Source of the DNA: Nitrosarchaeum sp.
Lineage (GTDB): Archaea > Thermoproteota > Nitrososphaeria > Nitrososphaerales > Nitrosopumilaceae
Reading direction: 5' to 3'
Length of the DNA: 32,000 nt
Assembly (NCBI GenBank): GCA_021414105.1
Contig: JAIOPB010000059.1
Location: 41,761 to 73,760, forward strand
Shown here: positions 1 to 32,000 of the stretch, piece by piece
Numbering within the stretch: the first letter of the stretch is position 1
Layout: each line of letters starts with the position of its first letter
Program-made: the position numbers and the translations under genes
Notes under the pieces: generated by a model
What the model saw: only the letters and a program-made list of their open reading frames with translations
The model's database searches: none
What the model was told of the DNA's origin: nothing

Positions 1-683
1 TTCCAACTAGTAATTCAAATCTTGAAACAATTGCAAAGTACATGTATATTTTTCCAATTGTAGGAATTGCAATTGGCTTGATTGTTGGTTCAATAGGCTT
101 TGGACTTTCATTATTTTTAGATCCATTGATAGTAAGTTTGTTAGTTGTTGCTTCATTTGCAATACTTACTGGCATACATCATACTGATGGTCTAGCAGAT
201 TTTGCTGATGGTCTGATGGTAAAGGGAACAAAAGAAAAAAAACTTGCAGCAATGAAAGATCTTTCTACTGGTTCTGCAGGAATAGTTGCAATAGTATTGT
301 ATATTGTCGGATTGATAATAGCAATCTCATTATCTACAGGATATCAATTATTCTTGGCAATTTTACTAAGTGAGATATTTGCAAAATTTTCAATGGTCTT
401 GATGGCAAGTATTGGAAAATCTGCATCTTTAGGCTCAAATTCGCCATTTGTTGAGCTGATGAAAAACAAAAAGAAGTTGTTATTGGCAGCTGTAATTACT
501 CTAATCCCATTGATTATTCTTGGTGGCACCACAGGATTGCTCTTATTTGGAGTAGGTGTGACATTGACCATGTTCCTAGTTGTCTTGACTGCTCGTAGCT
601 TTGGAGGAATTACAGGAGATGTATTGGGTGCTACAAACGAACTGACTCGATTGGCATCTCTTCTAATCTTTGTTTCAGTATGA
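1..683 (+). CDS. cobS: Adenosylcobinamide-GDP ribazoletransferase (cobalamin 5'-phosphate synthase), 5' end cut by window edge
   Basis: ORF 42..683 has the CobS signature HHTDGLADFADG and a polytopic hydrophobic profile. The frame (phase of nt 3) is open back to nt 1. The FPIVG motif lies about 30 aa deeper in characterised CobS proteins such as E. coli, so the true start is probably upstream of the window. Confidence 0.85.
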   Translation, partial: PTSNSNLETIAKYMYIFPIVGIAIGLIVGSIGFGLSLFLDPLIVSLLVVASFAILTGIHHTDGLADFADGLMVKGTKEKKLAAMKDLSTGSAGIVAIVLYIVGLIIAISLSTGYQLFLAILLSEIFAKFSMVLMASIGKSASLGSNSPFVELMKNKKKLLLAAVITLIPLIILGGTTGLLLFGVGVTLTMFLVVLTARSFGGITGDVLGATNELTRLASLLIFVSV

Positions 684-1264
684 TTGGTATTGTTATGGCA
701 GGTGGCAAAGGAAGCCGAATGAGCTTAGCTGGAGAAAAACTACTTTTAAAATACAAAAAACCTATAATTCTCCATGTAATTGATGCACTAGTAAATTCTA
801 AATGCTTTTCAAAAATATTAGCAATCACAAGTTCTAATTCACCAAAAACAAAGAAATTATTAGAAGAAAATAATGTTGATCTCTTTAATACTCCAGGTGA
901 TGGTTATGTCGAAGATCTTAATTTAGCTCTTAAATCATTAAATGACTTTGTTTTGATTACCTCTGCTGATTTGCCATTTTTAGATGGCGATATTATCAAA
1001 AACATTGTAAATCAATGCAATTCAGAAAATATTTGGACTACAATCCTTGTCACAAAAAAATTCCTGGAATCATTGCATCTTTCTTCTAATTATTGGATTA
1101 ATTTTGAAAATCAACAATGTTGCTATACGGGAATCTCATTAGTAAACGCAAAAAATATTTCAACACTAGAAAACATATCTGAGAAATTTATAATAATTAA
1201 TGATAAAAGAATAGCTTTTAACTTAAACACAAAACAAGACTATGATTTACTCAGCACTACCTGA
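680..1264 (+). CDS. cobY: Adenosylcobinamide-phosphate guanylyltransferase, archaeal CobY-type nucleotidyltransferase
   Basis: N-terminal IVMAGGKGSRM nucleotidyltransferase motif, about 190 aa, and an ATGA start/stop overlap with cobS. Archaea use CobY rather than CobU for this step. Confidence 0.7.
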   Translation: MIGIVMAGGKGSRMSLAGEKLLLKYKKPIILHVIDALVNSKCFSKILAITSSNSPKTKKLLEENNVDLFNTPGDGYVEDLNLALKSLNDFVLITSADLPFLDGDIIKNIVNQCNSENIWTTILVTKKFLESLHLSSNYWINFENQQCCYTGISLVNAKNISTLENISEKFIIINDKRIAFNLNTKQDYDLLSTT

Positions 1265-1444
1265 GATTTTTCCATTGATCTTTGCTTTAGAACCAGTTGG
1301 TTCAGCAATATTGTTGCCACAAGAATTGCATACAACAGCTTGCGATGCATGAGAATATACTACTTGTAACTCACCGCATTCATTACAGTTAACTTTCTGG
1401 AACTTACTTGATGGCTTTGGAATTTCAATATGATCTTTTTTCAT
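1247..1444 (-). CDS. rps27e: 30S ribosomal protein S27e
   Basis: 65 aa with a CxxC...CxxC zinc ribbon (CNECG...CNSCG) and the conserved S27e N-terminus. It lies directly downstream of L44e, as in the conserved archaeal operon. Confidence 0.95.
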   Translation of the reverse strand: MKKDHIEIPKPSSKFQKVNCNECGELQVVYSHASQAVVCNSCGNNIAEPTGSKAKINGKISGSAE

Positions 1445-1722
1445 GCTGCCACCAACTCAAATTTTCTTATTCTAATGCCTATTTTGTTATATTTCTTTTT
1501 ACATACTGTACATGTCATAATAGGAGTAACCTTCTTTGTAGTTTTTGCAGGCTTTGCGAGTTTTGGGAATTTTTGTCCACCATACCCTCGTTTACGTTCC
1601 GCATGTCTGCGTTCTCCTCTTGCAGAACCTCTTCTTTTCCCAGCCTTGTATATGGAGACCTTCTGTTCAGTATGTGTTTTACATTTTGCACAATACTTGC
1701 GGATGACCTTGGGTATGTTCAT
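1441..1722 (-). CDS. rpl44e: 50S ribosomal protein L44e (eL42)
   Basis: 93 aa, very basic, with YCAKCKTHT...CTVCKKK zinc-ribbon cysteines typical of L44e. ATGA overlap with rps27e. Confidence 0.95.
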   Translation of the reverse strand: MNIPKVIRKYCAKCKTHTEQKVSIYKAGKRRGSARGERRHAERKRGYGGQKFPKLAKPAKTTKKVTPIMTCTVCKKKYNKIGIRIRKFELVAA

Positions 1723-1744
1723 ATGAAAAAAACCGCTTCAACGG

Positions 1745-1753
1745 TAATTTAAG
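1745..1753. promoter_or_regulatory. Quasi-symmetric A/T element TAATTTAAG midway between the divergent rpl44e and adenine deaminase start codons
   Basis: Its centre (1749) is 27 nt from the rpl44e ATG (1722) and 22 nt from GTG 1771, within a 48-nt intergenic spacer. Confidence 0.4.
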
Positions 1754-1770
1754 CATTGAATCTATAATAG

Positions 1771-3555
1771 GTGCAAAATACAAGAAAATTTGTGACTTCG
1801 AGCCTAGCGAATTCGATTTCTTCATTAAATTCAGTGGCAATGGGTGACAAAAAAGCAGATCTAGTACTAAAAAATTGTTCCTTACTATCCGTTTACACCA
1901 GAGAGATCATTCCAAAAATTCAGATTGCAATAATTAATGATAGAATTGCATATGTTGGTCCAGATGCAGGACATACAATTGGAACAAAAACAACTATAAT
2001 TGATGTCAAGGAAAAATATGTAGGGCCAGGTTTTGCTGATCCACATTTACACATTGATCAATTTGTCTTACCTTCCGAACTTGCAAAAAAATCTCTTCTA
2101 TGTGGAGTAACATCACTTTTTTCAGATCCAATAGACATTGTCAGCGTATCTGGTTACAAAGGATTTCAAGAATTTCTAAAACTTGGTGAAGATTTACCAA
2201 TTCGAATATTTCAAGTTGTTCCAGGTGGTCTTCCTGTTGATGAAAAATTCAGTAATAGTAAAACTCTATCATTATCACAAGAAAAATTAGCAATCAAACA
2301 CCCTCATGTTCTAGGACTGGGCGAAGTTTTTTCATGGACCAAAGTTACACTTCGAGATCCTAAAACAATGAAATCACTGTCTGCTATGTTGGAAATGAAT
2401 TGCATAATTAATGGACATACTGCTGGAGCCAGTGAAAAAAAACTCAACGCGTATGTAGCATCTGGAATTTTGTCATGTCATGAACCTCTCAATTTTGATC
2501 AAGTCTTAGAAAGATTACGCCTAGGAATGTCAATCATGATAAGAGAAGGATCAATTAGGCGTGACTTGAAAGAAATTATTCCATGTGTATTGTCTCATGG
2601 AACAAGTCTTGACCGATTGATGTTTTGTTCTGATGGACTTGATCCTATAGATATTGTAAAGTATGGCCATATTGATCATTGTGTTAGAGAATCCATCAAA
2701 CTTGGTCTAAACCCAATAGATGCTATTTCAATGGCTTCAAAAAACTGCTTTGATTATTACAACATGAGCAAAGATTTGGGTGGTATTGCACCAGGAAAAC
2801 TTGCAGATATTTTAATTTTTGATGACTTGAAATCCATTAAACCCAACAAAGTCTTTGTAGGTGGAAAACTAGTTGTTTCAAACGGAAGTATTGTTACCTC
2901 AATAAAGAAAAAAATTATTCCTACATGGATTAAAAAAACAGTCAAACTCAACAAACTATCTACCAATGACTTTGATATTAAATCAAAAAAGAAAAGCATT
3001 ATTGCAAATACCATTTTTATGCAAACTGAAATTATAACGAAACTTGGCTCAGCAGAGCTATTTACTAAAGAAGGAAATGTTTTGACTTCTTTGGATAGAG
3101 ATGTGTGGAAAGTAGCAGCTTTTGATAGAATTCATGGAACCAACAAACATGCTATAGGATTTCTTGAAAATTTTGGAGCAGACATTGGCGCATTTGCATC
3201 AACTTGGAGTTTTCATGAGAATGACATGATTGTAATTGGCTCCAATGATTCTGATATGTCAATTGCTGCAAATACTCTTATAAAAAATCAGGGAGGTCTA
3301 GTTGTAATAAAATCTGGTAAAATTATTGCATCACTACCATTACAACTAGCAGGAATTATTTCCACTGATTCATTTGAAAAAGTTTTATCTAATTTTGAAC
3401 AAATCAATAATTCTATTGTCGATTCTGGTTGCAAGTTTTCAAGACCGCATCTGATCCCACTTTTCTTACCATTTCTTGCTCTTCCATCAATTCGTATTCT
3501 ATCTGGAGGAATTGTAGATGTTAAGAGACGATCTTACATTAATCCAATCAGCTAA
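1771..3555 (+). CDS. ade: Adenine deaminase (amidohydrolase superfamily)
   Basis: 594 aa. It has the metal-binding FADPHLHID motif, the ADLVLKN N-terminal strand and the two-domain length typical of adenine deaminase. The start is ambiguous: GTG 1771 or ATG 1840. Confidence 0.85.
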   Translation: MQNTRKFVTSSLANSISSLNSVAMGDKKADLVLKNCSLLSVYTREIIPKIQIAIINDRIAYVGPDAGHTIGTKTTIIDVKEKYVGPGFADPHLHIDQFVLPSELAKKSLLCGVTSLFSDPIDIVSVSGYKGFQEFLKLGEDLPIRIFQVVPGGLPVDEKFSNSKTLSLSQEKLAIKHPHVLGLGEVFSWTKVTLRDPKTMKSLSAMLEMNCIINGHTAGASEKKLNAYVASGILSCHEPLNFDQVLERLRLGMSIMIREGSIRRDLKEIIPCVLSHGTSLDRLMFCSDGLDPIDIVKYGHIDHCVRESIKLGLNPIDAISMASKNCFDYYNMSKDLGGIAPGKLADILIFDDLKSIKPNKVFVGGKLVVSNGSIVTSIKKKIIPTWIKKTVKLNKLSTNDFDIKSKKKSIIANTIFMQTEIITKLGSAELFTKEGNVLTSLDRDVWKVAAFDRIHGTNKHAIGFLENFGADIGAFASTWSFHENDMIVIGSNDSDMSIAANTLIKNQGGLVVIKSGKIIASLPLQLAGIISTDSFEKVLSNFEQINNSIVDSGCKFSRPHLIPLFLPFLALPSIRILSGGIVDVKRRSYINPIS

Positions 3556-3598
3556 GTAATGTTAAAAAGGGGGATACAAAGGATTGTAGCTTATCTCA

Positions 3599-5194
3599 AT
3601 GGCATCAATTCAACAAACACCAAATGGACCAGTTTTAGTTCTAAAAGAGAGCGCATTACAACAAAAAGGTAAAGATGCTCAACACAACAACATAGCTGCT
3701 GCCAAACTAGTCGCTGAACTAGTTAGAAGTAGTCTAGGTCCAAGAGGTTTAGATAAAATGTTAGTTGATTCCTTAGGCGATGTTACTATTACAAATGATG
3801 GTGCAACCATTCTAAAAGAAATTGATGTTCAACACCCAGCTGCCAAAATGATGGTAGAAATTTCAAAAACAGTTGATAATGAAGTAGGAGATGGTACTAC
3901 ATCATCAGTAGTTTTCGGAGGCGCTCTTTTAGCTAGAGCAGAAGATCTTCTCAAAAAAGACGTTCACCCATCAGTAATTATTGAAGGTTATCAAGCAGCA
4001 GCTGAAAAAACACTAGAAATTTACTCTGAAATGGCAAAAAAGATCAGACCTGATGATAGAGAAACACTTCTCAAGATTGCCACAACCAGTATGCAATCAA
4101 AACTAATCTCTGAAGACAGTGATGTACTATCCAAAGTTGTAGTTGATGCAATCTTAAGAGTTGCAATAAAAAAAGCAGAGACATATTCTGTAGATCTTGA
4201 AAATATCAAAGTTGAAAAGAAAGCAGGCGGTTCTATTACAGATACTCAAATTATCAAGGGCATTGTTTTAGATAAAGAAGTTGTTCATAGTGGTATGCCA
4301 ACTAAAATTGAGAAAGCAAAGATTGCACTTTTGAATTCTGCACTAGAAATTGAAAAAACTGAGATGAGTTCAGAAATAAGAATTACTGATCCTACACAAA
4401 TGCAAATGTTTTTGGAAGAAGAAAACAGAATGCTCAAAACAATGGTTGACAAACTTCACAATGTTGGCGTTAATGTATTAATTTGTCAAAAAGGAATTGA
4501 CGATATTGCACAACACTATTTAGCAAAATATGGTATTATGGCAGTTAGACGTGTTAAAGAAAGTGACATGATAAAACTTGGCAAAGCTACTGGAGGACGT
4601 GTTATCTCTAATCTTGATGATCTTACAGAAAAAGATCTTGGCATTGCTGATATTGCTCATCAAAAGAAAGTTGAATCCGACAAGTGGGTATTCATTGAAG
4701 GATGTAAAAATCCACAATCTGTAACTTTACTTATTCGAGGCGGCTCGCAAAGAGTTATCGATGAAGTTGATCGTTCAATTCATGATTCTCTAATGGTAGT
4801 AAAAGACGTAATTGAAAAACCAGAAATTGTTGCGGGAGGCGGAGCACCAGAATCATATGCCGCATCTAAACTAAAAGACTGGGCAGATAGCTTTGATGGT
4901 AGAGAACAACTTGCAATTAAAAAATATGCAGAGGCATTGGAGGTAATTCCTCTTACAATAGCAGAAAATGCAGGAATGGATCCTATTGATACAATGGCTA
5001 CACTTAGAGCAAAACAAAATCAGGGTCGTAAATGGACAGGAATTGATGCAAGAAATACAAAAATTGCAGATATGTTAGCTATTGATGTTGTAGAGCCTCT
5101 TGTAGTAAAAGAACAGATAATCAAATCTGCAACCGAAGCTGCCTGCATGATTCTTAGAATTGATGACGTAATTTCCGTTTCTGGCGCACGATAA
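3599..5194 (+). CDS. ths: Thermosome subunit (group II chaperonin)
   Basis: 531 aa with the group II chaperonin motifs [24 protein letters not shown] and VAGGGAPE. Confidence 0.97.
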
Positions 5195-5197
5195 ATC

Positions 5198-5203
5198 TTT
5201 TTT
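5198..5203 (+). terminator. Oligo-T tract directly after the thermosome stop codon (candidate archaeal terminator)
   Basis: T6 run 4 nt after TAA 5192-5194. Archaeal RNA polymerase terminates at oligo-T stretches. Confidence 0.3.
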
Positions 5204-5250
5204 ATATAATTAGCTAAAACTTAAGCAATCCAATTTTCATTAGATTACTG

Positions 5251-6114
5251 TTGTACAAACTAGGAATAGATCTTGGTGGAACTAAAATAGAAGCAATTCT
5301 TCTAGATGAAAATCTTGGCACAATTCAAAGAAAAAGAGTTCCAACTCCGCAAAATGATTATCATAAAATACTAAATACAATTAGTTTGCTGGCTGAATCT
5401 CTTTTAGAAGATATTGCAGATTATTCCATAGGAATCTGTACTCCTGGTGCAATTTCAAAAAAGACTGGCTTGATAAAAAACAGCAATACTCAATGTCTTA
5501 TAGGAAAACCACTCAAAGAGGATTTAGAAAATACATTTGATAAAAAAATCTCTATGGAAAATGATGCAAATTGTTTTGCAATAGCTGAATCTACAATGGG
5601 TGCTGCAAAAGAATTTGATGTTGTTTTTGGAGTAATAATGGGCACCGGTGTAGGCGGAGGTATAGTTATTGATAAAAAAATTCATCAAGGTAGAACCAAT
5701 ATAGCTGGAGAATGGGGACATCATACATTACATCAAAATGGAAATAATTGTTATTGTGGAAAACAAGGTTGTGTTGAGACATACATTAGTGGTCCCGCAT
5801 TAGAAAAACGATGGAAGGAACTAACTGGAAAATCACAAAACATGCCTGAAATTATACAAAATCTTGAAAATTCTCAGGCAAAACAATGGAAGGATGAATT
5901 TTTGGAAAACTTTGGATTTGGATTGGCAAATGTAATTGATATTTTAGATCCAGATGCAATAGTTTTAGGAGGTGGTTTATCTAATATTGATTTTTTATAC
6001 ACTGAGGGAAAAGATTCAGTACATCACAAGGTCTTTTCAGATTTAGTTGATACTCCAATTCTAAAAAACAAGTTAGGTGATTCTGCTGGAGTCTTTGGTG
6101 CAGCATTACTGTAA
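5251..6114 (+). CDS. ROK-family sugar kinase (glucokinase / N-acetylhexosamine kinase-like)
   Basis: LGIDLGGTK ATP-binding motif at residues 4-12, the ROK zinc motif CYCGKQGCVETYISG, and GEWGHH. A TTG start is required because no ATG precedes the DLGGT motif. Confidence 0.75.
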   Translation: MYKLGIDLGGTKIEAILLDENLGTIQRKRVPTPQNDYHKILNTISLLAESLLEDIADYSIGICTPGAISKKTGLIKNSNTQCLIGKPLKEDLENTFDKKISMENDANCFAIAESTMGAAKEFDVVFGVIMGTGVGGGIVIDKKIHQGRTNIAGEWGHHTLHQNGNNCYCGKQGCVETYISGPALEKRWKELTGKSQNMPEIIQNLENSQAKQWKDEFLENFGFGLANVIDILDPDAIVLGGGLSNIDFLYTEGKDSVHHKVFSDLVDTPILKNKLGDSAGVFGAALL

Positions 6115-6182
6115 AATCTAGTCTAAATTATTGCACATTCAGAATTTTATGACTATGTAAGCTATTTGATGTATAGATAATT

Positions 6183-6686
6183 TCAAATTAAATTATATTC
6201 TTTTACAATCTTCCATTTTTCTACCTCTGGAAAAAATTTTTGTATGACAAGCTTGTTTACAATAAATTCATTTTTAATATCTAATTCATTTATTATTTTG
6301 ATTTTTTCTTCTATTGGTAAGATTTTATAAATTAGACTTGTGTGTGGATTAAATTCATATTTTACAATTTTTTCAAAATGTTTTTTAAGATTTTTATAAA
6401 TCAATTCTAGCTGGTTATTCATTTTTAATTCTACGTATACTGTCTTCCATAACTCCTCCGACTGTAAAATTTCTGATTTTTCTACCAGAAATGAATTACA
6501 ATTCAGTGTTGTTTCTTTAGCAATACTCTCAATTAAGCTCATTTCTGAGTCTACCAACCCATAAACTGTAATGTGTGGTTCAAATTTTGGAGCATGATAT
6601 TTTTTTGCAAGTCCATCTATGATCTTCTTGAGATAATTTCTATCGTTTTCAGAAAAAGTAAGCCAAATTGCATGCATATTATTCAA
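6183..6686 (-). CDS. 2H phosphoesterase superfamily protein (LigT / cyclic phosphodiesterase-like)
   Basis: Two H-x-T/S-x motifs at the expected spacing (PHITVYG and PHTSLIY) in a 167-aa protein. Confidence 0.65.
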   Translation of the reverse strand: MNNMHAIWLTFSENDRNYLKKIIDGLAKKYHAPKFEPHITVYGLVDSEMSLIESIAKETTLNCNSFLVEKSEILQSEELWKTVYVELKMNNQLELIYKNLKKHFEKIVKYEFNPHTSLIYKILPIEEKIKIINELDIKNEFIVNKLVIQKFFPEVEKWKIVKEYNLI

Positions 6687-6692
6687 ATTTTA

Positions 6693-6956
6693 CTAAGGAC
6701 AGCCTTCCATTTTTGCAATAAAATAACCATTTGTCATTATCTCAATTTCAATTTCTTCTGATACAGATTGCGTATGACAAAACCTACATTCTTCTGTAGT
6801 GACTTTGGCATCTGTCTCTCCAATACTTTTTAGCCATTCTTTTGCAAATGTAATTGCCTTTTCTGTATCGTTTTTGTCAGTTATTACATCAAAATGCATG
6901 ATGTTTCCATTTTTTGACTTGACATATGTATCAAATACATGAAAACCCATAACCAT
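6693..6956 (-). CDS. Small conserved protein, DUF2024-like
   Basis: 87 aa. HVFDTYV...MHFDV...AKEWLKSIGE...CRFCHTQ matches my recollection of the DUF2024 family. It lies 6 nt upstream of the 2H phosphoesterase gene on the same strand. Confidence 0.55.
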   Translation of the reverse strand: MVMGFHVFDTYVKSKNGNIMHFDVITDKNDTEKAITFAKEWLKSIGETDAKVTTEECRFCHTQSVSEEIEIEIMTNGYFIAKMEGCP

Positions 6957-7024
6957 CTCAAAAAAATTTGATTATTAATGGATTACTTTTGAAATAATTG
7001 TGTAGAATTAGTGACATTCTATTT

Positions 7025-8572
7025 TTATTGCGGTTCAATTGTTGCAGGAGGTTTACTTGAAATTGCATATGTTACCCATGTTACGTCTTCTACCTCATTT
7101 GTAATTCGGTTGCTAATTTTTTCTAGCAATGCATGTGGTAATCTGGTCCAGTCTGCTGTCATCGCATCAATAGAATCTACTACCCTAATCATTACGATAT
7201 TTCCATATTTTCTTTCATCTCCTACCACTCCAACTGCTTTGTCATCGCCTACTGCTGCATATGCTTGCCACACTTTACCATAAAGTCCAGCTGCAATTAG
7301 TTCATCCTCTACAATCTTGCTTGCCACTTTAGCTATCTGAAGTTTTGTTGGAGTAACTTCGCCAATAATCCTCACAGCTAGTCCAGGTCCTGGAAATGGA
7401 TGTCGCATGAAAAGTTTTTCAGGAACTCCTAAAATTTTAGCTATTTTTCTTACTTCATCTTTGTATAGATCACGCAATGGCTCCAATATTTTCAAATCAA
7501 GCCAATCTGGTAGCCCACCTACATTATGATGTGATTTTATTACTGCAGCTGGACCTTTTGAAACTCCACTCTCTATTACATCTGGATACAATGTACCCTG
7601 TGCAAGCCACTTGAAAGGTCCATTTTTTTTTGCAAATTCAGTGAAAACATGAATAAATTCCTCACCTACAACCATTCTTTTTTTCTCAGGGTCTTCCACG
7701 CCTTTTAATTTGGACAAAAAAACTTGGGCAGCATTAACTGTTGTAAAATTTACATTAAAATTATTTTTAAACATCTCTTCAATTTCTTTTTCTTCATTTA
7801 ATCTCAAGAGTCCATTATTTACAAAAACACATTTTTGTCTATTGCCAATTGCTTTGTGAATCAGTAAAGCTGCTACCGTAGAATCTATTCCTCCACTTAC
7901 ACCGCACAGGACATTTCCTTCGATTTTTGAAATTTTTTCTACTGCAGCATCGATAAATCCCTCCATAGTCCAATCTTGTTTAGCACCACAAACCTTCAAG
8001 ACAAAATTCTTGAGGATTTCTGTTCCTTGTTCAGTATGAACAACCTCTGGATGAAACTGAATTCCGTAAATTGACTTTTCTTCTGATGCAATTGCCGCAG
8101 CCTTTGCACTTTCAGTATGTCCTATTACTTTGAATCCTGGCGGAATTTGTTCTGCTTCATCGCCATGACTCATCCATGCCCTAACTGATTCACCAATTCC
8201 GTTTAGGAGATCCTCATCACTATCAATTGTTAGTAACGATGAGCCATATTCTTTGTTGGCTCTTTTTACTTTACCGCCAAATTTATTTACAATTAGTTGA
8301 TGTCCGTAACAAATTCCAAGCAGTGGTAAATTCATATCAAAAATTTTACTTTCTGGAACAGGTGCGTCTGAATTATACACACTTGATGGACCTCCAGAAA
8401 AGATTATTCCTTTAGGATTGTGTTTTTGTAATTCCTCAAAACTAATATCAAAAGGAACAAGCTCTGCATATACGGAAAATTCTCTAATTCTTCTACAAAT
8501 CAAATGACTATACTGCGACCCAAAATCTAAAACTACTATCTTATCCATAAAATCACTTTTTGATGTTTTCAA
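7025..8572 (-). CDS. guaA: GMP synthase (glutamine-hydrolysing), fused GATase + ATP-pyrophosphatase
   Basis: 515 aa with VLDFGSQY, GICYGHQ and the SGGIDS PP-loop, plus a conserved C-terminal dimerisation domain. An alternative start at ATG 8548 (MDKIVVLDFG) would remove the 20-nt overlap with the upstream ORF. Confidence 0.97.
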   Translation of the reverse strand: MKTSKSDFMDKIVVLDFGSQYSHLICRRIREFSVYAELVPFDISFEELQKHNPKGIIFSGGPSSVYNSDAPVPESKIFDMNLPLLGICYGHQLIVNKFGGKVKRANKEYGSSLLTIDSDEDLLNGIGESVRAWMSHGDEAEQIPPGFKVIGHTESAKAAAIASEEKSIYGIQFHPEVVHTEQGTEILKNFVLKVCGAKQDWTMEGFIDAAVEKISKIEGNVLCGVSGGIDSTVAALLIHKAIGNRQKCVFVNNGLLRLNEEKEIEEMFKNNFNVNFTTVNAAQVFLSKLKGVEDPEKKRMVVGEEFIHVFTEFAKKNGPFKWLAQGTLYPDVIESGVSKGPAAVIKSHHNVGGLPDWLDLKILEPLRDLYKDEVRKIAKILGVPEKLFMRHPFPGPGLAVRIIGEVTPTKLQIAKVASKIVEDELIAAGLYGKVWQAYAAVGDDKAVGVVGDERKYGNIVMIRVVDSIDAMTADWTRLPHALLEKISNRITNEVEDVTWVTYAISSKPPATIEPQ

Positions 8573-9146
8573 GCATACGTGTAAGTGACCATCCTGCGGT
8601 GTTGATTATTTCATTTACTCTCTCTTTTTGCCTGTAATTTTTGATAATTATTTCTCTAATGTCTGAACCGTTTTTGTTAATTATGTAGTCAATTACTGAT
8701 TCTTTTTGGATTTTACCGTTTTCTGCTTCCGCAGAGTCTTTTCGCTTCATTTCTCCGATAATTCTATCAATAAAAAATGATTTGAATGGCGGTGTATCTG
8801 CGTTTATTCCCATATTGTCTTCTAAAACTATTGAGACCTGATCAGGTGTGATGTAAGCATTTGCAATAATTTTCCCATCACTTCCACTTGTTATGGGAAT
8901 TGAGCTTTCTTCTAATTTCTCAGTAAATGTAGCTGAAATTTTTGTAGATGGTTCTGAATTTTTTACTGTACTAAGAGCAGAAGCTTTTGTAAAACTAGAT
9001 TCTTTTAATACCAAATCTAAAATTGTTAGATTTTTTTCTAATAATTCTATAGCATTTTGATGCTTGTCAATTTGCTTGACCAAACTATCCCTCATAGCAA
9101 CAATGTCTCGTATTTGTTCTTCTGAGAATTTCACAATTTCTTTCAT
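8553..9146 (-). CDS. Hypothetical protein: N-terminal coiled-coil-like helix, S/T-rich linker, C-terminal globular domain
   Basis: A 197-aa ORF on the same strand as the flanking guaA and mptE-like genes. I recognised no motif. Coding status is supported only by length, codon style and operon context. Confidence 0.5.
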   Translation of the reverse strand: MKEIVKFSEEQIRDIVAMRDSLVKQIDKHQNAIELLEKNLTILDLVLKESSFTKASALSTVKNSEPSTKISATFTEKLEESSIPITSGSDGKIIANAYITPDQVSIVLEDNMGINADTPPFKSFFIDRIIGEMKRKDSAEAENGKIQKESVIDYIINKNGSDIREIIIKNYRQKERVNEIINTAGWSLTRMLENIKK

Positions 9147-9170
9147 ATGTATATGGGTATTAAATGCATT

Positions 9171-9914
9171 CTAGATAATAATATCAAGCTCATTATAAGA
9201 TATATTTTCAAATCCTCTAATTGTTCCTGATGTCGTAAATAACTGCGATCTTGTTTTTCCTGATAACCATTCTAAAAGTGATTTGCCTTTTCTTAATTTC
9301 TTTAATTTAGTTTTTCTCTCCGCTGCTTTTGTTTGAGAATACTTTCCTATTTTTTTTCCAAAATCCATTCCAAACAAAATAATTTTCTTTGCATCAAAAT
9401 GACTTGCAAGAAAAACTGCCCTATCCCCATCAGTGAAACCTCCAAAATTATGTATATTTTTAAATGGTTTTGATTGTGTGGTTCCAATACAATTTTTAAA
9501 ATTCTCTACAAGATATAATTTGACAATATTATCGCCATGTGCATGAACAACAAACATTGAATTTGTCTTTCCAACTTTTATCAATGAATCTTTGTCCCCA
9601 TCCAGATCAGTAACAACAATGTCTGGTTTAATTCCATTTTCAACTAGTGGTTTTACTGCACTGTCTGCCACAATTTTCACTGCTTTTTTAAAATTTTTCA
9701 ATATTGGTATGGCTAAAGATAGTGATGGACCTGCACCTATAACAAAAACAGTTTTTCCTTTTATCTGCTCACTGATCTTTTTTATAGGAACAGTTTTTTT
9801 TAAAATCGAATCCAAAATAATTGCTGATGCTGTATCTTGTTTTTCACTGTATTTGAATTCATGTAGAATCTCTGAATATCTTTTGTTCCAACCTGAAATC
9901 ATCATATGACTCAA
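9171..9914 (-). CDS. mptE: 6-hydroxymethyl-7,8-dihydropterin pyrophosphokinase, archaeal MptE-like (DUF115 family)
   Basis: GAGPSL, TDLDGD and HAHGDN motifs as I remember them for MptE/DUF115. It is divergently paired with dihydropteroate synthase, the next pathway step. The start is TTG 9914 or ATG 9905/9902. Confidence 0.7.
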   Translation of the reverse strand: MSHMMISGWNKRYSEILHEFKYSEKQDTASAIILDSILKKTVPIKKISEQIKGKTVFVIGAGPSLSLAIPILKNFKKAVKIVADSAVKPLVENGIKPDIVVTDLDGDKDSLIKVGKTNSMFVVHAHGDNIVKLYLVENFKNCIGTTQSKPFKNIHNFGGFTDGDRAVFLASHFDAKKIILFGMDFGKKIGKYSQTKAAERKTKLKKLRKGKSLLEWLSGKTRSQLFTTSGTIRGFENISYNELDIII

Positions 9915-9915
9915 A

Positions 9916-10803
9916 TTGGTATGGTTTATGATAAATCATGTGACTAAGCTTGGAAATGTAGGTGTAGGAGGGAAAAATCCAGTCCGAATAATGGGCATTT
10001 TAAACACCAGTCCGGAGTCATTTTACACAAAATCAATTAAAACAACAAAACAACAGATTACAAACACAATAAAACAAATGGAAATTCATGGAGCCGATTT
10101 TATTGATGTTGGAGGAATGTCTACTGCACCATATCTATCTACATCAGTATCTGAAAAAATTGAATCACAAAGAATTCTAAATGCAATTAAAATTATTCAA
10201 AATGTATCCAATCTTCCAATATCTGTTGATACATGTAGGGCAAATGTTGCAAAATCTGCTTTAGAACATGGAATTGAAATAATCAATGATATTTCCGGAT
10301 TGAAGTATGATAATAAAATGATTGATGTAATTGGAGAATATAGTCCATCACTTATTTTGTGTGCCTTTGATTCTAAGACAGTACTTGGCAATATACAATC
10401 CACTAAAAATCTCCTAAAAGACAGTCTAAAAATTGCAAAAGCTGCTGGAATTCCGTCAAGTAAGATTGTTTTGGATCCTGCTATTGGCTTTTTTAGAAAG
10501 TCTGGAAAGGGATCTTTTTTTACAAAAATTAAATCTGATTGGCTAAAAAGAGATCTATCTGTTATTCAAAATTTAAAATCAATTAAACAACAATATCCAA
10601 TTTTGGTTTCTGTTTCAAATAAATCCTTTATTGGAAAACTTTTGGGAAAGGAAAATGCATCCGATCGATTATTTGGTTCTCTTGCTGCAGAGGTTGTATC
10701 TGTTCTTAACGGTGCCGATATTATTCGTACTCATAATGTAGCCGAAACAAAAGATGCTATTACGATTGCAGCAAAACTGTCTGGAAGACACAAAGGCTTA
10801 TAA
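9916..10803 (+). CDS. folP: Dihydropteroate synthase-type pterin-binding enzyme
   Basis: IMGILNTSPESF, DVGGMST and the C-terminal IIRTHNV motifs of DHPS. The start is TTG 9916 or ATG 9928. Confidence 0.9.
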   Translation: MVWFMINHVTKLGNVGVGGKNPVRIMGILNTSPESFYTKSIKTTKQQITNTIKQMEIHGADFIDVGGMSTAPYLSTSVSEKIESQRILNAIKIIQNVSNLPISVDTCRANVAKSALEHGIEIINDISGLKYDNKMIDVIGEYSPSLILCAFDSKTVLGNIQSTKNLLKDSLKIAKAAGIPSSKIVLDPAIGFFRKSGKGSFFTKIKSDWLKRDLSVIQNLKSIKQQYPILVSVSNKSFIGKLLGKENASDRLFGSLAAEVVSVLNGADIIRTHNVAETKDAITIAAKLSGRHKGL

Positions 10804-10833
10804 TCCATATTTGACCATCTTTACAAGGTTTCA

Positions 10834-12267
10834 TTGGAATTCAAAGAAGGATTAACTTTTGATGATGTTCTTCTTGTACCCAAATATTCTGATATCACTA
10901 GCAGATCTCAAACCAATCTAAGCACAAAATTATCACGTAATATCTCAATTAACATTCCATTTGTTAGTGCAAATATGGATACTGTAACTGAATCTTCCAT
11001 GGCAGTAGCCATGGCACGCGCTGGAGGAATAGGAATTATTCACAGATTTTTGACAATTAAAGAGCAAGCAAACGAAGTTCTCAAAGTAAAACGATCTGGC
11101 AGTGTAATGATTGAAAATCCATATGTTATTCATCTTGATAAAACTGTTCAGGACGCAATAAATTATGCTGAAGAAAAAGAAATTTCAGGTCTTTTAGTTA
11201 TTGATTCTAATTCTAAATTGGTTGGGATAGTTACTGATAGAGATTTATTATTTGAAACTGATACTACTCATCTTATCAAAGATGTTATGACAAAAGATGT
11301 TGTAACTGCAAAACCTGGTGTGAGCTTGGATGAAGCCAAGAAAATTTTGCATAAACACAGGATTGAAAAACTACCAATAATTGATGAATCTGGTTTTATT
11401 AAAGGTCTGATTACAAGCAAAGACATTACCAATATTGAGGACTATCCATCTGCATCAAAAGATAAGAAAGGAAGACCTCTTGTTGGAGCTGCTGTAGGTG
11501 TAAAGGGAGATTTTATGGAAAGAACAGAATCCTTGTTAGAAGCAGGTGTAGATGTACTAGTTGTTGATATCGCTCATGGTCATAGTGAAAATGCAATTAA
11601 TACAATTCGTAATATCAAAAAAGCGTTTCCTAAATGTGAATTAATTGCTGGAAATATTGCAACTGCGCAAGGTGCAGAGGATCTAATTAAAGCAGGAGTA
11701 GACGCAGTTAAGGTAGGTGTTGGTTCTGGCTCAATTTGTATTACTAGAGTAATTACTGGTTCTGGAGTACCACAATTAACAGCAGTATTGGATTGTGCCA
11801 AGATTGGAAAAGATTATGGCATTCCAATTATTTCTGATGGCGGAACCAGAACTTCGGGTGATGCTACTAAAGCATTGGCTGCAGGTGCATCTTCTGTGAT
11901 GGTAGGCAGTATGCTTGGAGGAACAGATGAATCACCAGGAACTGTATTGACAAAAAATGGTAAGCGTTTCAAAATATATCGTGGAATGGCCTCACTTGGA
12001 GCATCTTTGGGAAGAAAGTCAAAAGAAACAGGTTCCATCTCATTTGATGAAGATCTTAATGATTTTGTTGCAGAAGGCGTTGAAGCAATGGTTCCATACA
12101 AAGGAACTGTAACTGATATTTTAAAACAATTAACTGGTGGTGTACGTTCAGGATTGAGTTATTGTGGAGCGCACACAATTCCACAAATGCAAGCAAATGC
12201 AGAATTTATCAAAATGTCTGGTGCTGGATTTGCTGAAAGCCAACCACATGACGTATCTCTGATGTAG
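10834..12267 (+). CDS. guaB: IMP dehydrogenase with CBS-domain pair
   Basis: 477 aa with [18 protein letters not shown], the catalytic GSGSICITR loop and the CBS tandem. A TTG start is forced by the conserved N-terminus. Confidence 0.97.
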
Positions 12268-12271
12268 TTAA

Positions 12272-12278
12272 TTTTTTT
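12272..12278 (+). terminator. Oligo-T tract after the guaB stop (candidate archaeal terminator)
   Basis: T7 run 5 nt after TAG 12265-12267. Confidence 0.35.
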
Positions 12279-12369
12279 AATAACTAAATATCAAAACATA
12301 TGAAATTATAATTTCCAATCGCATTTTGTCACACTCAATCCATAAATTATACTCTTAGGACTAAATCCC

Positions 12370-12945
12370 ATGGAATCTATTCAATATGAAATTAGACAAA
12401 TTTTTGGATTTTTATTTATCTGTGTAGCAATTGCTGTGACAATAGCGTCAGTTACAAGTGAAATTTTGTTCTTAAATCATTTACCAACTTATTTGCATGG
12501 GTTTGTTTGGCTTGGAACATTTGGTATGATTTTTGGTTTTTATTTTTTGTATTTTAAAGAAAAAATCCCACTAATACGAAATCGCATGAAAAATAGTCTT
12601 TCTTGGCCATTATATGTCAAAATAGTAAATGGTTGTTGTTGGGCATTACCATTTATTCTGATCGCAATTTTTCCACAATATTTTCAGTATCTAATTTTAT
12701 TAGGAATAGGATTGGGAAATTCTTCAACATATGTTTTCATGAAACTTTTTAGCCATCAAAACAATAAAGAACAGATTTTAGTAGGTTTAATCGCCTTATT
12801 GGCAATTCCAATAGCTATAGAAATTGATACATCGATATTTGTATCTCATCAGGATATTGCCGTGTTGTTATCTAGACTTTTAATTTCAATTTCATATGCG
12901 ATAGGTGGTACATATGCTCTATTTTCAAAAATTGAAATACAATAA
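12370..12945 (+). CDS. Hypothetical polytopic membrane protein (about 5-6 predicted TM helices)
   Basis: 191 aa of strongly hydrophobic segments with no motif I recognise. A TATA-like ATAAATTATA (12342-12351) lies about 24 nt upstream of the ATG. Confidence 0.6.
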   Translation: MESIQYEIRQIFGFLFICVAIAVTIASVTSEILFLNHLPTYLHGFVWLGTFGMIFGFYFLYFKEKIPLIRNRMKNSLSWPLYVKIVNGCCWALPFILIAIFPQYFQYLILLGIGLGNSSTYVFMKLFSHQNNKEQILVGLIALLAIPIAIEIDTSIFVSHQDIAVLLSRLLISISYAIGGTYALFSKIEIQ

Positions 12946-13107
12946 TTTGAGGTAAATTATCTCTGTCTTGATTTAAAATCTTAAATTTTTATATAAAATC
13001 AAATATGTTAGGGGCTTATAATTTTGATTATTTGATCTTTAGCCTAATGATATCCAATAACTCCTCTTTTCGCTAATTTTTTAAGCAGTATCGTAAATCA
13101 GTCTTTT

Positions 13108-13575
13108 GTGTTATCAAAGAGAACTATTATTGGAATTATTGTAGGTAGTGCTATTATTGGCATTGGAGTATATTCTTTAATTTCTGATATTGGATTGCAA
13201 ACAATACAAGTAAATGAAACATTTGCAGTAGGCGAATCCACTTCATATCAAATTAACGCAAATGAACATGCAACACAGCATATGAAAATTACAGGAGACA
13301 AATTTGATCTTAAATTATCTAGTCCTGGTGATGGTCTTCAAATACCAAAAACATCTCATACTAAAGAAGTCACTTTGGACTGGACTCATCTAAAAGACGG
13401 TATAACTGTGATAAATCTTCAAAATACTGGCTCTTCTGAATTAAAAGTAGAGGCAACATTGGAAGTAACATCTGATCCTATTTTGTTTCCATTTCATATG
13501 ATGGTCATTATTTCAGGTATGATAATTATTGGATTTAGTATGGGCTTTACTCTAAGAAAGCCAAAAGGATTCTAG
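13108..13575 (+). CDS. Hypothetical surface-exposed protein with N-terminal signal/anchor helix and C-terminal TM helix plus basic tail
   Basis: 155 aa with a GTG start. It has an N-terminal IIGIIVGSAIIGIGVY helix, a beta-rich middle and a C-terminal FPFHMMVIISGMIIIGFSMGFTLRKPKGF. A/T-rich element 13074-13085 lies upstream. Confidence 0.55.
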   Translation: MLSKRTIIGIIVGSAIIGIGVYSLISDIGLQTIQVNETFAVGESTSYQINANEHATQHMKITGDKFDLKLSSPGDGLQIPKTSHTKEVTLDWTHLKDGITVINLQNTGSSELKVEATLEVTSDPILFPFHMMVIISGMIIIGFSMGFTLRKPKGF

Positions 13576-14387
13576 TTTAGTTTTGCTGAAGGATACGACC
13601 CTAGAATTTTCATAAATAGTGTTTCGTGATTAATTTTCTCTAACATCTCCGCAATCCTTGGATTTTTTGCATGACCTTCAAAATCTACGTAGAAATTATA
13701 CTCCCAAGTATTTGTCTTGGTTGGTCGTGACTCAATTTTAGTTAAATTGACCTTATAATTATGAAAATTCTCTATGATTCTGTGAAGAGAACCAGGTTCG
13801 TGCTTTATGGAAAAAATTATTGATGTCTTGTCTTTTCCAGTTTCTTCCTTGTTGTTTTTTGATAATATCAAAAATCTAGTGTAATTATTCAAATTATTTG
13901 CAATACCTTCTGATATTACAGGCATATTGTAAATCTTAGATGCATCCTTACTGGCAATACATGCTATGTTCTTTTTGTTTAATTCTTTGATAATCTTTAC
14001 ACTTCCCGCTGTGTCATATGTGGGAACCGTTTTCATGTTATGTTTTTCAATAAAGTTTCTGCACTGTCCTAATGCTTGTGGATGAGAATACACAGTATCT
14101 ATCTCTTCCAAAGTTTCCGTTCCTATCAAACAATGTTCAATTCTATGATAAATTTCACCTATGACATTAAGTGATGTTGAATACAACAAATCATAGCTCT
14201 CTCCAACACTGCCTTCCAATGAGTTTTCTACTGGCAAAATAGAATACTCTGTTTTGTCTAGTGTAGTATTTTCTAAAACTTCTGCAAAGGTTAGAAGAGG
14301 GACTGTCTGAATTTCTTTGTTAAAAAATGCTCTAGCTGCTGCCTCACTATATGCCCCTCGTTCACCTTGGAACGAAACACGTATCAT
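13572..14387 (-). CDS. pheA: Prephenate dehydratase with C-terminal ACT domain
   Basis: 271 aa with the FQGERGAYSE N-terminus, SHPQALGQC, and the ACT-domain motif TKIESRP. Confidence 0.9.
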   Translation of the reverse strand: MIRVSFQGERGAYSEAAARAFFNKEIQTVPLLTFAEVLENTTLDKTEYSILPVENSLEGSVGESYDLLYSTSLNVIGEIYHRIEHCLIGTETLEEIDTVYSHPQALGQCRNFIEKHNMKTVPTYDTAGSVKIIKELNKKNIACIASKDASKIYNMPVISEGIANNLNNYTRFLILSKNNKEETGKDKTSIIFSIKHEPGSLHRIIENFHNYKVNLTKIESRPTKTNTWEYNFYVDFEGHAKNPRIAEMLEKINHETLFMKILGSYPSAKLN

Positions 14388-14390
14388 TTT

Positions 14391-14942
14391 TTACTCTCTC
14401 AGCTTTACGAAATCACTGTTACCAAAATTTGATGAAAGTTTTCTTTCATCAATCCAAGCACATTCTGTACATTTTATGGCATCACGCATTTGAACTACTT
14501 TTCCACCACACTTTCTACATTTTGTAAATAATACACCCAAGTGTGGCTCCTCAATCGCTGCATGAATTGTGCCATTTAGGTGATTTAGAATCTTTAATGT
14601 AACAATATCATTTACCAAGGCCACATTCTTTTTTCTAAGATTTCTTGTTGAACAAACACATTCAACTTTTGATGTTGTTGGTTTGCCATTAATGTAATCA
14701 ATTGATACTGCTATCATAGAAGACATAACTGCAGCTACAGTTCCTATTATGATATCTCCGACTTTTGGAATGGATAACATCTTTGGATGCTTTATGTTTG
14801 CCATTCGTGTTTCTTTATTGAGATCTGTCTTACCTACAGTTGCTGCACGAACCATGTCTCCATCGTCAAAAGTGTTGTATCCTGCTTCATATTCCTCAAT
14901 TGATGCTATTTTATCTCCAGGCAATGCAGCAATTTCAGACAT
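14391..14942 (-). CDS. csl4: Exosome complex RNA-binding subunit Csl4
   Basis: 183 aa with an N-terminal domain, a central S1-like fold (GDIIIGTV) and a C-terminal zinc ribbon CRKCGG...CTEC. This is the Csl4 architecture. Confidence 0.8.
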   Translation of the reverse strand: MSEIAALPGDKIASIEEYEAGYNTFDDGDMVRAATVGKTDLNKETRMANIKHPKMLSIPKVGDIIIGTVAAVMSSMIAVSIDYINGKPTTSKVECVCSTRNLRKKNVALVNDIVTLKILNHLNGTIHAAIEEPHLGVLFTKCRKCGGKVVQMRDAIKCTECAWIDERKLSSNFGNSDFVKLRE

Positions 14943-14963
14943 GCTGTATTTTTTGGTGTTATG

Positions 14964-14971
14964 ATTATAAT
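14964..14971 (-). promoter_or_regulatory. TATA-like element ATTATAAT upstream of csl4
   Basis: Its centre is about 25 nt upstream of the csl4 ATG (14942), consistent with a leaderless transcript. Confidence 0.4.
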
Positions 14972-15001
14972 TGTTTGTGGTCTAAAGCATTCTTGACAAA
15001 T

Positions 15002-15008
15002 CATATAA
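15002..15008 (+). promoter_or_regulatory. TATA-like element CATATAA upstream of the MDR reductase gene
   Basis: Its centre is 26 nt upstream of ATG 15031, consistent with a leaderless transcript. Confidence 0.45.
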
Positions 15009-15030
15009 CCAGAAAAAATTCAAAACAATC

Positions 15031-16101
15031 ATGAAAGCTCTAGTGTATGATAACTATGCTATAGATGATGATTTTTCTAAAATTTTAAAAATTAAAGACA
15101 TTCCTGAACCTGAACCAAAACACAACGAAGTTATTTTCAAAGTAAAAAGTGCATCTCTAAATTATGATGATATTTGGGGAATGAGGGGAAAGCCTCTGGC
15201 TGTGCCATTACCTCACATATCAGGTACAGATGCTGCAGGTGAAGTAATCGCAATAGGTCAAGATGTAAAAAATATCAAAATTGGTGATAGAGTTGTCTCT
15301 CATGGAAACATGTCATGTAGAATATGTAAATCATGCACTAGTGGTAGAGAATATGATTGCAGACAGAGAAAAATTTGGGGATTTGAAACCGGTCCACTTT
15401 GGGGAGGATATTGTGAAATTACTCATTTGCCAGAAGTTAATGTCGTAAAAATTCCTGATAATGTTACCTATGATTCTGCAGCAGCTGCTTCAATGACTTT
15501 GTTGACATCATGGCACATGTTAGTTGGAAGAGCAAAGATTCAACCAGGACAACTAGTTTTGATTATGGGTGGCGGTTCTGGCGTTGGAAACTATGGAATT
15601 CAAATAGCTAAATTATTTGGTTGTACTGTAATTGCTACAGCTAGTCCCGATAAATTAGATAAATTATTAGAATTAGGAGCTGATTATGCAATAGATCATA
15701 GAAAAGAAGACTGGTATAAGGAAGTCCGTGATATCTCTAAAAAAATAACCAAACCTTTTGGAGATGTAATTGGAGTAGATGTAATTTTTGAGCACATTGG
15801 AGGTTCGCATTGGAATAAAGAATTGACTTTGTTAAAGTATGGTGCAACAATTGTTACAACTGGAGCAACAACTGGTTATGACGCTAAAACTGATTTACGC
15901 CATATTTTTTTCAAAGGTATCAATATTTTAGGCTCAACTCAAGGAACTAGGGCTGAGTTAGAGCAAGCTCTGTACTGGATGTCTCAAGGCAAAATTAAAT
16001 CTGTCATTGACTCTGTTTACTCTTTTGAGCAAGCAGCAGAAGCTCATACAAAGATGTTAACTGGAAAAGGATTATTTGGAAAAATCTTAATGAAGCCTTG
16101 A
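15031..16101 (+). CDS. Medium-chain dehydrogenase/reductase (MDR) superfamily protein, enoyl-thioester-reductase-like, NAD(P)-dependent
   Basis: 356 aa with a GroES-like N-domain, a structural-zinc lobe CRICKSCTSGREYDC and a Rossmann GGGSGVG. The classical catalytic-zinc positions read SLNYDD and SGTDAAG instead of Cys and GHE. Confidence 0.85.
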   Translation: MKALVYDNYAIDDDFSKILKIKDIPEPEPKHNEVIFKVKSASLNYDDIWGMRGKPLAVPLPHISGTDAAGEVIAIGQDVKNIKIGDRVVSHGNMSCRICKSCTSGREYDCRQRKIWGFETGPLWGGYCEITHLPEVNVVKIPDNVTYDSAAAASMTLLTSWHMLVGRAKIQPGQLVLIMGGGSGVGNYGIQIAKLFGCTVIATASPDKLDKLLELGADYAIDHRKEDWYKEVRDISKKITKPFGDVIGVDVIFEHIGGSHWNKELTLLKYGATIVTTGATTGYDAKTDLRHIFFKGINILGSTQGTRAELEQALYWMSQGKIKSVIDSVYSFEQAAEAHTKMLTGKGLFGKILMKP

Positions 16102-16111
16102 TGTAAAATTA

Positions 16112-16717
16112 ATGATGACTAGAAATCCTAAAACTGATTCTATTCTTGATGAAGCAAATAGATTATTTTTAAAAGGCAAATTACATGAAGCAATTATTTA
16201 TTATGATGAAATTCTACATGAAAATCCAAATCATATTGGTTCTCTTAACAACAAGGGATATGCACTAAATAAATTGAAAGATTATGATGGTGCCATACAA
16301 TGTTATGACAGTGCCTTGAAATTAGATTCTGGAGATCTTTCTGTTTTAGTAAACAAAATATCATCTTTGAGAAAAAAAGGTGAATTTACTGAGGCATTAA
16401 ATTATTGCAATACTATTTTGGAAAATAATTCAAAATATAACATTGTACTGTATCACAAAGAAAGAATCTTGTTTTCAATGGAACAATTTGAAGAATCTAT
16501 ACTTTGTTGCAATAAAATTTTAGATGACTATCCACGTAATGGCGATGTTCTTTTTGATAAATCTTGTAATCTTGCTATGCTTTCTAGAATAGATGATGCA
16601 CTTGATACGCTTGAAAATGCAATTTCACAAGGAATTCAATATAAAATCAAAGCAAAAAAAACTAAATCTTTTGAAAAACTAACAGATAATCAAAAATTTC
16701 AAAAACTAGTATCTTAA
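16112..16717 (+). CDS. Tetratricopeptide (TPR) repeat protein
   Basis: 201 aa with several 34-residue repeats of the A..YYD.AL...P.. / NKGYAL..L..Y..A type. Confidence 0.8.
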   Translation: MMTRNPKTDSILDEANRLFLKGKLHEAIIYYDEILHENPNHIGSLNNKGYALNKLKDYDGAIQCYDSALKLDSGDLSVLVNKISSLRKKGEFTEALNYCNTILENNSKYNIVLYHKERILFSMEQFEESILCCNKILDDYPRNGDVLFDKSCNLAMLSRIDDALDTLENAISQGIQYKIKAKKTKSFEKLTDNQKFQKLVS

Positions 16718-17709
16718 AGCCAGTGAGGAATTTCTAGATATCCTTCTATGCTTTCATGTCTTAATATTTTTAAAAGTGCATTTGCCTGAGGTGTAGAAAG
16801 AACTGGCTTGTCAAATTGATTGTCTGTAGAAATTCTGGGGCATGCTACTTGAATAAATGCGTCTATTCCTTTTAGATTTTTTAATCTCTCATTTGTGATG
16901 TCAGTTAAAGCAAATAACTGAACTGTCTTTCCTTCTTTTTCCAATTCTTTTTTAAATTTTAAAGCAAATACTTTGGATAGTTGCCCTTCTTTGAGTCCAA
17001 TAATTATTCCAAATGACTGTGCATCAGCTGCTTTGTAAATCGCAAGTGTAGCTTTCTTTTTTAATTTCTGAGCAAATTCTGTGACTTCTCTTACTTCATT
17101 AAAATAAGGATCTAAAACATATGTTGGCAAATTAGTTGAGAGTGCGATTCCAGCTGCATGAAAATTACTCTGTCCTAAAAAAACATAGGCATCAACTTTG
17201 TCTTTGAGTTCTGTTGCTGGATAAAACTCACAACCAAATACTTGACCATCATTTAGCTGTCCTTTCCCCTTGCCAATTTTTACCTCAATTCCACCATTAG
17301 TTAAAATTTCATTTACTTTATACATCTGATGCAAATGTTGGCTATCTGTAACTAGAGATATTTTCTTTCCTTTGAGAATATCAACACATTTTTTGGCGAC
17401 ACTATCAAATTCCACATCATCATAGGCATTAATCAGAATTAGATTTTTCTCAAATGATTCAGTGTTAATAGTATGTCCAATGTTGAATTGGATCTCTGCT
17501 CCTAATACTTTAGAGCCATTTGAATTAAGGTCACATGTTCCCCAAGTGGTATCAGCTAAAACATATGCAGGAATTCCAAATCTCTTTGTAATATTCATGG
17601 CAGTCTCTTGTACTTGAGGCAAGATTCCATCAGGACCATTCAGAGACACTGATACAGGTTTTTTTGATTCAATTTCTTTGAAGATTCTCTCTTCGTCTAT
17701 TACTATCAA
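16714..17709 (-). CDS. dph2: 2-(3-amino-3-carboxypropyl)histidine synthase (diphthamide biosynthesis, archaeal Dph2)
   Basis: 331 aa with three conserved cysteine contexts (WGTCD, FGCEF, QVACPRI) matching the Dph2 [4Fe-4S] ligands. The start codon is TTG at 17709. Confidence 0.85.
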   Translation of the reverse strand: MIVIDEERIFKEIESKKPVSVSLNGPDGILPQVQETAMNITKRFGIPAYVLADTTWGTCDLNSNGSKVLGAEIQFNIGHTINTESFEKNLILINAYDDVEFDSVAKKCVDILKGKKISLVTDSQHLHQMYKVNEILTNGGIEVKIGKGKGQLNDGQVFGCEFYPATELKDKVDAYVFLGQSNFHAAGIALSTNLPTYVLDPYFNEVREVTEFAQKLKKKATLAIYKAADAQSFGIIIGLKEGQLSKVFALKFKKELEKEGKTVQLFALTDITNERLKNLKGIDAFIQVACPRISTDNQFDKPVLSTPQANALLKILRHESIEGYLEIPHWL

Positions 17710-17792
17710 TTCAGCTAAAAATATAGCGTTATTAATTTAAACCAACTGTGTTATACAACAACTAAAAATGTCTGAAATTCTATAATCCATTT

Positions 17793-19121
17793 ATGACTGA
17801 TACACATATCCTGAATATTGGTTTTGATGATACAGATTCCCCAAAAGGAATGTGCACAACTTTTCTTGCTTACAAAATTGTTGATTGGCTAAAAAAACAA
17901 GATACTGAATTTCTTGACTTTCCCAAATTAATCCGATTCAATCCAAATATTCCTTGGAAAACACGAGGTAATGGGGCAGTTTCTCTGCGAATAAGAACAA
18001 AAAATCCATCAAAAATCAAAAACCAAATAAAAAATCTTGTCAAAAAATATTCTGATATAAAAAATGGGGCAAATCCAGGTCTGGTTTTCTATGAGAGTAA
18101 AGAAATTCCAGAACAATTTGCTAGATTCAGCAAACTAGCTTTATGGCAGCTAATAAACAGAAATCTTGCAAAAAAATTTGCTACAAAAAATAACATTGAA
18201 TTTTTTTACCAAGGAAATGGTCAAGGCCTTGTAGGTGCAATTGGTGCAATAGGTTATGATTTTAAAGATCATACATTGGAGCTATTAAGTTATAGAAAAA
18301 ATTCTAAATTTGGAAAAGCAAGAAAACTTTCTGCTAAAAGTGTAAAAACAATGCAAGAAAAAACATTGCCTTATACATTTAACAGCTTTGATAACAAAAA
18401 AGATAGAGTCTTAATTACTCCTCATGGTCCTGATCCTGTTTTTTATGGAGTACGTGGTGAAAATATAGATTCGTTACTACACGCAACAAAAATTTTGGAA
18501 ACTAGTGAAAAATTAGCAGGTTACATGATATTCAAATCTAATCAAGGTACAGGTGATCACTTAAAAAATGAATTTAATTCAACAAATATCAGACCTTATG
18601 CTTCAGGAAAAATTACTGGGATTATATCTGATGAACCAAAAATTGTAAAAGGTGGCCATGTTTTTTTCTCTATTCTTTCAGATGGATATGAATTACGATG
18701 TGCTGTTTACAAACCAACTGGGATGTCTTCTGTGGCATTAAGTTTGATTAAAGGAGACAAGGTTTGCATTGGCGGTGGTATTAGAAAAGCCTCAAAAAAC
18801 TATCCTAGAATTCTCAATCTTGAGTTTATCGATGTGATTAATCTTGAAAAAAATCTGATAAAATCTAATCCTGTATGTAAAAAATGTGATAAAAAAATGA
18901 AATCAAAAGGAAAAACCCAAGGATATCAATGTACAAAATGCGGTGAAAAATCAGCAAGCAAAGTCACTTTAGAAATACCTAGGAAAATCAAAAAACAATT
19001 GTACATTCCCAATATTTCTGCACACAGACATCTTAGCAGACCATTACAAAGAATTGGAAGAATTAACAAGGAATCAAAATTCGACGAATCGACTTCATGG
19101 TTTTGTGCATATGAAAACTAA
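17793..19121 (+). CDS. tiaS: tRNA(Ile2) 2-agmatinylcytidine synthetase TiaS
   Basis: 442 aa with the N-terminal IGFDDTDSPKGMCTT motif characteristic of TiaS, an OB-fold-length middle region and a C-terminal zinc ribbon CKKCDKK...CTKCG. Confidence 0.85.
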   Translation: MTDTHILNIGFDDTDSPKGMCTTFLAYKIVDWLKKQDTEFLDFPKLIRFNPNIPWKTRGNGAVSLRIRTKNPSKIKNQIKNLVKKYSDIKNGANPGLVFYESKEIPEQFARFSKLALWQLINRNLAKKFATKNNIEFFYQGNGQGLVGAIGAIGYDFKDHTLELLSYRKNSKFGKARKLSAKSVKTMQEKTLPYTFNSFDNKKDRVLITPHGPDPVFYGVRGENIDSLLHATKILETSEKLAGYMIFKSNQGTGDHLKNEFNSTNIRPYASGKITGIISDEPKIVKGGHVFFSILSDGYELRCAVYKPTGMSSVALSLIKGDKVCIGGGIRKASKNYPRILNLEFIDVINLEKNLIKSNPVCKKCDKKMKSKGKTQGYQCTKCGEKSASKVTLEIPRKIKKQLYIPNISAHRHLSRPLQRIGRINKESKFDESTSWFCAYEN

Positions 19122-19122
19122 G

Positions 19123-19212
19123 TAGCGGGGAGTAGATTTGAACTACTGAACTGCGGGTTATGAGCCCGCCGGGATGACTTAGCCCTAAAGAGTCTGGCTT
19201 CCCCACCCCGCT
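19123..19212 (-). tRNA. Initiator tRNA-Met (anticodon CAT) with an insertion of about 15 nt in the D-loop (probable non-canonical intron); no encoded CCA
   Basis: The reverse complement folds by hand as follows. Acceptor AGCGGGG/CCCCGCT has an A1:U72 pair and discriminator A. D-stem is GGGA/TCCC. Anticodon stem GCGGG/CCCGC has three consecutive G:C pairs next to loop CTCATAA. Variable loop is AGTTC and T-arm is AGTAG-TTCAAAT-CTACT. The D-loop is 25 nt (AGCCAGACTCTTTAGGGCTAAGTCA) versus the usual 8-11 nt. Confidence 0.85.
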
Positions 19213-19234
19213 GACTCATAAATGAGTATGAGCC

Positions 19235-19240
19235 TATATA
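19235..19240 (-). promoter_or_regulatory. TATA box (TATATA) with purine-rich BRE-like flank for the tRNA gene
   Basis: On the minus strand it reads AAAGCGTATATAGG. Its centre is about 25 nt upstream of tRNA position 1 (19212). Confidence 0.55.
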
Positions 19241-19294
19241 CGCTTTATCAAATTCTTGAAAGTAATTAATATGATTTGAAATGATTCATTTTTT

Positions 19295-20389
19295 GTGGAC
19301 AAAAAACTACGAATTGCTGGAATTATTGCGGCACTAGCATTTTCAATATTTTATTTGACATCATCCTCTGATCCTTTACCAATTCCTGAACCACCTTCAT
19401 CAAAACCTGAAAATAATTCTGTAGAAACTTTGGCAGAAAATCTAGACGAGCCAAGATCAATTGCAGTTTCAGATAACAGAATTTTTGTAACTGAAAAAGA
19501 TGGACTAATTAGAGTTATTCAAAATAATGTTTTATTAGATGAACCATTAGCTACATTACGTCCTGCAAATGTATTTGATGGTGGATTATTGGGAATTACG
19601 CTTCATCCTGATTTTTCTAACAATCATCTCATCTATGTTTTTTTTACCTATGAAGAAGATGGAAAACTTTGGAATAAAATACTACAAATTACTGAATCAG
19701 AAAATAAACTAAAAGACGCAAAAACAATTTTTGATAAAATACCTGGCTATGTATTTACTAATGTTGGATTTTTAAAATTTGGTCCTGATAACAAATTGTA
19801 TGTAGGAACTGGAACTGTTTCTGATTCTTCACATCTGCCTCAAGATCTTGATTCATTATCTGGAAAAATTCTACGATTAAACGATGACGGTACTATCCCT
19901 GAAGACAATCCTTTCCCAAATTCCCCCGTATACTCATTAGGGCATAGAAATCCACAAGGAATGACTTGGGATGATATGGGTCAGATGTATCTGGCCGAAC
20001 TTGGACCTGAAAAAAACGATGAGATTAACCTCATTAAACCAGGAAAAAACTATGGTTGGCCTGAGCAGCAATGCACAGGGGATGAAAAATTTGAAAACGC
20101 AATAATGTGCTATGATCCAAGTATTGAACCTGGTGGAATACTCTTCTATTCTGGTGATAAAATAAACTTGGAGGCTAATTTTGTTATGGCTTCACTTAGA
20201 GCCACTAATCTATATCAAGTAGATTTTGCTGATGGTCTAAACTCTCAGAAAGTCATTCTAAGCGGGGCTGGGCGTATACGAGATGTAGTGCAAAGTCCAG
20301 ATGGAGGTCTTTATGTAATTACTTCAAATACTGATGGAAAAGGTTTTCCAGACAGCATGGATGATAAACTATTGAGGATATTAAAATGA
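19295..20389 (+). CDS. PQQ-dependent sugar dehydrogenase family protein (soluble glucose/sorbosone dehydrogenase-like beta-propeller), membrane-anchored or secreted
   Basis: 364 aa with a GTG start and an N-terminal hydrophobic helix IAGIIAALAFSIFYL. It has the family motifs LGHRNPQG and GKNYGWPE. Confidence 0.8.
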   Translation: MDKKLRIAGIIAALAFSIFYLTSSSDPLPIPEPPSSKPENNSVETLAENLDEPRSIAVSDNRIFVTEKDGLIRVIQNNVLLDEPLATLRPANVFDGGLLGITLHPDFSNNHLIYVFFTYEEDGKLWNKILQITESENKLKDAKTIFDKIPGYVFTNVGFLKFGPDNKLYVGTGTVSDSSHLPQDLDSLSGKILRLNDDGTIPEDNPFPNSPVYSLGHRNPQGMTWDDMGQMYLAELGPEKNDEINLIKPGKNYGWPEQQCTGDEKFENAIMCYDPSIEPGGILFYSGDKINLEANFVMASLRATNLYQVDFADGLNSQKVILSGAGRIRDVVQSPDGGLYVITSNTDGKGFPDSMDDKLLRILK

Positions 20390-21642
20390 GTGATTCATCA
20401 ATTTCAAAATTTTTTGAAAAAACTAGAAAAGAACGATTAGATATTGTTGGCAGTTTTGCAAATTTGTCTGCCGAAGAATTAGAAATTTTACAAAATAATA
20501 ATGGTGGTATATCTTTTGAAAAAGCTGATAAAATGGTGGAAAATGCAATTGGCACTTTCTCATTACCTTTAGGAGTAGCAACTAGTTTTAAGATTAATCA
20601 AAAAGACTATCTTATTCCAATGGTCATTGAAGAGCCATCAGTAATTGCAGCAGCATCAAAAGGCGCAAAAATTGCAAGAATCAGAGGAGGATTTGAAGCA
20701 ACAGCTGATGAATCTTACAGTATTGGACAAATTCAAGTATTGGACACTGATATCAAATTGGCAGTAAAAAAAATACAAGAGTCTTCCAAAGAAATCATCA
20801 ACCTTGCAAATTCAAAGAGCAACACATTATCTAAAATGAATAAAGGCGCAAAAGAAGTATCTTGTAAGGAAGTTGACACTCCTTTGGGAAAAATGCTGAT
20901 TGTTGAATTATTAATTGATGTTGGTGATGCAATGGGGGCAAATATTACAAATACAATGTGTGAATCTGTTTCACCGTTACTAGAAAAAATTACTGGAGGA
21001 AGAACATTACTTCGTATTTTATCAAATTACTCCATACAAAGAATAGCAAAAGCAACAGCAGTTTTTGATAAAAAAGAAGTTGGAGGTGAAAATGTGGTTG
21101 ATGATATTATCTTGGCGTATCAGTTTGCAGACAATGATGTTTACAGAGCAGTAACTCATAACAAAGGAATCATGAATGGTATCATAGCTGTTGCCAATGC
21201 AACAGGCCAAGATAGCAGGGCAATTGAGGCAGCTGCAAATGCATATGCTGCAAGATCTGGTCAATATCGCTCTCTTAGCAAATGGACTAAAGATCGTGAG
21301 GGAAATCTTGTTGGATCTTTAGAATTACCCCTATCTGTTGGCATAGTTGGAGGAATTGCCAATGTTCATCCAATTGCTAAAGTTTGTATGAAAATTCTCA
21401 AAGTTTCTTCTGCTCAAGAACTTGCATGTATAATGACTGCTACTGGTCTTGCCCAAAATTATAGCGCCATTAGAGCATTAGTAACTGAAGGAATTCAGAA
21501 AGGACACATGAGATTACATGCAAGAAATTTGGCTACCGCGGCAGGAGCAAAACCTGATCAAGTAGATAAAATTGTACAGAAAATGATTGAGGAAAAGAAA
21601 ATTTCACTTGATAGAGCTAAAGAATTACTAGAGCAAATTTAA
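20386..21642 (+). CDS. hmgA: 3-hydroxy-3-methylglutaryl-CoA reductase, class II-like
   Basis: 418 aa. ENAIGTFSLPLGVA, EEPSVIAAAS, DAMGAN, THNKGIMNG and TEGIQKGHMRLHARN align closely with my memory of the Pseudomonas mevalonii class II enzyme. Confidence 0.95.
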   Translation: MSDSSISKFFEKTRKERLDIVGSFANLSAEELEILQNNNGGISFEKADKMVENAIGTFSLPLGVATSFKINQKDYLIPMVIEEPSVIAAASKGAKIARIRGGFEATADESYSIGQIQVLDTDIKLAVKKIQESSKEIINLANSKSNTLSKMNKGAKEVSCKEVDTPLGKMLIVELLIDVGDAMGANITNTMCESVSPLLEKITGGRTLLRILSNYSIQRIAKATAVFDKKEVGGENVVDDIILAYQFADNDVYRAVTHNKGIMNGIIAVANATGQDSRAIEAAANAYAARSGQYRSLSKWTKDREGNLVGSLELPLSVGIVGGIANVHPIAKVCMKILKVSSAQELACIMTATGLAQNYSAIRALVTEGIQKGHMRLHARNLATAAGAKPDQVDKIVQKMIEEKKISLDRAKELLEQI

Positions 21643-21650
21643 ACATCCAA

Positions 21651-21658
21651 TTATATAG
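21651..21658 (+). promoter_or_regulatory. TATA-like element TTATATAG, candidate his-operon promoter
   Basis: It lies 9 nt after the hmgA stop. Its centre is about 26 nt upstream of ATG 21681 (MSQVKFAIPKG), consistent with a leaderless hisG mRNA. Confidence 0.5.
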
Positions 21659-21680
21659 ATAAAAAGTGAAAAAATCAGCA

Positions 21681-22658
21681 ATGTCTCAGGTAAAATTCGC
21701 TATACCAAAAGGCAGTCTTGAAGAGGCAACCTTCAAACTTCTTGAGAGATCATGGACTAAAGTAAATAGAAAAGACAGAACATATCGAGTGTATCTTGAT
21801 GATCCAAACATTGTTGTAAAAATGCTCAGACCACAAGAAATTCCAACACTAGTAGCTGAAGGATTGTATGATGTTGGTATAACTGGAAAGGACTGGGTTG
21901 GTGAAACTAAAGCAGATGTTGAAGCAATATTGGATTTAGAGTATGGAAAAATTCGACTAGTTGTTGCATTTCCTGACAAATATCACTACAAAAATCTAGA
22001 TGAAATGATAGCAGACTATGCTAAAAAGAAAAAAACACTTCGTATATCATCTGAGTATCTTACTACTGCATCAAAATTTCTAAAACAATGTAAATCTTAT
22101 AAAAAATATTTTGGCACAAAAGATCCATTAATTGTGACACCTTGGGTTAGACTTGGTACAAACAAAAGTGTTCAAATTCATTTATCGTTTGGTGCTACAG
22201 AAGCAAAACCCCCTGAAGATGTTGATGCAATAATGGATGTCACTGAGACTGGAACTACACTAAAACAAAATAAATTAAAAATAGTTGATGAGATTCTAAC
22301 GTCCACTGCACATTTGATTGTTAACAAAAAATCTTTACGGGATCCACAAAAACGTGAAAAAATATTTGATATTGTAACTTTAATGCGAGGTGCTGTACGT
22401 GGAAGAAAATATCTCCACATTTACCTTAATGTAGAAGAAAAGAATCTCAAAAAACTCCTAGAGCAGATACCTTCTCTTAAAAAACCAACAATAAGTCCAC
22501 TTAGCGAAAAAGGATGGTATGGAATAAACACAGTTATTCAAAAAGAAGACTTTCACAAACTAATTCCAAAACTAAGAAAAATTGCACAGGGATTGGTAGT
22601 TCATGAACCACGACAAATTCTCGAGCTAGAGGAGATTAAGCGTGATGAAGAAAATTGA
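21681..22658 (+). CDS. hisG: ATP phosphoribosyltransferase (long form with C-terminal regulatory domain)
   Basis: FAIPKGSLEE N-terminus and the DVTETGTTLKQNKL signature. The ORF track starts at GTG 21666, but that codon lies only about 11 nt from the TATA-like element, so ATG 21681 is preferred. Confidence 0.9.
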   Translation: MSQVKFAIPKGSLEEATFKLLERSWTKVNRKDRTYRVYLDDPNIVVKMLRPQEIPTLVAEGLYDVGITGKDWVGETKADVEAILDLEYGKIRLVVAFPDKYHYKNLDEMIADYAKKKKTLRISSEYLTTASKFLKQCKSYKKYFGTKDPLIVTPWVRLGTNKSVQIHLSFGATEAKPPEDVDAIMDVTETGTTLKQNKLKIVDEILTSTAHLIVNKKSLRDPQKREKIFDIVTLMRGAVRGRKYLHIYLNVEEKNLKKLLEQIPSLKKPTISPLSEKGWYGINTVIQKEDFHKLIPKLRKIAQGLVVHEPRQILELEEIKRDEEN

Positions 22659-23929
22659 TGAAAATAATTCAAGTAGCTAATGTTGAAAAATTTGTAGCTC
22701 AAGTATTACCAAAACAGCCACAAAAAAACAAGTCTATAGTGGAATCTATTTTAAAAAATGTACAAAAAAATGGAGATTCCACCATAAAAAAATATGAGAA
22801 TAAATTCAGTGGTGCTAAAATCACTTCATTACGTTTATCAAAAACTGAAATAAAAGATGCATTTTCTAAAGTATCTAAAAATAAAATAGATGCAATACAA
22901 TTATCTAAATCAAGACTGGAGAAAACTGAGTCTGCTGTAAAATCCATCTTAAAAAACAAGTCTATTAACACAGACGGAATTAAAATTTCAAAGAAATTTG
23001 TACCGATCCAAAGTGTGGGATGTTACATTCCAGGTGGTTTAGCAAGATATCCGAGCTCTGTTATAATGTCTGTAATTCCTGCAAAAATTGCAGGAGTCAA
23101 GAGAATAGTAGTTGTATCTCCTCCTAATTCTGATGGAAAAATTGATCCATTAACTATTGTAGCTGCAGATCTATGTGGTGCAAATGAAATTTACAGAGTT
23201 GGCGGTGCTCAAGCAATTGCCGCATTATCTTTTGGCACAAAATCAATATCTAAAGTAGATAAAATAGTTGGACCCGGTGGTCCATTTGTAACACTTGCCA
23301 AGTCAATGGTTAGCGAGAGAACAGCAATTGATATGCTTGCGGGTCCTACCGAATTAGGAATTATTGCAGATGCAACTGCAAATCCAAGATATATTGCACT
23401 GGATCTCATCTCACAATCAGAGCATAGCAATGATACTTTTTGTTATTTGATAACAAATTCAGAAAAACTTGCAAAATCAGTAGATAAAATTATCACAGAT
23501 TTATCTAAGAAAATAAAGAGAAATAATTTTGTAAAAACCAGTCTTAAAGAAAATGGCTTTATTGCAATATGCAAAAATAATTCTGATATGATAAAACTTG
23601 CAAATGAATTGGCTCCGGAACACATACAAATTATGACAAAAAATCCCAATGCTTTTGCATCAAAAATCACTTCTTCTGGATTAATACTGCTAGGAAATGA
23701 CACTCCATCATCTGCAAGTGACTATCTTTTAGGCTCAAATCATATTTTGCCCACAAATGGATTTGGTAAAACAAGAGGATCGCTTTCAGTTTTGGATTTT
23801 ATCAAGGTAGACACTCAGATATCTGCTTCAAAGTCAGTTTTATCAAAAATTTCAAAACATATGAAAATATTTACCGAAGCAGAAGGACTTCCAAATCACT
23901 ATGAAGCAGTACGAGGTAGAATACAATGA
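22658..23929 (+). CDS. hisD: Histidinol dehydrogenase
   Basis: GGAQAIAA, GPGGPFV, SQSEHS and APEHIQI motifs. ATG 22658 overlaps the hisG TGA (TGATG). TTG 22655 is the alternative start. Confidence 0.95.
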   Translation: MKIIQVANVEKFVAQVLPKQPQKNKSIVESILKNVQKNGDSTIKKYENKFSGAKITSLRLSKTEIKDAFSKVSKNKIDAIQLSKSRLEKTESAVKSILKNKSINTDGIKISKKFVPIQSVGCYIPGGLARYPSSVIMSVIPAKIAGVKRIVVVSPPNSDGKIDPLTIVAADLCGANEIYRVGGAQAIAALSFGTKSISKVDKIVGPGGPFVTLAKSMVSERTAIDMLAGPTELGIIADATANPRYIALDLISQSEHSNDTFCYLITNSEKLAKSVDKIITDLSKKIKRNNFVKTSLKENGFIAICKNNSDMIKLANELAPEHIQIMTKNPNAFASKITSSGLILLGNDTPSSASDYLLGSNHILPTNGFGKTRGSLSVLDFIKVDTQISASKSVLSKISKHMKIFTEAEGLPNHYEAVRGRIQ

Positions 23930-24996
23930 AAAAAGACTGGCTTGACAAAAAAATTAAAGAATTTTCTTCTATTGGAGGATATCAAAAACCAGAGCTACAT
24001 CCTGACGCACTTAAACTTGATTCTAATGAAAACTATGTTATCTCTAAACAACTCCAACAAGATCTAATTACTAATGCCAAAAAAAATTGTGATGTAAGAG
24101 AATATCCTTTGGGCGGAGTAGAACGTTTGATCAATCAGCTATCGAAATTTCTTAAAGTACACCCTTCTATGATCGGAGTTGGAAATGGCTCTGATCAAAT
24201 ACTGGATTTAATACTTTCAAATTTTGCCTCAAAGCAAACCCAAGTTCTTACGTCAAATCCCACATTTGGATTTTTTGAAGAAAGATGTAAACTGTACTCT
24301 ATTCCTGTTACTGCAATTCCTTTTTCAAATGATATGACACTAGATGTCAAAGAATTTCTCAAAGTATCTAAAAACGCTGATATCTTGTATCTTGATTCTC
24401 CAAACAATCCAACTGGATTTCAGTTCCAAAAAAATGATTTACAAAAATTAGTAAAATCCTTTAATGGCTTAATAATAATCGATGAAGCATACGGTGAATT
24501 TGGCGATTTTTCTTTATCTAATATGGTAAAATCCCAAGAAAATCTAATTGTTGTACAAACACTCTCAAAATCATTTGGTTTAGCTGGTTTAAGATTAGGA
24601 TATTTTATTGCAAACAAAAAATTTACAGACGCTTTTAATCATGTCTTACAATATCCATATCCAGTTAGTATCCTTACAATTGAATCTGCAATTTTAGCAT
24701 TGGAGCAATCTGCTCAAATGAAAGATGCCGTCCAAATAATTAAAGAAGAGCGAAAAAGAATAATTGAAAACCTTAGAAAATATGATGCCTTTGAAGTCTT
24801 TGATTCCAAGGCTAATTTTGTACTATTTGATGCCCATGGCTCTCACAAAAGAGTCTATGATGCCCTTGCAGAACAAGGAATATCGATTAGAAAATTAGGA
24901 AAAATTGGAAAACATGATGGCTGCCTTAGAGTTACAGTTGGAACTAAGGAAATGAACTCTAAATTTTTACTTGCAATTCGTGATTTGTTAGGATAA
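23926..24996 (+). CDS. hisC: Histidinol-phosphate aminotransferase
   Basis: 356 aa with LDSNEN, PNNPTG and the PLP-lysine motif LSKSFGLAGLRLGY. ATGA overlap with hisD. Confidence 0.95.
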   Translation: MKKDWLDKKIKEFSSIGGYQKPELHPDALKLDSNENYVISKQLQQDLITNAKKNCDVREYPLGGVERLINQLSKFLKVHPSMIGVGNGSDQILDLILSNFASKQTQVLTSNPTFGFFEERCKLYSIPVTAIPFSNDMTLDVKEFLKVSKNADILYLDSPNNPTGFQFQKNDLQKLVKSFNGLIIIDEAYGEFGDFSLSNMVKSQENLIVVQTLSKSFGLAGLRLGYFIANKKFTDAFNHVLQYPYPVSILTIESAILALEQSAQMKDAVQIIKEERKRIIENLRKYDAFEVFDSKANFVLFDAHGSHKRVYDALAEQGISIRKLGKIGKHDGCLRVTVGTKEMNSKFLLAIRDLLG

Positions 24997-25967
24997 TGTT
25001 AACAAAAAAACAATCCGGAATCTATATGGATGATTCTATTTCAAATGATTTGTTATCCATAGATGGAATAGTCTTTGATTGTGATGGTGTTTTAATCGAT
25101 ATTACAAAATCTTATGATCTTGCAATAGATAAAACTGTGAAATATGTTTTAGAAAATTTTTCTCAAATTACTGACTGTATTGAAATTGATTCAAAAATTA
25201 TTGATGGATTCAAATCTAGTGGTGGATTTAATGATGAAGTTGATTTAACATATGTAGCAATTCTTTCTTTAATAGCTGCAAAAAAATTAAACAAAAATCA
25301 ACATGAGTTTATTTTTGATGTAATATCTAATGCTGATTCTTCTGGAATTTCATCTGTAGAAAAATATCTTGAGAAACTTGTAGATATAAGTGATATTAAA
25401 AACAAACTATCATATCCTGGAACTCATAATGATAATTCATTATACAAAATATTTGATCAAATATTTTATGGACCAGAACTCTATAGTAAACTCTTCAAAC
25501 AATCATCTCAATTTTCAGAATATGGTTTGATAGAAAATGATATTCTTATTGTGAATAAATCTCTAATTGAAAAACTAGAAAAAAGATTTACTTCAAAACT
25601 TTCAATTGTATCTGGACGAGGAAAAGAATCAATTCGATATTCTCTCAAACTATTATTGGATAAATTTGATCTGAAAAACTCTGCATTCTTAGAAGATGAA
25701 CCAAGAGAACTTGCAAAACCCAATCCTGAATCTTTAGTTAGTTCAATTAATGGCATGAATTGTAGTCATTGTATTTACGTTGGAGACTCGATGGAGGATT
25801 TTATCATGGCTAAAAAGGCCACAGAGCAAGGCTGCAAAACCATCTTTTGTGGAATTATAGGAACCAGCAAAAACCCACAAGACAAACTGGAATTATTTCA
25901 GCGCAATGGGGCTTTGTTGGTATTGGAATCTATCAATTTACTTCCGAAGGTATTAAATTTAGAATAA
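24996..25967 (+). CDS. HAD-superfamily hydrolase with unusually large cap insertion; candidate histidinol-phosphate phosphatase
   Basis: All four HAD motifs are present: [37 protein letters not shown]. About 170 aa separate motifs I and II. The start ATG overlaps the hisC TAA by 1 nt (TAATG). The phosphatase role is inferred from operon position only. Confidence 0.85.
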
Positions 25968-25993
25968 GACAAAGCACAGCTCCTGTGAAAAAT

Positions 25994-26581
25994 ATGACGC
26001 CCAGAAAAAGCTCTGTAAACCGTAGTACAAAAGAAACCAGCGTATCTGTATCTGTTAATTTGGATGGAGCTGGAAAAACCACAATTCAAACTGGAATTAA
26101 TTTTCTTGATCATCTAATCACATCCTTTGGAAAACACGGGATGATGGATCTTAAGGTTAGTGCAAAATCAAATGATAAAATCACACACCACTTGATTGAA
26201 GATACTGCAATTACTATAGGCTTGGCCATTGACAAAGCTCTGGGAACAAGACGCGGCATTACTAGATTTAGTTATGCATCTGTACCAATGGATGAATCTC
26301 TAGCTGAGGCTTCAATTGATCTAGTAAAAAGACCATTTTGGAAACTAGTCTTGTCAATTAAACGAAATACAATTGAAGACATCTCAAAAGAAGATTTGGA
26401 ACATTTTTTCCAATCGCTTCTTCAAAACCTAAACAGCTGTATTCATCTTACTGTAAAGTATGGAGACAATGATCATCACAAAGTAGAAGCTGCCATAAAA
26501 TCACTAGCTGTTGCATTTAGAGAAGCATCTTCATACGACAAAAAACAAAAAGGCATTCCTAGTACAAAAGGTTCAATGTAA
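25994..26581 (+). CDS. hisB: Imidazoleglycerol-phosphate dehydratase
   Basis: [27 protein letters not shown] and the NDHHKVEA metal motifs. I chose ATG 25994. The ORF-track start at 25847 would add 49 non-homologous residues overlapping the HAD gene. Confidence 0.93.
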
Positions 26582-27190
26582 ATGGTACATCTTGCAATAT
26601 TTGATTATGGTGCTGGAAATATTTTCAGCCTAAAAAACTCACTTGAAAAAACAGGAGCTACTGTAGATGTTATCACTAATTTTGACAAGCCAAATATTTA
26701 TTCTGGGCTCTTACTTCCAGGAGTTGGGAATTTTGATCCTGCAATCAAAAGCATACGTAAATCATCAAAAACTAACTTTAATGATTATGTCAAAGATAGC
26801 ACTCCTGTTTTAGGAATTTGTCTTGGTATGGAAATGTTTTTTGAGAAAAGTGAAGAAGGAAATGAAAAGGGATTGGGTGTAATTAATGGCGATGTAATTA
26901 TTCTTCCATCATCAATGAAAGTTCCACATATGGGATGGAATAATTTAGAAATTAAAAAATCTGGTACAATACTTGAAGGAGTAAATGACAATGCTTGGGT
27001 TTATTTTGTACACTCGTACAGTGTAAAACCTACAAACAATGATATAATTACAGCAGAATCTGATTATGGAATTAAAGTACCTGCAGTTGTTGAGCAAGGT
27101 AACTTTTTTGGAACACAGTTTCATCCAGAAAAATCTGGCAAAGTAGGAAAAATCATGATTCAAAACTTTCTAGATGTGTGTAAAAAATGA
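26582..27190 (+). CDS. hisH: Imidazole glycerol phosphate synthase, glutamine amidotransferase subunit
   Basis: Catalytic GICLGMEMF and FGTQFHPEKS motifs. It starts immediately after the hisB TAA. Confidence 0.95.
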   Translation: MVHLAIFDYGAGNIFSLKNSLEKTGATVDVITNFDKPNIYSGLLLPGVGNFDPAIKSIRKSSKTNFNDYVKDSTPVLGICLGMEMFFEKSEEGNEKGLGVINGDVIILPSSMKVPHMGWNNLEIKKSGTILEGVNDNAWVYFVHSYSVKPTNNDIITAESDYGIKVPAVVEQGNFFGTQFHPEKSGKVGKIMIQNFLDVCKK

Positions 27191-27894
27191 AAGTTATTCC
27201 TGCAATTGATCTGATGAATGGTCAAGTAGTACGACTCTACAAAGGTGATCCTAACCAGAAAACTGTGTACAGTGATAATCCCATTGAAGTAGCAAAAAAA
27301 TGGGAAGCAAATGGTGCTGATATGCTTCACTTGGTAGATCTAGATGCAACTTTGGGTAGGGGCTCAAATCTTTTGATAATTAAAAAAATTCTTGAACAGA
27401 TCTCAATCCCAATTCAAGTCGCTGGTGGACTAAGAGATGAATCAATAATAACTGATGTTTCAAAAATTTCTAATAGGGTTGTTTTAGGTACATTTGCATT
27501 CAAAGACAAATCTACACTAAAAAAATTATTGTCTAATTTGGGACCTGAAAAAATTGTAATCTCTGTTGATCATATAGATGGTGAGATAGTGATACATGGA
27601 TGGCAAAAACAAACTGGCATTAAATTAATTGACGCTATGCAAGAATTTCTTGCAATGGGGTTTTCTGAATTTTTATTAACAAATGTTAGTCGTGATGGAA
27701 CGTTGCAAGGACCTGATTTGGAATTTTTAGAGCAAGCATGTCAATTAGATAAATCACATGTGATTGCAAGCGGAGGAATTTCAAATATAAAAGACATACA
27801 AGATGTAAAACAAAAAAATGCATTTGGAGTAATACTGGGTAAAGCACTTTATGAGAATAAAATTTCAATTGAGGAGGCAAAACAAATAGCATGA
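27187..27894 (+). CDS. hisA: ProFAR isomerase (1-(5-phosphoribosyl)-5-[(5-phosphoribosylamino)methylideneamino]imidazole-4-carboxamide isomerase)
   Basis: [20 protein letters not shown]-terminus, VAGGLR and ASGGIS motifs. ATGA overlap with hisH. Confidence 0.95.
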
Positions 27895-28694
27895 CTCTTA
27901 CAAAAAGAATAATTCCATGCCTTGATGTAAAAAATGGACGAGTAGTAAAGGGTCTACATTTTGAATCAATTAAAGATGCAGGAGACCCTGTAGAACTGGC
28001 TGAAAAATATAGTAATGAAGGTGCAGATGAACTTGTTTTTTTGGATATTACTGCATCTGATGAACAAAGAAAAACAATCAAGGATTTGGTTAGAAAAGTT
28101 GCAACAGTAATTGACATTCCATTTACAGTTGGTGGTGGTGTAAAATCATTGGAAGATGCAAGAAATATTTTACTTAATGGTGCTGACAAAGTAGGAATCA
28201 ACACAGGTGCAATAAAAAATCCTCAAGTTATTACTGAACTAATGGAATTATTTGGAAGACAATGTATTGTAATTGCAATTGATGCGAAAAGGAATTTTGA
28301 TATTCAAAAAGACAAAAACATTTTTTCTGAGAATGGAAAACAATTCTGGTTTGAAGTCTTCATTTATGGTGGAAAAGAAGCAACTGGCATTGATGTCATT
28401 GAATGGGCAAAAAAAGCTGAAAAACTGGGTGCAGGAGAAATACTTCTCACCAGCATTGATAAAGATGGTACAAAAGATGGATATGATATTTTATTAAATA
28501 AAGAAATTGCTAATTCTGTATCTATTCCAGTTATTGCATCTGGTGGATGTGGCAAACCCGATGATATGGTTGATGTCTTTAAGAAATCAAACGTTGATGC
28601 TGCTCTGGCAGCTTCTATATTTCACTATCAAACTCATGGTGTGAATGGAGTAAAGATGTATCTTAAAGACAAACAAATTCCTGTAAGATTATAA
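27891..28694 (+). CDS. hisF: Imidazole glycerol phosphate synthase, cyclase subunit
   Basis: [22 protein letters not shown] and ASGGCG motifs. ATGA overlap with hisA. Confidence 0.97.
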
Positions 28695-28717
28695 GCTATA
28701 CTTTGTGATTTAAAATA

Positions 28718-29047
28718 ATGAAAAAATCAATCGCTGATATTGATTTTGCAAAAAGTGACGGACTTGTTCCAGTAATTGTTCAAGACGCAAATACAAAAGA
28801 TGTGTTAACCCTAGCTTACTCTAACAAAGAATCACTTGAATTAACTAAAAAAACTGGTAACTCTTGGTTTTGGAGTCGTTCTAGAAACAAACTTTGGATG
28901 AAAGGTGAAGAATCTGGTAACACACAAAAAGTAAAAGAAATTCTTGTTGATTGTGATTCTGATGCAATTATTTATCTTGTAGAACCATCAGGACCAGCTT
29001 GTCATACTGGCGAGAAAGTTTGCTTTCATAATAACTTGGACAAATAA
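28718..29047 (+). CDS. hisI: Phosphoribosyl-AMP cyclohydrolase (monofunctional, no HisE domain)
   Basis: 109 aa with [31 protein letters not shown] and [12 protein letters not shown]. Confidence 0.93.
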
Positions 29048-29048
29048 T

Positions 29049-29621
29049 CTAACAAACAGGTTCGATATCTGTTCCTGGAACAACATCTTTTGTTATCTCA
29101 AAATTTAGATTTGTATAATCTGTCCCTCTGAAAACCATTACCCACTTTCCTGTTATGTCATCAACTGAACATATTCCTCTAATTTTTGAAATTTGAGGAT
29201 TTAGATAATAATTGAATACTGGTTTTGTAGCTCCATCAAATGGAATGGTCAAATATACTGAGTAATGTGTATCATTTAGTGGTCTCATAACTGCAATCTG
29301 ACCTTTTTCGTTTGCATGCAATCCGTTCATTATTAGGAAAATCTTCTCACCTATGGCATATTGGCTTCGATCAATTTGAAACGGTCCTGAGCTAATCCAC
29401 TCTCTTTCTTTTGGTGAATACTCATTTTCCAAATTAATTTTTTCAATTTCATTTAATTTTTCTTGAATCTTTGTATTCTCCGTTTCTGGTTTTACTTCCT
29501 TATCTAATGTATCTTCAACTTCTATCACATCTGATTTCGTACTAGATATCAAAACTACAGCTAAAATAATTACAAAAATACTGACTCCTACTGCAATACC
29601 TATGCCCAGTCCTTTTTTCAT
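29049..29621 (-). CDS. Hypothetical membrane-anchored or secreted protein
   Basis: 190 aa with an N-terminal KKGLGIGIAVGVSIFVIILAVVLI helix, an acidic/lysine-rich linker and a C-terminal domain of about 120 aa containing two Cys. I recognised no family. Confidence 0.55.
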   Translation of the reverse strand: MKKGLGIGIAVGVSIFVIILAVVLISSTKSDVIEVEDTLDKEVKPETENTKIQEKLNEIEKINLENEYSPKEREWISSGPFQIDRSQYAIGEKIFLIMNGLHANEKGQIAVMRPLNDTHYSVYLTIPFDGATKPVFNYYLNPQISKIRGICSVDDITGKWVMVFRGTDYTNLNFEITKDVVPGTDIEPVC

Positions 29622-29666
29622 GTATTTTATTTTCTAAAAATATCTAAAAACCTTACTCATAATTGG

Positions 29667-29689
29667 AAAATCTATAAAACATAGATTTT
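29667..29689. repeat. Perfect 9-bp inverted repeat AAAATCTAT-(AAAAC)-ATAGATTTT in a divergent promoter region
   Basis: Read directly from the sequence: arms at 29667-29675 and 29681-29689, with a 5-nt spacer. Confidence 0.9.
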
Positions 29690-29834
29690 TTCTAAATTTT
29701 TCTTCAAACTATGCCTCTACAATTTTTTTATAAATATTAGATAATTTTCATTATATTTTTTAGTCAGTAAAGTTAAGTAATAGTTAACTTGATATTAGGA
29801 TTTTTTATGTACAGTCTGAAAGGAGAAACTAATC

Positions 29835-31049
29835 TTGGCTAGAACATCACTACAATGCAGAGAATGTAAAAAAGAATATGACACTGCTTTCAAGTATATC
29901 TGCGATGACTGTTTTGGACCTCTTGATGTAAAATATGACTTTCCCACAATTGCCAAGAATACATTTACAAACCGTGAACACACCTATTGGAGATATTTTG
30001 AATTATTGCCAATAGAAAACAAATCCAATATTGTCAGTATTGGTGCAGGAATGACACCTCTTATCAAAGCTGATAATCTTGGAAAAAAATTAGGATTAAA
30101 CAATCTTTACATCAAAAATGATTCTGTAAACCCGACATTTTCATTTAAAGACAGACCAGCAGGTGTTGCAATATCAAAGGCAAAGGAATTTGGATTATCT
30201 GCAGTAGGTTGTGCATCTACTGGCAATTTAGCATCTGCAACTGCAGCACATGCAGCTAAAGCTGGATTGCCATGTCATGTATTTGCACCAAGTAACATTG
30301 AGATGGCAAAAATCGCACAGGCATTATCATACGGCGCAAATTACATTGCAGTAGATGGAACATATGATGATGCAAATAGAATAGCTGCACAGATTGGTGA
30401 TAGTAAAGGAATTGGAATTGTAAATATTAACATGCGTTCTCATTATGTAGAAGGCTCCAAAACACTTGCATACGAAGTTGCAGAACAACTTGACTGGCAA
30501 GTTCCTGATCAACTTATAGTTCCTGTAGGAAGTGGCGCAATGCTAAATGCAATTTGCAAAGGATTTGAAGAATTACAAACAGTTTCATTATTAAATAATG
30601 TTTCAAATATGCACATGATAGCAGCACAACCACATGGATGCGCACCTATAGTTGATGCATTTAAGAAAAACAGCAAAGAAGTGATTCCAGTGGAGCATCC
30701 TGATACCATTGCAAAGAGTTTGGCAATAGGTGATCCCGGAGATGGTAGATATGTACTAAAAAGATTAGCACAATACAATGGATTTGCAGAAGAATGCAAC
30801 AATAAAGAAATTTTAGATGCAATATTGCTTTTGGCAAAAACTGAAGGAATATTCACAGAGCCTGCAGGCGGTGTCTCTGTTGCTGTACTTCAAAAGATGG
30901 TAGAGCAGGGAAAAATTGACAAAAATGACTCTGTAGTGTGCTATGTTACTGGAAATGGATTAAAAGCAACTGAGGCAATAATGGAAATTTTGCCAAAACC
31001 AAAAGTAATGAAGGCAAATATCAAAGAAATATCGGCGGTAGTAAACTAG
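29835..31049 (+). CDS. thrC: Threonine synthase family PLP enzyme with N-terminal zinc ribbon
   Basis: 404 aa with CRECKKEY...CDDCFGPLD, the PLP-lysine motif NPTFSFKDRPAG, GCASTGN, and the fold-type II C-terminal half. A TTG start is forced by the zinc ribbon at residue 8, and AAAGGAG lies 9 nt upstream. The gene symbol reflects the family only (see findings). Confidence 0.85.
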   Translation: MARTSLQCRECKKEYDTAFKYICDDCFGPLDVKYDFPTIAKNTFTNREHTYWRYFELLPIENKSNIVSIGAGMTPLIKADNLGKKLGLNNLYIKNDSVNPTFSFKDRPAGVAISKAKEFGLSAVGCASTGNLASATAAHAAKAGLPCHVFAPSNIEMAKIAQALSYGANYIAVDGTYDDANRIAAQIGDSKGIGIVNINMRSHYVEGSKTLAYEVAEQLDWQVPDQLIVPVGSGAMLNAICKGFEELQTVSLLNNVSNMHMIAAQPHGCAPIVDAFKKNSKEVIPVEHPDTIAKSLAIGDPGDGRYVLKRLAQYNGFAEECNNKEILDAILLLAKTEGIFTEPAGGVSVAVLQKMVEQGKIDKNDSVVCYVTGNGLKATEAIMEILPKPKVMKANIKEISAVVN

Positions 31050-31050
31050 A

Positions 31051-32000
31051 ATGGCAAACATCACATTTACAATTCCATCAGTACTAAATCAAGGAGGTGG
31101 AGAGAAAAAAACAGAGATCTCAGCTGATTCTCTAACTAGTGCGTTTACAAAAATATCTGAAATTATGGGTGATGACTTTAAGAGACGAGTCTTAGAAGGC
31201 AATGGAACCCCACGCTCTTTGATTAATATTTACATTAATGGAAAAAATGCAAAATTCTCTGATGGAATGAACACTACTCTAAATGATGGAGATGAGGTGT
31301 ATATTCTACCTGCAGTAGCTGGAGGCTCTGAACTGTCTGCAAAAGAACTAGATAGATTTTCAAGACAAGTAATGCTAGAAGAAATTGGCTATACTGGGCA
31401 ACTAAAACTAAAAAATTCTAAAGTGTGTGTTGTTGGCACTGGTGGTCTGGGAAATCCGATTATATCCAGATTAGCTGCAATGGGTGTTGGTACTTTACGA
31501 ATTGTTGATAGAGATGTAATAGAATTATCCAATTTACATCGTCAAACAATGTTTGATGAATCAGATGTTGGCCAAGTAAAAGTAGAAGTTGCTGCAAAAA
31601 AATTAAAAAAATTAAATTCTGATTGTAAAATAGAAGCCTTGGCTATTTCAGTAAATGATTACACTGCACTTGAAGTGATTGAAGGATGTGATGTTGTAAT
31701 TGATGCACTTGATAGTGTTAATGCAAGATATGCACTAAACAAAGCATGTGTTAAATTTGGAATTCCATTTGTTACCGGTGCTGCAGTTGGAGTATCAGGA
31801 CAAGCATTTACAGTTCTGCCAAAAGAATCTGCATGCTATTATTGCATGTTTCCTGAACTAAACGAAGATACAATGCCGACTTGCAGCATTGAAGGAGTGC
31901 ATCCATCAATACTTTCTATTGTTGGAGGAATTGAAGTATCAGAAGCTGTTAAAATTATCACTGGAAAAAAACCTAGTCTATCCCAAAGAATTCTTCACAT
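31051..32000 (+). CDS. In-frame fusion of a CysO/MoaD-like diglycine beta-grasp domain (aa 1-92) to a MoeB/ThiF/UBA-type E1 adenylyltransferase; 3' end beyond the window
   Basis: I translated this by hand. ATG 31051 opens 316 complete codons with no stop before the window end, which is why it is missing from the ORF track. Residues 1-92 end DGDEVYILPAVAGG. The E1 motifs LDRFSRQ, VVGTGGLGN, IVDRD, LSNLHRQ and CYYC follow. Confidence 0.85.
   Translation, partial: MANITFTIPSVLNQGGGEKKTEISADSLTSAFTKISEIMGDDFKRRVLEGNGTPRSLINIYINGKNAKFSDGMNTTLNDGDEVYILPAVAGGSELSAKELDRFSRQVMLEEIGYTGQLKLKNSKVCVVGTGGLGNPIISRLAAMGVGTLRIVDRDVIELSNLHRQTMFDESDVGQVKVEVAAKKLKKLNSDCKIEALAISVNDYTALEVIEGCDVVIDALDSVNARYALNKACVKFGIPFVTGAAVGVSGQAFTVLPKESACYYCMFPELNEDTMPTCSIEGVHPSILSIVGGIEVSEAVKIITGKKPSLSQRILH

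What the first reader, a model, noticed from the sequence alone, without database searches (positions are those of the whole stretch)
24996..25967. Large-cap HAD hydrolase between hisC and hisB: candidate non-orthologous histidinol-phosphate phosphatase
**Seen in the sequence.**
- A 323-aa ORF has the complete HAD catalytic motifs: DxD in [19 protein letters not shown] and GDSMEDF.
- An insertion of about 170 aa lies between motifs I and II.
- Its ATG overlaps the hisC stop (TAATG), and it ends 26 nt before hisB.

**Established knowledge.**
- Histidinol-phosphate phosphatase is the one histidine-pathway step with several unrelated solutions: the HisB-N DDDD-type HAD domain in enterobacteria, PHP-family HisJ/HisK, and IMPase-like HisN.
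- It is often unassigned in archaeal genomes.
- In E. coli the HAD phosphatase domain is fused to the N-terminus of the HisB dehydratase. That is the same order as this gene followed by hisB.

**Inference.** This protein supplies the missing step using a different HAD subfamily with a much larger cap domain.
Basis: partly seen in the sequence, partly recalled or inferred. Interest (0 to 1): 0.6.

Follow-up and report, generated by a model that had tools for sequence, protein, structure and literature searches.

The report
Known archaeal histidine-pathway phosphatase (HisN)
This gene encodes the enzyme that removes a phosphate in the second-to-last stage of making the amino acid histidine in an ammonia-oxidising archaeon; the guess was right, but the same enzyme was already purified and proven in a close relative in 2024, so it is ordinary.

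Summary
The 323-aa ORF (24996-25967) sits in a hisG-D-C-[HAD]-B-H-A-F-I operon; its nearest homologues are Nitrosarchaeum proteins. It is 61% identical over 300 residues to the Nitrosopumilus maritimus protein in the same hisC-hisB slot. Kinateder et al. 2024 (PMC10804674) purified that protein (Nmar_1556, nmHisN) and showed histidinol-phosphate phosphatase activity: kcat 0.79/s, KM 73 uM, nine other phosphoesters not hydrolysed. All seven cap residues they mutated are identical here, including the Y-D-K-E fingerprint. The gene is in 115/115 near-complete family genomes and stays with his genes. No PHP or HisB-N phosphatase was found in this genome (92% complete), and its two IMPase-fold genes score better as CysQ and FBPase/IMPase. 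Two side results: bacterial relatives (TIGR01548-like) are fused to HisC in over 100 clusters and once to HisC and HisB, which supports the function of the untested Y-R-K-D variant; and no canonical hisE was found in the family, so that is the open gap. The scan noted this gene before in two other genomes.

The parts
24996..25967 (+). hisN: HAD-superfamily (C1 cap) histidinol-phosphate phosphatase, nmHisN type, 323 aa
   Evidence: 61% identity to N. maritimus ABX13452.1; fingerprint intact; PMC10804674
25077..25085 (+). HAD motif I, D28-x-D30 (nucleophile and acid/base)
   Evidence: invariant in alignment A1
25101..25238 (+). substrate-specificity residues I36, Y40, D41, I44, I69, K73, E81 (= nmHisN I20, Y24, D25, I28, I52, K56, E64)
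25104..25538 (+). all-helical C1 cap, about residues 37-181
   Evidence: AlphaFold model
25611..25799 (+). HAD motifs II (S206), III (K241), IV (D264, D268)
23926..24996 (+). hisC, histidinol-phosphate transaminase: makes the substrate; its stop overlaps the hisN ATG
   Evidence: TIGR01141 287 bits, above cut-off
25994..26581 (+). hisB, monofunctional imidazoleglycerol-phosphate dehydratase with no phosphatase domain
   Evidence: PF00475 only; matches positions 164-354 of the bifunctional HisB model
22655..23929 (+). hisD, histidinol dehydrogenase: consumes the product
   Evidence: TIGR00069 above cut-off
21666..29047 (+). whole cluster hisG-D-C-N-B-H-A-F-I; no hisE

Best explanation
The protein is the monofunctional L-histidinol-phosphate phosphatase (HisN, EC 3.1.3.15) of this archaeon, the orthologue of N. 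maritimus nmHisN. HisC makes histidinol phosphate. The Rossmann core binds Mg2+ (D28, D264, D268) and the phosphate (S206, K241); D28 attacks phosphorus to form an aspartyl-phosphate, and D30 acts as acid and base (standard HAD chemistry, inferred). The helical cap closes over the site and selects the substrate through Y40, D41, K73 and E81 (importance shown by alanine scan in the orthologue; contacts there come from docking). Histidinol then goes to HisD. Shown here: sequence, motifs, orthology, synteny, predicted fold. Shown in the orthologue: activity, specificity, monomer. Inferred: activity of this particular protein and co-transcription.
For: 61% identity over 300 residues with one gap to ABX13452.1 from N. 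maritimus, same hisC-hisB slot. That protein's residues I20, Y24, D25, I28, I52, K56, E64 match the paper's numbering, so it is Nmar_1556. Kinetics and nine negative substrates in PMC10804674. All seven residues are identical in the query; Y-D-K-E in 119/121 close homologues. Present in 143/151 family genomes and 115/115 near-complete ones. hisC directly upstream in all 29 closest other genomes and in 17/20 loci chosen mostly for divergence. When the operon splits the gene stays with hisGDC (L034-L036, L046, L049) or with hisBHAF (L059, L076). In a phylum sample all 69 genomes with this family also have IGPD and none of the 36 without IGPD has it (background 82%, kin not independent). No PHP or HisB-N in the genome. 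Bacterial relatives are fused to HisC, once also to HisB.
Against: This protein was not assayed. The genome is 91.6% complete, so a second HolPase could lie in missing DNA. 7 of 20 distant phylum loci and the haloarchaeal homologues are not next to his genes within the flanks read. No in vivo knockout or complementation is reported in the sections of the paper I read.
Confidence: 0.96

Rival explanations
1. It is a broad-specificity HAD (phosphoglycolate phosphatase-like or a house-cleaning phosphatase) that happens to lie in the operon, and another gene (an IMPase-fold protein or SerB) is the physiological HolPase.
For: Automatic names include 'phosphoglycolate phosphatase-like'; weak PGP and PpaX model hits; two IMPase-fold genes and a SerB exist in the genome.
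Against: PGP models score under 20 bits against cut-offs of 180-415. The IMPase-fold genes score best as CysQ (193 bits) and FBPase/IMPase (216 bits), and only 125 and 64 bits on HisN model TIGR02067 (cut-off 275). The SerB passes its own cut-off. The orthologue did not hydrolyse nine other phosphoesters.
Confidence: 0.03
2. It is a HolPase that also covers a second his step, the PR-ATP pyrophosphohydrolase (HisE) that has no canonical gene here.
For: No PF01503 match in this genome; only weak matches in 15/61 family genomes; HisI is 109 aa, cyclohydrolase only; PR-ATP was not among the substrates tested on nmHisN.
Against: nmHisN did not act on ATP or PRPP. HisE chemistry belongs to all-alpha NTP pyrophosphatases (established knowledge), and a short dUTPase_2-like protein of that superfamily is present at G000:C30:65481-65825, a better candidate.
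Confidence: 0.03

Closest known systems
nmHisN (Nmar_1556; ABX13452.1 / A9A5X4), HolPase of Nitrosopumilus maritimus (Kinateder et al. 2024, PMC10804674)
   Same: 61% identity, same operon slot, same large helical C1 cap, all seven scanned cap residues identical, same catalytic motifs.
   Different: 323 aa against 306 aa (longer N-terminus); Ser instead of Thr in motif II; ATG overlaps the hisC stop. Not itself assayed.
toHisN of Thermococcus onnurineus (Lee et al. 2008, as cited in PMC10804674) and PDB 6IAH 'Phosphatase Tt82' of T. thioreducens
   Same: Same HAD family with one helical cap; 6IAH is the best PDB sequence match (E 9e-9 alone, 2e-27 with the profile), second by fold, and carries the Y-D-R-D form of the fingerprint.
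   Different: About 240 aa, smaller cap, about 22-24% identity. That 6IAH is a toHisN orthologue is my inference; I did not have the toHisN sequence.
TIGR01548 (HAD-SF-IA-hyp1)
   Same: Best NCBIfam hit, E 6e-21, covering the whole model; bacterial members carry Y-R-K-D and are fused to HisC.
   Different: 74.9 bits is under the 140.2 cut-off; nmHisN scores about the same, 76.9. The fused domains have a motif I-II spacing of about 107 residues against 178.
E. coli HisB-N (HAD-IIIA, TIGR01656)
   Same: Same reaction, same HAD core chemistry, lies just before the dehydratase.
   Different: 20.9 bits against a cut-off of 84; small caps with a zinc motif against one large helical cap; fused against separate; independently evolved (PMC10804674).
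PDB 1QYI (Q8NW41, structural genomics target ZR25, function not assigned in the entry)
   Same: Top Foldseek match, TM 0.70 by query; profile E 6e-14.
   Different: 18% identity; its motif-I region reads differently at the Y40 position (F), so function cannot be transferred either way.

Membership tests
nmHisN-type archaeal HolPase (Kinateder 2024, cluster I) | More than 45% identity link to nmHisN (the network threshold) | tested here: met
   61% over 300 residues
nmHisN-type archaeal HolPase (Kinateder 2024, cluster I) | Fingerprint Y24, D25, K56, E64 | tested here: met
   Y40, D41, K73, E81
nmHisN-type archaeal HolPase (Kinateder 2024, cluster I) | Accessory hydrophobic residues I28, I52 | tested here: met
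   I44, I69
nmHisN-type archaeal HolPase (Kinateder 2024, cluster I) | One large helical insertion (nine helices predicted) after motif I | tested here: met
   Eight helices of 4 or more residues plus one short helix between residues 37 and 181, pLDDT 96.4
nmHisN-type archaeal HolPase (Kinateder 2024, cluster I) | Gene between hisC and hisB | tested here: met
nmHisN-type archaeal HolPase (Kinateder 2024, cluster I) | Mg-dependent hydrolysis of L-histidinol phosphate | not testable with these tools
   Shown only for the orthologue
HAD superfamily, subfamily I (C1 cap) | Motifs I-IV with the cap between I and II | tested here: met
   D28/D30, S206, K241, D264/D268; PF00702 and TIGR01549 above cut-off
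TIGR01548 | Score above 140.2 bits | tested here: not met
   74.9 bits; a related branch, not a member by cut-off
HisB-N / GmhB (HAD-IIIA) | TIGR01656 above 84.15 bits; no large C1 cap | tested here: not met
   20.9 bits; large cap
Phosphoglycolate phosphatase / beta-PGM | Equivalog model cut-offs | tested here: not met
   17-20 bits against 153-415

The most novel reading that the evidence does not exclude
The protein is bifunctional: besides histidinol phosphate it hydrolyses phosphoribosyl-ATP, filling the HisE step for which no canonical gene was found in this genome or in the family genomes searched.
Probability: 0.03. Interest if true: 0.55.

Novelty: already known. Interest (0 to 1): 0.1.

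Why it matters
For this gene, only annotation: databases still call it 'HAD family hydrolase' or 'phosphoglycolate phosphatase-like', and it should be hisN. Two by-products have modest value. The HisC-HAD and HisC-HAD-HisB fusions in Planctomycetota, Myxococcota and other bacteria are independent evidence that the Y-R-K-D variant, which the 2024 paper could assign only with doubt, is also a HolPase; I found no paper on these fusions in two library searches, which is weak evidence of novelty. And the step still unassigned in these archaea is HisE.

Tried and rejected
Long open frames (479-677 aa) over the HAD in some family genomes looked like fusions with HisC or HisB; they are overlapping stop-free frames in GC-rich genomes, with separate hisC and hisB genes. 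A motif-I regular expression over the genome found only two HADs and missed SerB, so it was replaced by HMM searches. Sigma-70 promoter and terminator scan of the junctions: at chance level and not suited to archaea. Literature searches for 6IAH, TIGR01548, hisE in Thaumarchaeota and HisC-phosphatase fusions gave nothing relevant. No supplementary files were held for the key paper, so the Nmar_1556 sequence was not read from it. No MazG (PF03819) match in the genome. No complex prediction was run: the orthologue is a monomer and no binding is claimed.

Full report
Observation. The ORF is real: 24996-25967 on the + strand, 323 aa. The HAD motifs fall at D28/D30, S206, K241 and D264/D268. Its ATG shares a base with the hisC stop (TAATG), and 26 nt separate its stop from the hisB ATG at 25994. 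The neighbours are HisG, HisD, HisC, a dehydratase-only HisB, HisH, HisA, HisF and a 109-aa HisI. The closest of 3619 homologues are 79-94% identical and, where named, come from Nitrosarchaeum. The genome is 1.29 Mb, 33% GC and 91.6% complete.

Family. Pfam and NCBIfam place it in HAD subfamily IA. The best model is TIGR01548 at 74.9 bits, under its cut-off of 140.2; HisB-N, PGP and beta-PGM models score about 20 bits, far below theirs. AlphaFold gives a confident model (pLDDT 96.4) with a Rossmann core and one all-helical cap over about residues 37-181. Foldseek ranks 1QYI and 6IAH (Thermococcus phosphatase Tt82) first, then generic C1-cap HADs.

It is already characterised in a relative. Kinateder et al. 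2024 (PMC10804674) took the gene between hisC and hisB of Nitrosopumilus maritimus, Nmar_1556, purified it and measured histidinol-phosphate phosphatase activity: kcat 0.79/s, KM 73 uM with Mg2+, six-fold lower efficiency with Mn2+, monomer, and no turnover of nine other phosphorylated compounds. They named it nmHisN. An alanine scan defined the fingerprint Y24-D25-K56-E64 with accessory I28 and I52. A similarity network assigned most of a 154-sequence thaumarchaeal and bathyarchaeal cluster as HolPases.

Orthology test. I pulled the homologue from a 1,645,259-bp genome. The exact look-up names it N. maritimus ABX13452.1. It lies between hisC and hisB, and its residues 20, 24, 25, 28, 52, 56 and 64 are I, Y, D, I, I, K, E as in the paper's table, so it is Nmar_1556, although no tool printed the locus tag. 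The query is 61% identical to it over 300 residues with one gap. All seven residues are identical: I36, Y40, D41, I44, I69, K73, E81. Y-D-K-E is kept in 119 of 121 close homologues.

The gene is in 143 of 151 family genomes and in all 115 near-complete ones. hisC lies directly upstream in all 29 closest other genomes and in 17 of 20 further loci chosen mostly for divergence. Where the operon has split, the gene remains with hisGDC or with hisBHAF. At phylum level 13 of 20 distant loci are his-linked and 7 are not within about 5 kb. All 69 sampled genomes that have the family also have IGPD, and none of the 36 without IGPD has it; 96 genomes with IGPD lack a match at E 1e-10 and must use something else or a more distant form (kin are not independent). 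In this genome no PHP domain and no HisB-N were found. The two IMPase-fold genes score best as CysQ and FBPase/IMPase and far below the HisN cut-off. Of the other HAD matches, the strongest is SerB; the two weaker ones were not classified by a model.

Fusion evidence. A Myxococcales locus has a 572-aa HisC-HAD protein inside a his operon; its HAD part passes the TIGR01548 cut-off. A search for longer proteins returned 211 hits; the best 120 all carry an aminotransferase domain with the HAD, with names from Planctomycetota, Myxococcota and Bradymonadia, and one 768-aa protein is HisC-HAD-HisB. Of 118 fused domains, 102 have Y-R-K-D, and all 118 are hit by the profile of the query family (E 1e-10 or better for at least 110). 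This supports the function across the wider family and speaks to the D25R variant that the paper left in doubt.

Mechanism. HisC supplies histidinol phosphate; Mg2+-assisted attack by D28 gives an aspartyl-phosphate that is then hydrolysed, with D30 as acid and base (established HAD chemistry, inferred here). The cap residues Y40, D41, K73 and E81 select the substrate (mutational evidence in the orthologue). HisD oxidises the histidinol. Confidence 0.96. The rivals, a generic phosphatase or an added HisE role, get about 0.03 each.

Remaining gap. Its counterpart here is at C30:65481-65825. It belongs to the same all-alpha superfamily as HisE (own knowledge) and is an untested candidate.

Verdict. 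Real, correctly guessed, already known. Interest 0.1.

Noticed in passing
L074:2948-4666; proteins P0282-P0401: HisC fused to a TIGR01548-type HAD in over 100 bacterial clusters (Planctomycetota, Myxococcota, Bradymonadia), mostly with the Y-R-K-D fingerprint; P0355 (768 aa, Deltaproteobacteria) is a triple HisC-HAD-HisB fusion. Points to TIGR01548 being a HolPase family.
   Followed up: partly
window 21666-29047 and whole genome: No canonical hisE (PF01503) in this genome or as a strong match in 60 family genomes; HisI is cyclohydrolase only.
   Followed up: partly
G000:C30:65481-65825 (+); L134-L139: Short (about 115 aa) dUTPase_2-like all-alpha protein with a weak PRA-PH match, next to an MtrA-domain gene, a PfkB kinase and a DegT aminotransferase; an untested HisE candidate.
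   Followed up: partly
PDB 6IAH: 'Phosphatase Tt82' of Thermococcus thioreducens carries the Y-D-R-D fingerprint of toHisN and may be an unrecognised crystal structure of this HolPase family.
   Followed up: partly
L039 (G012:C1) and L040 (G037:C1): In one genus the hisN homologue appears in two or three identical copies in 6.2-kb tandem repeats beside a very long exported-looking ORF at the contig ends, away from his genes; possibly an assembly artefact.
   Followed up: no
L061:1-777 and 3959-5080: A Bathyarchaeia locus has two paralogues of this HAD flanking hisB-H-A-F-I; the second has Y-P-K-D.
   Followed up: no
L004, L019, L043, L044: About 1.1-1.2 kb of other DNA lies between hisN and hisB in these genomes.
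   Followed up: no
L065, L116, L119: In Caldarchaeum-like genomes the Y-D-R-D homologue lies beside genes that look like other amino-acid biosynthesis genes (homoserine kinase-like, isopropylmalate dehydrogenase-like by eye) rather than his genes.
   Followed up: no
window 29049-29621 (-): 190-aa ORF convergent with hisI has no NCBIfam match but is conserved at this position in several relatives (31-61% identity).
   Followed up: partly

What the first reader, a model, noticed from the sequence alone, without database searches (positions are those of the whole stretch)
29835..32000. ThrC-family PLP enzyme coupled to a CysO-like carrier/E1 gene: candidate protein-thiocarboxylate amino-acid thiolation module
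**Seen in the sequence.**
- The ThrC-family ORF ends at TAG 31047-31049 and the next ORF starts at ATG 31051. A 1-nt gap makes co-transcription and translational coupling very likely.
- The downstream ORF opens with a 92-aa beta-grasp domain, MANITFTIPSVL...GDEVYILPAVAGG. From memory, both termini closely resemble the Mycobacterium tuberculosis sulfur carrier CysO.
- A MoeB/ThiF-type adenylating domain follows.

**Established knowledge.**
- In M. tuberculosis, CysO-thiocarboxylate, the PLP enzyme CysM, the JAMM protease Mec and the E1 MoeZ together make cysteine.
- HcyS/HcyF/MetY play the analogous role for homocysteine in Wolinella.
- As far as I recall (unverified), a ThrC homologue (MetM) with a carrier (MetO) converts O-phosphohomoserine to homocysteine in Streptomyces.

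**Inference.** This ThrC-like enzyme may be the PLP partner of a thiocarboxylate-dependent route to homocysteine/methionine or cysteine, rather than, or in addition to, a plain threonine synthase. One weak extra hint is that the residues after the PLP lysine read KDRPA, as in cysteine-synthase-type enzymes. I remember canonical ThrC as KDRG.
Basis: partly seen in the sequence, partly recalled or inferred. Interest (0 to 1): 0.75.

Follow-up and report, generated by a model that had tools for sequence, protein, structure and literature searches.

The report
Mislabelled homocysteine synthase with fused sulfur carrier
The gene annotated "threonine synthase" at the end of this Nitrosarchaeum (ammonia-oxidising archaeon) window most likely makes homocysteine, the methionine precursor, using sulfur from a small carrier protein that is encoded 1 nt downstream as a fusion to its own activating enzyme, so it is an archaeal, fused version of the MetM/MetO pathway described in Streptomyces in 2024.

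Summary
A 404-aa ThrC-family ORF (29835-31049) ends 1 nt before an ORF that opens with a 92-aa CysO-like beta-grasp domain ending in GG, followed by a ThiF/MoeB E1.

- **Phylogeny.** The enzyme sits outside canonical threonine synthases, in a clade supported by 199/200 NJ bootstraps.
- **Active site.** It shares 18 of 21 clade-specific substitutions. These include the residues I recall as phosphate-binding in Thermus ThrC (T88L, R160Y, N188S).
- **Regulation.** Bacterial clade members sit behind SAM riboswitches in 5 lineages.
- **Gene context.** A CysO-like carrier gene follows the enzyme in 75 of 77 loci across Thaumarchaeota, Bathyarchaeia, cyanobacteria, Nitrospirae, Chloroflexota and Actinomycetes. 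Some loci add E1, JAMM protease, ATP sulfurylase, hom or thrB.
- **Fusion.** In ammonia oxidisers the carrier is fused to E1 plus a TBP-like domain (37 of 40 loci). Deeper lineages keep separate genes.
- **Molybdopterin rival.** Published tables show N. maritimus has one E1, no molybdopterin pathway and two JAB proteases, which removes this rival.

Not resolved: whether these genomes also carry a canonical thrC, and whether conventional homocysteine routes exist.

Verdict: a fused archaeal variant of the known MetM/MetO system, of moderate interest.

The parts
29835..31049 (+). ThrC-family PLP enzyme, 404 aa, TTG start. Proposed MetM-type O-phosphohomoserine-dependent homocysteine synthase, annotated 'threonine synthase' in public records.
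   Evidence: ORF. PALP domain 255 bits. Best PDB matches are ThrC structures at 37-40% identity. Member of the carrier-linked, SAM-riboswitch clade at 199/200 bootstraps.
29856..29912 (+). N-terminal CxxC...CxxC zinc-ribbon motif (C8, C11, C23, C26).
   Evidence: Read from the translation. C8, C11 and C23 are invariant in alignment A1. The motif is also present in many non-clade ThrC-like families, so it does not discriminate.
30147..30161 (+). PLP-lysine motif K105-D-R-P-A. Canonical ThrC has K-D-R-G-M here.
   Evidence: Alignments to 2zsj, 6cgq, 2d1f and 1uim. Motif table.
30216..30230 (+). S128-T-G-N-L132 loop. Canonical ThrC has S-T-G-N-T, with T88 in Thermus numbering.
   Evidence: Leu is invariant in the clade.
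30423..30542 (+). Remodelled substrate-phosphate pocket, Thermus ThrC residue to window residue: N154 = N197; 1-aa insert I198; S155 to N199; N157 to R201; R160 to Y204; Q164 to S208; N188 to S233; G190 to A235; N191 to M236.
   Evidence: Residue mapping. Clade-wide conservation. The role of these residues in ThrC is my recollection of the Thermus ThrC structural literature and was not verified here.
31047..31053 (+). Stop/start junction TAG-A-ATG, a 1-nt gap consistent with co-transcription and translational coupling.
   Evidence: The same tight junction occurs in relatives L001 and L002 and in the thaumarchaeal loci.
31051..31326 (+). CysO/MetO-like beta-grasp sulfur-carrier domain, 92 aa, ending ILPAVAGG.
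   Evidence: ThiS Pfam hit. Best PDB match is M. tuberculosis CysO, E 1e-12. It is 55% identical to the free-standing carrier of Nitrosocaldus and 42% to that of Bathyarchaeum. GG is invariant at the junction in 40 fused proteins.
31327..32000 (+). Short linker (SELSAKELDRFSRQ) followed by a ThiF/MoeB-type E1 adenylating domain, cut by the window end. It contains GTGGLG (31435-31452), C262xxC265 and the ThiF-Cys184-equivalent C278 (31882-31884).
   Evidence: ThiF Pfam 238 bits. Alignment to E. coli ThiF and MoeB. Full length in relatives is 443-446 aa, with a second CxxC and a roughly 100-aa C-terminal domain that has no Pfam hit. PMC2948915 calls that domain TBP-like.
29622..29834 (+). AT-rich intergenic region upstream of the operon. 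No riboswitch was detected. AGGAG lies 11 nt before the TTG start.
   Evidence: Sequence. Rfam at gathering threshold found nothing in the window.

Best explanation
The two genes form a protein-thiocarboxylate route from O-phosphohomoserine to homocysteine. It is of the MetM/MetO type described in Streptomyces albulus in 2024. Here it occurs in an ammonia-oxidising archaeon, with the carrier translationally fused to its own E1.

**Proposed steps**
1. The 443-446-aa precursor (carrier, E1, TBP-like domain) is cut after AVAGG. A JAMM/JAB protease encoded elsewhere probably does this, releasing a 92-aa carrier with a free Gly-Gly end. *Inferred.*
2. The E1 adenylates the terminal glycine. A persulfide donor, probably one of the genome's rhodanese proteins, converts it to a thiocarboxylate. 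*Inferred from homology.*
3. The ThrC-like PLP enzyme eliminates phosphate from O-phosphohomoserine. Instead of holding the phosphate to direct water onto C-beta as ThrC does, it lets the carrier thiocarboxylate attack C-gamma. *Inferred from the remodelled phosphate pocket and from the characterised bacterial system.*
4. After an S-to-N acyl shift, a JAMM hydrolase releases homocysteine and regenerates the carrier. *Inferred by analogy with CysO/Mec.*

**Shown here:** gene structure, domain identities, clade membership, conserved linkage, SAM-riboswitch control in bacteria, and linkage to sulfur-assimilation and homoserine genes.

**Not shown:** any enzymatic activity.
For: **Clade separate from canonical ThrC**
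- The bipartition is supported by 199/200 NJ bootstraps on 46 sequences and 399 columns.

**Active-site columns**
- I examined 21 alignment columns that are invariant in five canonical ThrCs and differ in 12 clade members.
- The window matches the clade at 18 of these columns and canonical ThrC at 2.
- Changes include T88L, S155N, N157R, R160Y, Q164S, N188S and N191M in Thermus numbering.

**Regulation**
- SAM riboswitch RF00162 lies directly upstream of clade members in five bacterial lineages.
  - Micromonosporaceae, 77 bits.
  - Unnamed bacterium L007, 71.5 bits.
  - Binatia 77.6, Chloroflexota 75.8 and Actinomycetes 68.3 bits.

**Linkage**
- A CysO-like carrier gene lies downstream on the same strand within 1 kb in 75 of 77 loci with enough sequence.
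- Linked genes:
  - hom, or hom plus thrB, in two archaeal loci.
  - ATP sulfurylase plus a DsrE-like gene in archaeon L060.
  - A CysM-like gene, two E1 genes and Prok-JAB in Nitrospiraceae L081.
- Control loci with canonical ThrC have thrB, hom and ask but no carrier.

**Carrier and E1**
- The carrier domain's best structural relative is CysO.
- The E1 keeps the ATP loop, the Zn CxxC motifs and the ThiF-Cys184 equivalent.

**Literature**
- MetM is a ThrC homologue that is often misannotated as ThrC (GapMind 2026 preprint).
- The cyanobacterial member of this lineage is 51.6% identical to S. albulus MetM and lies next to a MetO-like gene.
- In vitro that enzyme turns O-phosphohomoserine mainly into 2-oxobutanoate, with only weak threonine formation. 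This is what a gamma-replacement enzyme lacking its nucleophile would do (PMC12172450).
- N. maritimus has one E1, no Moco genes, two JAB proteases and five rhodanese-family proteins; C. symbiosum has the same except three rhodanese-family proteins (PMC2948915 Table S1).
Against: - No activity data exist for any archaeal member.
- The window protein scores higher on the ThrC HMMs than the riboswitch-linked bacterial members: TIGR00260 gives 297 bits against 202-277. It is therefore the most ThrC-like member of the clade.
- I could not show that these genomes hold a second, canonical thrC. If they do not, the enzyme must also make threonine.
- No JAMM protease lies within 6 kb in any thaumarchaeal locus.
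- No riboswitch or other methionine-linked signal is present in the archaeal loci.
- The first broad NJ tree, with 137 sequences, gave only 33/100 support for the exact clade.
- The functional meaning of the pocket substitutions rests on my memory of the ThrC literature.
Confidence: 0.74

Rival explanations
1. Dual-function branch-point enzyme. The gene is the only ThrC homologue in ammonia oxidisers. It makes threonine by default and homocysteine when the thiocarboxylated carrier is bound, so it partitions O-phosphohomoserine according to sulfur supply.
For: - The window protein is the most ThrC-like member of the clade on HMM scores.
- A thaumarchaeal evolution study lists arCOG01434, this gene's family, as the 'threonine synthase' gained by the ancestor of ammonia oxidisers (PMC7603488).
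- My searches found no second thaumarchaeal thrC, although they were far from exhaustive.
- The cyanobacterial relative shows weak threonine formation in vitro.
Against: - The residues I recall as holding the leaving phosphate for water addition in ThrC are replaced throughout the clade, including here.
- Streptomyces and at least some cyanobacteria carry a separate canonical ThrC next to the clade member.
- Bathyarchaeia have canonical ThrC operons. A related genus-level signature also carries the clade operon.
Confidence: 0.12
2. Plain threonine synthase beside an unrelated general-purpose Ubl-E1. The fused carrier/E1 would serve tRNA thiolation or protein modification, as SAMP/UbaA does, and the adjacency would be inherited synteny.
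For: - It passes the NCBIfam threonine synthase cut-offs: 312 against 303, and 297 against 167.
- The fused protein is the only E1 in N. maritimus, so it may have other clients.
- The his-operon synteny around it is also conserved in Thaumarchaeota.
Against: - The same HMM cut-offs are passed by riboswitch-controlled MetM-like proteins and by many non-canonical families, so they do not discriminate.
- The enzyme-carrier adjacency holds across more than ten phyla, where no other synteny is shared.
- Canonical ThrC loci lack a carrier.
- Clade placement and active-site signature both argue against it.
Confidence: 0.07
3. A thiocarboxylate-dependent synthase for cysteine or another thio-amino acid, for example using O-phosphoserine as M. 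tuberculosis CysM/CysO does.
For: - The carrier is most similar to CysO.
- The KDRPA motif also occurs in the CysM/CysK-like gene next to the Bathyarchaeum operon.
Against: - The enzyme belongs to the ThrC family, not the CysK/CysM family: TIGR01136 gives only 47 bits.
- SAM riboswitches, not cysteine-linked signals, control bacterial members.
- hom and thrB, which make O-phosphohomoserine, are linked.
- Where a cysteine-type enzyme is wanted, a separate CysM-like gene sits in the same cluster.
Confidence: 0.04

Closest known systems
MetM/MetO (with MoeZ and Mec) of Streptomyces albulus. This is O-phosphohomoserine-dependent homocysteine synthesis (Hasebe et al. 2024, cited).
   Same: - A ThrC-homologous PLP enzyme next to a roughly 90-aa CysO-like carrier.
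- It needs an E1 and a JAMM protease.
- It is misannotated as threonine synthase.
- Bacterial relatives in the same clade are under SAM-riboswitch control.
   Different: - Here the carrier is fused to E1 plus a TBP-like domain.
- The E1 has no rhodanese domain.
- No JAMM gene is nearby.
- No riboswitch is present.
- The host is an archaeon.
- Direct sequence comparison with S. albulus MetM was not possible. Identity to the actinobacterial riboswitch-linked members is 43-50%.
CysM/CysO/Mec/MoeZ of Mycobacterium tuberculosis, which performs thiocarboxylate-dependent cysteine synthesis.
   Same: - The carrier domain is the closest solved relative of CysO: E 1e-12, 37% identity, and an identical ILPAVAGG tail.
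- The logic is the same: E1 activation, PLP-enzyme capture and JAMM release.
   Different: - The PLP partner is ThrC-family rather than CysM-family.
- The inferred substrate is O-phosphohomoserine rather than O-phosphoserine.
- The carrier is not free-standing.
HcyS/HcyF/HcyD/MetY of Wolinella succinogenes. My knowledge of this system comes from memory and was not checked here.
   Same: The product is homocysteine, made via a protein thiocarboxylate whose carrier needs JAMM processing.
   Different: The PLP enzyme there is MetY (fold type I, using O-acetylhomoserine), not a ThrC homologue.
Canonical threonine synthase (Aquifex 2zsj, Bacillus 6cgq, M. tuberculosis 2d1f, Thermus 1uim).
   Same: - Same fold.
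- 37-40% identity.
- Same PLP lysine.
- Probably the same substrate.
   Different: - FKDRG becomes FKDRP and STGNT becomes STGNL.
- R160Y, N188S and S155N, with a new Arg at the N157 position.
- It falls in a separate clade.
- It is always followed by a sulfur-carrier gene.
Ubl-E1-TBP fusion of Thaumarchaeota (Makarova and Koonin 2010), also called the 'MoaD-MoeB fusion' (PMC11237513).
   Same: This is the same gene. The fusion architecture was already recorded, as present in 61 of 98 thaumarchaeal assemblies.
   Different: - Those papers discuss it under molybdopterin or tRNA modification.
- Neither connects it to the adjacent ThrC-like gene, although the adjacency is visible in the 2010 supplementary table.
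HcyBio (COG1900/PF01837) with a NIL-ferredoxin partner. This is the other known archaeal homocysteine route.
   Same: The same metabolic end, homocysteine in archaea that lack classical pathways.
   Different: - The proteins are unrelated.
- It was found next to a canonical thrB-thrC-hom-ask operon in a Bathyarchaeia-like contig, not in the window.

Membership tests
MetM-type homocysteine synthase (ThrC homologue) | Fold-type II PLP enzyme of the ThrC family | tested here: met
   PALP domain 255 bits. ThrC structures are the best PDB matches.
MetM-type homocysteine synthase (ThrC homologue) | Belongs to the lineage distinct from canonical ThrC that is under methionine (SAM riboswitch) control | tested here: met
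   The clade bipartition has 199/200 bootstrap support and contains all five SAM-riboswitch-linked genes. The window shares 18 of 21 discriminating columns with the clade.
MetM-type homocysteine synthase (ThrC homologue) | Encoded next to a MetO/CysO-like sulfur carrier | tested here: met
   1-nt gap to the carrier domain. The linkage is conserved in 75 of 77 loci.
MetM-type homocysteine synthase (ThrC homologue) | Direct orthology to the characterised S. albulus MetM sequence | not testable with these tools
   The Hasebe 2024 paper is not held. No Streptomyces sequence was retrieved, because the homologue search returned only Micromonosporaceae. The link is indirect, through PMC12172450.
MetM-type homocysteine synthase (ThrC homologue) | Converts O-phosphohomoserine plus carrier thiocarboxylate to homocysteine | not testable with these tools
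   This needs a biochemical assay.
Canonical threonine synthase (EC 4.2.3.1) | Passes curated ThrC HMM cut-offs | tested here: met
   NF006050 scores 312 against a cut-off of 303, and TIGR00260 scores 297 against 167. The same cut-offs are passed by riboswitch-linked MetM-like proteins and by many non-canonical families, so the feature does not discriminate.
Canonical threonine synthase (EC 4.2.3.1) | Canonical active-site set FKDRGM, STGNT, N154-S155, R160, N188 (Thermus numbering) | tested here: not met
   The window has FKDRPA and STGNL, with S155N plus an insert, R160Y and N188S.
Canonical threonine synthase (EC 4.2.3.1) | Nests among experimentally characterised ThrCs in a tree | tested here: not met
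   The canonical group (177/200) excludes it.
Canonical threonine synthase (EC 4.2.3.1) | Is the organism's only route to threonine (sole thrC) | tested here: inconclusive
   No second thrC was found in the window or in 45 thaumarchaeal loci. Searches of proteins and metagenomes found none attributable to Thaumarchaeota. No whole genome could be scanned.
ThiS/MoaD/CysO sulfur-carrier (Ubl) family | Beta-grasp ThiS-family domain ending in Gly-Gly | tested here: met
   Pfam ThiS hit. CysO alignment end to end. GG is invariant.
ThiS/MoaD/CysO sulfur-carrier (Ubl) family | Free C-terminal glycine available for adenylation | tested here: not met
   In the primary product GG is followed by SELS... 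and the E1 domain, so cleavage must be postulated. Free-standing carriers ending in GG occur in Bathyarchaeum (L052), L050, L060 and the bacterial loci. Those of L051 and L053 carry a 1-aa tail and that of Nitrosocaldus (L049) a 15-aa tail.
MoeB/ThiF/MoeZ E1 adenylyltransferase | ThiF domain with ATP loop, Zn CxxC pairs and the conserved cysteine | tested here: met
   ThiF 238-244 bits. GTGGLG, C262xxC265 and C278 align to ThiF C184. The second CxxC is present in full-length relatives.
MoeB/ThiF/MoeZ E1 adenylyltransferase | C-terminal rhodanese domain (the MoeZ/Uba4 type) | tested here: not met
   Full-length relatives have no rhodanese hit. The C-terminal roughly 100 aa has no Pfam match and is called TBP-like in PMC2948915.
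Molybdopterin synthase system (MoaD/MoeB) | Genome encodes the rest of the Moco pathway (MoaA, MoaC, MoaE, MoeA) | tested here: not met
   Taken from the literature rather than computed here. All counts are zero for N. maritimus and C. symbiosum in PMC2948915 Table S1. None of these genes is in the window.
Mec/JAMM carrier hydrolase | JAMM protease gene linked to the module | tested here: not met
   None was found in the window or in thaumarchaeal flanks. One is present in the Nitrospiraceae cluster (Prok-JAB 66 bits). Two JAB genes lie elsewhere in N. maritimus according to PMC2948915.

The most novel reading that the evidence does not exclude
In ammonia-oxidising archaea this may be the only ThrC-family enzyme. 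It would then act as a sulfur-gated branch point. Without charged carrier it would make threonine, and with the thiocarboxylated carrier, released from its own E1 fusion, it would make homocysteine. One enzyme plus one self-activating pro-carrier would then set the threonine/methionine split in some of the ocean's most abundant cells.
Probability: 0.12. Interest if true: 0.8.

Novelty: new variant of a known kind. Interest (0 to 1): 0.55.

Why it matters
- **Scale.** Ammonia-oxidising archaea are among the most abundant microbes in oceans and soils and grow without added amino acids.
- **Annotation.** If this module is their homocysteine route, their sulfur assimilation into methionine runs through a protein thiocarboxylate. 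In the public records retrieved here that carry a name, the enzyme is called 'threonine synthase'; the fused carrier/E1 is discussed in the literature as a MoaD-MoeB (molybdopterin) fusion. Metabolic reconstructions and auxotrophy predictions for these organisms would need correcting.
- **Breadth.** The same correction would apply to many cyanobacteria, Nitrospira, Chloroflexota and Bathyarchaeia.
- **The orphan fusion.** The reading gives the long-known thaumarchaeal Ubl-E1-TBP fusion a concrete client. These organisms have no molybdopterin pathway.
- **Enzymology.** It offers a set of about a dozen active-site substitutions that may switch a ThrC scaffold from beta-hydroxylation to gamma-thiolation.

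Tried and rejected
**1. Search for a second, canonical thrC in Thaumarchaeota. All attempts were inconclusive.**
- Scanned 89 fetched loci for extra ThrC-like ORFs and found none.
- Named about 30 representative ThrC-like clusters. Only four carried an organism name: Thermoplasmatota archaeon, Euryarchaeota archaeon, Micromonosporaceae and Bacillota. None was thaumarchaeal.
- An AT-rich marine candidate, P0199, proved bacterial.
- A homologue search with the canonical archaeal ThrC P0231 returned only Bathyarchaeia names.
- A metagenome pattern scan for AT-rich canonical ThrC returned 120 loci.
  - The best tetranucleotide matches to Nitrosopumilaceae, L120 and L137, are bacterial.
  - The AT-rich archaeal hit L197 has his genes only 40-47% identical to thaumarchaeal ones.
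  - Tetranucleotide similarity alone does not separate AT-rich taxa.

**2. Literature.**
- The Hasebe 2024 paper and the ThrC structure and mechanism papers are not held.
- Supplements of several ammonia-oxidiser papers held no gene-copy tables.

**3. First NJ tree.** The tree of 137 representatives gave weak support for the exact clade (33/100), probably because of fragments and rogue taxa. I replaced it with a curated 46-sequence set.

**4. HMM family assignment as a discriminator.** Rejected, because NF006050 and TIGR00260 accept MetM-like and other non-canonical families.

**5. Apparent 2.5-kb insertions.** The gaps between the enzyme and the carrier-E1 gene in four loci were an artefact of my ORF-start rule. 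The genes are adjacent.

**6. Conserved upstream neighbour.** A neighbour I first took for the hypothetical membrane protein is hisI.

**7. Streptomyces anchor.** I tried to retrieve a Streptomyces MetM by searching with the Micromonosporaceae homologue. The top 120 hits were all Micromonosporaceae.

Full report
**1. What is in the sequence**

The ORF at 29835..31049 (+ strand, TTG start, 404 aa) is real. It is followed, after TAG (31047-31049) and one base, by ATG at 31051.

The downstream frame stays open to the window end. It reads as a 92-aa ThiS/MoaD-type domain ending ILPAVAGG, then a linker (SELSAKELDRFSRQ), then a ThiF-family E1.

In two close relatives fetched through the protein collection the downstream gene is 443-445 aa. 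It comprises the carrier, the E1 with two CxxC pairs, and a roughly 100-aa C-terminal domain without a Pfam match. The E1 aligns to E. coli ThiF and MoeB, including the ThiF Cys184 position.

The window has 33% GC. Its last 2.36 kb is 95.6% identical in DNA to a Nitrosarchaeum sp. MAG.

**2. The 'threonine synthase' label does not settle the function**

The protein passes two NCBIfam ThrC equivalogs: 312 against a cut-off of 303, and 297 against 167. The TIGR00260 cut-off is also passed by ThrC homologues that sit behind SAM riboswitches (they score 259-291 on NF006050, below its 303 cut-off), and NF006050 by most of the other zinc-ribbon ThrC-like families tested, which have non-canonical active sites.

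The GapMind 2026 preprint states that MetM, the homocysteine synthase of the thiocarboxylate pathway described in Streptomyces albulus in 2024, is a ThrC homologue often misannotated as ThrC.

**3. Where the protein sits in the family**

A search of 1.84 billion cluster representatives showed how the motifs sort.
- The nearest relatives share FKDR[P/V/A] and STGNL.
- Solved ThrCs and their close relatives have FKDRGM and STGNT.

A first NJ tree of 137 sequences placed the window in this group, but with weak support for the exact membership.

I then built a curated set of 46 sequences with 399 well-occupied columns. It held named clade members from the genome scan, five canonical ThrCs and 15 other ThrC-like families. 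Bootstrap support was as follows.

| Bipartition | NJ bootstraps |
|---|---|
| Clade versus rest | 199/200 |
| Canonical ThrC group | 177/200 |
| Thaumarchaeal subclade | 192/200 |

Identity of the window protein is 42-51% to bacterial clade members and 36-41% to canonical ThrCs. Identity alone would therefore not have decided the matter.

**4. Active-site signature**

I took 21 columns that are invariant in five canonical ThrCs and differ in twelve clade members. The window agrees with the clade at 18 and with canonical ThrC at 2.

Mapped onto Thermus thermophilus ThrC numbering, the residues correspond as follows.

| Thermus ThrC | Window |
|---|---|
| K61 | K105 |
| T88 | L132 |
| N154 | N197 |
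| (1-aa insert) | I198 |
| S155 | N199 |
| N157 | R201 |
| R160 | Y204 |
| Q164 | S208 |
| N188 | S233 |
| G190 | A235 |
| N191 | M236 |

From memory of the Thermus ThrC structural and mechanistic work, T88, N154, S155, R160 and N188 hold the substrate phosphate. The retained phosphate then steers water onto C-beta ('product-assisted catalysis'). The papers are not in the library, so this is unverified. The numbering I recalled does match the residues found at those positions.

A pocket that no longer holds the phosphate is what one would expect of an enzyme that must admit a protein C-terminus as a gamma-nucleophile.

**5. Independent functional evidence for the clade**

*Regulation.* SAM riboswitches (RF00162, 68-78 bits against a 44-bit threshold) lie directly upstream of clade members in five lineages.
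- Micromonosporaceae.
- An unnamed bacterium.
- Binatia, Chloroflexota and an Actinomycetes MAG.

*Linkage to the carrier.* A scan of one genome per species returned 80 loci. Of these, 77 have at least 350 nt downstream of the enzyme gene. In 75 of the 77, a CysO-like carrier gene lies within 1 kb on the same strand.

*Linkage to related pathways.*
- Thermoplasmatota: enzyme, carrier, hom.
- A euryarchaeal MAG: enzyme, carrier, hom, thrB.
- An uncultured archaeon: ATP sulfurylase, DsrE-like gene, enzyme, carrier, E1.
- Nitrospiraceae: CysM-like gene, E1, enzyme, carrier, E1, Prok-JAB.

*Controls.* Loci with canonical ThrC have thrB, hom and ask but no carrier. One of them carries the unrelated HcyBio homocysteine genes instead.

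*Published biochemistry.* The Microcystis member of this lineage is 51.6% identical to S. albulus MetM and lies next to a MetO-like gene. It converts O-phosphohomoserine mainly to 2-oxobutanoate, with only weak threonine formation (PMC12172450). That is the expected side reaction of a gamma-replacement enzyme deprived of its nucleophile. Its authors interpret it differently.

**6. The thaumarchaeal variant**

All 40 thaumarchaeal loci with downstream sequence keep the adjacency.
- In 37 loci (Nitrosopumilales, Nitrosotalea, Nitrosotenuis, Nitrososphaerales) the carrier is fused to E1-TBP. The junction ILPAVAGG|[S/A]-E-L is invariant.
- In Nitrosocaldus, two other Nitrososphaerota MAGs, Bathyarchaeum and related Thermoproteota, the carrier is a separate gene. 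It ends in GG or has a short tail, and a separate E1-TBP gene follows.
- An Elusimicrobiota locus shows an independent carrier-E1 fusion.

The fusion therefore looks like a derived state of a three-gene operon. The carrier must be released by cleavage after GG.

C-terminal extensions after GG also occur on free-standing carriers: L004, L007 and Nitrosocaldus. JAMM processing of such carriers is established for related systems.

No JAMM gene lies in the window or within 6 kb in any thaumarchaeal locus.

**7. What the literature adds about the E1**

Makarova and Koonin (2010) already listed a 'Ubl-E1-TBP' architecture in Thaumarchaeota.

Their supplementary neighbourhood table shows the N. maritimus 443-aa fusion next to a 404-aa arCOG01434 (ThrC) protein.

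Their phyletic table gives these counts for N. maritimus and C. symbiosum.
- One E1.
- Zero MoaA, MoaB, MoaC, MoaE, MoeA, MobA and MobB.
- Two JAB proteases.
- Three to five rhodanese-family proteins.

A 2024 survey calls the same fusion 'MoaD-MoeB' and discusses it under molybdopterin synthesis.

The absence of a Moco pathway removes that reading for these organisms. The enzyme next door is then the obvious client. A further role in tRNA thiolation cannot be excluded, because it is the only E1.

**8. What remains open**

I could not scan a whole thaumarchaeal genome. So I could not determine whether a canonical thrC, or any conventional homocysteine route, is present.

Several indirect attempts failed or were uninformative.

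Bathyarchaeia do have canonical ThrC in thrB-thrC-hom-ask operons. One such 2.2-Mb contig has the same GC content as the Bathyarchaeum genome that carries the carrier-linked operon, and a tetranucleotide correlation of 0.89 with it. This is a hint of coexistence, not proof.

The window protein is also the most ThrC-like of its clade on HMM scores.

I therefore keep a 12% rival in which the enzyme serves both threonine and homocysteine synthesis.

**9. Verdict**

The module is best described as a MetM/MetO-type homocysteine synthase system. This kind was described in 2024. Here it appears in an archaeal form whose carrier is fused to its E1.

It is not categorically new. The fusion itself and the raw adjacency were already in the literature, although not interpreted together.

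Its value lies in three things:
- re-annotating a gene pair conserved across ammonia-oxidising archaea and many bacterial phyla;
- giving the orphan thaumarchaeal Ubl-E1 a function;
- defining a testable set of specificity-switching residues.

Noticed in passing
window 28718-29047 (hisI) and 21666-29047 (his operon); loci L011-L049: hisI, the last gene of the his operon, lies just upstream of the ThrC-like gene in 30 thaumarchaeal loci, including Nitrososphaerales and Nitrosocaldus. In Bathyarchaeum, hisIE lies convergently downstream of the E1. This is probably inherited synteny, but it is unusually stable.
   Followed up: partly
window 29049-29621 (minus strand): This is a 190-aa ORF with an N-terminal membrane anchor and no Pfam match. 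It is inserted between hisI and the ThrC-like gene only in Nitrosopumilales (16 loci). Its function is unknown.
   Followed up: partly
proteins P0134-P0154, P0170, P0193 (representatives): Most of the ten zinc-ribbon ThrC-like families tested that lack the canonical STGNT/KDRGM motifs pass the NCBIfam NF006050 'threonine synthase' equivalog cut-off (301-372 bits against 303; one, P0193, falls just below). The name is probably over-propagated across functionally different enzymes.
   Followed up: partly
proteins P0148, P0152 (about 615 aa) and P0142, P0168 (about 495 aa): - One ThrC-like family carries a C-terminal LeuA allosteric/dimerisation domain.
- Another has the PLP lysine replaced (F-I/L/V-DRG) and a C-terminal PadR DNA-binding domain. 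That suggests ligand-sensing regulators derived from ThrC.
   Followed up: partly
L081 4151-9146 (Nitrospiraceae); L072 and L085 are similar: One cluster combines a CysM-like PALP gene, an E1, the MetM-like gene, a carrier, a second E1 and a Prok-JAB protease. It may be a joint thiocarboxylate module for cysteine and homocysteine that uses two E1 enzymes.
   Followed up: partly
L060 4214-8274 (uncultured archaeon): ATP sulfurylase and a DsrE-like sulfur-relay gene lie directly upstream of the MetM-like gene, the carrier and the E1. This hints at how sulfur reaches the carrier in that organism.
   Followed up: no
L052 4765-5766 (minus strand, Bathyarchaeum): A divergently transcribed CysM/CysK-like PALP gene with the motif SVKDRPAV lies next to the MetM-like operon.
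   Followed up: no
L091 13737-16363: HcyBio (PF01837, with CBS) and NIL/4Fe-4S ferredoxin genes, the other archaeal homocysteine route, lie beside a canonical thrB-thrC-hom-ask operon in a Bathyarchaeia-like contig. This is a natural contrast to the window's arrangement.
   Followed up: partly
L001 12763-17964, downstream of the E1 in a close relative: A 1733-aa ORF with no significant Pfam match follows the operon in several Nitrosopumilaceae. In L002 this position instead holds sulfotransferase genes and an IS66-like fragment, so the region downstream of the E1 is variable.
   Followed up: no
window 1408-1752, 8553-9146, 12370-12945, 13108-13575: Four ORFs of 114-197 aa have no Pfam match. 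They lie among otherwise ordinary housekeeping genes: cobS, adenine deaminase, thermosome, ROK kinase, guaA, MptE, folP, IMPDH, pheA, Dph2 and TiaS.
   Followed up: no
protein P0001: The top hit to the window enzyme is a 466-aa protein with only 74% BLAST identity yet a higher HMMER score (953 bits) than the 94%-identical full-length orthologues. It may be a partial duplication or an assembly chimera.
   Followed up: no

Follow-up and report, generated by a model that had tools for sequence, protein, structure and literature searches.

Eukaryotic ubiquitin precursors (polyubiquitin and the fusions of ubiquitin to ribosomal proteins) hold their Gly-Gly (GG) within a peptide bond, and a specific protease exposes it before activation by the E1. 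Linear fusions also join MoaD to MoaE, MoaX of M. tuberculosis being one and DR2607 of D. radiodurans another. In the latter, the GG is followed in frame by the partner enzyme and the protein must be cut to work; this is experimentally established with DR0402, a JAMM protease encoded elsewhere, which cuts the linear MoaD-MoaE fusion to leave a C-terminal Gly, and HvJAMM1 cuts linear fusions as well (PMC8832034). The CysM/CysO/Mec+/MoeZ system of M. tuberculosis feeds a fold-type II PLP enzyme from a carrier thiocarboxylate, and a JAMM protease hydrolyses the post-GG bond; in bacteria CysO also occurs fused to MoeZ, in operons that encode CysM and JAB. A thiocarboxylate route to homocysteine, MetM/MetO of Streptomyces albulus, is outlined in GapMind 2026 and in PMC12172450, both citing Hasebe 2024, and according to the GapMind outline it needs an E1 and a JAMM protease (Mec). 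ThiS-ThiF fusions, in which an N-terminal ubiquitin-like (Ubl) domain precedes a ThiF-type adenylating domain, were described from delta/epsilon-proteobacteria and Firmicutes by Iyer et al. 2006, who regarded the fused domain as distinct from ThiS and who proposed that JAB proteases release fused ThiS/MoaD carriers.

The closest described system is the "Ubl-E1-TBP in Thaumarchaeota" listed by Makarova & Koonin 2010 (Archaea 2010:710303; arCOG00536/arCOG01676). Their supplementary tables place its orthologues in N. maritimus (443 aa) and C. symbiosum (458 aa) beside the same ThrC gene (arCOG01434) that adjoins the fusion studied here. The authors gave the protein one sentence (a "telling fusion") and said nothing of its ThrC neighbour, of how it is processed or of what it does. 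For both genomes their Table S1 lists zero ThiS genes, zero molybdenum-cofactor genes, two MoaD-family domains, a single E1, namely the Ubl-E1-TBP protein, and two JAB proteases each; on our own reading of the table, the two MoaD-family domains are the Cgi121 fusion described in their text and the fusion of the type described below. Because the table shows no free carrier and one E1, N. maritimus and C. symbiosum need the fused carrier. Molybdopterin and bacterial-type thiamine synthesis were considered as possible roles and rejected, as the corresponding genes are absent from the same table.

The window analysed here is a stretch of 32,000 nt from Nitrosarchaeum sp., and the fusion gene lies at its end on the plus strand. 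The protein belongs to the family listed in 2010 and differs from it structurally in nothing: Ubl, E1 core and TBP-like fold were each confirmed. The architecture was thus already known, and as the discovery of a new one the locus carries no weight; the idea that a JAB protease releases such carriers has likewise been in print since 2006.

Frame translation from the ATG at 31051 to the window end gave 316 codons with zero stops. Codons 91-92 (GGA GGC, nt 31321-31326, plus strand) encode Gly91-Gly92, the activation site of the carrier, here inside a peptide bond with a predicted cut after G92; they are followed by the nine-residue linker SELSAKELD (residues 93-101, 31327..31353, plus strand) and then by RFSRQ, the arginine motif of the E1 (31354-31368). 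No in-frame ATG, GTG or TTG occurs between the GG and RFSRQ, where a CTG at codon 95 is the sole alternative start candidate, and the earliest ATG past the GG is codon 108, downstream of the arginine motif. Since a start codon is missing ahead of that motif, a separately initiated E1 is ruled out. The GG is not the C-terminus of the gene product, at least 224 further codons following in the window and orthologues reaching about 445 aa, and none of the window ORFs ends in GG-stop. The first-pass annotation had described an unbroken frame to the window end, a GG at codons 91-92 running into the arginine motif without an intervening ATG, GTG or TTG, and so a carrier domain that shares one frame with its own E1; all of this holds, Pfam ThiS and ThiF matching the two halves.

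Residues 1-92 (31051..31326, plus strand) form a beta-grasp sulfur-carrier (Ubl) domain of CysO/MoaD/MetO-like type, the fold being indicated by Pfam ThiS, by the match to CysO and by an AF2 model. The Pfam ThiS match (35.4 bits, cutoff 22.5) ends at residue 92, the final profile position (76/76), and the NCBIfam moaD_arch (88/88) and SAMP1 (91/91) alignments terminate at the same residue, which puts G91-G92 at the very end of these profiles, where a carrier has its terminal Gly-Gly. The carrier falls outside the SAMP equivalogs, SAMP1 NF041918 scoring 42.2-42.7 bits where 60 is required; moaD_arch also stays under its cutoff, and UbaA NF047750 reaches 195 against 450. Among solved structures CysO of M. 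tuberculosis comes closest (3dwg_C, E 2.5e-11), its match spanning the whole domain (residues 3-92), and the carrier partner of BexX is also among the top matches; both of these carriers feed small-molecule sulfur insertion. In the full-length AF2 model (pTM 0.56), residues 1-90 make a mixed strand/helix domain with block-mean pLDDT of 76-94, and residues 90-95 are disordered (pLDDT <50). The full-length match to CysO, the GG invariance given below and the intact E1 residues indicate that carrier function is retained in the fusion.

The remainder of the reading frame in the window (residues 102-316, 31354..32000, plus strand) is a MoeB/ThiF-type E1 adenylation domain (Pfam ThiF, E 9e-71, match beginning at residue 103), and the window end cuts the gene within it. 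GTGGLG at 31435-31452 and the first zinc CxxC at 31834-31845 are, with the arginine motif, its landmarks. ThiF (1zfn, E 2e-46) and MoeB (1jw9, E 9e-42) are matched by sequence, and Foldseek gave TM scores of 0.92-0.95 against ThiF/MoeB, normalised to the targets. The GxGxxG motif, the arginine motif and the catalytic Asp, Lys and Asn of E1 enzymes are all present: over 19 fused homologues R102, G129/G131/G134, N161, Q165, K177, D221, C262, C265 and C338 are invariant, and R164 and C335 are at least 90% conserved. The tetracysteine zinc site is complete, with C262/C265 in the window and C335/C338 in the full-length orthologue P0001, which is 97% identical to the window fusion.

Through P0001 the rest of the gene could be inspected for a C-terminal rhodanese, as the first-pass annotation had suggested. 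There was no rhodanese match in the full-length protein, which sets it apart from MoeZ, MOCS3 and Uba4, and rhodanese domains are present in the related fusions P0166, P0177 and P0201. Beyond the window, full-length orthologues (about 445 aa, at 91-97% identity) continue with the second CxxC and end in a TBP-like domain; the last 100 residues are modelled as beta-alpha-beta4-alpha (pLDDT 87.6) with TBPs as the best PDB matches. This domain occupies the position that the rhodanese has in MoeZ/Uba4-type enzymes.

Conservation was assessed among protein clusters and genomic loci. More than 120 clusters at 91-97% identity all measure 438-450 aa, and all combine ThiS with ThiF. A contig scan anchored on the ThrC-like protein recovered at least 80 Nitrosopumilaceae loci, from different species and assemblies, complete chromosomes included. 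Aligning them to look for a stop codon after the GG, as had been proposed, gave none: among the 80 matches listed, the frame reads through from the GG into the E1 in 76 of 76 informative loci, four being too short to tell, and no split carrier/E1 arrangement was seen among them. The GG itself is invariant in the same 76 of 76 informative loci among the matches listed and in the 19 fused homologues at 26-59% identity; its codons show synonymous change only, which is saturated, with all four Gly codons in use. Over 65 loci the carrier has a dN/dS of 0.087; the linker gives 0.053 and the E1 0.075. It is a genuine fusion, kept by selection. A split state exists elsewhere, in an actinomycete homologue with a stop after the GG.

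Directly upstream, and translationally coupled to the fusion gene, lies the best functional clue, overlooked in the earlier reading: a gene for a 404-aa PLP enzyme of the ThrC family that carries a zinc ribbon at its N-terminus (29835..31049, plus strand; Pfam PALP, E 9e-76), whose stop TAG (31047-31049) stands 1 nt ahead of the fusion ATG and whose best genome match is Nitrosarchaeum sp. at 99% identity. As in MetM/MetO, a ThrC-homologous synthase gene thus lies beside a carrier gene. The enzyme passes the cutoffs of both NCBIfam thrC and PRK08197, and it is no member of the CysM/CysK family, cysKM reaching only 46.9 bits of the 344 required. The CxxC pair of the zinc ribbon, read from the translation, is at 29856-29867 and 29901-29912 (plus strand); the motifs recur in L002, L003 and the Nonomuraea homologue described below, and canonical ThrC structures have no zinc ribbon, their matches beginning at query residue 52-54. 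The ThrC-like gene and the fusion gene are adjacent in loci L001, L002, L003, L005, L097 and L098, overlap in L003 and L005, and stay together where the fusion proteins are only 38-59% identical to that of the window, even with the ThrC-like gene inverted. Rfam and promoter/terminator scans of window positions 28600-32000 gave nothing meaningful, and a riboswitch is absent there.

The closest relative of the ThrC-like enzyme found outside the thaumarchaeal group is a Nonomuraea gene, recovered by tblastn of a plasmid collection. It is 45% identical to the window enzyme over residues 5-403, compared with 37-40% for solved canonical ThrCs, and the thaumarchaeal ThrC-like proteins as a group show 45-47% identity to it versus 32-40% to other ThrCs. 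Upstream of it is a SAM riboswitch (RF00162, 68.7 bits), and after it comes a free carrier of 91 residues ending in IIPAVAGG-stop, which is 28% identical to the window carrier (E 2e-13). By its context, the Nonomuraea locus appears to be a metM/metO-type operon. Because this relative combines a SAM riboswitch with a free carrier as neighbour, the window enzyme may be read as a MetM-like partner of the carrier, an assignment made via the context-identified Nonomuraea homologue and not via S. albulus MetM. No carrier neighbour is annotated beside other zinc-ribbon ThrC homologues in Aliarcobacter, Haloterrigena and Chlorohelix, and a literature search on methionine or threonine synthase genes of Nitrosopumilus gave nothing usable. 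If this genome has no second ThrC, the ThrC-like enzyme must at least also make threonine. In many genomes the label "threonine synthase" on a gene beside a carrier gene is probably incorrect or incomplete.

Compared with MetM/MetO as the two cited sources outline it, the window locus shares the ThrC homologue directly beside a MoaD/CysO-type carrier gene, and its enzyme groups with the homologue from a SAM-riboswitch-bearing actinomycete locus whose free carrier ends in AVAGG. It differs in that the carrier is fused to the E1 and is free there, in that the E1 of the window family carries a TBP-like domain in contrast to the rhodanese of MoeZ, and in having an archaeal host, no riboswitch and an activity that is predicted. 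CysO is the best solved relative of the window carrier, whereas here a ThrC-family enzyme takes the place of CysM, the operon lacks a JAB and rhodanese is missing. In the MoaD-MoaE fusions the GG likewise runs in frame into a partner, but that partner is MoaE, the sulfur-accepting synthase subunit, and not the activating E1, and the product is molybdopterin, whose genes these archaea lack. Unlike the ThiS-ThiF fusions, the thaumarchaeal protein comes from genomes without a tabulated solo carrier and has a context of amino-acid synthesis. The ubiquitin precursors differ in their fusion partner, which here is the E1 itself, in the protease, likely a JAMM metalloprotease here and a cysteine DUB there, and in the product, here a predicted sulfur carrier with no sign of protein conjugation.

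JAB proteases are found in the operons of more distant fusions. The operons of the bacterial Ubl-E1 fusions L009/L010 and L006 encode a CysM-type PLP enzyme together with a JAB protease, the CysM-like partners being confirmed for L006 and L009. Among the scanned ORFs of the window there was no JAB/JAMM Pfam match, the his operon being covered via the annotation of the syntenic locus L001, which agrees with the earlier remark that no JAMM protease is visible.

Building on what is observed, namely the domains, a conserved junction in frame, an E1 whose active-site residues are intact and a coupled gene of the ThrC family, we favour, with modest confidence, a polyprotein that is cut after the GG by a JAMM protease encoded elsewhere and whose carrier thiocarboxylate serves the ThrC-like enzyme in making homocysteine. 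The precursor would first be cut after Gly92, exposing the Gly-Gly carboxylate, most likely by a JAMM/MPN+ metalloprotease encoded elsewhere, such proteases being known from the 2010 table of two related species. The E1 would then adenylate the freed carrier, and a persulfide donor would convert it to the thiocarboxylate. With O-phosphohomoserine as the other substrate, the coupled ThrC-like PLP enzyme would form homocysteine, as in Streptomyces MetM/MetO, and in every cycle the peptidase that cut the precursor would also free the carrier-homocysteine adduct. Fusing the carrier would bring no added cost, because the pathway must already cleave a GG-X-type bond. Once cut off, the carrier probably supplies sulfur for methionine synthesis. 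Of the three options in the first-pass annotation, cleavage after the GG by a JAMM-type protease is the best supported, though only indirectly: by an invariant GG beside a variable linker, by the complete adenylation residues of the E1, by the two tabulated thaumarchaeal genomes with two JAB genes each and no free carrier, and by the JAB genes in the operons of bacterial fusions. The JAMM cuts and the JAB proposal cited above set a precedent, and residues 90-95 are disordered in the AF2 model.

Several observations speak against this model. No JAMM gene lies in the window or within 10 kb of the locus in Nitrosarchaeum AC2, and the window enzyme passes the NCBI threonine synthase cutoffs. For a cyanobacterial MetM-like ThrC, the main activity in vitro was threonine synthesis (PMC12172450). 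Unfused E1-TBP relatives have neither a carrier nor a ThrC gene adjacent, and no small carrier ORF was found upstream of those in L004, L007/L008, L091 and L092.

The same lack of a linked JAMM gene, here in Nitrosopumilaceae, would fit a carrier that stays attached as a cis docking, regulatory or pseudo-substrate domain, with the E1 activating another Ubl, for instance that of the Cgi121-Ubl fusion or some small carrier that lacks annotation. Precedent comes from the Campylobacter-type ThiF, which has an N-terminal Ubl-like domain and a separate solo ThiS in its operon (Iyer et al. 2006); a second Ubl domain is present in these genomes, and the nine-residue linker is short and conserved within the family. 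In distant fusions, however, the distance from the GG to R[YF]xRQ ranges between 6 and about 30 residues, the intervening sequence differs as well, and the position after the GG holds S, D, A, G, K, E or H. The GG is invariant in every fusion examined and the next residue variable, which fits an activation site and not a docking domain. The full-length alignment with CysO, a working carrier, the lack of a tabulated free ThiS/MoaD gene in both thaumarchaeal genomes and the JAB in the operons of bacterial fusions also tell against permanent attachment, which we judge unlikely.

A further reading accepts release of the carrier and assigns it mainly to tRNA 2-thiolation and/or SAMP-like conjugation, as with SAMP2/UbaA and Urm1/Uba4, the neighbour being an ordinary threonine synthase. 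Its merits are that the E1 is the sole one tabulated in these genomes, that the ThrC-like protein scores above the NCBI thrC cutoffs, that SAMP1 and moaD_arch match the carrier, if under cutoff, and that Makarova & Koonin 2010 argued for tRNA modification as the ancestral role of archaeal Ubls. An ordinary threonine synthase sits poorly with an adjacency that persists at 38-59% identity and through a one-gene inversion, and with a nearest outside relative that is riboswitch-controlled and carrier-linked; the top carrier matches, CysO and the BexX partner, also serve small-molecule chemistry. We hold this to be improbable as the main role. The tRNA/SAMP and homocysteine roles are not mutually exclusive.

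Cutting of the junction without a JAMM, by Gly-Ser self-processing through an N-to-O acyl shift or by some other cellular protease, is suggested by the Ser that follows the GG in 75 of 76 Nitrosopumilaceae loci among the matches listed and by the absence of a linked protease gene. A conserved nucleophile is nevertheless lacking, because the post-GG residue varies in the distant fusions, and the bacterial fusions have an operon-encoded JAB. To our knowledge no ThiS/MoaD fusion has been described as self-cleaving, and we consider this a very poor candidate.

The remaining option of the first-pass annotation, a recent stop-codon loss or a sequencing or assembly error, is refuted for practical purposes, because the fusion is conserved in about 80 species loci under purifying selection across every part, with more than 120 independent fused clusters, read-through at 76 of 76 informative loci among the matches listed (complete chromosomes included), homologues down to 26% identity and orthologues already published for N. 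maritimus and C. symbiosum.

The preferred reading, JAMM-dependent release of the carrier for homocysteine synthesis, can be extended to the group as a whole. Tentatively, and with somewhat more doubt than conviction, we propose that ammonia-oxidising archaea have a homocysteine route of the MetM/MetO kind that uses a carrier-E1 polyprotein, a distantly encoded JAMM, and a TBP-like domain with an invariant cysteine replacing the rhodanese. The metabolic gap that the fusion protein would fill is real, because these genomes apparently have no free sulfur carrier and no molybdenum-cofactor pathway, and their E1 is single. If the proposal is true, archaea would provide a case of a Ubl whose precursor includes its activating enzyme, and the sole E1 of these genomes would have a function. 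The locus offers a simple natural system for the maturation of a Ubl fused to its own E1, which bears on the origin of ubiquitin-precursor processing. Ammonia-oxidising archaea are among the most abundant microbes in ocean and soil, and the link to MetM/MetO gives a concrete, testable proposal for how these globally important nitrifiers may synthesise methionine.

The fusion gene was read as one unbroken frame from the ATG at 31051 to the window end (316 codons without a stop), as the first-pass annotation had described. Its Gly-Gly pair lies at codons 91-92 (nt 31321-31326, + strand, GGA GGC) and is followed by SELSAKELD-RFSRQ. Residue 92 is where the Pfam ThiS match reaches the last position of its profile and where the NCBIfam moaD_arch and SAMP1 matches end as well; the ThiF domain starts at residue 103. 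No ATG, GTG or TTG occurs between the Gly-Gly and the arginine motif, again in agreement with the annotation; the sole conceivable start there is CTG at codon 95, and the first in-frame ATG after the Gly-Gly is codon 108, downstream of the motif. Frame, domain boundaries and the conservation data given below confirm a carrier domain fused in frame to its E1. No ORF ending in GG-stop was found in the window and, as previously remarked, no JAMM protease: the window ORFs scanned with Pfam gave no JAB/JAMM-family match. Two + strand ORFs without Pfam matches, at 12370-12945 (191 aa) and 13108-13575 (155 aa), lie amid well-annotated housekeeping genes.

The E1 core superposes with ThiF and MoeB (TM 0.92-0.95), and across 19 homologues the residues key to adenylation and zinc binding either do not vary or show at least 90% conservation. 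Beyond the window, full-length orthologues, P0001 (446 aa, 97% identical) among them, continue with the second CxxC of the zinc site and a C-terminal stretch of about 100 residues for which Pfam gives no match. The AlphaFold model of this tail (pLDDT 87.6) is beta-alpha-beta4-alpha, and the PDB entries that match it best are TATA-binding proteins (TBP) of archaea and eukaryotes, with weak E-values (7e-3 and up) and consistent matches. A cysteine in the motif ELCGR (C357 in P0001), which opens the tail after the second CxxC and precedes the TBP-like domain, does not vary among 24 E1-TBP homologues, fused or unfused, and aligns with FCG in most rhodanese-type fusions; judged from these alignments, it may be a sulfur-relay residue. 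One 59%-identical orthologue, P0121 (L002:6001-7800, 599 aa), carries about 150 extra C-terminal residues past the TBP-like domain, with only faint Pfam matches to TPR families.

Scanning 1.84 billion representatives without a profile retrieved fused forms at 26-59% identity with three types of C-terminus, namely TBP-like, rhodanese or none. G91 and G92 are invariant in all 19 aligned fusion sequences, the spacing from Gly-Gly to R[YF]xRQ ranges from 6 to about 30 residues, and residues 90-95 are disordered in the full-length predicted structure. An invariant Gly-Gly with a variable spacer fits an activation site that has been kept, with an expendable stretch behind it. Three explanations had been offered for the fusion, and a polyprotein cut after the Gly-Gly is the best supported; a non-carrier, cis-acting role of the carrier domain is possible. 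Self-cleavage of the junction through a conserved nucleophile is argued against by the residue following the Gly-Gly, which is S, D, A, G, K, E or H among the 19 fusions.

The third explanation, a sequencing artefact or recent stop loss, was assessed on relatives. Among 5.8 billion proteins searched, over 120 clusters matched at 91-97% identity; every one is 438-450 aa long, carries ThiS and ThiF and comes from Nitrosarchaeum or Nitrosopumilus. A genome scan anchored on the upstream ThrC-like gene gave at least 80 loci from separate Nitrosopumilaceae assemblies, with Nitrosarchaeum sp. WB-IL-22 as the top match (99% identity). In 76 of the 80 listed loci LPAVAGG runs directly into S[ED]ELSxKELD[RK][FY]SRQ; the other four end too early to show the junction, so that no stop follows the Gly-Gly in any of the 76 informative loci. 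With the window as reference, dN/dS over 65 Nitrosopumilaceae loci was 0.087 for the carrier domain, 0.053 for the linker and 0.075 for the E1, and the Gly91 and Gly92 codons showed zero amino-acid change with all four Gly codons in use. The junction is thus kept under purifying selection with only synonymous change at the Gly-Gly, which refutes artefact or recent stop loss.

Several loci deserve separate mention. In L021 the fusion ORF ends prematurely, 215 residues from the preceding stop, probably owing to a frameshift or assembly error. The L089 linker has an acidic insertion after the Gly-Gly (SNSKEEEEELSPKELD); the spacer therefore tolerates length change even inside the family. Nitrosopumilus MAG contig CBDFGF010000007.1 carries two copies of the ThrC-like and fusion pair (L042 and L044), about 820 kb apart and each about 91% identical to the window, the result of genuine duplication or else of chimeric assembly. 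Contigs titled Nitrosomonas sp. (L019, L074) and Robiginitomaculum sp. (L022) MAGs are 90-93% identical to the Nitrosopumilus-type pair and are most likely archaeal, mis-binned into bacterial MAGs.

The architecture, Ubl-E1-TBP, was already catalogued by Makarova & Koonin (2010), whose supplementary tables list orthologues of 443 aa in N. maritimus and 458 aa in C. symbiosum, each adjoining arCOG01434 threonine synthase and beside arCOG08828. The latter corresponds to the window gene at 29049-29621 (- strand, divergent from the ThrC-like gene), encoding a 190-aa protein that has a membrane helix at its N-terminus and gives no Pfam match; the more distant locus L002 lacks such a neighbour. Bacterial ThiS-ThiF fusions were described by Iyer, Burroughs & Aravind (2006), who proposed that JAB proteases release such fused carriers, so both the architecture and the hypothesis of cleavage after the Gly-Gly are in print, and the fusion is not a discovery. 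No published test of either for this protein was found in the literature searched.

Table S1 of Makarova & Koonin (2010) lists, for each of these two thaumarchaeal genomes, no ThiS, two MoaD-family domains, one E1 (the present fusion), no molybdenum-cofactor genes, Thi4 (a non-ThiS thiazole route) and two JAB proteases. By our reading the MoaD-family domains are the Cgi121 fusion mentioned in their text and the present fusion. An adenylation-competent E1 without a free substrate, and JABs without a free Ubl, fit release of the fused carrier, as judged from these two related species. Bacterial P0201 (Ubl-E1-rhodanese), whose cluster includes a Gemmatimonadales MAG, is encoded last in an operon, after an Rrf2 regulator, a CysM-like PLP enzyme and a JAB protease in that order; the set equals the CysM/Mec+/CysO/MoeZ system of M. 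tuberculosis, but CysO and MoeZ are one protein. The distant fusion P0205 lies with a GHMP kinase, a cysteine desulfurase family protein, a CysK/M-like enzyme and a JAB, and P0168 (L099:221-5601), lacking a C-terminal domain, lies between genes for a NIL-ferredoxin protein and a SepCysS/aminotransferase-V-like protein, then SufC and SufBD. NIL-ferredoxins are of a type linked to methanogen homocysteine synthesis, and this looks like another sulfur-relay cluster. Fused carriers therefore occur in sulfur-insertion clusters, with a JAB encoded alongside in two of the three. In CysO-type chemistry the product is first a carrier-amino-acid adduct after the Gly-Gly, which a JAMM protease hydrolyses, as established for Mec+; a GG-X peptidase is thus already within the cycle. 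In Deinococcus, a JAMM protease whose gene lies elsewhere was shown to cut a linear MoaD-MoaE fusion (PMC8832034).

The clue to function comes from the upstream ThrC-like gene (29835-31049, +), which stops 1 nt before the fusion ATG; its product, of 404 aa, belongs to the ThrC family and has a zinc ribbon at the N-terminus. The pair is kept in four lineages with fusion proteins 59%, 54%, 42% and 38% identical, the genes overlapping in two and the ThrC-like gene being inverted in one. Unfused E1-TBP relatives had no carrier or ThrC gene nearby at the loci examined. One of them, on a 4.7 kb TARA metagenome scaffold (L004:2703-3785, 48% identical), has a longest ORF opening with MAGGQGM just upstream of RYSRQ, possibly what is left of a carrier domain since lost; the remaining genes have no Pfam matches, and the scaffold may belong to a mobile element or virus of marine Thaumarchaeota.

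A tblastn search of a plasmid collection returned 303 ThrC homologues, with Nonomuraea gerenzanensis on top (45% identity, residues 5-403). A SAM riboswitch, the mark of a methionine/SAM gene, precedes this gene (RF00162, 68.7 bits; gathering score 44.4), and 24 nt downstream a 91-residue ORF ends IIPAVAGG-stop and is 28% identical to the window carrier domain (E 2e-13). The split state therefore exists, in an actinomycete metM/metO-type operon, and the thaumarchaeal genes seem to form this system too, except that their carrier is fused to the E1. With the Nonomuraea homologue, rather than an authentic MetM sequence, as reference, three thaumarchaeal-type enzymes are 45-47% identical to it and 32-39% identical to other zinc-ribbon ThrC homologues; the Nonomuraea enzyme is 28-36% identical to the remaining ones, and the window enzyme 37-40% to solved canonical ThrCs. 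The window enzyme also scores above NCBI threonine synthase cutoffs. S. albulus metM is reported with a SAM riboswitch, and a cyanobacterial MetM-like enzyme was mainly a threonine synthase in vitro (PMC12172450). The Nonomuraea record, NZ_LT559118.1, is filed as a plasmid, but its 11.85 Mb, bearing 10 annotated features in all, make it in effect a chromosome; operon and riboswitch carry no annotation there. On Aliarcobacter cibarius plasmid pACIB (L094:4001-5200), a 'threonine synthase' with a zinc ribbon, sharing 36% identity with the window enzyme, is encoded amid ssuD and transporter genes for sulfonate, cysteine and sulfate, which suggests sulfur amino-acid metabolism, not threonine synthesis.

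We consider it somewhat probable that the fusion is a polyprotein carrier, predicted to be cleaved, serving a MetM/MetO-like thiocarboxylate route to homocysteine; a retained carrier function requiring cleavage is held with more confidence than homocysteine as the product. The value of the locus lies in this specific, testable assignment of a MetM/MetO-like thiocarboxylate route with a polyprotein carrier to ammonia-oxidising archaea.
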